This document shows positions 1 to 64,000 of a stretch of 64,000 bases of DNA, one piece after another. Below the pieces are notes generated by a model. It did no database searches. It was given only the letters and a program-made list of their open reading frames with translations, and was not told the DNA's origin. This stretch comes from Lingula anatina (taxonomy: Eukaryota; Animalia; Brachiopoda). The translations under genes were made by a program, and so were the position numbers. Positions within the stretch are counted from its first letter, which is position 1; every line of letters begins with the position of its first letter. The stretch covers positions 1,000,954-1,064,953 of the forward strand of contig CM120644.1 of NCBI GenBank assembly GCA_051362555.1. Reading direction: 5' to 3'.

Positions 1-3000
1 GACAATCCAACTACAACGTGCAACAGGGGGAAGTCTGGCTGTATGATCATACAATATACGAAAGTACGGTCAATTAAAAGTGTAAATCATCAGTTAAAGA
101 GGAGGGGGTCTTACTATAGCTCGCTATCTATTGTTAAACCCGACTGTTATTATCTCTCGAACAAGCTTAAAGCATGCCTATACAATTACTGGGTCTCCGG
201 CTGCCGTTCAGAAACACCATGTCGAACATAATTTGCTACAGTGAGAAACATGGTACACTAGCGACTTGCTTTAGATCACTCAAGAAAGGATGCATACGTG
301 CGACACCAGAGGAAAAACAATCAAGTATGCATCTGATCCATTAATAGTAATTGCACAGTGCATGTTACTAGACCTTTGTCCTAACTCAGTAGTTAGGAAT
401 AGGATATTTGGATAAAAAGCTTCTATTCAACTCGCTTAGACCTAGGGCGTGATGCTATCATCCGATGAAACACGTAACTGAACCCTCTACCTGAACCTGA
501 AGTCCCTTTAGCTGAAACAAAAACTGCCCCTTGAACATGTCCATTTTTTAATCGTCAAATGATTTGTGATTTCATTGAACGTCTTTGATCGAAAGCTTTC
601 AAGTGACAATAACCGAACCGTGTGTTGATTATTTATTAAAGCGTAATTAAGTTTATTCAACATGATCTATTTTGTAAACGATACTTGCCAAGATTGAGCT
701 TGGATTGATCACCGTCACTATTTAGCTACTCGCCTATAATGCGTGCTGAAAGACAGACAACTTAAAAATATTATCTGTGTAACTGTGCAAATGAACGCAT
801 TTAGTTAAAATATAACGAAGCCGGCATTTAATCCATCGAACATATTTATATTTGTTCTTTTAAAACCAGTGTAAGGTTAACGCCAAATCAAAGCAAGCCT
901 TGCAGACTGGTTTTGTTTAAACTGTCGTGCATCTAGTAAAGCTAAGTAAAGCCTGTTTCTACTTCGCAGTGTTCATCCCAGCCATAAAACTGCATGAAGG
1001 ATAACAAGACTCCGTAGACCTGTGCTTCAGGTTTCCAGGAGTCCCGTGTAACACAATAATATCGAAGGCCTGAGAGTAATACATATATGAGGCCGTGTTT
1101 GAAAGATTTAACAAATTAGAAATTCAAGAATTTAAACATGCTAGGTACATGCACATCACTTAATAAGTCATTTCACAAAAATCGCATCTAATTGTTTAGA
1201 TTAACCTTTACTTTTATCGATCTCATCACATTGTCTCAACCACCTAAAAGAAATATAGAGAACATGAGGAAAAGTAACACGTTTACAAGCAGGCGAAGGA
1301 GTTATACTTCAATATTAATCGCGAACAATATCAAAAGCGCCTAAAGACTGTTGCCTGTCTTTCACACTTTTACACAAACACACGAAGGTTTAATAAAGGG
1401 AGTCGCGGCGCGATATCTATCTCTTTCATTCGAACAAGCAAAGGGCTGACCCGAAGTAAGCTTTCTATACTAATGTCCTTTTTATTGTATATTGTAATTA
1501 CTCTACTTGCTTGCCTCCATTGTCTTGTAAAAGTGACAAAGAATGTATTGCATTCACACACGAGTTGAAAGAACTTTGCATAACTCCTTTGCCTTAAGTT
1601 GCATAATGTCTTTCTCAAGGTTATAATCAGTGTGAAGAGGGTGTCTTGCCTCATTTAAAAAGGGTGTTGTTCTTCATACTGGTTGTTGCTTAACTTATGC
1701 TAATCTTAAACTTTTTTTGTACCAATATGGTTTTAATAAATCGCCAAAATTATGAATTTAATGAACATTGTGTATCAAACTTTTTGATACGATTTAAATA
1801 AATGGACGAGGAGGATTAGGTTAGATTAGGTTCTATTTACCTCTGGCTTTAACTTCGCCCTGCTATATAAAAAAAAACTTTCTTATAGTGTTTTATGACA
1901 TATATGATTTACACATTTGATAGTGAAACACTCCTCGACTTTAACGAATCACCTGACGTAAACTGTCTACCCGCGCTCCCCGAAAAAACCGTTTCTTTTA
2001 ATTTTGAAATGAATTGCTTTTAAGGCAAAGAAATCCATTAAACCCTTTAGTCTCAATATCATTGTACAGCATGTTGTAATCGGTATTTAAAAAAAGTTAA
2101 TTTTGTACTCCGCTTTCATCGAGGATACCTCAAGTTGAGGTTGCAATTACGTCGCTCGCCTATGCTACTGGAATATATATTTAAGGACAAATTAAGCTTT
2201 GTAAAGTCCCTATTGTCACACACCATAGATACTTAATTTTGTCTTGAATGAAAAAATAGCCTCAAATTATCGTTTTGTGCTTAAACCTTTCATTACTTGA
2301 ACCAAGATCTGTACTATAGCTACCAAGACGTACATGCATCAAGTTGGGTCTGCTGGGGGAGGGGAGCATTTAAATGATAAACGAGGAAGTCTACCTGCAA
2401 AAGCAGCAGCAGTGGTTAAAATAATCGCTATCTAGACTCCTTTTTCTTTGACAGCAACATAAAAAGTGTTTAGGGAGAAAGTCACACAAAGACCCGACGT
2501 TGTTTTGTCTTCAGCATTTCCTCTTCCTTGTTATCTGCAATTACTATCGTCAATTAATGAAATCGAGAAAGCAATTAAGTGACGGCACATTGAATATAGT
2601 CACTAGGTGCATTTCGCTGAGTGTTTACAAGATCTAGCGACACATTTTATCGCCACGCGTTCTAGTTTGATTAGTTTAGAAAATTAAACAGTTACTCTGG
2701 CGGCTCTCCGTCATTGCTATGAATCTGACATCGAATTTAGTCCAAAATATTAGTAAATTCAGAATTATTAGCTAAAACGTAAATTGCCCTAATTTGTCAG
2801 ATAATCAAAAATGCCGGTGATCCACGCGGAGGGTACGCTTTCCTGAAGGTAGCGGCGACGAACGGCGACGAACGGCGACGATATTTTTCTGAATAGTGAA
2901 CCTTTATTAGTTACGAAAAGCCCCCTTTTCAACAGGCGCGTTTTATTAATTACTTCATGTCACAAAGTTAATTTATACAGGCAAAACTTTATTCAAGGAA

Positions 3001-3657
3001 ATAGTTTCACGAAATGAACGAGAGTAAAATATAAGTCGGCACAAATATAAGGCATACAACAATGAGTCATGTTATGGATCATGTTATGGGCCATGTCGGA
3101 TTATAATGGCATACCTTGATGCAAAACAGTCTATCGATCCTTCCACCGCGAGTCCCTTTATTTAATGTAATGTATTACTCATTACCCGTTTCATTTGACA
3201 CTCTCTCTTTTTATCTCCCTTCCCCTTTCTCTTGTTAGAAGGAGGGCAAATAATTAAGCACTCAAAATCTGCACCACCAATCTTCAGAAAAACATAAGGC
3301 AACGAACCAGTGGACTGATCCACAACATCCGACACAGCAGAATGAATCAAATAACAGCTAGCACAAATTTATATGCAGTTAGCTATAGTGTCACTACATA
3401 CATAATCAGCTGCACGCGCGAAGCTGTTGAACAAAAGGATAGTTCGCTACGGGAGACCGTTTGTTTACATAAGTACTCTAAGGGGGCGTGGCTACCCAGG
3501 CGACCAGGGGATTAGGCTAGTTACTATATGCCGTCAACAATCGTTTAGCGACCCTATCATTATACACTCTCTCTATTGTATTTTCCACCGCATTAATCGC
3601 AGTGTAATCTTCAAATGGTCCACGGGGTAAATGTACACATTCTTAATCCTAGTACGG
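1..3657 (+). mobile_element. Copy A of ~4.4-kb TA-flanked non-autonomous DNA transposon (Tc1/mariner-like); left end lies outside the window
   Basis: Colinear and near-identical by eye to the reverse complement of 51749-55388 and to 17051-19690. Ends in ...CTTAATCCTAGTACGG followed by TA (3658-3659). Confidence 0.85.
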
Positions 3658-4205
3658 TACCTTGATGCAAAACAGTCTATCGTTTCTTCCACCGCGAGTC
3701 CCTTTATTTAATGTAATGTATTACTCATTACCAGTTTCATTTGACACTCTCTCTTTTTATCTCCCTTCCCCTTTCTCTTGTTAGAAGGAGGGCAAATAAT
3801 TAAGTACTCAAAATCTGCACCACCAATCTTCAGAAAAACATAAGTCAACGAACCAGTGTGCTGATCCACAAAATCCGACACAGCAGAATGAATCAAATAA
3901 CAGCTAACACAAATTTATATGCAGTTAGCTATAGTGTCACTACATACATAATCAGCTGCACGCGCGAAGCTGTTGAACAAAAGGATAGTTCACTACGGGA
4001 GACCGTTTGTTTACATAAGTACTCTAAGGGGGCGTGGCTACCCAGGCGACCAGGGGATTAGGCTAGTTACTATATGCCGTCAACAATCGTTTAGCGACCC
4101 TACCATTATACACTCTCTCTATTGTATTTTCCACCGCATTAATCGCAGTGTAATCTTCAAATGGTCCACGGGGTAAATGTACACATTCTTAATCCTAGTA
4201 CGGTA
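3658..4205 (+). repeat. Second copy of the terminal 546 bp of the 4.4-kb element (direct repeat of 3112-3659)
   Basis: TACCTTGATGCAAAAC starts at both 3112 and 3658. Both units end in TAGTACGG-TA. The duplicated ORFs at 3427 and 3973 are 546 bp apart. Confidence 0.9.
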
Positions 4206-7200
4206 GGTGAAACTCGTATACACCTCACTCGAAATGAGAGATCGTTTTTCCTGGAGGCTCTCGTAGTAGACCAGTTGAGTACCGAAATTTTGGCCGGAAC
4301 TCCATTTTTAGAGATGAACGATATTACTTTAAGACCAGCCCGAAAGCCGATTTCTTTTTCAGATGGCTCCTCTATTACGTATGATACTGGAAAAAACGTT
4401 CGATCTACAGCAAACATCAAACGTACTCAGTCTCATATACTTCGCGCGGGACCAATAAATTCCACGCTTTGGCCTGGAGACTATATTGAAACTGTCATTC
4501 CTGATAATTTGATTGGTGAGAAGGAACTCGCCGTTGAACCATGTGTCTATGGCAATGATTCTTCGCCTGTGTGGTTAAATCCGCAAGTCGTAAGATCAGT
4601 TCATGACAAAATAAGACTTACAAACGACACCGGACTACCATGTATTGTGAAACGCAACTCTCACATTGGTTTTGTCTGTCCAGTGAGCGATAGTGAAAAA
4701 TCGCTTGATTTCCAGCCATCCACTTTGGATACTTCGCCTGCCAACATTTCTATTGCGTCACCAGTACTTCACTCTGCTGCCGTAAAGTTGGATCCAGATT
4801 CTCTGTTGACATCAGGGGACAAACAAGATTTTCAGACACTACTTGTGTCATACGACAATGTTTTCAACCCGTCAATCCCCGGATACAACGGTGCTATGGG
4901 ACCTTTTAAATCGGTGGTAAACATGGGTCCTACTCAACCGCCCCAGAGGAAGGGCAGGATTCCCCAGTATAGCAGAGACAAACTTGTCGATCTACAAGAG
5001 AAATTTGATTTTCTGGAGAGTGTTGGCGTCTTCGCAAAACCTGAAGATGTGGGTGTGAATGTCGAATATCTGAACCCTTCATTTCTGGTAAAAAAGAGCA
5101 ACGGTTCGTTCCGCTTGGTTACTGCTTTCAACGAAGTTGGAAAGTATTGCAAACCTCAACCGTCTCTTTTACCTGACGTAAATTCAACATTACGTAACAT
5201 TGGAGGATGGAAACACATTATTACCACTGACTTATCCAGTGCCTTTTATCAGATTCCACTGGATAAGAATTCTATGAAATATTGTGGAGTTGCTACTCCT
5301 TTCAAGGGAGTAAGAGTCTACACACGTTCAGCAATGGGAATGCCCGGGTCGGAGACAGCATTAGAAGAGATGATGTCACGTGTCCTTGGTGATCTTATAA
5401 TGAAAGGCGTCGTTTGTAAGATCGCCGACGATCTTTACTGTGGCGGCGAAACTGTGAAAGAACTGATGGATAATTTCCGACAGGTTCTACGAGCTCTCAG
5501 CAAGTGTGATCTCCGTCTTTCTCCGATCAAAACCGTGATTTGTCCAAGGGAAACAACAATCCTCGGATGGACTTGGAGAAGTGGTTTTCTCTCTGCCAAC
5601 ACTCACCGTATATCTACATTGTCGAACTGCGACCGCCCCATGACAGTTTTCGCACTCAGATCCTTCATTGGTGCCTATAAAGCATTCGCACGCGTACTAC
5701 CTGGCTGTGCTTCGATACTTGCTCCCCTAGATAGCATGACTGCCGGAAAACAGTCCCAGGATAAACTGTCATGGACGGAGGAGAATGTTGTTGCCTTCGA
5801 AAATTCAAAGAAAGCTCTACTCAACCATCGTTCTATTATGATTCCTCGGATCAACGATGAGCTTTGGCTTGTGACAGAGGCCTCCTCTCGACACTCTGGT
5901 CTTGCTGCAACTTTGTACGCCAAACGCGGAGATAAGCTTCGTTTATCTGGATTTTTCAGCGCAAAACTCCGAAAACATCAGGTGACTTGGATACCGTGTG
6001 AGCTGGAAGCGTTAGCTATAGCTTCTGCGATCAAACACTTCGCTCCATATATTATACAAGTCACCAAACGCATGTTTTAACTGACAGTAAGCCTTGCGTA
6101 CAAGCACATGTAAAATTATGCAGAAGAGAGTTTTCTGCAAGTCCACGAGTGTCTACATTTCTCTCTTTAGCCAGTAGATATCACGTTTCTGTGTAACACC
6201 TGGCAGGTTCAGATAATATTCCAACTGATTTCGCAAGTAGAAACGCAAAAGAATGCCAAAGCCAGAAGTGTCAAGTTTGCAGCTTTGTCTATACGATGTT
6301 CTTAGCGAGATCAAACAGCTACCATTCACCAACCGGAAAGCATGGCTTCAAATTCAACAAGAATGCTACGATCTACGTCGAACTAAGGCCCACTTATCTC
6401 AAGGTACGCGACCTAGTAAAAAAAACAACGGAGTGTCTAACGTGAAACGTTATCTACACATTGAGGGTCTTACCATCGCAAAAGACGGTCTTCTAGTAGT
6501 ACGCCGTCAATCACCTTTGGAAAACTAACGTGATCTTATAGTAGTTCCCAGACAGGTGTTAAGCGGACTTCTTACTGCTCTCCACATCCGTCTAGAACAT
6601 CCGTCCAGTTAGCAGCTTAAGAGCGTAGTAAAACGCTACTTTTACGCGTTGAACTTAGACAAAGAAGTCGATGAGACATCGCATTCATGCCATCGATGTG
6701 CTTCCTTGAAAAAAATTCCTCATCTTCAACAGGAACAGTCTTCAGAAGAACCCCCACCTACAGTTGGAGCATCATTTGCCGCTGATATTATGAAACGACA
6801 CTCACAAAATATACTGATTGTAAGAGAAACGGTCACTTCTTTCACAACCGCGTGTTTTGTGAAGGACGAAACTAAGGATAGTTTACGGGAAGGTCTCATT
6901 CAACTGTGTGCAGAAATGCGACCACTTGACGGTCCATTTGCTGTCATTCGCACTGATTCTGCTCCTGGATTCAAATCATTAGTATCAGATGAGTCCCTTC
7001 GATCGTCTAGATTAGTCATCGAAATAGGACGTCCCAAAATCATCAATAAAAATCCAGTGGCGGAAAAAGCAGTCCAGGAACTTCAAGACGAAATTCTGCG
7101 CAAAGATCCCTCCCGTGATTCTATTTCTCAAACTACTCTCAGCCGTCACTGATCATGTTTGCGAAAAGGTTCAACGGGCCGTAAATGCACTAAAACCTCT

Positions 7201-8947
7201 ATACTGCAAAGTTAGGTCCAAACATTTAAATGTTATATATAATGCCTTTATCCAATCACAATTTGATTACTGTGACATCTTCTATCATAACTCACTCCAG
7301 AAGAAATTATCGAAACTAACGTCTCTTCAATACCAAGCCGGCAAAATAGTACTGGGAGCCTTACCTAGCTCTTGTACCTCCAAAATATTTGAACAACTAA
7401 ATTGGATTTCTCTATTTGATAGAAGAAAAATGCATGCTCAAAAAATTATGTTTTCAGTCATGGCGAATTTGGTCCCCTCCTATGTTTCTGATATATTCCG
7501 CCCATTCAGAAACCCTTTTCCAATCATAACCCGAGAAAATAACAAAAGAGACTTTAAACTTCCTCCTAAATACCCCCGTACCTCAGTTAACTATTTTCTG
7601 ATGTCTTCATGGGATCAACTCTCCTCCTCCACTAAATCTTTACCTTCAATCTCATCTTTCAAGAACTCGATAAAAAAACACCTCACTGCTGGGTCGCTTT
7701 CAACAACAACACTAAACTTGAACAGAAATCATGAAAAAATTCTTAACAGAGCGAGGGTCGGGTGTTTATTTAGAGCAGAATTGTTTAGGCATAACTGGAC
7801 TACTATTGATACACCACACTGCACCTGTGGTGCCCTTGAAACCCCTCTTCAATTTTTCTTCAGATGCCCTTTACTCAATTCAAAGTACCCTCCCCTTTAC
7901 CAAAAAATAAATGAAACTCTACATGCAAGCAAGACCTCTTTCAAAACACAAAAAGAAAAGCTGTCGTTATTGCTCTACGGTCATAAATCCTTATCACCCA
8001 CCCAAAATGAAATTATCTTCGACACTGTTGCAAATTTTCTTCTCGTAAACTTTGTTATCACTTAATAGGTACTATCTCTTTTCCTCTTCTTTCTTTCTGT
8101 ACTTAACTTGTGCTCCTGATATGTATATGGAGTTTTACATTTACTCTGTTGTATATATGTATATACCTATCCATTTGTTTTATTTATTTACTTATTTAAT
8201 TTAATTTTGTGGAGAGCATATAATGCTTCCAGCGCCTTGCCTCCACTTCATTCTTTTGAATAAACGTTGTTTAAAAAAACTCTCAGCCTGTGCGTTGCTC
8301 AGCTCAATTCTAGAATGCGCCGAGGAGGTTTGTCTGCGAGGGAAATGCTTTTTCAGAGGGATCAATTCACCTGTCAACAAATTCCCACTTCAGATAGAAA
8401 ACTTATTATTGATCAGCATTCTATAAGAGAGAAAAACCACGACAGTAGTATGCAATCTAAAGCGCCTTTAAAACAAAGCGCCAACGATAACAATCTCAGT
8501 GTAGGAGATATCGTTTATTTACATCACGACAAGACAAAGAATTACGACCGAGATCGCTACATGGTGGTAAAAGTCGACGGTCACTGGTGCAATGTTCAAA
8601 AATTCATAGGAAATCAGCTACGATCCATGTCTTATAGAGTTAAACAATCAGACTGTTATAAAGTACCCGTTTATAAATGGAGAAAAGTCAACGATTTATG
8701 TAGTGACAACTCCGATGATTCGGACTTATCTTTGTCAGACTATGAAAACGTAAATACTGCTGACAACGACAAGGAACCTTGCAATGACTTTGACTCTTTC
8801 CATGAATTTCAACCTCAAGTTGACGAAAGCAACGAAAATGGTGAAGTTGAAACTCCATCAGATCTATGTGAACAACCAGCTCAAACTCTTAGACGTTCTA
8901 CGAGAAAAAGACAAACTCCCAGATATCTTACTGATTATGTTTTGTAA
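4206..8947 (+). pseudogene. Decayed Ty3/Gypsy-type pol (C-terminal protease half, RT, RNase H, integrase), interrupted by a LINE
   Basis: Protease C-half ILAGTPFL; RT DLSSAFYQIPL ... GMPGS ... KIADDLY; RNase H VTEAS ... CELEALAI; integrase zinc-finger cysteines (CHRC) plus FAAD / IRTD / VAEKAV; tail RRSTRKRQTPRYLTDYVL*. Order PR-RT-RH-IN. Frameshifts and stops between about 6060 and 6610. Confidence 0.9.
7145..8278 (+). mobile_element. 5'-truncated CR1/L2-group LINE inserted in the Gypsy integrase
   Basis: 10-bp TSD ACTCTCAGCC at 7135-7144 and 8279-8288. ORF to 8065 with YNAFIQSQFDYCD and C-terminal CTCG..ET....FRCP. AATAAA at 8259 and a short A tail. Removing it restores integrase QTTLSLCVAQLNSRMR. 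Confidence 0.9.
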
Positions 8948-9118
8948 TAATGTCTTAAAAGAGTTTATACCTATGAATCTGACACTCAGTTATCTATAAA
9001 CGGAGAGGAGACTTGCATGTACCTTTGACATTGACACTCTACTGTTACACCTCTGTACATACTGCACTAATGTTTTTGTATTGATTTTGCCGTTATTACA
9101 CATTATTTAATCCTTTTA

Positions 9119-9171
9119 TAAAAAAAAAAGAAAGAAAGAAAGAAAGAAAGAAAGAGAAAGAGAAAGAAAAG
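9119..9171 (+). other. Polypurine tract of the Gypsy element, A/(AAAG)n
   Basis: About 50 nt of pure purines between the pol stop and the candidate LTR. Confidence 0.6.
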
Positions 9172-9175
9172 TGAT

Positions 9176-9367
9176 TACGCCAGTATTATGTAAAGTGCAT
9201 TCGATTGTAACGAGTAAACACAGCTGTATAGTACGTAATTGCCTCTAGCAGTGACACTTGGTCATCTGCCTGATTTGCATGTAAATAAACGCTGAGTGCC
9301 TTGTCGGCACTTGAGGTATATGATTTGGACACTAAAGACGTGTTTGTTTGCTTCATGTCATGGCGTA
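9176..9367 (+). repeat. Candidate 3' LTR of the Gypsy element
   Basis: Follows the PPT, contains AATAAA (9284), is bounded by the inverted repeat TACGCCA...TGGCGTA, and an unrelated repeat resumes directly after it. The 5' LTR is not in the window. Confidence 0.55.
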
Positions 9368-9895
9368 GAAATTCCTATAAGATTCCCTATAGGTTCCTAT
9401 AGAAATTCCTATAAGATTTCCTATAGGATCCTCTAGGAATTTTTGTAATGGTCTGAACATAAATTTTAAAAAATAATTTCAGCTTCAATGATTTGGTACA
9501 AAAACATTCCTAATGATAAAATATTTCTCCATAAAAGATTACTTTACAAATGATCAATTTTTCAAGATTTCTTTAAAATAGAAATTAAAGAATTTCTATA
9601 GAATCCTATAGAAGACTATAAGATTGTGCATTATAAACAATAAAAATCATTTTTGCTTTAACAGTGATATATAATTGACAATTCCACTGATAAAATTGAC
9701 CTATATCAAATATCTTTTGTTTAGAATGATATTTGTTTATAAGATATGTATTTTTCTCAAGATTTTAACTTACAACAATTTCCTATAGGATCCTATAGGA
9801 AATCCTATAGGAAAGGTGCCCTATAGGATCCTATAAGATTTCCTATAGGATCCTATAGTAATCCTATAGGATCCTATGGGAAATTTTCGTAAGGG
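9368..9895. mobile_element. End of a DNA element with arrays of CCTATAGG palindromes (EnSpm/CACTA-like layout); apparent host of the Gypsy insertion
   Basis: Many (T/A)CCTATAGG(A) motifs. 9368-9528 matches about 36630-36770, and both regions end in GGAAATTTTCGTAAGGG. Confidence 0.6.
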
Positions 9896-10712
9896 AAGAG
9901 TAATGTGATGCATTCTAACCACTGACATGTTTTCCCCTACGCATAAAATCCCTGCGTCACTAAGTGCAAGTGTTGGAAATTGAATTACAGACTGAGAGTC
10001 ATACTTTTGTGACAGGAATTTTTGATATTTTATTTCCCGCCTTCATGTGACCCAGAACAACATCTCCCATGTCACAGATGATGGCCTGTTCTATTCTGAG
10101 GATAATTCGGGTTAAGAACCCACAATGCAATGCGAATCCATTGTTAAGGTGTTTACGTAGCTACGAAAACATATGCATCGAGAGTGTGTTTGATAACCAG
10201 GCACGCAGCCAGGGGTGTTCGGGAGAAGGTCCGTTCTGTACCAAAATTTGATCCACAATGTAGGTACCATGATAATTCTCAAGTTATAGAGAGCTAGACG
10301 GTTCGTTGTTCATTTAAATGTTAACTGAGGAAAATCCAATTAGAACAAACAATTGGCAGGTAGTTTTCCCCGCAGAGGCGGTTTAGCTCTATTCCTACTG
10401 GGTGGGGTCGTGTACTATGTACGTCCCCAGCCACATTTTTGTTGGCGTAATTTTCGAACTGAAATTTCATGAATTCGTCACATTTTTGGCCTCTTTTAGG
10501 AGATATGTTTGGAGATTTGATGTCGTTTATTGTAATCGTACTATATTCCTCTACCAAAAAAGTGTCACCCCTAACGCAATGCGTAAAGTGATACTAAAAA
10601 ATCATACTATTAACCAAAGTTCTTTATTTAACTTTTTAAAAAAAATCACAAAAGTTTACTGATTGAATAACTAATGAATAAGCTAACTATTGTAAAAAAA
10701 CAAAGCCACATA

Positions 10713-11007
10713 TTAGTATTTTGTACAGTAACCTCTGGACTGGAGGACTCATTTGTCGCATCTGTGCATGGAGTCAAAAAGTTTTGTAAACTTTACACAG
10801 TGATTGCGTTCCACATACGGTGCAAAGGTGGCATGAGATCCTTTTAGTTTGCAGGATTATCCATCAGTTATTTCCGAGGTTATCTTACACATTCTTAATA
10901 AGGTCCTTATCTAATGTTTGGTCTGGTCATTGGGGGTCAGGATCTGTATATAACCAGCCTACTGTTGTGTTGGCTGTTCGTGGAGTAGCATTGTCATGCT
11001 GAAACAT
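10713..11007 (-). pseudogene. Tc1/mariner transposase C-terminal relic
   Basis: Manual minus-strand translation gives MFQHDNATPRTA ... Q*PDQTLDKDLIKNV*DNLG ... LFDSM ... VLQSRGYCTKY*. This matches the Tc1 QDNA / WP..SPDLNPIEN.W / SM.RR...G..TKY pattern, with stops and frameshifts. Confidence 0.75.
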
Positions 11008-11357
11008 ACCTAATCGGTAGTGAATCTGTGTACATTTACTCCGTGTTCCATTTGAAGATTACACATTAAATTTCGATAAAAATACAAAAGAGGAGTGCGA
11101 CAATTATAGGGTCGATAAACGATTATAGATATAATGACTGGCCTAGTCCTCTGGTCGCCTGGGTAGGCAATCCCCTTTAAAGTACTTTTGTAAACAAACG
11201 GTCTCCCGTAGCGAATTATCCTTTTGTTCAACAGCTTCGCGCGCGCAGCAGATTACGTCTTTAGTGACACTAGCTAACTGTAGTTATATTTGTGCCAGCT
11301 GTTATTTAATTTATTTTGGTGTGTCGGACGTTGCAGACCAGCCAACTGGTTCATTAA

Positions 11358-11863
11358 GGGTGCATTCCCATAGATTTAGATCGATCTAACACCCTAGGGG
11401 TTCACGCTAAATTGCAGTCAGCCGAACGGGCACCATAGTTAATTACCCCCTTACAGCTTTTAGTAGGCGGGACAGACATTTAAGCCGGATTATCTGACAG
11501 TAATCTAGTGAGACTCCCCGCGGGGATAGATCGATCTAAGATCGCATTCACAACGAGTTGAGCCAGGCTTTACAAATCCTGGGGACTAAATATGACGGAC
11601 GTACATGAAAGAAAAACCGCCTAATCTTTTAATAGTCTCCCCACCTCTCACACGCCTCTCCATGTGTCGTCCCAATGGAGCCGAAATTTAATAACTGTAC
11701 CCCCGCAGGGACGACGCATGGAGAGGCGTGTGAGAGGCGGAGAGACTATTAAAAGATTAGGCGGTTTTTCTTTCATGTACGTTCGCCATATTTAGTCCCC
11801 AGGATTTGTAAAGCCTGGCTCACCTCGTTGTGAATGCGGTCTAAAAGCTCTGGGAATACAGCC
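11358..11863. mobile_element. PIF/Harbinger-like MITE (about 200 bp without its nested insert)
   Basis: TAA TSD at 11355-11357 and 11864-11866. TIR GGGTGCATTCCCA / TGGGAATACAGCC. A second copy lies at 24224-24438. Confidence 0.75.
11540..11841. mobile_element. 302-bp fold-back Harbinger-like MITE with ~130-bp TIRs
   Basis: TAA TSD at 11537-11539 and 11842-11844. Arms GATCGCATTCACAACGAG... and ...CTCGTTGTGAATGCGGTC are near-perfect inverted repeats. Confidence 0.85.
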
Positions 11864-12314
11864 TAAGTCATTTCTTTTCTGAAGATTGGTGATACAGATT
11901 TCCCTCCTTTCCCCTCCTTCTAATAAGAAAGAGGGGAAGGGAGAGAAGGGAGAGACAGTGTCAAATTAAATGGGTAATATGAGTTATACAATACATTAAT
12001 TTAAGGGACCCAAGGTGGAAGAAACGATAGACTGTTTCGCATCAAGGTATGCCATTATAATCAGTACATGGCCCTTAACAGGGGGGGTACATTAAATACA
12101 GACTCATTGTTGTATTAATATACTTTATTTTGCGGAATATACAGTGGTAGTAATAATTTTGTTTCTGTTGTACACCGGTGTAACAACGTTTGAAATGTTT
12201 TAATCCCTATCTTGTGAATAGAAAGGGGCGGACAAACAAAGGAGGGCCGTATAAATCCCTTCAAAATTCGAACGCGCAAACACAATAGCTTAGGTGGAAT
12301 AACAAAATACTTAA

Positions 12315-15300
12315 GCCCGCATTCACAACGAGTTGAGCCAGGCTTTACAAATCCTGGGGACTAAATATGGCGGACGTACATGAAAGAAAAACCGTATAAT
12401 CTTTTAACAGTCTCTCCGCCTCACACACGCCTCTCCATGCGTCGTCCCTGCGGGGGTACAGTCATTAGATTTCGGCTCCATTGGGACAAAGAGTTATAAC
12501 AGAAGGAGATTACACGCGTGGGGGCGGAGCCCGTATTACGGTCTCTCATTGGTCGGAATGAATAGAACCCAGAGAACAATGGGTTCCTATCTCTGTTACG
12601 CTTTCCGTTACTCTCGTTTAAATCTCGTTTGTCAGAATAGGTGCCTTCGTCTGTCGTTTGGAGAGGACACAAACAGAAACGCAGTCAAAAGTTTCTTAAA
12701 ATGAGAGAATTACAGAGTGCAGAGGATATAACGTTGGATAAGGTTATCAAAAAACAGGTAAGTGCTTTTAAATGCATAACTACTCGAAATATGAAGATAA
12801 ATTGCAACTTTTATGCCGTGGGGTCTCACTGTGTAAGTGTCCAGCTCCACGTCGATCTCGCGAGGTGGTGTGTGGAGAATAAATATTGCACGAAAAATAT
12901 TTCCTACTCATAACAAGTGCTTTTAAATATAGTATCAGATGAAGAAAGTTTGGTCTTTATACAGTTGCAATTGTTAAGTTATTTGTGGCAATAGCATAGA
13001 ATAAAACTTAGGTGCACTTTCAGTAGCCTAATAACAAGCAGATGCATAAGCCGCCATCTTGTTTATGTTTCGAAAAAAAAATAACTCCAAAAGACATTTT
13101 CCTCCTACTTTTTGGTACTTGTGTCACATGACAGTCATAAAATTTAACTAATTGGTGTGTGTGCAATACATTTTCTTGAGCAGTGTTGTTGGTTTTTTCG
13201 ATTTTACATGTGGTCTAGCTTGAATACGACAAGGGTCAATTTGCACGAGTCCAGATCAAAAAGTGTTACGCTTGTTACGGCCAAAAGCCTGAACGTTTTT
13301 TTGCACTTTTCAAATGCTTGATTATAAAAGATTTTGGTGTGTTTAGATTCTTGAACATCTTGGTCGTGGCTTGGTATATATTGCATGGGTATTGCTCCAA
13401 TATTTCTTGAAAAAAATAACCCGTTTTGTTCAGAATACCAATTTTTTACTTTAGTGTTATGGGTAAATGTACCATTTTTGCCTTTACCTTTTTCGTGTTT
13501 AAAACCAAGAAGACTTATCATGACAGTTGGTCATCATTTTTCTTCTCACCATGGTGGGTGGCTTTGGAGTGGTAACTTTGTTGTTAAAGTAAGGTGCTCA
13601 GTTATTTTGACTGGAAAAGTTTTGCCTCCACTCAGCATTTTCCATCATGGCGGTCTAACGGGAAGTTTGACTTCACAGTGTCTTTGGTATAGTTATTTTA
13701 AACTTATTTAGTCTTCTTTTTACATATATATGTTTTAATTCATATTAAACCTTTGAAAAAAGAACACACATGAATCCTGGTGCTTCTTTATTTAAAGTCT
13801 TAAGGTTTTAAGTTCACCTAGGCTCCACCAATTACTTTACCTGTTATCTCACTACACATCTCCCTTTGAGTCAAGGTGTGTAAGACACACCTTATTGTGT
13901 AAGACGCCTCTATAATCAAGGGGTACTTGCTTCTCTACTTTAATTATACTTCACTACTTTGGCATGTTAGGTGGCAAGCTTGGATGTTTCAGTTCATTTT
14001 AAGAAAGAAGCTTTGCCTTGGTGGTTACAAAAGAATAGAGCCCTATTAAGGTTTATTCATTACTTGAAAGTAAATATTTCATCTTGCAGTGTTGAAACAG
14101 AAATTCTCTCAAAATTGATAATGAATTTTACATGCATATCTTAACACTACTCAAGTTTTTTTTCTTCTATTATAGATATGGGAGAAGGCTGCATTGAATA
14201 TATGAATTATGGTCAGGCTGGAAAAAATTTAAAAATGTCAATGAAAAAGGAAGGTCAGCGTGTCTGGGGTAAGTTACTTTTGTCATAATGCCTAAGATGC
14301 ATTAAACATTCACTAACAACAGTACCCTTTTTAATTTTTTTTCAAAATACAACAACCTTGGGCATTTTCCTTTTAGCAACCAGCCTCTCTGAAATCCCCT
14401 TATTGTCCTGTCAGAAGAGTAGGAACTAGGGCAGATTTAAATAATTTCTTGTAATAAGTACAATTTCTTTCAATTTCTTGGGGTTATTAGCTTGTGATCA
14501 TGAATCTTGATATTCTACATAAATATAGTTGTAAATTGTACATTTATGTGGTGAACATTATTTCAGTCAAGTCATAACAAGACACATTAAACTTCACTGC
14601 GTAATTCCATAATGTCTACATGGATACTAGTAGTTCATAATGCTATTATTATGTTTTTTTTTCTAACCTACAGGTTTCTCTCTTTTCTGAGTGGCATGGC
14701 ATTGGCAGGCGGAAGAAAAGGCCCTGAAGAAATTCTCCCTTAAGTTGTCCTTTTTGGAGAAGAAACTGGATAAGACTGGCCAACAGAGATTGCATTAAAT
14801 TAATAGTGCTCCTTCATGACATTTTAAAATATTTTCAGTCACCTAACTGACTCTATACATTTCAAAAGTTGACATAAATTTTATGTTACTGTCACGTGGA
14901 AAAAAATTCAAAACCTATATATAATTTGTTGAGTGCCATGGTATAACAGTCTACCTGATTGCCAGTAAAATTTGGACTGTTTCAGTGAAATTTCTTTAAA
15001 GCAGTCACTTACTGGCCCAGTTATTTTTTTCAGCTGTAACATGTACTCCAGTTCATTTTATAAATGTTCTTACTGATTTATAATAACCTTTTGAAAATCC
15101 CATGTTTTTTATCCTATTTGTAAGAATTAGCCACTTTATCTTCTAGGTTTTTTTTTCATTCAGCCCATTAGATTCTCAGACCTTGCTGGCCTGTGAGTGG
15201 AATAGTATCTGGCACAGACTGGTATCAGCAAGTCAGATAAAAAAGAATATAATTATTTCTATTTGCACGGTTGAAAAAAAATTCCAACACAGACTGCATA

Positions 15301-16495
15301 AAACTTGGAAAACTATAGCAACTTAATCATTCTTATGACTTCATTAATTACTGCTTGTGTGTAAAATTTTGTTTTTGTTCTTCTATTGATATAATAAAAT
15401 GGTTTTACTCACAGATGCTACTATCATGATGCTTGAGTATAGAGTTGATTAAAAGATATTTTAAGTTAATATAGTAAATAATAGTTTGAAATTCAAAATT
15501 CTCATCTTTATTTGTTTCACTTTAAAGAGCTCAGTTAATACTAAAATTTCTGATATATTTTGTACATAAATATATTTATGAATGAACAAAAATTATTCTT
15601 AATGTTTAGCACTGTGCACTTGTTTACCGACAAATAAGAAGTGTTAGTATGTGTCAAAATAATCCTGAAAATAAAAAGGGAGATTTCCAAGATAAAGAAA
15701 TTTATAACGAGTATTTAGTAAACTGACATGTCGTGGCATTGCCTCAACCTTTGATTAACATTTCACTTCAATGCATTATGATATTAAAATTATACCGAGT
15801 GAGAGAAAAAAAAATACTTAAAGAAATTTAAAACCAGTCACAAAGCTTAGGCACTGTCTCAATGTATATGTTTATGGGACCAAAGGGCAGGGGGTCCAAA
15901 CGTTTATGTATTAATATTATGCCCTTTGGCAGTGAGGACAGACGTTCACTTGAATGTCATTTTCACAAACCACAGTTGGGACGTTTTCTTTTGACTTATC
16001 CTTGGTGATTTTTCACTGAGTTGTGCAAAAGAAAAGCCATCTATCACCGACTCAAAAATACTCATGGCGACCATCCTCAGTCACCACCTTATAATCGCTT
16101 TCTATGATATCGTTCCCTCCCAGCACATCGTCCAAATAACTACCTGTGAAACAATCGTCAGCATACAGCGCCGCTTTGACACTACTGATCTCGAATTCTA
16201 ACGCGAAATAACGCATATAAAATCAATCTCCAAGCGGAGGAGAGCGACCCAGACGAAACCTTGAGACAGGAGGCCCCCCGTAGCTAGCTCCGCCCACCGT
16301 AACAGACATCGGACAATAGAGAGGCTTGCGTGTAATCTCCTTCTGTTATAACTCCTTGATTGGGACGACACATGGGGAGGCGTGTGAGAGGCGGAGAGAC
16401 TATTTTAAAGTTAGGCGCTTTTTCTTTCATGTACGTCTGCCATATTTAGTCCCCAGGATTTGTAAAGCCTGGCTCAACTCGTTGTGAGTGCGATC
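12315..16495. mobile_element. Second copy of the 302-bp Harbinger-like MITE, split by a 3.9-kb insert
   Basis: TAA TSD at 12312-12314 and 16496-16498. The arms match 11540-11841. Segments 12315-12486 plus 16366-16495 total 302 bp. Confidence 0.85.
12487..16358. mobile_element. P-superfamily-like (P/Galileo-type) non-autonomous element, 3872 bp
   Basis: 31-bp TIRs CAA(A/G)GAGTTATAACAGAAGGAGATTACACGC (30/31). 7-bp TSD ATTGGGA at 12480-12486 and 16359-16365. No intact transposase seen; superfamily inferred from the CA terminus and TSD length. Confidence 0.7.
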
Positions 16496-19400
16496 TAAGA
16501 CGAGTGAACCCCATTACGCCGGTTTCTGTGGTCCAGCGCAAGCACGACAATCCGCTGTAACTAGTTGTGATTAACAGCAGGATACATCAGCCAGAAGGTC
16601 CCTATTGTTTGTTGCAGCGATAGGATTATAGCTGTAAGAGGCTAAAACCCATGCTAACGCGTGCCACGCGAAGCGAACTGTCCTTTTGTTCACTAGTTTG
16701 GCACGCGCAGCTGGTTTTTAGTGTTGCTAACAAACTGCTAGTTAAATTTGTTATCAGTCATTTCATCCTATATGAAAATTTCCGCAGTCAAAAATTGAAC
16801 TAATTATTGTTTGTTTGGTTGAAATGCATGAGCGTCAACATCAATCTGTCTCAAAAAATTCTTATTGCATTAATTTATAAATAATTTATTTATGTACTTA
16901 CGTTTTAATTTGAAATATCTGCATTCAAGCATTCAAATATTTATAAAGCATGAATGATAATGAAAGAGGAATAAGGAAAGAATATATTACTTATATTATG
17001 CTTATATTATAATATTGAAATTAAATGAGGTGCATTGACATAGGCGTAATGACAATCCAACTACAACGTGCAACAGGGGGAAGTCTGGCTGTGTGATCAT
17101 ACAATATACGAAAGTACGGTCAATTAACAGTGTAAATCATCAGTTTAAGAGGAGGGTGTCTTACTATAGGTCGCTATATATTTTTAAACGCGACTGTTAA
17201 TATCTCTCGAACAAGCTTAAATCATGGCTATACAATTACTGTGTCTCCGGCTGCCGTTCAGAAACGCCATGTCGAACATATTTTGCTACAGTGAGAAACA
17301 TGGTACACTAGCGACTTGTTTTAGATCACTCAAGAAAGGATGCATACGTGCGACACCTGAGGAAAAACAATCAAGTATGCATCTGATCCATTAATAGTAA
17401 TTGCACAGTGCATGTTACTAGACCTTTGTCCTATCTCAGTAGTTAGGAATAGGATGTTTGGATAAAAAGCTTATATTCAACTCGCTTAGAACTAGGGCGT
17501 GATGCTACTATCATCCGATGAAACATGTAACTGAACCCTCTACCTGAACCTGAAGTCCCTTTAGCTGAAACAAAAACTGCCCCTTGAACATGTCCATTTT
17601 TTAAGCGTCAAATGATTTGTGATTTCATTGAACGTCTTTGATCGAAAACTTTCAAATGATAATAACCAAACCGTGTGTTGATTATTCATTAAAGCGTAAT
17701 TAAGTTTATTCACCATGATCTATTTTGTAAACAATACTTGCCTAGATTGTGCTTGGATTGGTCATCGTCACTATTAAGCTACTCGCCTATAATGCATGCT
17801 GAGCGACACAGCTTAAAAATATCTGTGTAACTGTGCAAATGAACACATTTAGTTAAAATATAACGAAGCCGCATTTAATCCATCCAACATATATATATTT
17901 TTTCTTTTAAAACCAGTGTAAGGTTAACGCCATATCAAAGCAAGCCTTGCAGACTGGTTTTGTTTAAACTGTCGTGCATCAAGTAAAGCTAAGTAAAGCC
18001 TGTTTCTACTTCGCAGTGCTCATCGCAGCCATAAAGCTGCATGAAGGATAACAAGACTCCGTAGCCCTGTGCTTCAGGTTTCCAGGAGTCCCGTGTAACA
18101 CAATAATATCGAAGAGTATGGCCTGAGAGTAATTCAAATATGAGGTCGTGTATGAAAGATTTTACAAATTAGAAAATCGCATCTAATATTGTTAAGATTA
18201 ACCTTTACTTTTATCGATCTCATCGTCTTGTCTCAACCTAAAAGAAATATAGTGAACATAAGGAAAAGTAACACGTTTACATGCAGGCGAAGGAGTTATA
18301 CTTCAATATTAATCGCGAACAATATCAACAGCGACTCAATACCGTTGCCTGTCTTTCACACTTTTACACAAACACACGAAGGTTTAATAAAGGGAGTCGC
18401 GGCGCGATATCTATCTCTTTCATTCGAACAAGCAAAGGGCTCACCCGAAGTAAGCTTTCTAAACTAATGTCCTTTTTATTGTATATTGTAATTTCTCTAC
18501 TTGCTCGCCTCCATTGTCTTGTAAAAGTGACAAAGAATGTGTTGTATTCACATACGAGTTGAAAGAACTTTGCATAACTCCTTTGCCTTGTTGCATAATG
18601 TCTTTCTGAAGGTTATAATCAGTGTGAAGAGGGTGTCTTGCCTCATTTAAAAAGGGGGTTGTTCTTCATACTGGTTGTTGCTTAACTTATGCTAATCTAT
18701 TATGTGCCAAAATGGTTTTAATAAATCGCCAAAATTATGACATTAATGAACATTGTGTATCAAACGTTTTGATACGATTTAAATAAATGGACGAGGAGGA
18801 TTACGGTATTAGGTTCTATTTACCTCTGGCGTTAACCTCGCCCTGCTATATAAATGAACAAATGTTGCAGAACGTTACAAAAAACTTTCTTATAGTTTTT
18901 TTATGACATGTATGATTTACACATTTGATAGTGAAACACTATCGACTTTAACGAATCACCTGACGTAAACTGTCTACCCACGCTCCCCGAAAAAACTGTT
19001 TCTTTTAATTTTGAAATGAATTGCTTTTAAGACAAAGAAGTCCATTAACCCTTTTAGAACTCATTGTCATTGTACAGCATGTTATAATCGTTATTTAAAA
19101 ACTTAATTTTTGTACTCCGCTTTCATCGGGGATACCTCAGGTTGAGGTTACAATTACGTCGCTCGCCTATGCTACTGGAATATATATTTAAGGACAAACT
19201 AAGCCTTGTAAAGTCCATATTGTCACACACCATAGATACTTAATTTTGTCTTGAATGAAAAAATAGCCTCAAATTATCGTTTTGTGCTTAAGCCTTTCAT
19301 AACTTGAACCAAGATCTGATATACAGTGTACTATAGCTACCAAGACGTACATTCATCAAGTTGGGTCTGCTGGGGGAGGGGAGCATTTAAATGATAAACG

Positions 19401-19952
19401 AGGAAGTGTATCTGCAAAAGCAGCAGCAGTGGTTTACATAATCGCTATCTAGACTCCTTTTTCTTTGACAGCAACATAAAAAGTGTTTAGGGAGAAAGTC
19501 ACACAAAGACCCGACGTTGTTTTGTCTTCACCATTTCCTCTTCCCTGTTTAATGCAATTACTATCGTCAATTAATGAAATCGAGAAAGCAATTAAGTGAC
19601 GGCACATTGAATATAGTCACTAGGTGCATTTCGTTGAGTGTTTACAAGATCTAGCGACACATTTTATCGCCACGCGTTCTAGTTTGATTAATCAGTGGGT
19701 GTTTATTATGAATCGGGGAATCAGGAGATACATGTATGTCCCTAAATGGGGAGATTCTCGAGGAGACCAGTAGTGTTGAAAGGTCTGAATACTTTTGTCT
19801 GATAAATGTGGAAACTAGCTTAGATTATCATACAATGAGTGCTATCATACGTGCCTTAGATCGTCAGTATGTGCAACAACAAGTGACGCAAAAACGGCAA
19901 AATGTAAGCAAGGAGGCGTGTGTGGGGGGGGGGGGGGGGGGGGGGGAGGGTA

Positions 19953-22900
19953 CACTATAGCTAATAAGTCCCCGGTCACTTTAATAGCACACGCTGTCTA
20001 CATCAGACGCGCTAATGCGCACGTCCCCGACAGTGTTAATGATAGGGGGATTGCGATGGACAGCGCATGTTGCTCACAGCAGTAGGCACTACCGCCGAAG
20101 TTAAACCGGTAATTAAGTCTTTAACTTGACTAAACATGCTTTGCTTTGTAACTTGCGTCCTTCAGTCTTGCTGTTGCGGAAGCGCCGGCGGGACATATCT
20201 CCACCTTGCCGATATTTATCCCGACTCTCGACTTTAAAAGTATTATTGGCTTTGATTTTATCAAAGTCTTATTATATCAGAAAACCTGCATATTTTCATA
20301 CGTTAAGAGAATTATAGAAACTGTAGAAAAAGCTACTCGTACATCAGGGATAAAAAACAGCACCTTGCAGCACTATTATTCATCACCAGAAGTTACTGTT
20401 TCACTTTTTTCTCCCAAATTACAAAGTCTGATGACAACTGAAAGCCTTTAGCCATACCTCAGGGCAGTGGGAGATAGTCTGGATTTGATTAAATGTAATA
20501 AAAGTATATTTTGAAGAATTTTCCTAGCCTTCGCCAATTTCCGCAAAGCTTCGGCATGCGCGGCAATACAGAGCTGTCGATATCTGATCAATAGAATTGG
20601 TGGAACAACGGGTAACGTCGTTGAGTCGTCTGCAACCTACCCGACGGGAGTTCGTGTCCCTGTCGGTGCTTTTGAAGATTTTGATATTGTCATTATTATA
20701 AATATCGATTAATATATAAAACAGTCGTGGCTAATTGTTTTTGCAACGGAAAGCACAGTAGGGAGGTTTGTTGTTATTGTTAAAGTATTTATTACTGGGG
20801 ACATAAATTAGTATGCTAATCTCTTATCATGGTATAATGATTGATATGATGGGTATCAAATAGTTTTCCTTTGATATAAACAACAAAAGAGCGGCCTTCC
20901 AAATATCTTTGCTGAATGTTTTTAACGTAGGTACTATATAAATATAAAAAATATTGATACATGACGCAAACGACATTTACTAATTTTGGTAATATCAATT
21001 TTAATTAAAATTAAATTTAATTGAAATTAAAATTAAAATTTGTCTAAACGTGCATATTACCATTCACCTTGTTTAAAGGGTTCGCAACACTTTACATTCT
21101 AATACATTTTGCCAATTTTCATGTTTGCTAGTTTATTTTGATTTGAGAGAAAGCGAGAGAAGACCCTCTACTAGGGCCGCAAATTAATTATGAGTATTTT
21201 TCTTCAGTGCAAGAGACTGTGTAATGAAAAATCAATCTGTAACTCTGGTAAAGGGTGGCCTTGTGTGTGTAATAATATACAAGTAGGGGCAGGGGTACAG
21301 TTTTATAGTACAAATAGTCATTTTATACATCTTATTGATCTCATCGTCGGGTCATTGTTTACAATAGCGCTTTGTCGCTGTGCGTACCTTTTTGCATTTG
21401 AGTTAGACTCAGTCAGTAACAGCTGGTGATTTTGTCTTTTTTGCGTTTCATTGACAATATTTTGGCCACCTAAGTAGGGAAATGTGGCTCTTTGTTTTGA
21501 AATGACATTTCCATTGTTCCTTTGAACACGCAAAAGTCAACACACTTACGTCAACATACTTACTTTGTAATACCAACCCAGGGGAAGAAACAAAAGCCTC
21601 ATAAGGTGTCGTCATTTACACTGTAAAAGGTGTTAATTTCATGCTTCTATTGTTTGCCCATGAATCATTATGACAAATTTGTAGGGTTGCCAGATCACTG
21701 GCGCTTCATTCAATTCTCTATATCTGCCCTGCAGCCTGGGATGAGTGATACTTGACTGACCTTTGTTTACATCTGGAGATTTTCTTTATAATTCGATCAG
21801 TGTGCATAAATTATGATATTTTCCATCAGGAAAAATACGTGATAATGTTACGATTCTTATTTTACGGATACATAATTACAAAAATTAATTCCTGATTTAA
21901 TACCCCCTATTTCAGCGCCTATTCCTGGCTGCGTTAATTATGGGGGGTTGGAAAGTAATCCGTTAGAACGCAGGAGTGATGATTGCTACTCTTACCAACG
22001 GTGCATCACCGATCAACTAATCTCAGCCACCTGAAGCAGAATCACCAACAAAAGACAAATTGGACTACATCTGCCCTCTTGTTGAAACATATTATGTAAA
22101 AAAGGCGATAACGGTCAAAACATACGTGCTTCGTGGTTTATTAAATGTTCGTCGTATTTTTTCGTTCATTATTCTTATGAGTTAAGCAGCTTCACCTCCG
22201 TGACACCCTTTTTATTTATTTAAACCATTGTTAGATAAACCATGGGTTTCACTCCAGATTTCATGATCGAGCAGCTGATCATGAGGAGAGTGTAGCATGC
22301 TATAGTAAACTACCCCAAATATATACCCAACACCTCCAGGGTTTCACGATCGAGCAAGTGATCATGAGGAGAGAGTGTAGCAGAGAACTTCATTAATGGT
22401 CGTCATAATTGGTGGTTGCCTTGGGAAAATGAGTTACATGATTACATAATACAGATACATAATAACATAAGATTAATACTAAAATTTTCCCTGATACAAA
22501 AACCCCTATTTGAGCGCTTCTTCCTGACTGCGTTAATTACGGGTGATTAGAAAGTAATCTATGAGGACGCAGGAGCGATGATTGCTACTCCTACCAGCGG
22601 TAAATCACCAATTTACTTGACTCCGCTACTTCGAGCAAAATCACCACCAAAAGACAAATTAGACCACGTTCGTCCTCTTATTAAAACAAAGAATGCAAAA
22701 ATGTAATGTCGGTCAAAGAAGAGGCCTAGACTACGTGCTTCATGGTTTATTAGATAGGCCTATTCATTGGATTTTTTTAGTTCATTATTATAGCTTCACC
22801 TCGCGAGACCCTTTTTTATATATTTAAAACACAGCACCCCACTGGTTTCGCGATCATGAAGAAAGGGAGTGTAGCAAAGAACCTCATTAATGGTCGTAAT

Positions 22901-24076
22901 AATAGGTGGTTGCATTGTAGGCCTAACCTTGTTCATTTTAGTCGACAGACTAAGCTAGAAGAAAAAACAGATCATTATCGCCTCTCTTTACTTAGGAACA
23001 ATAAGGATGTCTATTGGCAGCATTTATAAGTTCTTTTATTTAGAAACTTTCCGATCCTTTGTCTGGGACTGCGTCCGAGAAACGGCGATAACGACAGAGA
23101 CGTCCTCGAACATTTTGGACTCAGTGCAAATAAAAAAAATTCCGTTAAGAAGTAGCCTTTAAATGTCCTGGCAAATAACTTTGCGATGGCTCAGAGAGTT
23201 CTAGAATGAATGACAAGCAACGACATTAGGGTTAATAATAGACTAAAAACTATCAGAGTGTAAGCCTGTCTTACTTCATTTCTAAGGCCATGTTGTGATA
23301 CGAGTCATGCTACACTACAAAAGAGGGGGTAGCAGTGGATGATTTAATACAGGGATACCATCGATAGTATATCAATAGAAAATCGCAATCCTCAAATGTT
23401 TTTTTAATTCATTAAATATAAACGGTCTTTTCTCGTACAATGGGTCTGGTATAGTTGTATTGGCCTATCAGTTGGAAACACGTGGTTCGTCTACAATTGC
23501 AAATGGCGGAGGTGCCGTGGTAGTTATTGTCATAAAATTAGCTGGATACGGTGCACGTGAGAAAATTATTCATTAAATTTAGTTTTCGAGCGTCAGCCTA
23601 ATCTGGTAAAATGCGAGACGAAAAAAATGATAGATAGAGCCTTATGACCCACTGTAGAATGATGCCGAATAATACATCAACGACGTAGTTTATCGGCAGA
23701 TAAACGTGTTTCCATTCTCGGCTGACTGAGGAAAGATTTGAGAGAGCATTTAAAGAAGAGGCGGTCGAACCAATAGTGAATAGGAAGTGTGCTGCAATCA
23801 AGACGAACAATACCGATCATAAGTGGACAGCTAATAACCCCTAATTAAGCCCGGGTTACGCGCTGCTGTGTTGACTCCTTGCTGGGAAGGGGTAGCGGTC
23901 TCCTACTGCTGTGCGTAATCAAACATTGTCTTCTAACATGCGGCTACACGACGGTTGCATTGTATTAATAAAGTAATACCTATTCATAAGGAAGGGGGCG
24001 GATGGTAATCTTACGAGTATTAAATCAGTTATCGATCACACGCGTACCAATAGTCGTGTTTTTTTTAGCTATACGG
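19953..24076. mobile_element. 4.1-kb TA-flanked non-autonomous DNA element nested in copy B
   Basis: TA at 19951-19952 and 24077-24078. Short TIR CACTATAGCTAA / TTAGCTATACGG. The uninterrupted host junction (GG-TA-TTTGTATGTG) is visible in copy C near 31290-31310. Confidence 0.7.
21865..22915 (+). repeat. Diverged tandem duplication, period about 585 bp
   Basis: Shared blocks such as GATACATAAT, CTGCGTTAATTA, GATGATTGCTACTC, CAAAAGACAAATT and CATTAATGGTCGT occur in the same order in both halves. Confidence 0.7.
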
Positions 24077-24223
24077 TATTTTGTATGTGTAGTTGGATAA
24101 AATAAAATTGTCCAGAATAGTGTACGTACAGGTTTGAGAAGTTGAACATGAAAACGTTTTCGACTGATAATAAAAAACATCATGAAAAAAACGAAATAGA
24201 ATGTTTAGAAAATTAAACAGTTA

Positions 24224-24438
24224 GGCTCTATTCCCATAGATTTTAGATCGATCTATCCCCGTGGGGAGTCTCACTAGATTGCTTTCAGATAATCCGACTT
24301 AAATGTCCGTCCCGCCTACTACAAGCTGTAAGGGGGTAATTAACTTTCGTGTCCGTTCGGCTGACAGCTATTTAGCGTGAGCCCCCAGGGTGTTAGGTCG
24401 ATCTAAAGTAGGTCGATCTAATCTATAGAAATGGGGTG
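24224..24438. mobile_element. PIF/Harbinger-like MITE (inverted relative of 11358-11863)
   Basis: TTA TSD at 24221-24223 and 24439-24441. The host reads AAACAGTTA-CTCTGGCGG in copy A. Confidence 0.75.
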
Positions 24439-24830
24439 TTACTCTGGCGGCTTTCCGTCATTGCTATGAATCTGACATCGAATTGAGTCCAAAATATTAG
24501 TAAATTCAGAATTATTAGCTAAAACGTAAGTTGCTCTAATTTGTCAGATAATCAAAAATGCCGGTGATCCACGCGGAGGGTACGCTTTGCTGGAGGTAGC
24601 GGCGACGAACGGCGACGATATTTTTCTGAACAGTGAACCTGTATTTGTTACGAAAAGCCCCCTTTTCAACAGGCGCGTTTTATTAATTACTTCATGTCAC
24701 AAAGTTAATTTATACAGGCAAAACGTTATTCAATGGAATAGTTTCACGAAATTAACGAGAGTAAAATATAAGTCGGCACAAATATAAGTCATACAACAAT
24801 GAGTCATGTTATGGGTCATGTTATGGGCAT

Positions 24831-25570
24831 GATATAGTTGCTCAGTTTGGCTTCAATTTGATGTTGTATGCAGATGATTCCCAGATATATGTTATATGTG
24901 AAAATCCTTGTGATGAAAAAGCAACTATTGAGGCTTGTGTGAATGAACTTAGATCTTGGCACAAGTCCAACTACTTAGTTTTTAATGATGAAAAAACTGA
25001 ATTAGTCCATTTCAACTCTAAGTTTTCCAAAGACAATACTGCACTTGATAGTATTAGAGTTTGGGATTCTTTTATAATACCAACAACAGAAGTAAGGAAC
25101 TTGGGTGTTATTTTTAATAACAAATGTGAAATGACATCACACATTAACAAAGTATGTAAAACAGCATATTTTAGTCTCCAACGGATATCCAAGATCTTTC
25201 ACCTTATTAACACCAAGCAAACTGAATTACTCATCCATGCATTTGTAACTTCTAGACTGGCTTATTGCAATAGCCTATTGTTTGGAATACCTAACTATCA
25301 AATGGAAAAGCTACAATCAAGAACTCTGCTGCTCGTCTCTTCTGTAAAGCTCAGAAGTCCGACCACATCACACCAATTCTGCGAAACCTCCACTGGCTAC
25401 CCGTGTCTCAACGAATAGTTTTTAAAATATTACTTTTGACTTTTAAGATTTTAAAGGGCGACTGTCCATTTTACTTAAACTCTACCATAGAACTTTTAAC
25501 TCCTATCAGATCATTTCGATCTAGTGGACAACTTCAACTTAAGCGAAAAGACACCAAAAAGACTCTTAAA
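24831..25570 (+). mobile_element. L2/CR1-group LINE RT fragment, truncated at both ends
   Basis: LYADDSQIY, VRNLGVIF, LIHAFVTSRLAYCNSLL; after a frameshift near 25318 it reads HITPILRNLHWLPV. It replaces about 500 bp of the host element. Confidence 0.85.
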
Positions 25571-25968
25571 TAATCGCAGTGTAATCTTCACATGGTCCAA
25601 GGGGTAAATATACACATTCTTAATACTAGGACGGTACATTTATTTATTTATTTATTTGAAAATTGAAAATCAAAATTTGGTCTTTCGAGAAATCGTTTTG
25701 GTTCAAATAACACAAACAACCTAATTAGGCAAATTACTTTAAAAAAAACGTTTTGATGTGGTCCCCCCCCCCACACACACATTTTTTTATTTGCCATGTA
25801 AAAAATCAGCCATTTTTCATTACATGCTGAGACTATTGTGGTAAAAATATTCAAAATAAATAAGTTTTTTATAAACATCGCAAAAAATGATAATCGAAGA
25901 CCAACTTGCAACAGGGGGAAAGCCTGACAATCCGATCACTTAATTCTCGCCCCTACATTATAGCGCTG

Positions 25969-26219
25969 GCCCCCGTTTCATAAAGCATCTTAAATCCGTA
26001 GATGACCAGCTCGAGATGAGTGACCTAGCTAGGTCGACTACGCTGCAGTCGATTAGAATGTTTCATAAAAAAATCTTAAGTCCCAGCTCGGTGTGCTTAC
26101 CGTAGTCGATGCGCACGAGAAACCCCTAAGAAAAGGAGGTGTAAGGATTCCTAAATTTTTACGAGACATGACATTTTATGGTCTCTTTCGGTCGAGAACG
26201 GACGTTTAACAACAACAAC

Positions 26220-26268
<49 letters not shown>

Positions 26269-26714
26269 GTCAAAACGTAAACAATCTTTGTTTTTGAAGT
26301 TTGTTGATGAGATTAACTTCAATACAACTTCAAAGTAACAGTAAAACATTAGCTTGATTGGAAAACTGCTGTCGAACATTTAGATGTCAAAAAACATAAA
26401 TAAACCAGCGAGTTGCATTTTATTTTTTATTTAAATATTCAATAAGTATTAGTGGTGTTCAAGGATATTATAACACAATGTCTTGAAGGAGGTATGTTCT
26501 TTCCAATTTTTTGTTGATTATGCTCTCATTTATTTAGTTTTAGTTGAGCTTGCTGACTTATGTCTCCTCCCGAGGAGGCTAGACATCGTCCACAAGCAGC
26601 TAAGAAAAAAAAACGTAAGCAGCCTTTTAGATTATTCGTGAAACGGAACTTAGTAACCAAGCTCGTAGTCAGGGAACCCGACTAAAGCTTTTTTTTTTTT
26701 TGTGAAAAGGGGTC
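25969..26714. mobile_element. Harbinger-like MITE with CTG TSD, containing an (AAC)n(AAT)n microsatellite
   Basis: CTG at 25966-25968 and 26715-26717. TIR GCCCCCGTTTCATAAA / TTTGTGAAAAGGGGTC. Confidence 0.6.
26208..26267. repeat. (AAC)n(AAT)n microsatellite
   Basis: Direct reading. Confidence 0.95.
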
Positions 26715-27893
26715 CTGTAAATTGAGAGTCTAAGACATCGCTTACAGAGGAGGAGGGTCTTACTATAGCTCGCAATATATTGTTAAACGCATTTTTATCA
26801 TTTTCCAAACAAGCTAAAACCATGCCTTTACACCAGTAAGACTGGTGATGATAAAGATACGCCCTGTCATTCACGCTGATTATGTAAAGACATTTTTGGC
26901 AAGGAACAGGATAAGTTAGATGGCCCAAAATATGCCCAGTACCAATAAAATTTAATTGTTCAACCTTTAACACTGTTTTATGCATTCTTAAGAGTCATTT
27001 ACATTTTTATTGCACAAGAAGAGCTAAGCATACAAATGTTACGTCTATTTTTTAAAATACAACGAAAAATCCACCCATCTTGTGACCGTAAGACAAAGCC
27101 CCCTCCCCCCCAAAAAATCATTTACCCCCATTTTTCAGAGCGTCCAATGTTTATGCGGTAAAAATACTTAAATTAAAAAAGGTGCACGAGCAGAGGCGCA
27201 AGGACAATCCAACTCCAACGTGCAATAGGGGGAAGTCTGACAGTGTGATCACACTATATGAAAGTACCTGGAATTAACAGTTTAAGGGGCCATGCAGAAT
27301 AAGAAGAGCCGAGTGCTAGCTGGTTCACGGCCTAAATATGTCCGACCTACATGAAAGGAAGACCGCTTAAGCCTGTAATGGTCTCTCCACCTCTTTCACG
27401 CCACCCCAAGCGTCGTCCCTGCAGGGGCACAGTAATTTAATCTCGTCTTAATGGGACCGGTCGAGTCTTTTACTTATTTATCCTTTTACGTTGTAGGCAA
27501 GCTGACAGTGGTCAACGCGAACTTTATCACAAACCCATGCATCCAAGTAACGTCCTAGTATTAAGAATGTGTATATTTACCCAGTGTACCATTTGAAGAT
27601 TACGCTGCGATTAATGCGGTGGAAAATACATTAGATGAGGTGTATAATGATAGGGTCGCTAAACGATTGTTGACGGCATATAGTGACTAGCCTAATCCCC
27701 TGGTCGCCTGGGTAGCCACGCCCCCTTAGAGTACTTATGTAAACAAACGGTCTCCCGTAGCGAACTATCCTTTTGTTCAACAGCTTCGCGCGTGCAGCTA
27801 ATTATGTATGTAGTGACACTATAGCTATCTGCATATAAATCTGTGCTAGCTGTTATTTGATTCATTTTGCTGTGTCGGATGTTGTGGATCAGC

Positions 27894-30522
27894 AAATGAA
27901 ATGAAATGAAATGAAATAGTTTATTCTCATTTACTGTACATTTACAGTTTAGAGAGCATATATATATACATCAACCTGAAGGCTTGACCCCCTTATTCAC
28001 AATACTAATGAATTTGTACAAATTATTCAGTTTTTTCTTATTTTTCGTTGAAAATATTTCATACATTTTAATTACATTCGGTCTAATACATACTTTTTTG
28101 GAATATATAAGTTTCGACTTTCTGCAAAAAAGGTACATCTAAAGACATAATGAAATTCATCCCCTATTTCATTTTTACACAAGTTGCATAATCTCAAATT
28201 TCTAGGTATTTTTTTCCATCTGCCCGTTTCAATTGGTAATCTATGATTTGTTGTTCTGAATCTAGCTATTGTAATTATTTTGTGTGTACATAAAGTAGAA
28301 AGTATATAATTCCTGCATTTAAACTCTGAGTTTGTGAAAATACTATAGCTTAACCCTTTACTAGAGTTGTTACAATCTGAATTCCATTCTTGTATATACT
28401 GATCCTGCAATTTCTGTTCAACACAATTTATAAGCCATTCCTTGTTACAGACATCCTGTGTGCTAAATATATTACTTAAACCACAGTTATCCAGAATGGA
28501 TTTCAGATTTCCCATCCACTTACATTCACATCCCTGCATAAATTTGTTATAAACGGGTTTATGCAATATATATGAAAATTTACTTTGTTTACCTGTGAGC
28601 AAGTTTGTCCAGAATGATACAATTCTTCCTTTTATAATAATACTTAATGGCATTCTACCTAGTTCCCCATATATCATTATCTTTGGAGTGCTGGTTTTTA
28701 GATTTAATAGATATCTACAAAATTTCAAGTGCACCTGTTCTATGATTTCTAAATTACCAAATCCCCATACTTCACATCCATATAATAAAATCGGAACAAT
28801 AATCTTATCAAAGAGATATAGCTGATCAACAATGCTTAGATTTAGATGCCTTGCTTTCTTAAATATCCCCATACATAGCTTTAGTTGCTTTCTTTGCTGA
28901 ATACCTTTTTGTTTCTGAAAATGATCTCGTTTTAGAGAAATAAACTCCTAAGTACTTGAAACAATTAACTATTTCTACATTTTGGTTATTAAAAGTAAAT
29001 TTTATATTCTTTTGGGTGCGGCCCTTAGAGACTATCATGATTTTTGTCTTTTCTACATTTACTTCTAATTTCCATATCTGACAGTAGGTGGAGTAGCAAT
29101 TAAGTTGATATTGTAGGTTTTCTTTTGAATCTGCTAGGAGAACTGTATCATCTGCATATAGTATGATCATTATTTGCATTAATATGTGTAGTTCATGTTC
29201 TAGTTCATCTGTTACATGTGATAAGCCTGTGACATCTTTTTGCATTAGAAATTCTTCAAGATCATTTAGAAATACTGAGAATAAGAAGGGTGATAGGTTT
29301 TCGCCCTGTCGTATTCCTGTTTTGCATGGGAAATAATCCGATAATATACCATTTAAAGATATTCTAGATTTACAGCCATTATACATGTTTACAATAACGT
29401 TCAGACATTTTCCATTTACATTGTGGTTCATTAGCTTCCCCCATAACCCTGCCCTCCATATTTTATCAAAAGCTGCTTTTAGATCTATGAAAGCACAATA
29501 TAATTTCTTTTTTGATGCAACTGAAAGGTCTATAAGTGTATTTAATGTAAATATGTGATCAATGGAAGAATAGTTGGCTCGGAAGCCAGCTTGGTTTTCC
29601 TGTAACAGCATAAATTTGTCAGAGTAATCAGTTAGTCTTTTACATAATATAGAAGTGAATACTTTACCCAGACAACTGAGTAAAGTAATTGGCCTATAGT
29701 TCTTTGGGTCATTTATGTTTCCCTTTTGCTTATAGATTGGGATTATAGTGCCTATTAACCATGCTTCTGGTAAAATACCAGTATCTAATACCAAATTAAA
29801 TAAATTTTTATAGATTGGCATCATAGTGCTGGCAGAAGAGATAATATACTCATTCAATATCTTGTCAGCACCAGCACTTTTATTTTTCTTTAATTTTTTT
29901 ATTGTGTTTTGGATTTCAGTTTCAGTAATTGGTTCATTAAGCATTTCATTATTTATCTGGTTATGGTTATAATTTGGTGGGTTATTTCCATCTACACTAC
30001 TGTTTACTTCCTTGAAATAATTGTAAAACTCGTCTAGGTTTTTTATTTCCAGTCTTTGTTCAGATTTTTTGTTTAATATTTTCCAATATTCCTTTGGACT
30101 TGCATACCTGAGTTTCCTTATTTTGTTCATAATAGTTATTCTGTACTTTTTTATTCTATTATCTAGTGTGGTCTTGTAGCACTTTTCTGCTTTTCTAAGT
30201 TCACTTTTGAAAATATTTGACCCGTACTTATTGTATAACCTTTTTGCTCTTCTATATTGTTTTTTAGTTTCTAAACATTTTTTGTCAAACCATACATTAT
30301 TTTTCCTTTTCTTAAGAATTTCATTTTTGTTACTAATTCTATACTTGTATGTCCCTAGCGCTAATTTAGCTGAGTTAAGCAAAATTTCAGCAATTTTTTC
30401 TGTGATAAAGTCTATTTTCTCCTTACAGACATCATTTATGTTAAGATTACCAATGTATTGCAAAATTTTGTCACTTTCTTGTTTATCAATATTATCACAA
30501 AATAGGGTTGATCTGGTGTTGT
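27894..30522 (-). mobile_element. 5'-truncated LINE (RTE-X-like) with RT ORF broken by one frameshift
   Basis: NYRPITLLSC, QAGFR, AFIDLKAAFD, GIRQGENLSPFLF, LYADD, FKYLG; C-terminal HRLPIETGRW..CNLC..GDEFHY..C. Frameshift near 28865. AATAAA then a (TTTCA)n tail; no clear TSD. Clade assignment is from motif memory. Confidence 0.9.
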
Positions 30523-32570
30523 CCACTGGTTCGTTGACTTATTCTTTTCTGAAGATTGGTGATGCAGATTTTGAGTGCGTAATTATTTACCCTTCTTCTA
30601 ACAAGAGAAGGGGTAAGGGTGAGAAACAGAGAGAGTGTCAAATGAAATGGGTAATATGAGTAATTCAATACATTAAATAAAGGGACTCGCGGTGAAAGAA
30701 ACGATAGACCGTTTTGCATCAAGGTATGCCATATTAATCCGACATGGCACATAACAGGAGGGATTATACTTTAAATACAGACTCATTGTTGTATGACTTA
30801 TATTTGTGCCGACTTATACTTTACTCTCGTTCATTTCGTGAAATGAGTTCCTTGAATAAAGTTTTGCCTGTATAAATTTACTTTGTGACATGAAGTAATT
30901 AATAAAACACGCCTGTTGAAAAGGGGGCTTTTCGTAACTGATACAGGTCCACTGTTCAGAAAAATATCGTCGCCGTTCGTCGCCGCTACCTTCAGGAAAG
31001 CGTACCCTCCGCTAGGATCACCGGCATTTTTGGCTATGTGACAAATTACGGCAGATGTCAATTTACGTTTTAGCTAATAATTTTGAATTTACTAATATTT
31101 TCGACTAAATTCGATGTCAGATTCATAGCCATGACTCAAGGCCGCCAGAGTAATTGTTTAAATGTTTCTACACATTCTATTTCGTTTTTTTCCTGAGTTT
31201 TTTTTATTATCAGTCGAAAACGTTTTCATGTTCAACTTCTCAAACCTGTACGTACACTATTCTGGACTATTTTATTTTAACCAACTACACATACAAATAC
31301 CACTCACTGCCTCCCCCCCCCCCCCCCCCCCCCCCATAAACAAACACACGCCTCCTTGCTTACATTTTGCCGTTTTTGCGTCACTTGTTGTTGCACACAC
31401 TGAAGATCTAAGGCACGTATGATACCATTCATTGTATGATAATCTAAGCTAGTTTCCACATTTTCAGACAAAATTATCCAGATCTTTTAACACTACCGGT
31501 CTCCTCGAGAATCTCCCAATTAAGGGACATATCTCTCGATTCCCCGATTTAGAATAAATACCCACTGATTTATCAGACTAGAACGCGTGGCGATAGAATG
31601 TGTCGCTACATCTTGTAAACACTCAGCGAAATGCACCTAGTGACTATATTCAATGTGCCGTCACTTAATTGCTTTCTCGATTTCATTAATTGACGATATA
31701 ATTGCAGTAAACAATGCCGTAGACAAAACAACGTCGGTCTTTGTGTGACTTTTTCCCTAAACACTTTCTATGTTGCTGTCAAAGAAAAAGGTGCCGAGAT
31801 AGCCATCATTTAAACCCCTGGTGCTGCTTTTACAGGTAGACTTCCTCGTTTATCCTTTAAATGCTCCCCTCCCCCAGCAGACCCAACACTGTATATCAGA
31901 TCTTGGTTCAAGTTATGAAAGGTTTAAGCACAAAACGATAATTTGAGGATATTTTTTCATTCAAGACAAAATTAAGTATCTATGGTGTGTGACAATAGGG
32001 ACTTTACAAAACTTTATTTGTCCTTAAATATATTCCAATAGCATATGGATTAAGGTGAGCGACGTAATTGTAACCTCATCTTGAGGTTGAAAGATGAAAG
32101 CACCAGGATGAACAATGAAAAGCGGAGTACAAAAATTAACTTTTTTAAATATCGATTACAACATGCTGTACAATGACAGTGAGTCCTAAAAGGGTTAATG
32201 GACTTCTTTGTCTTATAAGCAATTCATTTCGAAATTAAAAGAAGCAGTTTTTTCGGGGTTAGGGGAGACATAGTTAACGTCAGGTGATTCGTTAAAGCCG
32301 AGGAGTGTTTCACTATCAAATTTGTAAATCATATGTCATAAAAGCACTATAAGAAAGTTTTTTTTTTGTAACGATCTGCAACATTTGTTCATTTATATAG
32401 CAGAGCGAAGTAAACGCCAGAGGAAAATGGTAACTACAGGTAATATCGTAATCCTTCTCGTCCATTTATTTAAATCGTATCAAAACGTTTGATACACAAT
32501 GTTCATTAATGTCAAAATTTTGGCGATTTATTGAAACCATATTTGTACAAAGTAGGTTAGCATAAGTTAA

Positions 32571-32820
32571 AGGATTTGCTTCATACCGTCAGAATGGCTT
32601 CAACGGAACATATTCTTCAGAAAACATGCCCAACTAACGATATCTTTATCCAAATACACAAATTAAAAGCTCATTTTGTAAATTTTTGGCTTTAAAAAAC
32701 GTCCTATTTGCTCGGCCTGGGAGTTAATGAGCTACGTGGTCACGTGGTCCGATGACGACAATCGAGCAACTGGAGAACAGACCGTGCTTAGCTGTCAAAC
32801 TGAGCTGCATTGTCTACCTG
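32571..32820. mobile_element. Possible end of a Kolobok-like element
   Basis: Copy C breaks exactly at TTAA (32567-32570), followed by AGG. The matching end was not found and the extent is approximate. Confidence 0.35.
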
Positions 32821-33532
32821 TAAGATGACTTCTCTGGCTTCTGATAAAAGTTTATACTCATTCAAATCTCTTACCCGAGGGGTCTAAATCCTCGTGAAGC
32901 TGTGTAAAACCATTTCCCGTCTAGTCATTTCTTTAACAAGCATTTCATTATGGTTATCCCAAGTTGTATAAAACACTGCATTTGAATGAGTTAAGGGAAA
33001 TGTTGATTATTGCATATGAGGTCCATGTTATTTGTGAAATTCAATTTATTTTATTAAACCGCTGACACTCCGTCTTGCATACTTTTATTAAACTGAGGTA
33101 AACAATGCCCATTACCTTTACGCTGTCCTTCATGTTTTGCGTAAGTCTACATTTTGCTGCATGTGCTTGTAATTTTTTTTAATATGTGCGTACAATTTTT
33201 GCAGGTCTGGTTACCCCCCTGTAATGTGATGAGAGTATAAATTTGGCAATTAGTTCCTTAGCTTATTTGAATAGAATTGCAGTGTAAAATTTTCAACAAG
33301 ATGTTGGCGAAATAGCCCATTACTCTTTGTAGGTATTTCCCCAGTCAAAGTTTGTCTAAAATTATCTTTCAATCTTTACTCTCTCAAAGACAGTATAAAG
33401 TTACCTGACATATTTTCGTGTAAACTAAATGACAAGCCAAGTGTCTCCAGTTCATTCCGTACTCAATTTTACCCAAGCAAATTTTTTTCTTGAGTAGATC
33501 TTTATAGCACGGTGTTATAAGCTTACAAATTT

Positions 33533-33534
<2 letters not shown>

Positions 33535-33585
<51 letters not shown>
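33535..33585. repeat. Poly(A) run of about 50 nt
   Basis: Direct reading. Confidence 0.95.
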
Positions 33586-33588
<3 letters not shown>

Positions 33589-34039
33589 CGTACTGACGCA
33601 GAATTTGCGTTTCAAGTTATAAAATAATCAATCTTTTAAATTATTTAATATTTCAGATGAAATAATCTTCAGAAACAAATCCTCAAAGCATAAACGAATT
33701 AGGATAACGAACCATTTTATTACAGCAGTTCCCATTTTTTCTTTAATATAACGCTCTTTTTCCTGTTTTTCCTCAACACGTTTTCTTCCACGGAAGCTTC
33801 AAAATACCCTGAGAGCAATTTCTTTTATTAATGTTCGCGACCGTGTTTGAACTTAATTGTTTAAGTATTGATATTTAACGTCATTTACAAATACCAATAA
33901 AATAACCCCATGAAATAAATGAGATATATTGAAAAATATGAAAACCCACCAAGACGAGTTTCATACCTGTTAATTGGGAATTGCAGCGGTGCATAATTAA
34001 CAGGTTTTATTGTTAACGAGCTCTTGGTCAACTACAATG

Positions 34040-35621
34040 ATAGGATCCTAAAGGAAATCTTATAGGAAATCCTATAGCATCCTATAGGAAATCTTATAGG
34101 AACCTATAGAAATTCATATTAACTGCTTTGAATATTTTTACAGCTTTTTATATATTGTTGGATCTTTGGCAAAATTGGTAAAAGGCACTGGTCCCTCAAA
34201 ACAAAAGAGAATATCATGTTTACATTCTTTATTCAATATGTATAAATGTATGTACATATTCCACAGTATGGTATGCAACCAGCTTACAAATTTAATGGTG
34301 TTCCTACTGCTTTTTGATCATAAGTTCTATAAATTATCACAAGTATCCAATATGTCTTGTCAAGCTGTGGCGTCACTGTCTTTTTCTTGTGTGAGTTCGA
34401 ACTCCTGCCAGAATAAGTGGCTAAAACCTCCCTTGGCCAGACCGTGTCCATTGTCAGCATACTGCTTTAGTCACTTAATAATTGAAGAATTTCAGACAAA
34501 AGTCTTTTGCACACTGTTCAACTTTACTGTGATAAGTCTTTTGCACATTGTTCAACTTTACTGTGATGGCCTTCTTAACCTCCGTCTGAATTGTGTTGAA
34601 CCATTTGCGGATGTATTCTGAAAGATAGACATTGTGAATTTCAATTAATTGTACATGTCTACAAAAATGCAAAATGATGAAGGAAAAATTTTCTAATGAG
34701 ATCAATAATAATCATTGCACCAATTCTATTTTGAGCAATTCATAGCCTTTATTAGTTAACTGAATTTTTTTCAAAGACAAGGTATTAAAGCTGGATAATT
34801 TGTAAAAAAATATATATAAAGAACATGAACATATTTCATAGGACCAAGTCCACAGGAACAATCAGAAATGAATTTTAAAATGCAGACATTCGCAGTGGAG
34901 AAAACTCTACTCTGGTTAAATATGCAATTGGGCCATTACAGAGCTGCCAGGGCCAAAAATGTCCCAATAACTATAAGAAAACTTATTTCCGAGGGTAAAC
35001 AGTAATTCCCTATTCTCACCAGTCTTTGCTTGACCTAAATCATCAGTCCAAACCAAAAAAAAGCAATCCCCAAGTTAAAATTTAAAACTTTTGTGTACGC
35101 AAAATGGTCAGATTTTCACAATGCACATTTCATTTCCATTATGTATAGGTTAGCAAAAAATATTTTTAAACAAACTATGGTGTTTCATCATCATCATCAT
35201 CATTGCTCTTCGTCCCGCGTGGGACATAAGGCCACTATGGTGTTTACCTCACATTAAGGGTTGAAAAGAAATTAAAGGGAAAGAAAACTTGGCAAATAAA
35301 CGATCCTGAAGAACGTGTGAGGTAATGAAATTTGCCCTGACAGCCCCTCTAACATGTTCATTGTATGTTATTTATTAGCATGGGTCTTCCTCAGTTATAT
35401 ATCATGATGGTCCCTTGGAGGCAGTTGTGGATAACATTGAATAGATAATTTTTAATAAATCACAAACCAAAAGTTAAATGAAATGTCATTTTTTTTTTAG
35501 ATTCAACTGCATTTAAAGAAATATGAACAATTGATCACAGTTTTATAAGAAATAAAAAGACTAAACAATGATTGCTTTATGTATCCTTGTTTCTTCATTA
35601 TAAATTATAACTTGTTTAATG

Positions 35622-35703
<82 letters not shown>

Positions 35704-36791
35704 TTTACAAGGTACACTACAAATTAGATCAATTAATTATCTTATTTTCAATTTGATGAGATGTCCAAATGATCCAATGCATTACTGTAATACATACCTT
35801 CCTTAATCCGATTTTTCTACACTCTGTACCCTTCCACTATGCTCCTGAATTTAAACTGTCTTGATAGCTGTATATTCATTTTCTGCTTGTCTCATATAAA
35901 CAAAGACTTAGACAGGATACCACACATCTGATAACACCTAATAGGCGGTTGCTGTTACTAGTGTATAACAATAGCTACAGGAGTAGTGACCTAATAGTAG
36001 GTGCCAGGCTAACAAAAGAAATTCACAGTTGTTGAATCTGTGGTTATGGCTGGTGGAGTAGGGCATTCTCTAGCTAACATCAGTTGACTGTTAAACCTTA
36101 CAAGTGATTGAGCATGGTTTATAATAAAATGTATCTTTATAAACATATTAATTTGTCCTCGTTTCCCATTCTTATGAGGGACAGTACTATACCCATAATG
36201 TTCACTTATGCTTTTACATTATATTTTATATATTAGGCAGGATTGCACTTTCACTTTTTAAAACAGCCAAGGTCAGGTAAAATCTGATTAGATAAGGTTG
36301 ACTTTCAATATAATAGAAGAAATATGAAGTAAGTGAATATGATCACACAAAAAGTAAAAATACATTATATACTGATATTTAAAGACCAGTTTCATTATTT
36401 TTCATTCAACCCGGCTTTATAAAAAAATCACTATATGAATTAACATAGGATTTCCTATAGGTTCCTATAGAAATTCCTATTAGATTTCCTATAGGATCCT
36501 ATAGGAATTTTTGTAATGGTCTGAACATAAATTAAAAATCAAAATCATATACTGATATTTAAACCAGATTCCTTATTTTTCATTCAATCTGGCCTTATAA
36601 AAATTCCTTATATGAATTAGCATAGGATTTCCTATAGGTTCCTATAGAAATGCCTATAAGATTTCCTATAGGATCCTATAGGAATTTTTGTAATGGTATG
36701 AACATAAATTTAAAAAATAATTTCAGCTTCAATGATTTGGTACAAAAACATTCCTAATGATAAAATATTCTATAGGAAATTTTCGTAAGGG
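34040..36791. mobile_element. CCTATAGG-array DNA element (EnSpm/CACTA-like layout), about 2.75 kb
   Basis: Palindrome arrays at 34042-34112 and 36445-36690, the latter in a ~180-bp tandem duplication. Terminus TTTTCGTAAGGG is shared with 9895. The left terminus was not seen. Confidence 0.55.
35623..35699. repeat. (TA)n microsatellite
   Basis: Direct reading. Confidence 0.95.
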
Positions 36792-37618
36792 CGGTTGCAC
36801 GTTGGAGTTGGATTGTCCTTACGCCTCTGTCAATGCACCTCATTTAATTTCAATATTATAATATAAGTATAGTATAAGTAATATATTCTTTCCTTATTCC
36901 TTATTCATTATCATTCATGTTTTATAAATACTTGGATGCAGTACGTTTATAAATATACATTTATAAATTAATGCAATAAGAATTTTTTTGAGACAGGTTG
37001 ATGCTGATGCTAACGCTCATGCATGTTAATCAAACAAACAATACTTAGTTCAATTTTTGACTGCGGAAAATTTCATATTCATGAAATAAATGATAACAAA
37101 TTTAACTAGCAGTTTGTTAGCAACAGTAAAAACATAATCAGCTGCACGTGCCAAACTAATGAACAAAAGGACAGTTCGCTACGCGTGGCACGCGTTAGCA
37201 TGGGTTCTAGCCTCTTAAAGCTTTAATCCTATCGCCGCAACAATGGGGACCTTCTGGGGACCTTCTGGCTAATGTATCCTGCTGTTAATTACACCTAGTT
37301 ACAGCGGATTGTCGCGCTCGCGCTGGACCACAGAAACCGGCGTCATGGGGTTCACTCGTCTTAAGTATTGTGTTATTCCACCTAAGCTATTGTGTTTGTG
37401 CGTTCGAATTTTGAAGGGATTAATACGGCTTTCCATTGTTTGCCCGCCCCTTTCTATTCACAGGACAGGGATTAAAACATTTCAAACGTTGTTAAACCGG
37501 TGTACAACGGAAATAAAATTATTACTACCACTGTAAGTCAAATACCTGTACCAACCAGGAAGGAAACTTAAAGGATTATGTTGAGAATGTATCTTTTGGG
37601 ACCATCATCACCTATTTA

Positions 37619-38160
37619 CAGTGGAACTCGTAATTTTGTTCCGTTGTATTCTGGTTTAAAAACGTTTGAAATGTTTTAATCCCTATTTTGGGCAAACAAT
37701 GTCGTATAAATCCCTTCAAAATTCAAACGGAATAACACAATACCTTAGACAAGTGAACCCCATATCGCCGTTATCTGTGGTCCAGCGCGAGCGCGACAAT
37801 CAGCTGTAACTAGGTGTAAATCAAGAGCAGGATACATCAGCCAGAAGGTCCCCACTGTTTGTTGCGGCGATTGGATTACAGCTTTAAGAAGCTAGAACCC
37901 ACTCTACCGCGTGCCACTAAACCGTCTCCCGTAGCGAACTGTCCTTTCGTTCTTTAGCTTGGCGTGTGTAGCTGATATGTTTTAAGTGTTGCTAACAAAC
38001 TGCTAGTTAAATTTGGTGTCAGCTTATACATTCAATACGAAGTGTGGACTAGGTATCTTGCATCAGCAAGATTAACAATTCACCCTGTCTCAAAAGTAAC
38101 TTCTGTTGCAAATAATATTTATAAAATATGAATGATAATGAATGAGGAATAAGGAAAGAA
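37619..38160 (+). mobile_element. Diverged left-end copy (F) of the 4.4-kb element
   Basis: Starts TA-CAGTGG and aligns to 12142-12314 plus 16499-16983. It lies head-to-head with copy C. Confidence 0.75.
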
Positions 38161-38447
38161 ACAGCGAATGCATTTTCAAAAAGAAACAGTTTATAGCAAA
38201 AAGTTTTGAAGTTTAATGATGTTCCATATATAATTTTGCATCATCGCGAATTTTGTCACATTTTATATAAAATAATAGGGTGAATCCGTAGAAGGATAAA
38301 TAATTTAGACTTAATAAATAAATAAATTAATTAATTAATTAATAATTTAAAGAATTAAATAAATGAAGGATGGTTTTATAATTTAATGAATAAGTTGCTC
38401 TAAATGAATAAATTGCTATAAATAATATAAACAAAGAAATCACTTTT

Positions 38448-38876
38448 TCAATAACCAGATCGAGGCTCTTCCCTCTCTTTCTATGACCACCGGCATCACT
38501 TTAAAGATGTGAATGTATTTCACACACTTGTCTCTAGTTACTGTCTGTAAAAAAACTCTGAATGCCGGCCACTAAATTGTTCTTCGTCCCCGGCTTCAAT
38601 TTCCTGAGGGTGTGCTTGGGAGCAACCCACAGATTCTCAAATGGGTTGAGGTCCGGACTCTCCAGTGGCTTTTTAAACCACTTGATATCATTGTCCTCAA
38701 TAATTAAGTTGCTGTGCTACTCTGCTGGTATGCTTTATCTTGCATAAATCTATGTTTTATGAGGCAGGCATTTTATCCCTAATGAACGGGACCAAAAGCA
38801 AAATCTCCACAAAAAATTCTACGTCGAGAATACCACTGAAGATGGCAATGTCAGTGCATCCCGTTTTTGCCCCGAC
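38448..38876 (-). pseudogene. Tc1/mariner DDE transposase relic (second lineage)
   Basis: Manual translation: GCTDIAIFSGILDVEFFVEIL ... HRFMQD ... DIKWFKKPLESPDLNPFENLW ... KPGTKNNLVAGI ... CVKYI ... VIEREGRAS. Contains frameshifts. Confidence 0.85.
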
Positions 38877-40729
38877 CTAGTGCAATTTTTATTATATCCT
38901 CTATCATTATCGCAGCTAACGCGGTGAGTGTCTACCCTCTATTAGGGCCACAGATAGATTTTCACTAGTTACCAGTATTGACAGATATGTATCTGGTTAT
39001 TTGATGGCACTTTGCCCTCGCGTTAGGGAAAAGTGCACACAAACTCACTGCTTTTTAGATGATAGTGAGTGTCATATCGTTTGCAATCCAACAAAAAGAT
39101 TCATTTTACAATAGAGGAATTAACCTCATAGTTACATTTGTAATTTTAAAATCGGTTGTATGCAACCTTTCGCTGTCCAGTAATAGTTATAAAGGAAAGT
39201 TGAAGTTCGCTGGTATCAAACACACTTTTTATTACGAAATAAATCGACTGTGCATGGAACATAATTATTATATTAGGATCTGGGTGACGATTGTGCATAA
39301 AACGTCATGTCATTTTCCTTTTCCTAACATTGCTGGGCCCCTAGCCGTTGCATCTTTTAATTGACGTGCATCTCCAACTATTGTATTATATAGGCATGAT
39401 TTCAGGGTGTTCGGGAGTAATAATGATTGCGTTCACAATAGATTGCGCGCAGCATTAGGCCCTTCTGCAAGTTGATATATGTATGCGAATAAACCTAGCT
39501 TACTAAATAACCATTACCAAAGTACGTAAAGCAGGGCTTGAGGTTTACCGGTCAAATATTTAATTGACATGGGCAATTAACCTTTTTCATCTTTTGCGGA
39601 AATACGAAGTGCGCATGACAGGAACCGCGCGCCACAGGGGTCATGGTAGTCCTCTGCTGTTTCCAGCATGGCAATGCTAGGTGTAGATGTTGTACAAGGT
39701 GCGCATATAAAAAGGTCGTTTGAAGCGTGCACTGCTTTCTGTCAAACTGAAAAGGTGGCTGAAGCACAGAAATGCGTAAACTGTAGGCAAGAATACAGCT
39801 ATTTGGACGGAGAATCAAGCAATTAAATGTTTTTTTTTTCTCAGTTTAAATACGATGCGCTGTACAACTAGACTTCACCTTAGCGTCCGAGCCTTGGCTG
39901 CACTTTAAATAGTGATGACGAACTAAAGCTTCAGAGTTCTTTTAAATGCTTCCGATAATATAGATATGCGAAAGAGACTCGTTATTTTTTATATATTAAA
40001 TCAAAATAGCCAGTAGACTCGTACACAGCTTTCAAGAGTGTGGACAGGTGCGTAGGCCTACGTCTTCACAATATTACATGTATATATGCAAGCTGTGGCG
40101 ATATCACCTCATTTACCGGCAGTATCAATTCATTACGATTTTTATGTCTTGTTTGAAGGATGTCTTAAGAGATTTTTGAAGTGATAAAATGAAAAGATTC
40201 CCTGCATTGTTTGACTCGTACCTACTGTGTAAACAAGTAAAACTGACACGCAGATTGTTCGTCGGTGAACTGATTAAATCGTTTGGTACCTGATAAGGCA
40301 TCAGGTGTTACTTGTTCAATTGTTCGGTAAGGGTGGCGGCCTCAACTACGACCTTTCCTCTTTAATTAAAACCTTCTAATTATAAGTGTTAAATAGGTGA
40401 GACAGGAATTCTCGACTCTTTCCCAGACGATAATTAAAATTTACCGTGTCTTACTCTAGTATATGTACACAATTTACGACAGGTAAAAAATGTCAGACTT
40501 TCGGTCTGACAAGTATGAAAATTTTGTCAAACTGAAACAAAACCGCCAGGCAAAAACAAAATTATAGCAATAGGCCAAATGATTTGATTTTTAAATGTTT
40601 TCATGCGTATTTTCATCGTTTTCAATCAAAGACAATAAAATCAATCAAATAAAGTGTTTTCCACACATTTCAACTATCTAAGGCAGTTAAATATACGTAG
40701 GCCTACTTTAATACTAAGCATAAATTTAA

Positions 40730-41065
40730 AGGGATAATAACTCTTCGTATGAGATCTATATTTCACAATAAAAACATTGTGAATAACTCATAGAAATATA
40801 ATATATTCTGTTTTACCACAAAAACGGCAGTTATAACTATTATTCTGATATCTGAGCTTGTCTTTAGACCACGTGACCTCCATTGATGGCTATACTCTGT
40901 TATAATCTCTTAAGAGATTTTAACAAAAAACCAAACTTTTTAGCAAAAAACCAGGGACTAAGTTTGAATGTAAAAATGGATTCATTAACCATTGGTAAGT
41001 ATGGGAAAACTGTTGTTTACTCCAGGAAAATTCATTTTTGGCCGAAACGAAGAGTTATTATCACT
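40730..41065. mobile_element. Kolobok-like MITE, 336 bp
   Basis: TTAA TSD at 40726-40729 and 41066-41069. TIR AG(G/T)GATAATAACTCTTCG matches at 17/18. Confidence 0.8.
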
Positions 41066-42942
41066 TTAATATATTTATTTACAAATACGTTGTTTGATTA
41101 TTTTTATTATCCATTTTGTCTTTACCATACATGTATTATGCACGTGTAGCTTAAAGAAAAGCTTTTCTGCATTTTTATTTTGTAATAAACAATATATGCC
41201 CATTGAATTTTCCAATTCTCTTGTCATTGAGTTCAGAAATAAATAACTTTATTTTGCCGATAAAGCGTTCAACAAGAGCCGATGTACTTTCTTCTTCGTA
41301 TGTCTCTGTTGATCTTGATAATATGAGCCCCGTTTGTACAAATCAGTAATACGTATACGGGACTGGATACATAATAATAAAAATATTATTAACGTCTCAC
41401 GTTAAAAAAATAGAATCTACCCTACTAAGGGTTATGAGAGACTAAAACCTGTGATAGGCCTACTACATTTAAAATGATCACTTATCAATAAAACACACAC
41501 AAAAAGGATATTACATACAAAACTTTTCAAACCTTCTCTTTGTTGGTACACAAAAAGTCGTGAAAGTTCTTGAATTTTTTGTAAGTAGAATCCCCGTGTA
41601 AAACTTCACAGCTTTTACTTTCTTTTTCCATTACCTCATGCTTAAAGTCTTTTCTTTCTTTTTAGGCCCCTATTCTTCAAATTTTTCTTAAGATCTTTAG
41701 AATGTTTTTTCTCGCATTGTTTACCCTCGAGTTCTATTTGCCGATAGTTCGTTATATCCGTTGATTAACTAAGCATTTCTGTTTTTTATTAAAGCACCAT
41801 TGATCTCCTAATATTATAGTTTTTCTTCCCGCCTTCGAAATGTTGCCCTGCTTTTGATCCAAACCTGCTATATTTTCCTTTCTTTCTACCATATTGTTCC
41901 TTCTACGGGGTTTGTTGGGAACTTATTAAACCTCATGTGTCGATCTCGCTTACTGTTATTGTAGCAGCGGGACAAAAAGCACGTAAACTCAGCCATGGTT
42001 TTTAGCACCGCTGTAAGTGTTTCGACATAGCAGGGCTCCCCTACCCACAATGCAATTGCCGTTTCCGGAAAAGATGAAAAAGGTCTATAGGATTGGACCA
42101 GTCTTAATTTATTATGTGGTGAATGACACATTCTCCATCGTCACAGTTGAATTACCCTCTACCAGGGCCGCAGTTATTATTGTGAATATTTTTGCTGAGG
42201 CGACCCTGTAATGTTTGGCCAGAGGGGAGCAATTAAATCTGCACGCGCGTAGATGGCATTGTACCTGCTCTGTAGGTGCTCAGATCAGTGAGAGCTGGGC
42301 TTTGCGCCAATGTAATTAACGCTTGTTACGCAACATGGCTTGTCTGGTCTGTCTGCTAAGGGGCTGTTTTTATTGTCACAGATAAGTAATTAACTCTCTT
42401 GATTGCTTTCAAGGGGTCTTGGCAGGGACTTGCTAAGTGACAGTGCCTGAGTAGTTATGCAAGCAATTACCAGCCATGTAATCATCCTTGATATTTCAGC
42501 ACAGGGTCATAGTACAGAGATTTGCCATCTATTTAACAAGAGACATCTGTTAATATCTGGTGAAAAACCAATAACAAAATATATCCCGTTCCTATTTATC
42601 ATGGGGCTATGTGAACTTTTAATGTGTGCTTGTACTTTGACATATATATTTATACAGTGTTTATATAAAGTTGCGGAAAAAATAGAGAATGAGTAAATAA
42701 GCTAATATATAAACGGATCTCTTCTTTCTATGCACATATTTTTATTTTGTATTTTGTTTGCTCTGATTTAAACATAAAGAGATTCAGCTTAGAAAAAAAC
42801 CTATCATTTTGTAAATATAAAGTGTATAAGCTGATCTACTTTTCGTTTTTCTTTGTTTGTTTGTTCATCTGTAAGTGCATGTCACCTGGAGGGGTATAAC
42901 GTAAATGATCTGCAGGTTTCCGTTATGTATTTCAGAGTCACC

Positions 42943-43243
42943 ATGAATGAAGATCAAAAGAAGAGGATCAGACAACAATATGTCTACCTGGTCAAAAACC
43001 TGACAGACCCGAGGAGTACAGGGCTTGTTGAACACCTGTACCAAGATGGCGTCATTGAGGAGAGAGATCGTCAGATTGTGGAGAGTAAAGCAGCGACAAA
43101 AGACGCCATAAAACATCTGCTAGATGCCGTCGTGAACTCTTCACATCAGGGTGCATTTGACTGTTTCCTCAAACTTTTAGAAGAATATGAACAAAAGTAC
43201 CTGGCCCATGCTTTAAGACAAAGTACAAGTTCTGACGGAACAG
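42943..43243 (+). CDS. CARD-Bbox-NHL gene 1, coding exon 1: CARD (death-fold) domain
   Basis: Acceptor tttcag, then GTCACCATG. MNEDQKKRIRQQYVYLVKNL...LVEHLYQDGVI...LLD...AFDCFLKLL...LA..L follows the CARD pattern. Phase-1 donor G|gt at 43243/43244 is at the same position in gene 2. Confidence 0.85.
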
Positions 43244-43682
43244 GTCAATATACTAATTGCAATATGTTTATATCCCTACTATTAAATATGAAATATTCTA
43301 ATCGTTCCTAATTTGTTTGTATAATGTAGGTTCGGACATAGCTCGCTGAGGGCTTGAATAAACTTTCCGATCCAAGAACTTTCACCGAACCAACATAGAA
43401 TTATAATTTGACATATGGTTTAGAACTTAACTTTTTTATTTCAACATACTGCACGTAAAATGAGTGATACATTATTTGGCTTTCTTGACAGCAGAGATTA
43501 TCCTTTTCACATGTTTTGTTAAAAACAAGCATCGTATGACAGTGTCAAGACATAGATGATCCATCTCATCTTTGTTTTAATCATGTACAAAATTTATGGA
43601 GATATCCGTTTTGTGCATTGCTTACATATAAGATTTGTATGCATGACTAATTATATACACTTATTATGTATTCAAATTCTAG

Positions 43683-45247
43683 GTTTGTGTGACGTGTGTC
43701 CAGAAGACAGTAAATCCCCTGCCACCTCCGTGTGTTTAGACTGCAACGAGCTAATGTGTTCTACGTGTGCCGACTATCATAGGAGGACAAGGGTCTTGAA
43801 AGATCACAGACTTAATGAAATAACAGCTGCCGTCACAGACAAATGCCAGGTTCATCCATCCCTTTATCTTAAATCTTACTGTCCCAAATGTGACGTCCTT
43901 GTCTGTGAGCGTTGTATGGTGGACACACACAAAGGACACACAGACGCTTGGAAAGACGCCATAATAGCGGCCGAGGACTTAAAATGTAAACTGAACGGGA
44001 TAATTGATGAAATCAGAGATATTGCTCTCGACAAACTTTCGATAGAAAAAGAAGAACAGAAACGGCTAGCCGACTTGGATAAGCAAAGACAACTCGCCAA
44101 ACAGGCTATTGAGACTCGAGAAGACGAACTTTACAGGTTGGTCAAAGCCTGTGCTGAAAAAGCCAAAGAAGGTTTAGCCAAAGCATATTTCGATATAAAA
44201 CGTCGGCTACGAATAACCAATAAAATAGAATCCCTCGAAAAACAACTGAAAGCCTATGAAAATATGGTGAATGACGCTTCCTTCTCTAGTGTACTTAAAA
44301 ATCATGCAGAATGGGAGATGTCACTAAAAGAAATGTTGGAGACGTATTCCCCCACCTCTCCTGTGCCTGTGCTAAGATATCAGACCTCCACTTGGGCAGA
44401 AACAGCCATACAGCAGGCAATGGGTAAGGTGGTTATAGATGAGATCACACCGACATTGATCACACAGCATCAACTGAAGTGTTCTCAGTATCCACTGGAG
44501 TTCCCCATAGCTGTGGACAGCACGCCTGGTGGTGACGTCGTGGTGGGGACGGGGTGTAATGATGATATAACCATGCAACGTATCATCATCTGTTCCTCCA
44601 AATGGAACATCAAGAAGGAGATCAAGGTTACGGGGCTGAGAGGACTGACAGTACTACGTGACGGTACAATAGCAGCTACTGTACAGATCGGCAGTACAGA
44701 GGAAGTGAGGATATACACAAAAGGTGGTGTTGTGAAATCATCGTTTAAGTGTAAGGAACCGGGTCGTATTGCAGTGAACCTCGAAGGTCACCTGGTCGTG
44801 ATGGATGATATCTGGGGTAAAGCAGATAAAGTAAAAGAATTTCGTCCTGACGGTACACAAATTAACGTATTCAGTGACACTTCAGCAAAAGCAGTACAGT
44901 ATTTCAAGTACATAACAACCACGCCCAGTGGTGACGTCATAGTATCAGATCCCAATGACTGCTGTATACGTGTCTACGCACCTAAGGGTCAGCTACGGTA
45001 CACGTACGGTGAGGAGGGCGTCATGAAGAGTTCAGCTGGTGTCTGTGTGGATGAAGATGGAACCATATTTATCTCTGACAACCTTGCTGACAACATCCAC
45101 CAGGTGTCTCCTGCTGGCCAGTTCATGCGATGTGTGCTGACAGACAAGGATGGACTTAGGAAACCCATGGCAGTGTGTATCAACCAGGAAGGGTACTTCG
45201 TGGTAGCTCAATTGGACGGATGGATCAAGACATACAAGTATAATTAA
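43683..45247 (+). CDS. CARD-Bbox-NHL gene 1, coding exon 2: B-box1, B-box2, coiled coil, NHL beta-propeller (spliced product 621 aa)
   Basis: Acceptor ttctag in matching phase. CDVC...CLDC...CSTC...H...H; CQVH...CPKC...CERC...H..H; helical charged segment; NHL-type repeats (e.g. GVCVDEDGTIFISD). No RING and no filamin domain. Confidence 0.92.
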
Positions 45248-46939
45248 CGATATATGCTGTTATTTACTCCCTGTCTATGATCAAAAGTGACACATAGCCT
45301 TCGATATGAAAACCAACGCGTAAATTAGAATAATACCTAGTCTGCCTATAATCAAACCTCTAAATGAATATCACATATTGAACTTAAATATCAGATGTGC
45401 ATTTTTTTTAGACATAAAACTGTGAGACCATATCCCAGTTCTTTCACTGCTAGGAACTGTAGATGTTTGCCTAATTTCACGCAAATTAAGTTTGATTCTA
45501 TGGTTTCTGAAGATATGTGAGTCAAAGCATCGTAAAAATCGTAAAAAAAAGATTACCCCTGAAAATGACAGAATAGGTGTCCTTTGTTTAGGAAGACTGA
45601 ATTTTTAAGCCTTTTAAACTTTAAAGTTTAGAATTGACCACGTCCAAATCTTGTCCTTTAAATCCTATCTCGTCTGAGCGTGGATTCAGTGGTGCGGTCT
45701 TTTACTGATAAGGGTAACGATATAAAATATTGATTTTGTTCATACAGGTAAATAATCAAAGCATCCTTTATTTAGGAATTCATACTTTTCGAACTAATGA
45801 TTAGCATCATCCGGCCTCTGACTTGTTAAATTTTTTATGTCATCTATCGTCACCACATTCGTATCTGCCGTGTGGTTATCATAGTGGAAGTCCGAAATTG
45901 ACTTTTTGAAATGATAACATCATAACTATATTTTGATGTGTAATCAAGTTTGTTTTTTTATCAATAAAACTGATATCCCAACTTTATCAGAGTACTTTTT
46001 TTCTATTTTAGATAAATATCCATGATGTTTTAAGACAAATGGAATACATTTGTATAATTGAATCTCACGAAGAAATTAACAAATAAATGAATAAGAGTTA
46101 AATAGAACGAGAGATAGAGTAACGTGTGACAGGGTTACACTGCATAAATAGATGAATGAAAAAGTTCACATTGTTTTTATAGTTAATTTAATTTTTTTCT
46201 GGATCTGTTGTTTGATGCCGTCTTTCATGTACTGAGAAACTAGTCGATTTCTTTTTCATTTTTTCCACAAGATAAAGTCAACATGCTGGCTACCGCGTAG
46301 TAGGTTATAATTCGAAGCGAATCATTGTCAGTTTTTTTTTTTTTTTTTTTTACTCTGGTTGCACCATTTGTATCAAACTGCATGAATACAAAAGTTATTA
46401 CTTGGACAGGCGGTGTATAAAAAAAACATAGCAGTTCCCAGACGCCTTGTACAAGTGAACTGATCATAACCGTGTGGTTTAAATCTAATATCGTCTAATG
46501 CTGACGGCCATGGGGAGGACAATGTGGTAGCAAAGCTAGCTTCACATCTAACACATCCGATATTCCGACGAACCCGTGCGGTGACAGTGGTATAAATGGT
46601 GCTACTGTTACGTGTGAAATAAATCTCGCCAGGCTCAGGAAATATCCCTAATGTGATAGATTTGTAACGCAGTTGGTAGCAAGATGAGCTTTTACATAAC
46701 ATTTAGTAATTAAAACTTCTGTGTAATAGACCAATGCCACACCTGGCTTCCTGTGAATATATTAGTCACACCGCTGTCATCTCTATTTTTATCTCGGATT
46801 TTCTGCAAGAGCAATTCCAAGTGATTATCCTTTAATCTCTCAAAGGTACAGAGAAATCTTAGGCTATCTTGAAAGTCGGTGTTGGACGGTGCTACCTTAA
46901 CTGAAGATGCAATTGTGACCATCGAGCCTTATGAGATTA

Positions 46940-47468
46940 TACATTCGAAGGGCCGCACATATATTATAGTAAGCGCCCGGTATTATGTTTATTAATCATC
47001 AATTACGGGTGAAAGTATTGTTTTATCAACGAGCGTAATATGCAATAGAAGTTTAAGGCCAAGTAGCCAGTATAACTAGTAACTGTTTATATAAAGAGAA
47101 ATATCCTGTCACCATCAGGCACGGTAAACAGTGACCTCACCCTCAAAATTCAGTATAAAGGGCGTCCCGATCTCTACATCAAAGAACTAACGCTAGACCG
47201 ATCCCAGGGACGTCAGAGTGACCACCAACGCCGAGAGCACGAGAGGGAGACTGAGGACTGAGGACGGCCGGCTCAACCAGAGCCTAGATCGAGGGAACGA
47301 TTGGGTCACTGTCTTACCGTAGCGTTGTGCCTACCTGAGCTAGATGTCCCTGTATATGTAACGGGTTAAAGTAATAAACTGTATTAATAGGGAAACCTAT
47401 CCTAGACTGTTGTGTCATTCTTACGAACCTCCGCGCACACGCCAAACTACCGCACCGGCCCCGTTACA
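46940..47468 (+). mobile_element. Possible solo LTR
   Basis: Internal TATAAA (about 47154) and AATAAA (about 47373); ends CCCGTTACA; GATTA(T) on both flanks. The 5' TG is absent. Confidence 0.35.
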
Positions 47469-47623
47469 GATTATTGTTGAAAATTTTGTTGAGACAAAAT
47501 TAAATTCATATTGTGAAAAATACGATAATCGAAAGCAGCATGAAAGTTACATGTATATACCTGTCCCCCAGAAACCGCGAGGTCCTTTGGGAGTTAATAA
47601 TAATAATCTTTATTGAAATATTG

Positions 47624-47625
<2 letters not shown>

Positions 47626-47678
<53 letters not shown>
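47626..47678. repeat. (TA)n microsatellite at the SINE tail
   Basis: Direct reading. Confidence 0.95.
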
Positions 47679-47679
<1 letters not shown>

Positions 47680-47683
<4 letters not shown>

Positions 47684-48018
47684 TTATTTATTTATTCATT
47701 TATTTATTTATTTATTTTTAAATGGAATTTATTTAAGTGAGAGAAGCCTGGTCATTTTTGGCCCTGTTGCACTCTATAGTCACTCTCACTTCCCTGGGGA
47801 GGATACAGCCCGGCTGCCATATTCGGCCCTCAGAGCTAACAAACTTATCAATTCTCCAGTGCCAGACCAGGCCCCTGCTTCAACCCCTAAGTGCTGAGTG
47901 CCAAGCGGGGAGACAGCAGGTACCGTTTATAAAGGACTGGTATGTCCCCGGACGGGGTTGAACCCACGTCCTCCCGCTCCGTAGGCGGACGCTCAAACCA
48001 GAAGGCCATCCGGTCGGT
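47680..48018 (-). mobile_element. tRNA-derived SINE
   Basis: Minus-strand head with A-box-like TGGCCTTCTGG and B-box GGTTCAACCCC, a GC-rich body (CTTGGCACTCAGCAC...GGCTGTATCCTCCCCAGGG) and an (AAAT)n tail. Confidence 0.8.
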
Positions 48019-49702
48019 ACAATCCGGTTGGCAGGATATTTTGATAGTTAATTCTCAGTGAAGTACGTCTTACCCAGACCTAGATTCCCAGATTTATTTG
48101 ACTGCAGCATATCACAGATATCCCTGTAGAACATACTTACCGTCCAGACAAAAACGTAAGTCCTACACAATTCAAGTCCGTACAATAATTATAATCTTGA
48201 AGCCACTATCGGCAATTATCGTGTGTTCGGCAGCCTGATGGGTGAGGTGTCTGGATGAAATACCAACCCTGCTGATATACTGAGATATCTACAGGAAGGA
48301 AGAGACCCACCTGGCTTATCTGAGGCTAGGAGGCTGGTTTCCACGTCCACGACAAGAGGGCTTTCTTCCTAAATTTACGTAGTCATTGATATAATTAATA
48401 TCTTATTGCATTATTTCGATATCTGAAATCCAAGGAGGATCTTGCTGATTGCTGTAAGACATTTTTCCTATCTTGAAAAGAGCCATTAAAAATAAAAAAT
48501 ACAAACTAGTTGATGAAAAATCCACATAACATGTGCAGATTTTAGAGAAATCATAGAATTTATTAAATAATATGTGCTTCTCTGACTTATGATTAGCATC
48601 ATCTAGGTTCTGACTTGATTCTTTTACGTGAACTTTTGTCAGGACGTTCGTGTCAGCAGTATGGCTCTCATAGTGGAAGTCCGAAATTAACTTTGGAAAT
48701 GATAACATTACAATTATATGAGAGAACAGTTTCATTAGCTCTGTATGTATCAATTTAAATTATTGTTTTTATATTTATATCAAGAGCGTATAAAATATGT
48801 GGGTATTACCTCCAATATTTCTGTGACTGTCAGTCACCATCATCAGGGAGTAAATGACTAGGGTCATTTCACCTGGAATGAAAATCCAGGTCAATTGCCC
48901 CTAATCACTGGCCTTGTGTTGTAACTGTTACATCTTCCCCCCGGGGCTCCTCTGCATCCCTCTGAAGCACCGTGAGGTAGATAGCTGGTAGATCATATCC
49001 CCCTGTCTGTTCAGGTCTGGTTGTTTGGTCCTGATGAGTACAGCTTCTGCTATTTTTCTTTGGAATGTCCCGTTTTCCCTGTTTTTTGATAAAAAAGATA
49101 AAAATAAATAAATAAATAAAAAATGCTATAATATTTTGATGCGTATTTTGATGCATATTTATCAAATAAACTGATATCTCAACCCTTGGGTTCTGTTTTG
49201 GGGCCACTGGGTTCCTCGCCGCACAGAAGTAACTAAACATATCAGAAAGGTGAAATTCTGTCTTATAGTGATCGGTGGTCTGATGCTTTTTTTAATGTCA
49301 TGTGAAACTAGTTGAAATGTTTCATCAATTTCTTCCATATTCACAGCCCTAAATAGACCTCTCCAGGTTGACCCTTCAACAAAAGGATCAAAGAGCCGTA
49401 AACCCTTGACTGACCAATGGACAGCCATGTTACAAACGGTTTAGTAACCAATGCAAACATGATACGGTTTCTATAGCAACATACTAGTTTTTTTTCCAGA
49501 TGTAAATACATTGAAATTTGCAAGGTATTTAACTGTACTAATATATATATATATACACAGTTTATGTGTATCTGGGTGTAAGGTGTATATATCGTGCATT
49601 CACATAAATAGAATAACAAATAAGTTGAATAGAACGAGAGAGACGCGCGTGTCAGAGTTACATGTATCACTACCATGGCAGCAGATGTGGACGGTAGCGG
49701 GA

Positions 49703-49845
49703 CACCGTTGTGGTAGCGGTGCCAGTTTGTCACAGCTGTTACATTCAATATTCTGAATGATGATGTTGTTAGGGAGGAGACCATTGTGGTAGCGGTGCCA
49801 GTTTGTCACAGCTGTCACAGCTGATATTCTGAATGATGATGTTGA
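49703..49845 (+). repeat. Tandem duplication, period about 77 bp
   Basis: TTGTGGTAGCGGTGCCAGTTTGTCACAGCTGT...ATATTCTGAATGATGATGTTG occurs twice. Confidence 0.85.
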
Positions 49846-50933
49846 AAGTGGTGCCCAACATTACGTTGTTAAAGAATCAAGAACAGATTTACAGACTTAA
49901 TATACTGTTACACTTCAAATTTAATTTGAAGTAGTTTAAAGGTATTTCATGAAAACACCATACATACTCAATGACGATTTTTTTTCTTCAAAATGACCGT
50001 TTGTGAAAAAATGACTCCGCCAGATAAGAATGAAAAAAATAAAAAGACCAAATGGTTATAAAACCACTCCGCTTATTCGTCACATACATAACTTTGCGAC
50101 GGGCTTTAGGAAAGTAAACGTAAGGTGTAAGCAAAAACTATCCTGGCCATTTTGGAGACTTTGGCTAGCCCCAAGTGCCATCGGCATGATTTACACCCAC
50201 TATTATTTACTTCATACGTACACGTGTATCAGTATCTCCAACACTTCAACCTACGATTTCCCTTGTATACAAGTCACCATATCAACAAAGCAGCCCAGGA
50301 CAACATATCAATGCAGAGATCCTGGCCACTACTTGTCGATATATACCTTACCCAGGTGTGACATATTTAAGTGAAGAAGTATCTGATAACCATATCTTCA
50401 GTACACACTTTATATAGTTAAGGTAAACATCAGCCAGCGTAACCTGACGCCATTAAAAAACTACAGGGACCAGGTTAAAAGGCGATTCCAGTCGTTCTCT
50501 TCAAGACAGCTGCTGTCCGTAGAACGGGAAAGAACAATTGCTCTCTTTACAGTAAGTACATGTACCATGTTGATTTTGTTAAGTGGACTGTTTCTTGCTT
50601 GGTAAAAAATAACGCCTTTGTATAAAGTAGAAGTTATTCGCATTACACATTTTCTACGCATTTTCACGCATAATTGAGTATAATGACTTCGTTTTACAAA
50701 GGACGGGAAAGAAAGTCACATTTACTAGTCACGGGAATGGGGTGCTTCACGGATCACGCTAAATACATGTAATTTTAACACCTCGAGCATTTCGGAAAAT
50801 AAAACGTGATTTTCCCGATAACGAAGATATATAATGGGATCCTTTAGTTGCAGTAGCTTAGTAACAGTAACCGGTCAGAGTAACAACTGAATGGCGGGGC
50901 AGGTGACCGAAGTAGATAAACTGATCTAATTAA

Positions 50934-51044
50934 GTGTTAGATAATACACCGTCACCCGAGCGATATATGCCATAGCACCTCGAGCGTCAGCGAGAGGTGT
51001 TCATGGCATATATCGCGAGAGGGTGACAGTGTATTATTTGACAT
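50934..51044. repeat. Imperfect ~50-bp-stem hairpin with GAGCGTCAGCGA loop
   Basis: ATAATACAC(C)GTCACCC..GCGATATATGCCAT..CACCTC pairs with GAGGTG..ATGGCATATATCGC..GGGTGAC(A)GTGTATTAT. Confidence 0.85.
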
Positions 51045-51349
51045 ACATGCCGAGAACAAATATAGTCATTTCACCCTAAAACACCCCTAAAACCGAATAA
51101 AGTTAACCGATATCACGCTCTAGAGATGTTATATGGAATAAACTCGTCCTCTTGCGCTGGTCACCTCCCGCCAAATTCTTATGTAATGTCTGACCAATTT
51201 GATCAATTTTTGCTAAATACTTGTCGTGGACGTTCAACTGGCTTGAAAAGTATTTAATCGACACTAACCATGCGCGTCTCATCTAGCTGAGCCACACCTA
51301 GCTGAGACTGCTGCGGAAAAAAGGTCCCAAGGCAAAACCTCCACTTTTT

Positions 51350-51661
51350 AGTGACATTTCTGATAAACAAGGAGTGTCGGACCAGAATATAGTCCAACTA
51401 ATTTTTCAAAAGTGTGAAGAAGAAAGAAATTTACTCATTGGTGATATTTCTGACAAGGAGGCAGTTTCGGAATATAGTCAAAGTCAGACGGATGTTTATT
51501 ACAAGTTCACGGGAGTAATAATTCTAGTTTTATTGTTATTTCTGACGACGAGGCGGTTACGGAATATAGTCAAAATCAAACGGAGGTTTATTTCAAGTCC
51601 ACAGGAGTAATAATTCTATGTTTTGGTGACATCTTTTACTACGAGGCGGTTTCGGAATATA
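51350..51661 (+). repeat. Degenerate minisatellite, period about 90-93 bp, roughly 3.4 units
   Basis: Recurring ATTTCTGA ... GAGGC(A/G)GTT(T/A)CGGAATATA ... GGAGTAATAATTCTA. Confidence 0.7.
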
Positions 51662-51748
51662 CAGTACATGTACTGGTTTTCAGAGCATCTATGTGCTACA
51701 AGTAATTACAAGTTCAAAAGGGGAATAGATTTGATTTTTACCGATATA

Positions 51749-54700
51749 CCGTACTCGGATTAAGAATGTGTACATTTACCCCGTGGACCATTTGAAGATT
51801 ACACTGCGATTAATGCGGTGGAAAATACAATAGAGAGAGTGTATAATGATAGGGTCGCTAAACGATTGTTGACGGCATATAGTAACTAGCCTAATCCCCT
51901 GGTCGCCTGGGTAGCCACGCCCCCTTAGAGTACTTATGTAAACAAACGGTCTCCCGTAGCGAACTATCCTTTTGTTCAACAGCTTCGCGCGTGCAGCTGA
52001 TTATGTATGTAGTGACACTATAGCTAACTGCATATAAATTTGTGCTAGCTGTTATTTGATGCATTCTGCTGTGTCAGATGTTGTGGATCAGCCCACTGGT
52101 TCGTTGACTTCTGTTTTTCTGAAAATTGGTGGTGCAGATTTTGAGTGCTTAATTATGTACCCTCCTTCTAACAAGAGAAAGGGGAAGGGAGATAAAAAGA
52201 GAGAGTGTCAAATGAAACGGGTAATGAGTAATACATTACATTAAATAAAGGGACTCGCGGTGGAAGAAACGATAGACTGTTTTGCATCAAGGTATGCCAT
52301 TATAATCCGACATGGCCCATAACATGATCCATGACATGACTCATTGTTGTATGCCTTATATTTGTGCCGACTCATATTTTACTCTCGTTCATTTCGTGAA
52401 ACTATTTCCTTAAAATAAAGTTTTGCCTGTATAAATTAACTTTGTGACATGAAGTAATTAATAAAACGCGCCTGTTGAAAAGGGGGCTTTTCGTAACTAA
52501 TAAAGGTTCACTATTCAGAAAAATATCGTCGCCGTTCGTCGCCGCTACCTTCAGGAAAGCGTACCCTCCGCGTGGATCACCGGCATTTTTGATTATCTGA
52601 CAAATTAGGGCAATTTACGTTTTAGCTAATAATTCTGAATTTACTAATATTTTGGACTAAATTCGATGTCAGATTCATAGCAATGACGGAGAGCCGACAG
52701 AGTAACTGTTTAATTTTCTAAACTAATCAAACTAGAACGCGTGGCGATAAAATGTGTCGCTAGATCTTGTAAACACTCAGCGAAATGCACCTAGTGACTA
52801 TATTCAATGTGCCGTCACTTAATTGCTTTCTCGATTTCTTTAATTGACGATAGTAATTGCAGATAACAAGGAAGAGGAAATGCTGAAGACAAAACAACGT
52901 CGGGGGTTTGTGTGACTTTCTCCCTAAACACTTTTTATGTTGCTGTCAAAGAAAAAGGAGTCTAGATAGCGATTATTTAAACCACTGCTGCTGCTTTTGC
53001 AGGTAGACTTCCTCGTTTATCATTTAAATGCTCCCCTCCCCCAGCAGACCCAACTTGATGCATGTACGTCTTGGTAGCTATAGTACAGATCTTGGTTCAA
53101 GTAATGAAATATTTAAGCACAAAACGATAATTTGAGGCTATTTTTTCATTCAAGACAAAATAAAGTATCTATGGTGTGTGACAATAGGGACTTTACAAAG
53201 CTTAATTTGTCCTTAAATATATATTCCAGTAGCATAGGCGAGCGACGTAATTGTAACCTCAACTTGAGGTATCCTCGATGAAAGCGGAGTACAAAAATTA
53301 ACTTTTTTAAATATCGATTACAACATGCTGTACAATGATATTGAGACTAAAGGGTTTAATGGACTTCTTTGCCTTAAAAGCAATTCATTTCAAAATTAAA
53401 AGAAACAGTTTTTTCGGGGAGCGCGGGTAGACAGTTTACGTCAGGTGATTCGTTAAAGTCGAGGAGTGTTTCACTATCAAATGTGTAAATCATATATGTC
53501 ATAAAACACTATAAGAAAGTTTTTTGTTACGATCTGCAACATTTGTTCATTTATATAGCAGGGCGAAGTTAAAGCCAGAGGTAAATAGAACCTAATACCG
53601 TAATCCTCCTCGTCCATTTATTTAAATCGTATCAAAACGTTTGATACACAATGTTCATTAAATTAATAATTTTAGCGATTTATTAAAACCATATTGGTAC
53701 ATAAAAGTTTAAGATTAGCATAAGTTAAGCAACAACCAGTATGAAGAACAACACCCTTTTTAAATGAGGCAAGACACCCTCTTTACACTGATTATAACCT
53801 TGAGAAAGACATTATGCAACTTAAGGTAAAGGAGTTATTTCATCTCGTGTGTGAATACAACACATTCTTTGTCACTTTTACAAGACAATGGAGGCGAGCA
53901 AGAAGAGTAATTACAATACACAATAAAAAGGACATTAGTATAGAAAGCTTACTTCGGGTCAGCCCTTTGCTTGTTCGAATGAAAGAGATAGATATCGCGC
54001 CGCGACTCCCTTTGTTAAACCTTCGTGTGTTTGTGTAAAAGTGTGAAAGACAGGCAACGGTCTTTAGTCGCTGTTGATATTGTTCGCGATTAAAATTGAA
54101 GTATAACTCCTTCGCCTGCATGTAAACGTGTTACTTTTCTTCATTCTCTATATTTCTTTTAGGTGGTTGAGACAACGGGATGAGATCGATAAAAGTAAAG
54201 GTTAATCTAAACAATTAGATGCGATTTTTGTGAAATGACTTATTAAGTGATGTGCATGTACCTAGCATGTTTAAATTCTTGAATTTCTAATTTGTTAAAT
54301 CTTTCATACGCGGCCTCATATATGTATTACTCTCAGGCCTTCGATATTATTGTGTTACACGGGACTCCTGGAAACATGAAGCACAGGTCTTGTTATCCTT
54401 TATGCAGTTTTATGGCTGGGATGAACACTGCGAAGTAGAAACAGGCTTTACTTAGCTTTACTTAATGTACGACAGTTTAAACAAAACCAGTCTGCAAGGC
54501 TTGCTTTAATTTGGCGTTAACCTTACACTGGTTTTAAAAGAACAAATATAAATATGTTCGATGGATTAAATGCCGGCTTTGTTATATTTTAACTAAATGC
54601 GTTCATTTGCACAGTTACACAGATAATATTTTTAAGTTGTCTGTCGTTCAGCACGCATTATAGGCGAGTAGCTAAATAGTGACGGTGATCAATCCAAGCT

Positions 54701-56115
54701 CAATCTTGGCAAGTATCGTTTACAAAATAGATCATGTTGAATAAACTTAATTACGCTTTAATAAATAATCAACACATGGTTCGGTAATTGTCACTTGAAA
54801 GCTTTCGATCAAAGACGTTCAATGAAATCACAAATCATTTGACGATTAAAAAATGGACATGTTCAAGGGGCAGTTTTTGTTTCAGATAAAGGGACTTCAG
54901 GTTCAGGTAGAGGGTTCAGTTACGTGTTTCATCGGATGATAGCATCACGCCCTTGGTCTAAGCGAGTTGAATAGAAGCTTTTTATCCAAACATCCTATTC
55001 CTAACTACTGAGTTAGGACAAAGGTCTAGTAACATGCACTGTGCAATTACTATTAATGGATCAGACGCATACTTGATTGTTTTTCCTCTGGTGTCGCACG
55101 TATGCATCCTTTCTTGAGTGATCTAAAACAAGTCGCTAGTGTACCATGTTGTAGCAAAATACGTTCGACATGGTGTTTCTGAACGGCAGCCGGAGACACA
55201 GTAATTGTATAGGCATGCTTTAAGCTTGTTTGAGAGACAATAACAGTCGGGTTTAACAATAGATAGCGACCATAGTAAGACCCCCTCCTATTTAACTGAT
55301 GATTTACACTTTTAATTGACCGTACTTTCGTATATTGTATGATCATACAGCCAGACTTCTCCCTGTTGCACGTTGTAGTTGGATTGTCATTGCGCCTATG
55401 TCAATGCACCTCATTTAATTTCAATATTATAATATAAGCATAATATAAGTAATATGTTATTTCCTTATTCCTCTTTCATTATCATTCATGTTTTATAAAT
55501 ACTTGAACGCTTGAATGCAGATATTTCAAATTAAAACGTAAGTACATAAATAAATTATACATTTATAAATTAATGCAATAGGAATTTTTTGAGACAGATT
55601 GATGCTGACGCTCATGCATTTCAACCAAATAAACAATAATTAGTTCAATTTTTGACTGCGGAAATTTCATATAGGATGAAATAACTGATAACAAATTTAA
55701 CTAGCAGTTTGTTAGCAACACTAAAAACCAGCTGCGCGTGCCAAACTAGTGAACAAAAGGACAGTTCGCTTCGCGTGGCACGCCTTAGCATGGGTTTAGC
55801 CTCTTCAAGCTATAATCCTATCGCCGCAACAAACAATAGGGACCTTCTGGCTGATGTATCCTGCTGTTAATTACACCTAGTTGCAGCGGATTGTCACGCT
55901 CGCGCTGGGCCACAGAAACCGGCGTCATGGGGTTCACTCGTATTAAGTATTGTGTTATTCCACCTAAGCTATTGTGTTTGTGCGTTCGAATTTTGAAGGG
56001 ATTTATACGGCCCTCCATTGTTTGTCCGCCCCCTTCTATTCACAAGATAGGGATTAAAACATTTCGAACGTGGTTACACCGGTGTACAACGGAAACAAAA
56101 TTATTCCGATCACTG
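51749..56115 (-). mobile_element. Copy D: complete, uninterrupted 4367-bp TA-flanked element (reference copy), lying between NHL genes 1 and 2
   Basis: TA at 51747-51748 and 56116-56117. Termini TACCGTACTCGGATTAAGAATGT and TACAGTGATCGGAATAATTTTGT (reverse complement) match at 16/23. No long ORF. Confidence 0.88.
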
Positions 56116-57651
56116 TATCTGATAAAGAGGAAGAATGAACAGCTTAAAAACAAAAGGTAAATCACACAACCCTCGTTAAAAAGTTATAGATTTACAAATA
56201 CAGTAATTATTTGTATGCACGCGTGGCTTAAATGTAAACTAATTCCCGTTTTCAAACCGTACCCATATGATATGACTTAGTGTAATAAAATTATAAAGAA
56301 CAATTGTTAAACGTGATAAGTTTATGTTAATTTTTAAGAGTGAAAGAGATTTTAAATTTGTCAACTGGTAGGTACATGTATATAACGCAAGTAAAGTCAC
56401 TGTTCTCTTGATGCCAAGAAGGTCACATGATCACTGTCTTCGGCTTTCAGCATTTAAGAGACCTCGACTGATTTAACCAAGATGTAGTCGTGAAATTCTA
56501 GACTACATCGAGGTTAAATCCGAATTTTCCGAGAGTCGCTACGCACAAATCTCGAGTGAAGCGAGATATTTTTGGGTAGCGGCTCGAGGTTGCCCTCGAT
56601 CTTCACTGAAGCTTGACTAAATGGAAGCTTGACTAAATGGACAGGCTTCAATGATCAGCATATCGCCACTGTCATATAACATCCCTAGGTATGTATTGTG
56701 CAGAATATTCGGGGCTACGTGACACCTGTCACGTCCATGCCCATGTTCCAGTACCTCCCCTTATTAAAAGGAAGGCACTTTGAATCAACTTGATATCCCT
56801 ATAAGTCAGCTGACGATGACTTGACAAAAAATGCTGTCTTATCGATTACTTACAACCCTCTTGCTTCGTTCTTAAAGTGATTTTGGCCAGTGGGCGTACT
56901 ATTTCAGTTAATTTGGGTTCCTTAACATTGGCTTCTGGTAGCAATGGCAAACGTCTGGTGAGCGTCGTGATGCACGAGGGGCAACTTCCCTTGATTAACA
57001 GAACAATGCATCGCCATTTATCTGATGTCCGCTCTTGCCTGTACATTGGATTTTAATAATGTTTTCTGGGGAATATGCTCCGTTCAGGCCATTCCAATGA
57101 TCTGACACATGTTTCATTACGTGCCGTATGTTAAATATCACTGTTTTTTAACAATAATTAGATTAATTTACTTACCCCCTACAAGGGCTGCAGATTAATT
57201 GTGAGTCCCTTTCTCTAAAGCGACAATTATCAAGATATATATTTGTTAATATCTAGTGAAAACATTAATCTGTAGTCATAATAGAGGGTACTGTTTGACC
57301 CAGTTGTACACAACTTCTGTCATGTAAGATATTTCATTTTCACTATAAAAATTTTGTCAAGCCTTGGGCAACAGGCGAACACAAATGAGAATACTGGTGT
57401 TATGAACGATACATGCACATTGTGTTGTGCAAAGGTTAATATTGACGATGAAGACTACAACTCTGACTCAGTAAGCAGTCGGCATTGCTGTATACTTCCT
57501 ATTAAGGATTCCTCATTGCGGACATATTTTATGATGCAGTTTAATCCATACTTTTGTATCAGTGGGCTATTTTCTCTTCAAATATTCACTCGCACTTGGA
57601 CATGTACCGAAAGATATATAGTTAGTAGTTACTGAAAAAAATGATACAGAA

Positions 57652-57682
<31 letters not shown>

Positions 57683-57900
57683 ACAAACAGTATCACTTCC
57701 TTCTAGGCAAATACATTTTATTCGTATTTTGTTAGCTCCATATAAACATAAAAAGATCCACGAAATAAATTACTACCTAGATGTTTTATTAATAGTATAT
57801 ATGTCTACCTACTTATTTGTTTTTCTTGTGTACCTTTGTTCATCTGAAGGGACAAGACGTATATGTTCTGCATGTTTCCGTTATATATTTCAGAGTCATC

Positions 57901-58201
57901 ATGAATGAAGATCAAAAGAAGAGGATCAGACAGCAGTATGTCTACCTGGTCAACAACCTGACAGACCCGAGGAGTACAGGGCTTGTTGAACATCTGTACC
58001 AAGATGGCGTCATTGAGGAGAGAGATCGCCAGATTGTGGAGAGTAAACCAGCGACAAAAGACGCCATAAAACATCTGCTTGATGTCGTGATGAACTATTC
58101 ACATCAGGGCGCATTTGATTGTTTCCTCAAACTTTTAGAAGAATATGGACAAGACTTTTTGTCCAATGTTTTAAGACAAAGTGCCAGCTATGATGGAACA
58201 G
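57901..58201 (+). CDS. CARD-Bbox-NHL gene 2, coding exon 1: CARD domain
   Basis: Paralog of 42943-43243 with the same upstream acceptor, the same 301-nt length and a phase-1 donor. Confidence 0.85.
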
Positions 58202-58522
58202 GTATATAACCTAGCCAATGCCAATTGTACCCTGTATTTCAATCATAAGTTGAGCGGCAATTTGGAAAATTAATCATATTGAACATTGCCATTGCAAACT
58301 TCAGTGTTCGAGTAGTAACAATGAATCAGAGCACAGGATTTTGGATCGAACATATTTTGAACTATTGAGCGGTGCTCGCAAAATGATGTTATATTAGGAA
58401 TAATAATATCACACAAAACTTCCATTTCTGTAAGACAGATCTGTGAAAAAATGTTAAATATCTTTTCCAGTACAAAAGTCTATTTTATCAAAATTGGAAA
58501 CACGTATTTATTCACATTCTAG

Positions 58523-60069
58523 GTTTATGTGACGTGTGTCCAGAAGACAATAAATCCCCTGCTACCTCCCTGTGTTTGGACTGTAACCAACTCATGTGTT
58601 CTACGTGTGCCGGCTGTCATAGAAGGGCAAAAGTATCGAAGGGTCACAGACTGAAAGAATTAACAGCAGCCCTCACAGACAAATGTCAGGTACACCCATC
58701 CCTTTATCTTAAATCCTACTGTCCCCAATGTGACGTCCTTGTCTGTGAGCGATGTATGGTGGACACACACAAAGGACACACAGACGCTTGGAGAGACGCA
58801 ATAACAGCGGCAGAGGACTTGAAATGTAAACTGAACGGGATTATCGATGAAATCAAAGATATAACTCTCAAGAAACCTTCGATAGAAAAAGAAGAACAGA
58901 AACGACTAGCCGACTTGGACGAGCAAAGGCTGCTAGCTAAACAAGCTATTGAGGCACGAGAAGACGAACTTTACAAGCTGGTGAAAGCAGGTGCTGAAAA
59001 AGCCAAAGAGGATGTAGACGAAGCGTATTTGGATATAAAACTTCAGCTGCAAATAACCAATAAAATAGCATCCCTCGAAAAACAACTCAAAGCATATGAA
59101 AATCTGGTGAAAGACGCTTCAGCTTCAAGTGTATTTAAAAATCACGCGGAATGGGAGACTTCACTAAAGGAAATGTTGGAGACGCATTTCCCCTCCTCTC
59201 CTGTGCCCGCGTTAAGATTTCAGACCATCACTTTGACAGAAACAGCCATACAGCAGGCAATGGGTGCGGTGGTTATAGGAGAGATCACGCCGACACTGAT
59301 CACACAACACCAATTGCAGTGTTCTAAGGATCCACAAGAGTGGCCGATTGCTGTGGACAGTATGCCTGGTGGTGACGTCGTGGTTGGGACGTGGTGTAAT
59401 GCTGATAGAAGCAAGCAACGCATCATCATCTGTTCCTCCTCAGGGGACATCAAGAAGGAGATCAAGGTTACGGGGCTGAGAGGACTGACAGTACTACGTG
59501 ACGTTACAATAGCAGCTACTGTATATGACGGCAGTACACAGGAAGTGAGGATATACACTAAAGACGGTGTATTGAAATCATCGTTCAAGTACAGCACACC
59601 CAGTCGTATTACAGTGAACCACGAAGGTCAGCTGGTCGTGATGGATGATAAAGTAAGAGTATATCATACTGACGGTACACAGGTCAGGGCGTTCACTGAC
59701 ACTGCTTCGAAACCAGCACAATATTCCAAGTACATAACAACCACACCCAGTGGTGACGTCATAGTATCAGATCCCAATGACTGCTGTATACGTGTCTACA
59801 CACCTGAGGGTCAGCTACGGTACACGTACGATGGGAAGGACGTCATGAGGAGATCTCATGGTGTTTGTGTGGATGAATATGGAATCATATTTATCTGCGA
59901 CATCCTTGCTGACAGCATCCACCAGGTGTCTCCTGCTGGCCAGTTCATGCGATATGTGCTGACAGCCAAGGATGGACTGAGGGCACCACACGACGTGTGT
60001 ATCAACCAGGAAGGGCACCTCGTGGTAGTTCAAGAGGACGGATGGATCAAGACATACAAGTATAAATAA
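58523..60069 (+). CDS. CARD-Bbox-NHL gene 2, coding exon 2: B-boxes, coiled coil, NHL repeats (spliced product 615 aa)
   Basis: Acceptor ttctag at 58517-58522. Open frame colinear with gene 1 apart from a 6-aa indel (IWGKAD). Confidence 0.92.
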
Positions 60070-61391
60070 CGACATATGGTGTTATTTACTCCTCGTCCTT
60101 GATCAAATGACACATCGGCTTCAATATGAAAGACGATAATGTTTACAAATTTAATCTGTATACTAATATAATCATACCTGTACATGGATATCACATATTG
60201 AGCACAATTATCAGATGTGTATATTTTTTGTAAATATAAAACTGTGAGACCAAGGAGAATTTGAGACTCATCATACAACAACAATATATATATCGATGCT
60301 TAACCAAATAAGGCATAACGATCGAACCTTCATGAAACGGGTCAAAGAGCCGTAAACCCGTGTCTGACCAATGGACAGTCTTTTTAGAAACGGCTTCGTT
60401 ACAGATGCAAATAAATGACCCAATGACTGACGGTTTCTTTAGAGACGGGTTACATTTTAACAGTTGTAAATACATTAAAGCATGAGAGAACTTTAGTATA
60501 ATAGTATATATGCAGTGTAAGACGATATGGGTATACGGGGGTGTAGAGACATTTTAAGATTAACCCATCCTTTTTAATGGCTTGATTCGGCAGAGGCACC
60601 TGGCCTGAATGTATATGTACATATAAACTAATTAATTTTTACCTATTATTTTCTTTTACATGATTGAATCTACCTACAATTATAACAATATACGTGCATG
60701 TATTAGAAGAGCTTGACATCAGGACGATAATGTGAATTTACATAACTTTAATTTTACTCAAGAGTTTCCCTATAGCTAGAAACTGTATTTTTGCCTCATT
60801 TCACTCAGATATAAGTTTGATTCTAAGAATATTCAAACGGTATGCGAGACAAAGCCAAGTCTAAAAATCAAGCAGAATCATAAAAAATATCACCCTTAAC
60901 GCAAAAGATTTTGGATGTTTTTGAATAGGTGTCCTTTAGGAACCCTGAATTTTGTGCACTTTTAATCTTTAAAGTTTATAATCAACCACGTTCACATCTT
61001 ATTAAATCCTCTCTCGTCTGAAGCATTGACGTGGATGTCGATACGAAATTATTGCATACAGGTTAATAATTAAAGTTTTGCTTATTTAGGAATTCATACT
61101 TTTATTTAGGAATTCATACTTTTTGAACTAATGATCAGCATCATCCAGGCTGTGATTTTTTAATGTCATCTATCGTCACCACGTTCTTGTCAGCGGAGTG
61201 GCTATCATAATGGAGCTCTCAGATTAAATTTTGAAATGACTAAGTTTGTTTTTGTCTATTAAATTAAAAAGACGCCATCAAATGTCACCAAATTCACAAA
61301 CAATTAGCATTAGTGTGTGCTCCTTAAAGGTCACGTGCCTAACAGCGTGTGCGGCTACCGCGTACTGCAATTATCTCCCGGAGACGGCGCG

Positions 61392-62106
61392 ACTGCCCTT
61401 ACCTTTCATATCCAGTGAAGTGTCACTTCCTAATAACCGGTCACAAGCAGTACAGAGGGCATTGTGGCAAAAGAGGAAGATGATGAAAAGCGAAACTTAC
61501 CGTGAAGATTATGTAGCATTTGTTACAAATATTTTGGAGCATGGTTATGCAGAGCGTGTTCCTCTTTATGATGTTTCAGCACAGGGCCAAGTATGGTACC
61601 TACCTCATCACGGTATATACAACCCAAACAAACCGGGGAAAATTAGAGTGGTGTTTGATGCGAGTGCCAAGTTTCAAGGGACAAGCTTGAATGATCACCT
61701 ATTACAAGGACCGGATCTGGCCAACAACTTGGTGGGAGTTCTTTGTAGGTTCCGTCAGCATCAAACCGCATTCACTGCCGATATAGAATCCATGTTTTAT
61801 CAGGTCTGTGTTCCAGAAGAACAGAGAAGTTTTATGAGATTCATGCGGTGGGAAAACGGTGACTTGCAAGAATATCAGATGAGCGTTCATCTTTTTGGTG
61901 CCGTTTCCTCTCCTAGTGTTGCCAATTTTGTTCTGAAGAAAATTGGGGCTCAAGCAGAAAATTCTGAAGTAAGTAAAACTCTTCTCAGAAATGACTATGT
62001 AGACGACTGTATTAAATCTGTGAAATCTACCTTTGACGCCATCCGACTGGTAGATAATCTTCAGAAAACCTGTGCAAGCGGAGGATTCCATCTTACCAAG
62101 TTCTCA
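61392..62106 (+). mobile_element. BEL/Pao LTR-retrotransposon RT fragment
   Basis: LPNN...A..R, WYLPHHGIY, KPGKIRVVFDASA, SLNDHLLQGPDL, DIESMFYQV, HLFGAVSSP, YVDD, GFHLTKF: the typical Pao RT motif series. Confidence 0.9.
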
Positions 62107-62767
62107 ACATATCATCATCTATTCCTCCATAGGGGACATCAAGAAGGAGATCAAGGTTACGGGACTAAATGGACTGACAGTACTACGTGACGGTACAATA
62201 GCAGCTACTGTATGGGACGGCAGTACACCGGAAGTGAGGATATACAGTAAAGACGGTGGTGTGAAATCATCGTTCTAGTGCAGCACAATTGGTCGTTTTG
62301 CAGTGAACCACGAAGGTACCTGGAATGTACCTGGAAGGTACCTGGAATGAGGTTATGGTATATCGTACTGACGGTGCCCAGATCGGATCATTCATAGACA
62401 CCTCATCGAAACCAGTACAATATACCAAGTACATATCAACCACACGCAGTGGTGACGTCATAGTATCAGATCTCAATGACTGCTGTATACGTGTCTACAC
62501 ACCTGAGGGTCAGCTACGGTACACGTACGTTGGGGAAGGCGTCATAATGGTTTCACAGGGTGTCTGTGTGGATGAAAATGGAGCCATATTTATCTCCGCC
62601 TTCCTTGCTGACAACATCCACCAGGTGTCTCTGCTGGCCAGTTCATGCGATATGTGCTGACAGAAAAGGATGGACTGTGGAGATCCAGGGCTGTGTGTAC
62701 TAAGCAGGAAGGGCACCTCGTGGTAGCTCAGGAGGACGGGTGGATCATGACATACAAGTATAAATAA
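62107..62767 (+). pseudogene. Third NHL paralog, 5'-truncated pseudogene
   Basis: Aligns to the NHL region of genes 1 and 2. In-frame TAG at 62276-62278, short GTACCTGGAA repeats near 62316-62350, a 1-bp deletion near 62630, the same TYKYK* end and a homologous 3' flank. Confidence 0.88.
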
Positions 62768-63068
62768 CGATATATGGTGTTATTTACCCCTGGTCTGTGA
62801 TCAAAAATGACCAAAGAGAACTTGGGCCTCATCAGACGACAACAATAAATATTGATGACAAACTAAATAAGGCATAACAATATGGGCAAAACGATCAATC
62901 CTTCATTAAACGGATCAGAGAGCCGAAAACCCGTGACTGACCAATAGACGGTCTTTTTAGAAACATTTATTAAAGCTCTATGGTGTTATTAACCAACTCC
63001 TTGCCTGTGATAAAAAATGGCACAGCGGCTTAATTATGAAAGACAAGCTCATAGTAAAGATAGCATAT

Positions 63069-63330
63069 ACCCTCAGCAAAATGAAAAATTTGCAGCAAAT
63101 TTGCTGCGAACCAAACAGTCTGCAAAAAACTTAGCAGGTTGTAGTAAAAAAAAAAAAGAACAGTTGTTGCAAATTTGCTGCCAATTTGCAGGAAACTCAT
63201 TAATAACATAGAGGTTTGCAAAAACTATGCAAGAAGCTCTCCATTTTACACAAATTTTAATTTTAAATTTTAATCAATTTGCCAGAAAGACCAAGCTTGC
63301 TTGCTGTTTTGCAGCAAATTTGTAACAAAC
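63069..63330. repeat. Relic with repeated TTGCAGCAAATTTG palindromic motifs (probable DNA-transposon subterminal array)
   Basis: GCAGCAAATTTGCTGC and variants recur. Confidence 0.45.
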
Positions 63331-63608
63331 TATTTTTCACCTTAAAATTTGCTTTATGTTTGGAAGAAAGTCCATGCCTTTTTACCAATTAACAATTGAT
63401 TAGATCATGTTTGCACTAAATTTAGGAAGTTCCTTTATCTTTGTGTAAGTATATTTGATTTCTTGAGAGTTTGGGGGAGATTTAAATTTATATGGATAAA
63501 GAAGAATTCATTTTAGAGACGTACTTTGTGAATTTCAGTACCCTCATCTTTATAATGCACGTTAAGACTACTACAGTACTAATGATACCGTATGTAGTTT
63601 AGCTTTAA

Positions 63609-64000
63609 AGGACACAGTCCAAGAAGGTGGGTACCCCTCAATAAATGACACAGCTTTTTGATCTGCCGTTTACATTTCGACTAATTCAAAATGATGTTTC
63701 TCATTTAACTTTGTTCATAAATTACATAACCAGAGTTATAGTATAGAAATTACTTGCACAAATTAACTATTTCACTTTTTTTAATGCCACATATGAGTCT
63801 GACAATCACACGGATCAAAAATACTTTCTTGCGTGGATGTACATGTACAGGGTATATCACTTTCGGCAGCGAGTTTCCTAATATTGGATTTTTTGCATCT
63901 ATTGGTAGTTTGCATATAGTTTACAAAGTTTGCAACAAACTTAAAAGTTCACTTACAGTTTACAAGAAGCTTATATTGAGATAGGTTTTACCTCCAATGT
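63609..64000. mobile_element. Possible Kolobok-like element running off the window end
   Basis: TTAA followed by AGGACACAGTCC. The other end is not visible. Confidence 0.3.

Follow-up and report, generated by a model that had tools for sequence, protein, structure and literature searches.

A multi-copy family of RING-less CARD/B-box/NHL genes in the brachiopod Lingula anatina, with candidate roles as diversifying immune sensors

The 64,000-nucleotide stretch of Lingula anatina DNA analyzed here (the window) harbors two intact genes whose predicted products carry a CARD where a RING would be expected, followed by two B-boxes, a coiled coil and an NHL propeller. On balance we favor, with somewhat more confidence than doubt, the reading that these genes encode diversifying cytosolic immune sensors, namely TRIM-NHL proteins in which the RING was likely swapped for a CARD, with a variable propeller top face that would bind and a CARD that would recruit. 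Both genes are composed of two exons in our splice models: gene 1 (42943–43243 joined to 43683–45247, + strand) encodes 621 residues and gene 2 (57901–58201 joined to 58523–60069, + strand) encodes 615, each without an internal stop and each with a GT donor, an AG acceptor and a phase-1 intron. The earlier note had proposed two intact genes of these lengths, and the open frames and phase-matched GT..AG introns bear this out, with the splice itself a prediction. Exon 2 is 85% identical between the two genes at the DNA level; their introns are similar at the acceptor end only. The features of the two genes are as follows.

42676–42942, +: block upstream of gene 1, about 80% identical to 57649–57900, that contains a pyrimidine-rich tract and, 7 nt short of the ATG, the end of an acceptor-like TTTCAG
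42943–43243, +: gene 1 exon 1, CARD (residues 7–93; Pfam CARD E 1.1e-12; six helices in models) and short linker
43244–43682, +: gene 1 intron, GT..AG, phase 1, predicted (splice model; read depth)
43683–45247, +: gene 1 exon 2 to the stop, with B-box1 (about 43688–43810), B-box2 (43838–43942), coiled coil (about 43958–44344) and six-bladed NHL propeller (about 44453–45241)
57649–57900, +: block upstream of gene 2, whose acceptor-like site is as in gene 1, again 7 nt ahead of the ATG
57901–58201, +: gene 2 exon 1, CARD and linker (Pfam CARD E 3.6e-10)
58202–58522, +: gene 2 intron, GT..AG, phase 1, predicted (splice model)
58523–60069, +: gene 2 exon 2 to the stop, with B-box1, B-box2, coiled coil and NHL propeller; the blade-3 top loop has lost 6 residues

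Because the acceptor-like site precedes the ATG in both copies, the upstream blocks suggest a further 5′ exon, probably untranslated.

The order CARD, B-box, B-box, coiled coil and NHL, with no RING, was first read from the sequence in the earlier note and is upheld by the Pfam scan and structure models, with room for a further upstream exon. The N-terminal domain of both genes passes the Pfam CARD HMM at the E values listed above. It folds as a six-helix bundle in the models (pLDDT 63 for the CARD-only model), and the matching folds are mostly of the death-fold type, the best being CED-4/CED-3 and Apaf-1 (Z 8.2 and 7.9, rmsd 3.5–3.7, 90–93 aligned). A Foldseek search with the CARD-only model gave no match at E ≤0.001, and the best phmmer match of the CARD is weak (E 0.015). 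In exon 2, two stretches match Pfam B-boxes (E 3e-12 and 2e-12), with 16/16 zinc-ligand Cys/His positions intact in both genes, and the B-box/coiled-coil region is similar to TRIM28 (E 9e-15). Helices at residues 193–321 form the coiled coil in the structure model of the paralog P0005. The NHL match lies above the curated Pfam cut-off and the modeled propeller has 24 strands at residues 358–618 (pLDDT about 95); its Foldseek match is the TRIM2 NHL domain (E 3e-20, TM 0.79), and the nearest folds are those of TRIM2/3, Thin, Brat, Mei-P26 and TRIM71.

No Pfam RING family is present in either exon of genes 1 and 2, a motif search of all six frames of the window, blind to a RING divided between exons, found no complete one, and the eight close RefSeq models discussed below also have none (8/8); a canonical RING E3 TRIM is rejected for the exons as modeled. 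Likewise, no Pfam match to a NACHT/NB-ARC NTPase was found, other domains account for the whole sequence, and membership among the NLRs is rejected on the missing NTPase. No filamin domain is listed for the CARD/B-box/NHL proteins.

Sequencing reads were drawn from four runs chosen by species label, with tissues of origin not given. Over 38200–46300 two expressed repeats dominate the coverage. Both gene 1 exons are thinly covered (about 1–8 fold) in 1/4 runs only, by reads carrying gene-2-like letters, while depth within the gene 1 intron is 0 in the bin 43349–43619 in 4/4 runs. Expression of the CARD/B-box/NHL genes is low. Among the junctions listed for 38200–46300 (at least 15, all inside repeats), none spans the gene 1 intron. 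This last result, together with the acceptor-like sites, which permit an in-frame upstream exon in both copies, would suit an error in the gene models, with the CARD exon belonging to a gene of its own or a RING supplied by an upstream exon. We consider this highly improbable: the phase-matched GT..AG intron is kept in both copies despite a diverged intron interior, the CARD is joined to the B-box in 6/8 close RefSeq models and in the more distant P0009, and the start methionine is shared with 5/8 of the close models, in line with the missing RING in those models and in the window.

Beyond gene 2, the earlier note had described a third gene copy as a pseudogene. It is indeed a pseudogene, and the full layout does not extend to it: what is left is a broken 3′ piece of the propeller lacking CARD, B-box and coiled coil. 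The window is rich in retroelements, one of which lies beside this remnant.

62105–62767, +: copy 3, pseudogene remnant covering most of the NHL propeller (residues 399–620), with a stop at 62276–62278 and frame breaks near 62317–62346 and 62630
61240–62100, +: reverse-transcriptase fragment immediately preceding copy 3 (Pfam RVT_1 E 2.5e-7), which we take to be Pao/BEL-type from its motifs
48560–49663, +: noncoding fragments similar to the sequence that flanks the duplicated unit on its 3′ side (E 2.5e-24 and 2.9e-18 with blastn and nhmmer), possibly remnants of a copy that was lost, or dispersed repeats

The two genes have many relatives in the same species. Among 7,994 scored candidates, eight L. 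anatina RefSeq proteins are 71–79% identical to the window genes; Pfam finds a CARD in 6/8 and a RING in 0/8, the start methionine of the window models recurs in 5/8, and the eight are placed on five contigs, some with neighboring accessions. A ninth L. anatina protein, P0009, has the same layout at 28–30% identity. Several of these models are truncated or degenerate (e.g., B-box1 of P0006, and P0008), and a 49-residue extension of P0004 that matches propeller sequence was treated as a gene-model chimera. The nine RefSeq relatives and the pseudogene copy support the multi-copy family that had been proposed, one whose copies undergo birth and death, and a single-copy developmental gene is rejected. 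The earlier note had not recognized a characterized family and had allowed for database entries. No characterized family was found, and a literature search returned no description of a CARD/B-box/NHL family, the main Lingula immunome paper being outside its scope; database entries do exist, as the nine RefSeq models named TRIM71-like, TRIM2-like, TIF1-beta-like or uncharacterized.

The RING-less B-box/NHL scaffold is widespread in molluscs, and since it is so common there, the CARD fusion alone appears to be the unusual part. Atlas scores to lophotrochozoan B-box/coiled-coil/NHL clusters of 50–251 members are 0.89–0.92. A CARD was found in 1/60 Pfam-scanned relatives, that one also from L. anatina, and the CARD family is listed for none of the Atlas clusters shown. 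With residues 1–200, the best Atlas score is 0.75 and no CARD + B-box cluster is shown among clusters of at least 50 members. Of 7,992 candidates scored with a profile from a four-sequence CARD alignment, just three were recovered, P0009 and two unrelated proteins with propellers, which says little about range. A CARD-only search of longer proteins gave 7 matches among 219 candidates, all of this family, and a close CARD turned up in no caspase or adaptor, which is weak evidence. We regard the family as likely a lingulid-brachiopod one.

The family's origin was approached through trees from B-box1 onward (N-terminus left out, LG+G4, midpoint root), in which P0009 and P0144 form long branches. 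In a 56-row tree, the CARD rows make up one side of a branch (10/56 rows, SH-aLRT 99); 3 rows were skipped for length and 6 as redundant or over-long, rows lacking the B-box pattern, P0014 among them, do not enter the tree, and some rows labeled "none" do have a Pfam RING (P0146, P0147). In a 27-row tree, with starts set by hand and P0014 included, the CARD rows again fall on one side of a branch (6/27 rows, support 100/99). On the B-box-to-NHL trees they adjoin the RING-bearing P0010, P0012, P0014 and P0144, the nearest of which, P0010, shares 31% identity across 550 columns. Because all CARD proteins group together beside RING-bearing TRIM-NHLs, a single RING-to-CARD swap on a TRIM-NHL scaffold is likely.

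Variation among the copies is concentrated on loops that the structure model places on the propeller top face. Across 10 sequences, entropy exceeds 1.5 bits in 17/70 top-loop columns and 0/55 bottom-loop columns (Fisher p 2e-5); the contrast persists with loops as units (p 5e-4) and with Gly/Pro/Asp columns dropped (15/48 versus 0/31), the sequences being related paralogs with non-independent columns and 8/10 of them predicted RefSeq models. Mean pairwise identity is 86% in the CARD, 70% on the top face and 86% on the bottom face, and the CARD and zinc ligands are conserved across paralogs. The top loops are also longer than the bottom loops and may simply tolerate change. Two codons at blade-equivalent positions stand out.

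44639–44641, +: hypervariable top-face codon, residue 420, in G-L-x-G-L, with 8 residues in 10 paralogs and invariant neighbors
45167–45169, +: hypervariable top-face codon, residue 596, in P-x-[A/D/V]-V, with 8 residues in 10 paralogs

Between gene 1 and gene 2, dN/dS is 0.31 in the CARD, 0.23 and 0.05 in the B-boxes, 0.25 in the coiled coil and 0.83 in the NHL, with N:S counts of 77:29 against 55:55 (p 8e-4). These ratios point to purifying selection on the CARD, B-boxes and coiled coil; the high NHL value is partly due to low synonymous divergence there (four-fold sites 11/93 versus 23/73, p 0.003). For the loops, dN/dS is 0.9–1.3 at the top, confounded by the low dS, and near 1.3 at the bottom on few changes. 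Across the three window copies there are 52 non-synonymous changes in 87 top-face codons against 29 in 86, and 20 synonymous changes on the top face against 8, such that N:S does not differ (p 0.53). A PHI-type test suggests a mosaic history (p 0.02 on 98 sites).

An N:S ratio that is not raised on the top face is what near-neutral birth and death would give, in which a repeat-rich region duplicates genes and loops drift under relaxed constraint with no new specificities; the retroelement-rich surroundings, low expression and truncated or degenerate models such as P0006 and P0008 are in keeping with it. We nevertheless judge it quite improbable, given the constraint on the CARD, B-boxes and coiled coil (dN/dS 0.05–0.31), individual codons that take 8 different residues across 10 sequences and are flanked by invariant neighbors, and a layout retained across a split at 30% identity.

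The propeller's structural neighbors raise another alternative, that these proteins bind RNA and regulate it post-transcriptionally in the manner of LIN-41, Brat or Mei-P26. Each paralog would then be adapted to its own endogenous RNAs, and through the CARD they would be linked to apoptotic control in development or the germ line. An invariant Arg in blade 3 and a near-invariant Lys in blade 4 at the top face fit such a role, and NHL surfaces are described as changing fast between RNA-binding modes (PMC5908797); the hypervariable sites were matched to LIN41 RNA contacts by spacing only, with no LIN-41 orthologue among the proteins compared. Nonetheless, the top loops are not net basic (13 basic and 18 acidic residues in gene 1, 14 and 16 in gene 2, at most +1 in 10 sequences, by a crude residue count rather than electrostatics), in contrast to the Brat and LIN41 faces, which are basic. 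Recent tandem copies and pseudogenes are also unlike conserved low-copy regulators, and we regard this alternative as rather unlikely.

Under the sensor reading that we favor, the variable top face, the surface through which NHL domains bind (PMC4015489), would engage a ligand that is either foreign or damaged self, and a caspase or adaptor with a CARD of its own would be drawn in by the conserved CARD. Judging from solved TRIM structures, the coiled coil would form an antiparallel dimer with CARDs about 17 nm apart and propellers near the middle; one source gives both the 170 Å spacing and the pyrin precedent (PMC4455283). A repetitive ligand could then cluster several dimers via the B-boxes, bringing the CARDs together for CARD–CARD assembly and caspase activation. 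An in silico survey reports CARD caspases, CARD-NLRs and GSDME in Lingula and places ASC in Craniata only (PMC11508797). On the sensor reading, the pyrin/TRIM20 design would have been reached independently, with a propeller for B30.2 and no need of ASC. More tentatively, and short of an even chance, we propose a lingulid repertoire of ASC-free, NTPase-free inflammasomes independent of pyrin, built by an old RING-to-CARD swap and tandem expansion with exchange, in which diversified blade-equivalent residues would give each paralog its own microbial ligands and the CARDs would nucleate caspases directly.

The same anatomy, with its missing catalytic domain, would serve a decoy or brake that binds ligands or RING-bearing TRIM relatives while its CARD sequesters caspases or adaptors, damping death or inflammation. 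CARD-only proteins and ARC act as such brakes in mammals. Pyrin itself has been described both as an inhibitor and as a promoter of IL-1beta maturation (PMC4455283). We think a brake unlikely, as it would not obviously need many copies differing at the binding face.

If the sensor reading is true, the RING-to-death-fold swap known from vertebrate pyrin arose independently in a lophotrochozoan, caspase coupling by cytosolic sensors would be possible with neither an NTPase switch nor ASC, and the extensive B-box/NHL expansions in molluscs and brachiopods, so far unexplained, would become easier to approach: with a CARD as output, recognition of a ligand by such a propeller could be read out as caspase activation or cell death. 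In any case, the RefSeq label "E3 ubiquitin-protein ligase TRIM71-like" is misleading for these proteins.

The earlier note had likened the layout of sensor, oligomerizer and effector to the NLRs. Variation on the propeller ligand face and a conserved CARD fit the layout itself; the choice of analogue gives way to pyrin/TRIM20, which is closer because there is no NTPase switch. CARD-NLRs and Apaf-1/CED-4 share an N-terminal CARD and a C-terminal repeat or propeller sensor, whereas the NACHT/NB-ARC is missing here and it would fall to the coiled coil and B-boxes to provide oligomerization. The best sequence and fold matches are the TRIM-NHL proteins (Marin subfamily C/class VII: TRIM2, TRIM3, TRIM32/Thin, TRIM71/LIN-41, Mei-P26 and Brat), which have B-box1, B-box2, a coiled coil and a six-bladed NHL; the Lingula proteins differ in having no RING, no listed filamin domain, an N-terminal CARD and a hypervariable top face that is not net basic, and without a RING they are not expected to act as E3 ligases, whatever their RefSeq names say. 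The lophotrochozoan B-box/coiled-coil/NHL expansions (mollusc "TRIM2/3-like" proteins and brachiopod RING-B-box clusters) are alike in scaffold and expansion, yet the CARD family is listed for no cluster shown. Pyrin/TRIM20 (MEFV) is likewise a RING-less TRIM with a death fold at the RING position, then a B-box, a coiled coil and, at the C-terminus, a domain for interactions (PMC4455283), and is reported to recruit ASC and caspase-1 (PMC6698799). Membership is rejected, with a CARD and an NHL propeller instead of PYD and B30.2/SPRY, and the comparison is one of how the proteins may work. Furthermore, the Lingula genes are multi-copy with a variable head and have two B-boxes joined by a short linker, whereas pyrin has one behind a 60–280 residue linker and senses Rho inactivation indirectly. 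Because the Lingula scaffold is NHL-class, we infer that it arose independently of pyrin.

The CARD-bearing TRIM-NHL architecture is real. Gene 1 and gene 2, described in an earlier note as intact two-exon genes of 621 and 615 aa, hold up as such in the gene models, with GT..AG introns and translations free of internal stops. The same note's reading of a CARD instead of a RING also holds: exon 1 passes the Pfam CARD profile (E 1.1e-12 in gene 1, 3.6e-10 in gene 2), exon 2 of both genes carries two B-box stretches and NHL repeats, and Pfam finds no RING in either. The full RING motif is absent from all frames of the window, and no further CARD or B-box copies were found elsewhere in it. The third copy is a pseudogene, as proposed, with a stop and broken frames, but does not extend over a whole gene. 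The main features are:

42943-43243 and 43683-45247: gene 1, GT..AG phase-1 intron, 621 residues
57901-58201 and 58523-60069: gene 2, GT..AG phase-1 intron, 615 residues
62105-62767: copy 3, residues 399-620 only, frames broken, stop at 62276-62278
4143-8944, + strand: pieces of an LTR-retrotransposon pol (RT and RNase H, plus a weak match to an integrase zinc finger; Pfam and window comparison)
28075-30538, - strand: non-LTR (LINE-like) reverse-transcriptase remnant, Pfam RVT_1 E 2e-37
24765-25570, + strand: non-LTR (LINE-like) reverse-transcriptase remnant, Pfam RVT_1 E 1e-6
1-3659, 16496-19949, 30521-32570, 36794-38041 and 51747-56118, both strands: multi-kilobase repeat, apparently non-coding, 85-96% identity
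~40726-41070 and 42173-42546: pair of short elements upstream of gene 1, each with inverted ends

In exon 2, gene 1 and gene 2 agree at 77% of protein and 85% of DNA positions, and their introns can be aligned at the acceptor end only. Within ~280 bases conserved in both genes lies an acceptor-like site 7 nt 5' of the ATG, and hence an upstream exon is likely from the sequence. Copy 3 is fused behind a reverse-transcriptase fragment and has an 11-nt unit repeated ~3 times (62316-62349) where the blade-3 top loop would lie; that loop is deleted in gene 2 too, and is the most variable one of the CARD family (the window genes and their L. anatina RefSeq paralogs).

The window has the composition of AT-rich animal DNA, and the long open frames scanned left of 42 kb are mostly retroelement pieces by Pfam. 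At 7028-8062 a different kind of frame breaks into the LTR-retrotransposon pol, which a 548-bp direct repeat (3112-3659 and 3658-4205) flanks; one copy of the multi-kilobase repeat separates gene 1 from gene 2. Four RNA runs, selected by species label, were compared with window positions 38200-46300. In all four, poly(A) RNA reads match the ~40726-41070 element by the thousand (90-99% identity), the pattern expected of an element that is present in high copy and carried within many transcripts. One of the four, X7, gives ~1-8 fold coverage of both gene 1 exons and none of the mid-intron bin. At 42975, 42978, 42996, 44978 and 44984 its variant letters are those of gene 2, and its reads therefore derive from gene 2 or a different paralog, not from gene 1. 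The splice is thus a prediction supported by sequence and independent gene models, not by displayed reads.

A word-based search with exon 2 (7,994 candidates scored) returned eight matches, all L. anatina RefSeq models at 71-79% identity; neither gene 1 nor gene 2 is close to any of them. Six of the eight have a Pfam CARD, five share the start methionine and none has a RING. We consider a gene-model error very improbable. With paralog P0005 as query, a full HMMER scan over 1.84 billion representatives yielded 7,881 matches, 150 of them listed. After the close paralogs, the best of these is P0009 (L. anatina XP_013387785.1), which at ~30% identity shares the CARD-B-box-B-box-coiled-coil-NHL layout and is the only one of 60 relatives from those 150 with a Pfam CARD; 23 of the first 31 Pfam-scanned relatives from the same 150 have a RING-family match. 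A local CARD profile run over 162 collected proteins matched the CARD family alone, apart from a faint match in P0153 (668-739, E 0.018), which also has NHL repeats; in P0124, Roc and COR domains come after N-terminal NHL repeats, and both proteins, which were among the HMMER matches, are possibly other propeller-headed signaling proteins. Atlas neighbors comprise B-box/NHL clusters from molluscs and RING-bearing ones from echinoderms and brachiopods, with CARD listed for none of those shown. In midpoint-rooted trees omitting the N-terminal domain and containing long branches, the CARD rows fall together on one side of a branch with good support, adjoining RING-bearing rows among which are L. 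anatina P0012 and P0014. The simplest reading, with lineages outside Lingula partly sampled, is one old RING-to-CARD exchange, which the location of the CARD on its own exon may have eased, followed by recent expansion of one branch. Paralog P0001 (L. anatina XP_013408630.1) is modelled at 860 aa with a tandem pair of propellers; its sensor head may truly be duplicated, or the model may fuse a gene with a copy-3-like downstream remnant.

The AlphaFold2 model of P0005 (44-row alignment, mean pLDDT 87) starts with an N-terminal bundle of six helices, from which a flexible linker (94-99) leads to the two B-boxes; long helices (193-321) and a six-bladed propeller of 24 strands follow. The top Foldseek matches for the propeller are the NHL domains of TRIM2 (E 3e-20, TM 0.79), TRIM3, Thin, Brat, Mei-P26 and TRIM71. 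For the window CARD, modelled from a single sequence (pLDDT 63), most fold matches are death folds, with CED-4/CED-3 and Apaf-1 scoring best (Z 8.2 and 7.9), which leaves its subtype unfixed; by sequence it lies nearest, weakly, to the RAIDD and caspase-1 CARDs (E 0.015-0.059).

The top face of NHL propellers, formed by the b-c and d-a loops, binds RNA in Brat (Loedige et al., PMC4015489, in the part available). Across ten sequences (the two window genes and eight RefSeq models, strand limits from the model), 17/70 top-loop columns exceed 1.5 bits vs 0/55 bottom-loop columns (p 5e-4 with loops as units), or 15/48 vs 0/31 without Gly/Pro/Asp columns. Residues 420 and 596 each show eight amino acids between invariant neighbors, with similar variable sites in blades 2, 5 and 6, immediately ahead of strand a and again 15-16 residues further on. 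Matched by spacing, without alignment, these sites appear to correspond to the RNA contacts of LIN41, which form two comparable series (564, 611, 658, 707, 752 and 581, 628, 676, 722, 770; PMC5908797, in part). The top face is not net basic by residue count, and we think it rather unlikely that the CARD family proteins regulate endogenous RNA. The CARD and zinc ligands are conserved and the top face is variable; at least five residue types occur in 0/93 CARD columns vs 10/263 propeller columns.

Between gene 1 and gene 2, dN/dS reaches 0.83 in the NHL region and stays at 0.05-0.31 in the CARD, B-boxes and coiled coil, but the NHL region also has the lower synonymous divergence (four-fold sites 11/93 vs 23/73); bottom loops reach ~1.3 on few changes. 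Among the three window copies, N:S on the top face (52:20) is not higher than in the rest (38:11; p 0.53). Given the low ratios outside the propeller, drift seems improbable. Distances are poorly correlated across domains, and p is 0.02 in a PHI-type test; the copies have probably exchanged sequence.

In antiparallel TRIM coiled coils the N-terminal modules lie ~170 A apart with the C-terminal heads near the center, and many TRIMs sense higher-order ligands (PMC4455283, in part). In a resting dimer of the window proteins the two CARDs would thus be too distant to signal; propellers binding a repetitive ligand would cluster dimers through B-box contacts, and the clustered CARDs could nucleate a caspase or adaptor. 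Lingula has CARD caspases, CARD-NLRs and GSDME according to an in-silico survey that reports ASC absent outside Craniata (PMC11508797, in part), making direct CARD-CARD recruitment plausible. We hold a decoy role to be unlikely; we lean modestly towards ligand-clustered dimers whose CARDs nucleate a caspase or adaptor.

The earlier note recognized no characterized family, and we found no description of CARD-B-box-NHL proteins in the open literature (subscription journals and supplements lay outside its scope, and Gerdol et al. 2018, which deals with immunity in Lingula, might describe them); the parts available of PMC8195603, PMC2575513 and PMC8662601 do not mention the layout. Database entries do exist, as the RefSeq models attest. 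The window proteins are TRIM-like members of the NHL class, Marin subfamily C (PMC3503706, in part). Membership among canonical E3 TRIMs, NLRs or pyrin was rejected. They are nonetheless built like pyrin, whose function is described in PMC6698799 (in part) and in which the RING is replaced by a PYD (PMC4455283, in part).
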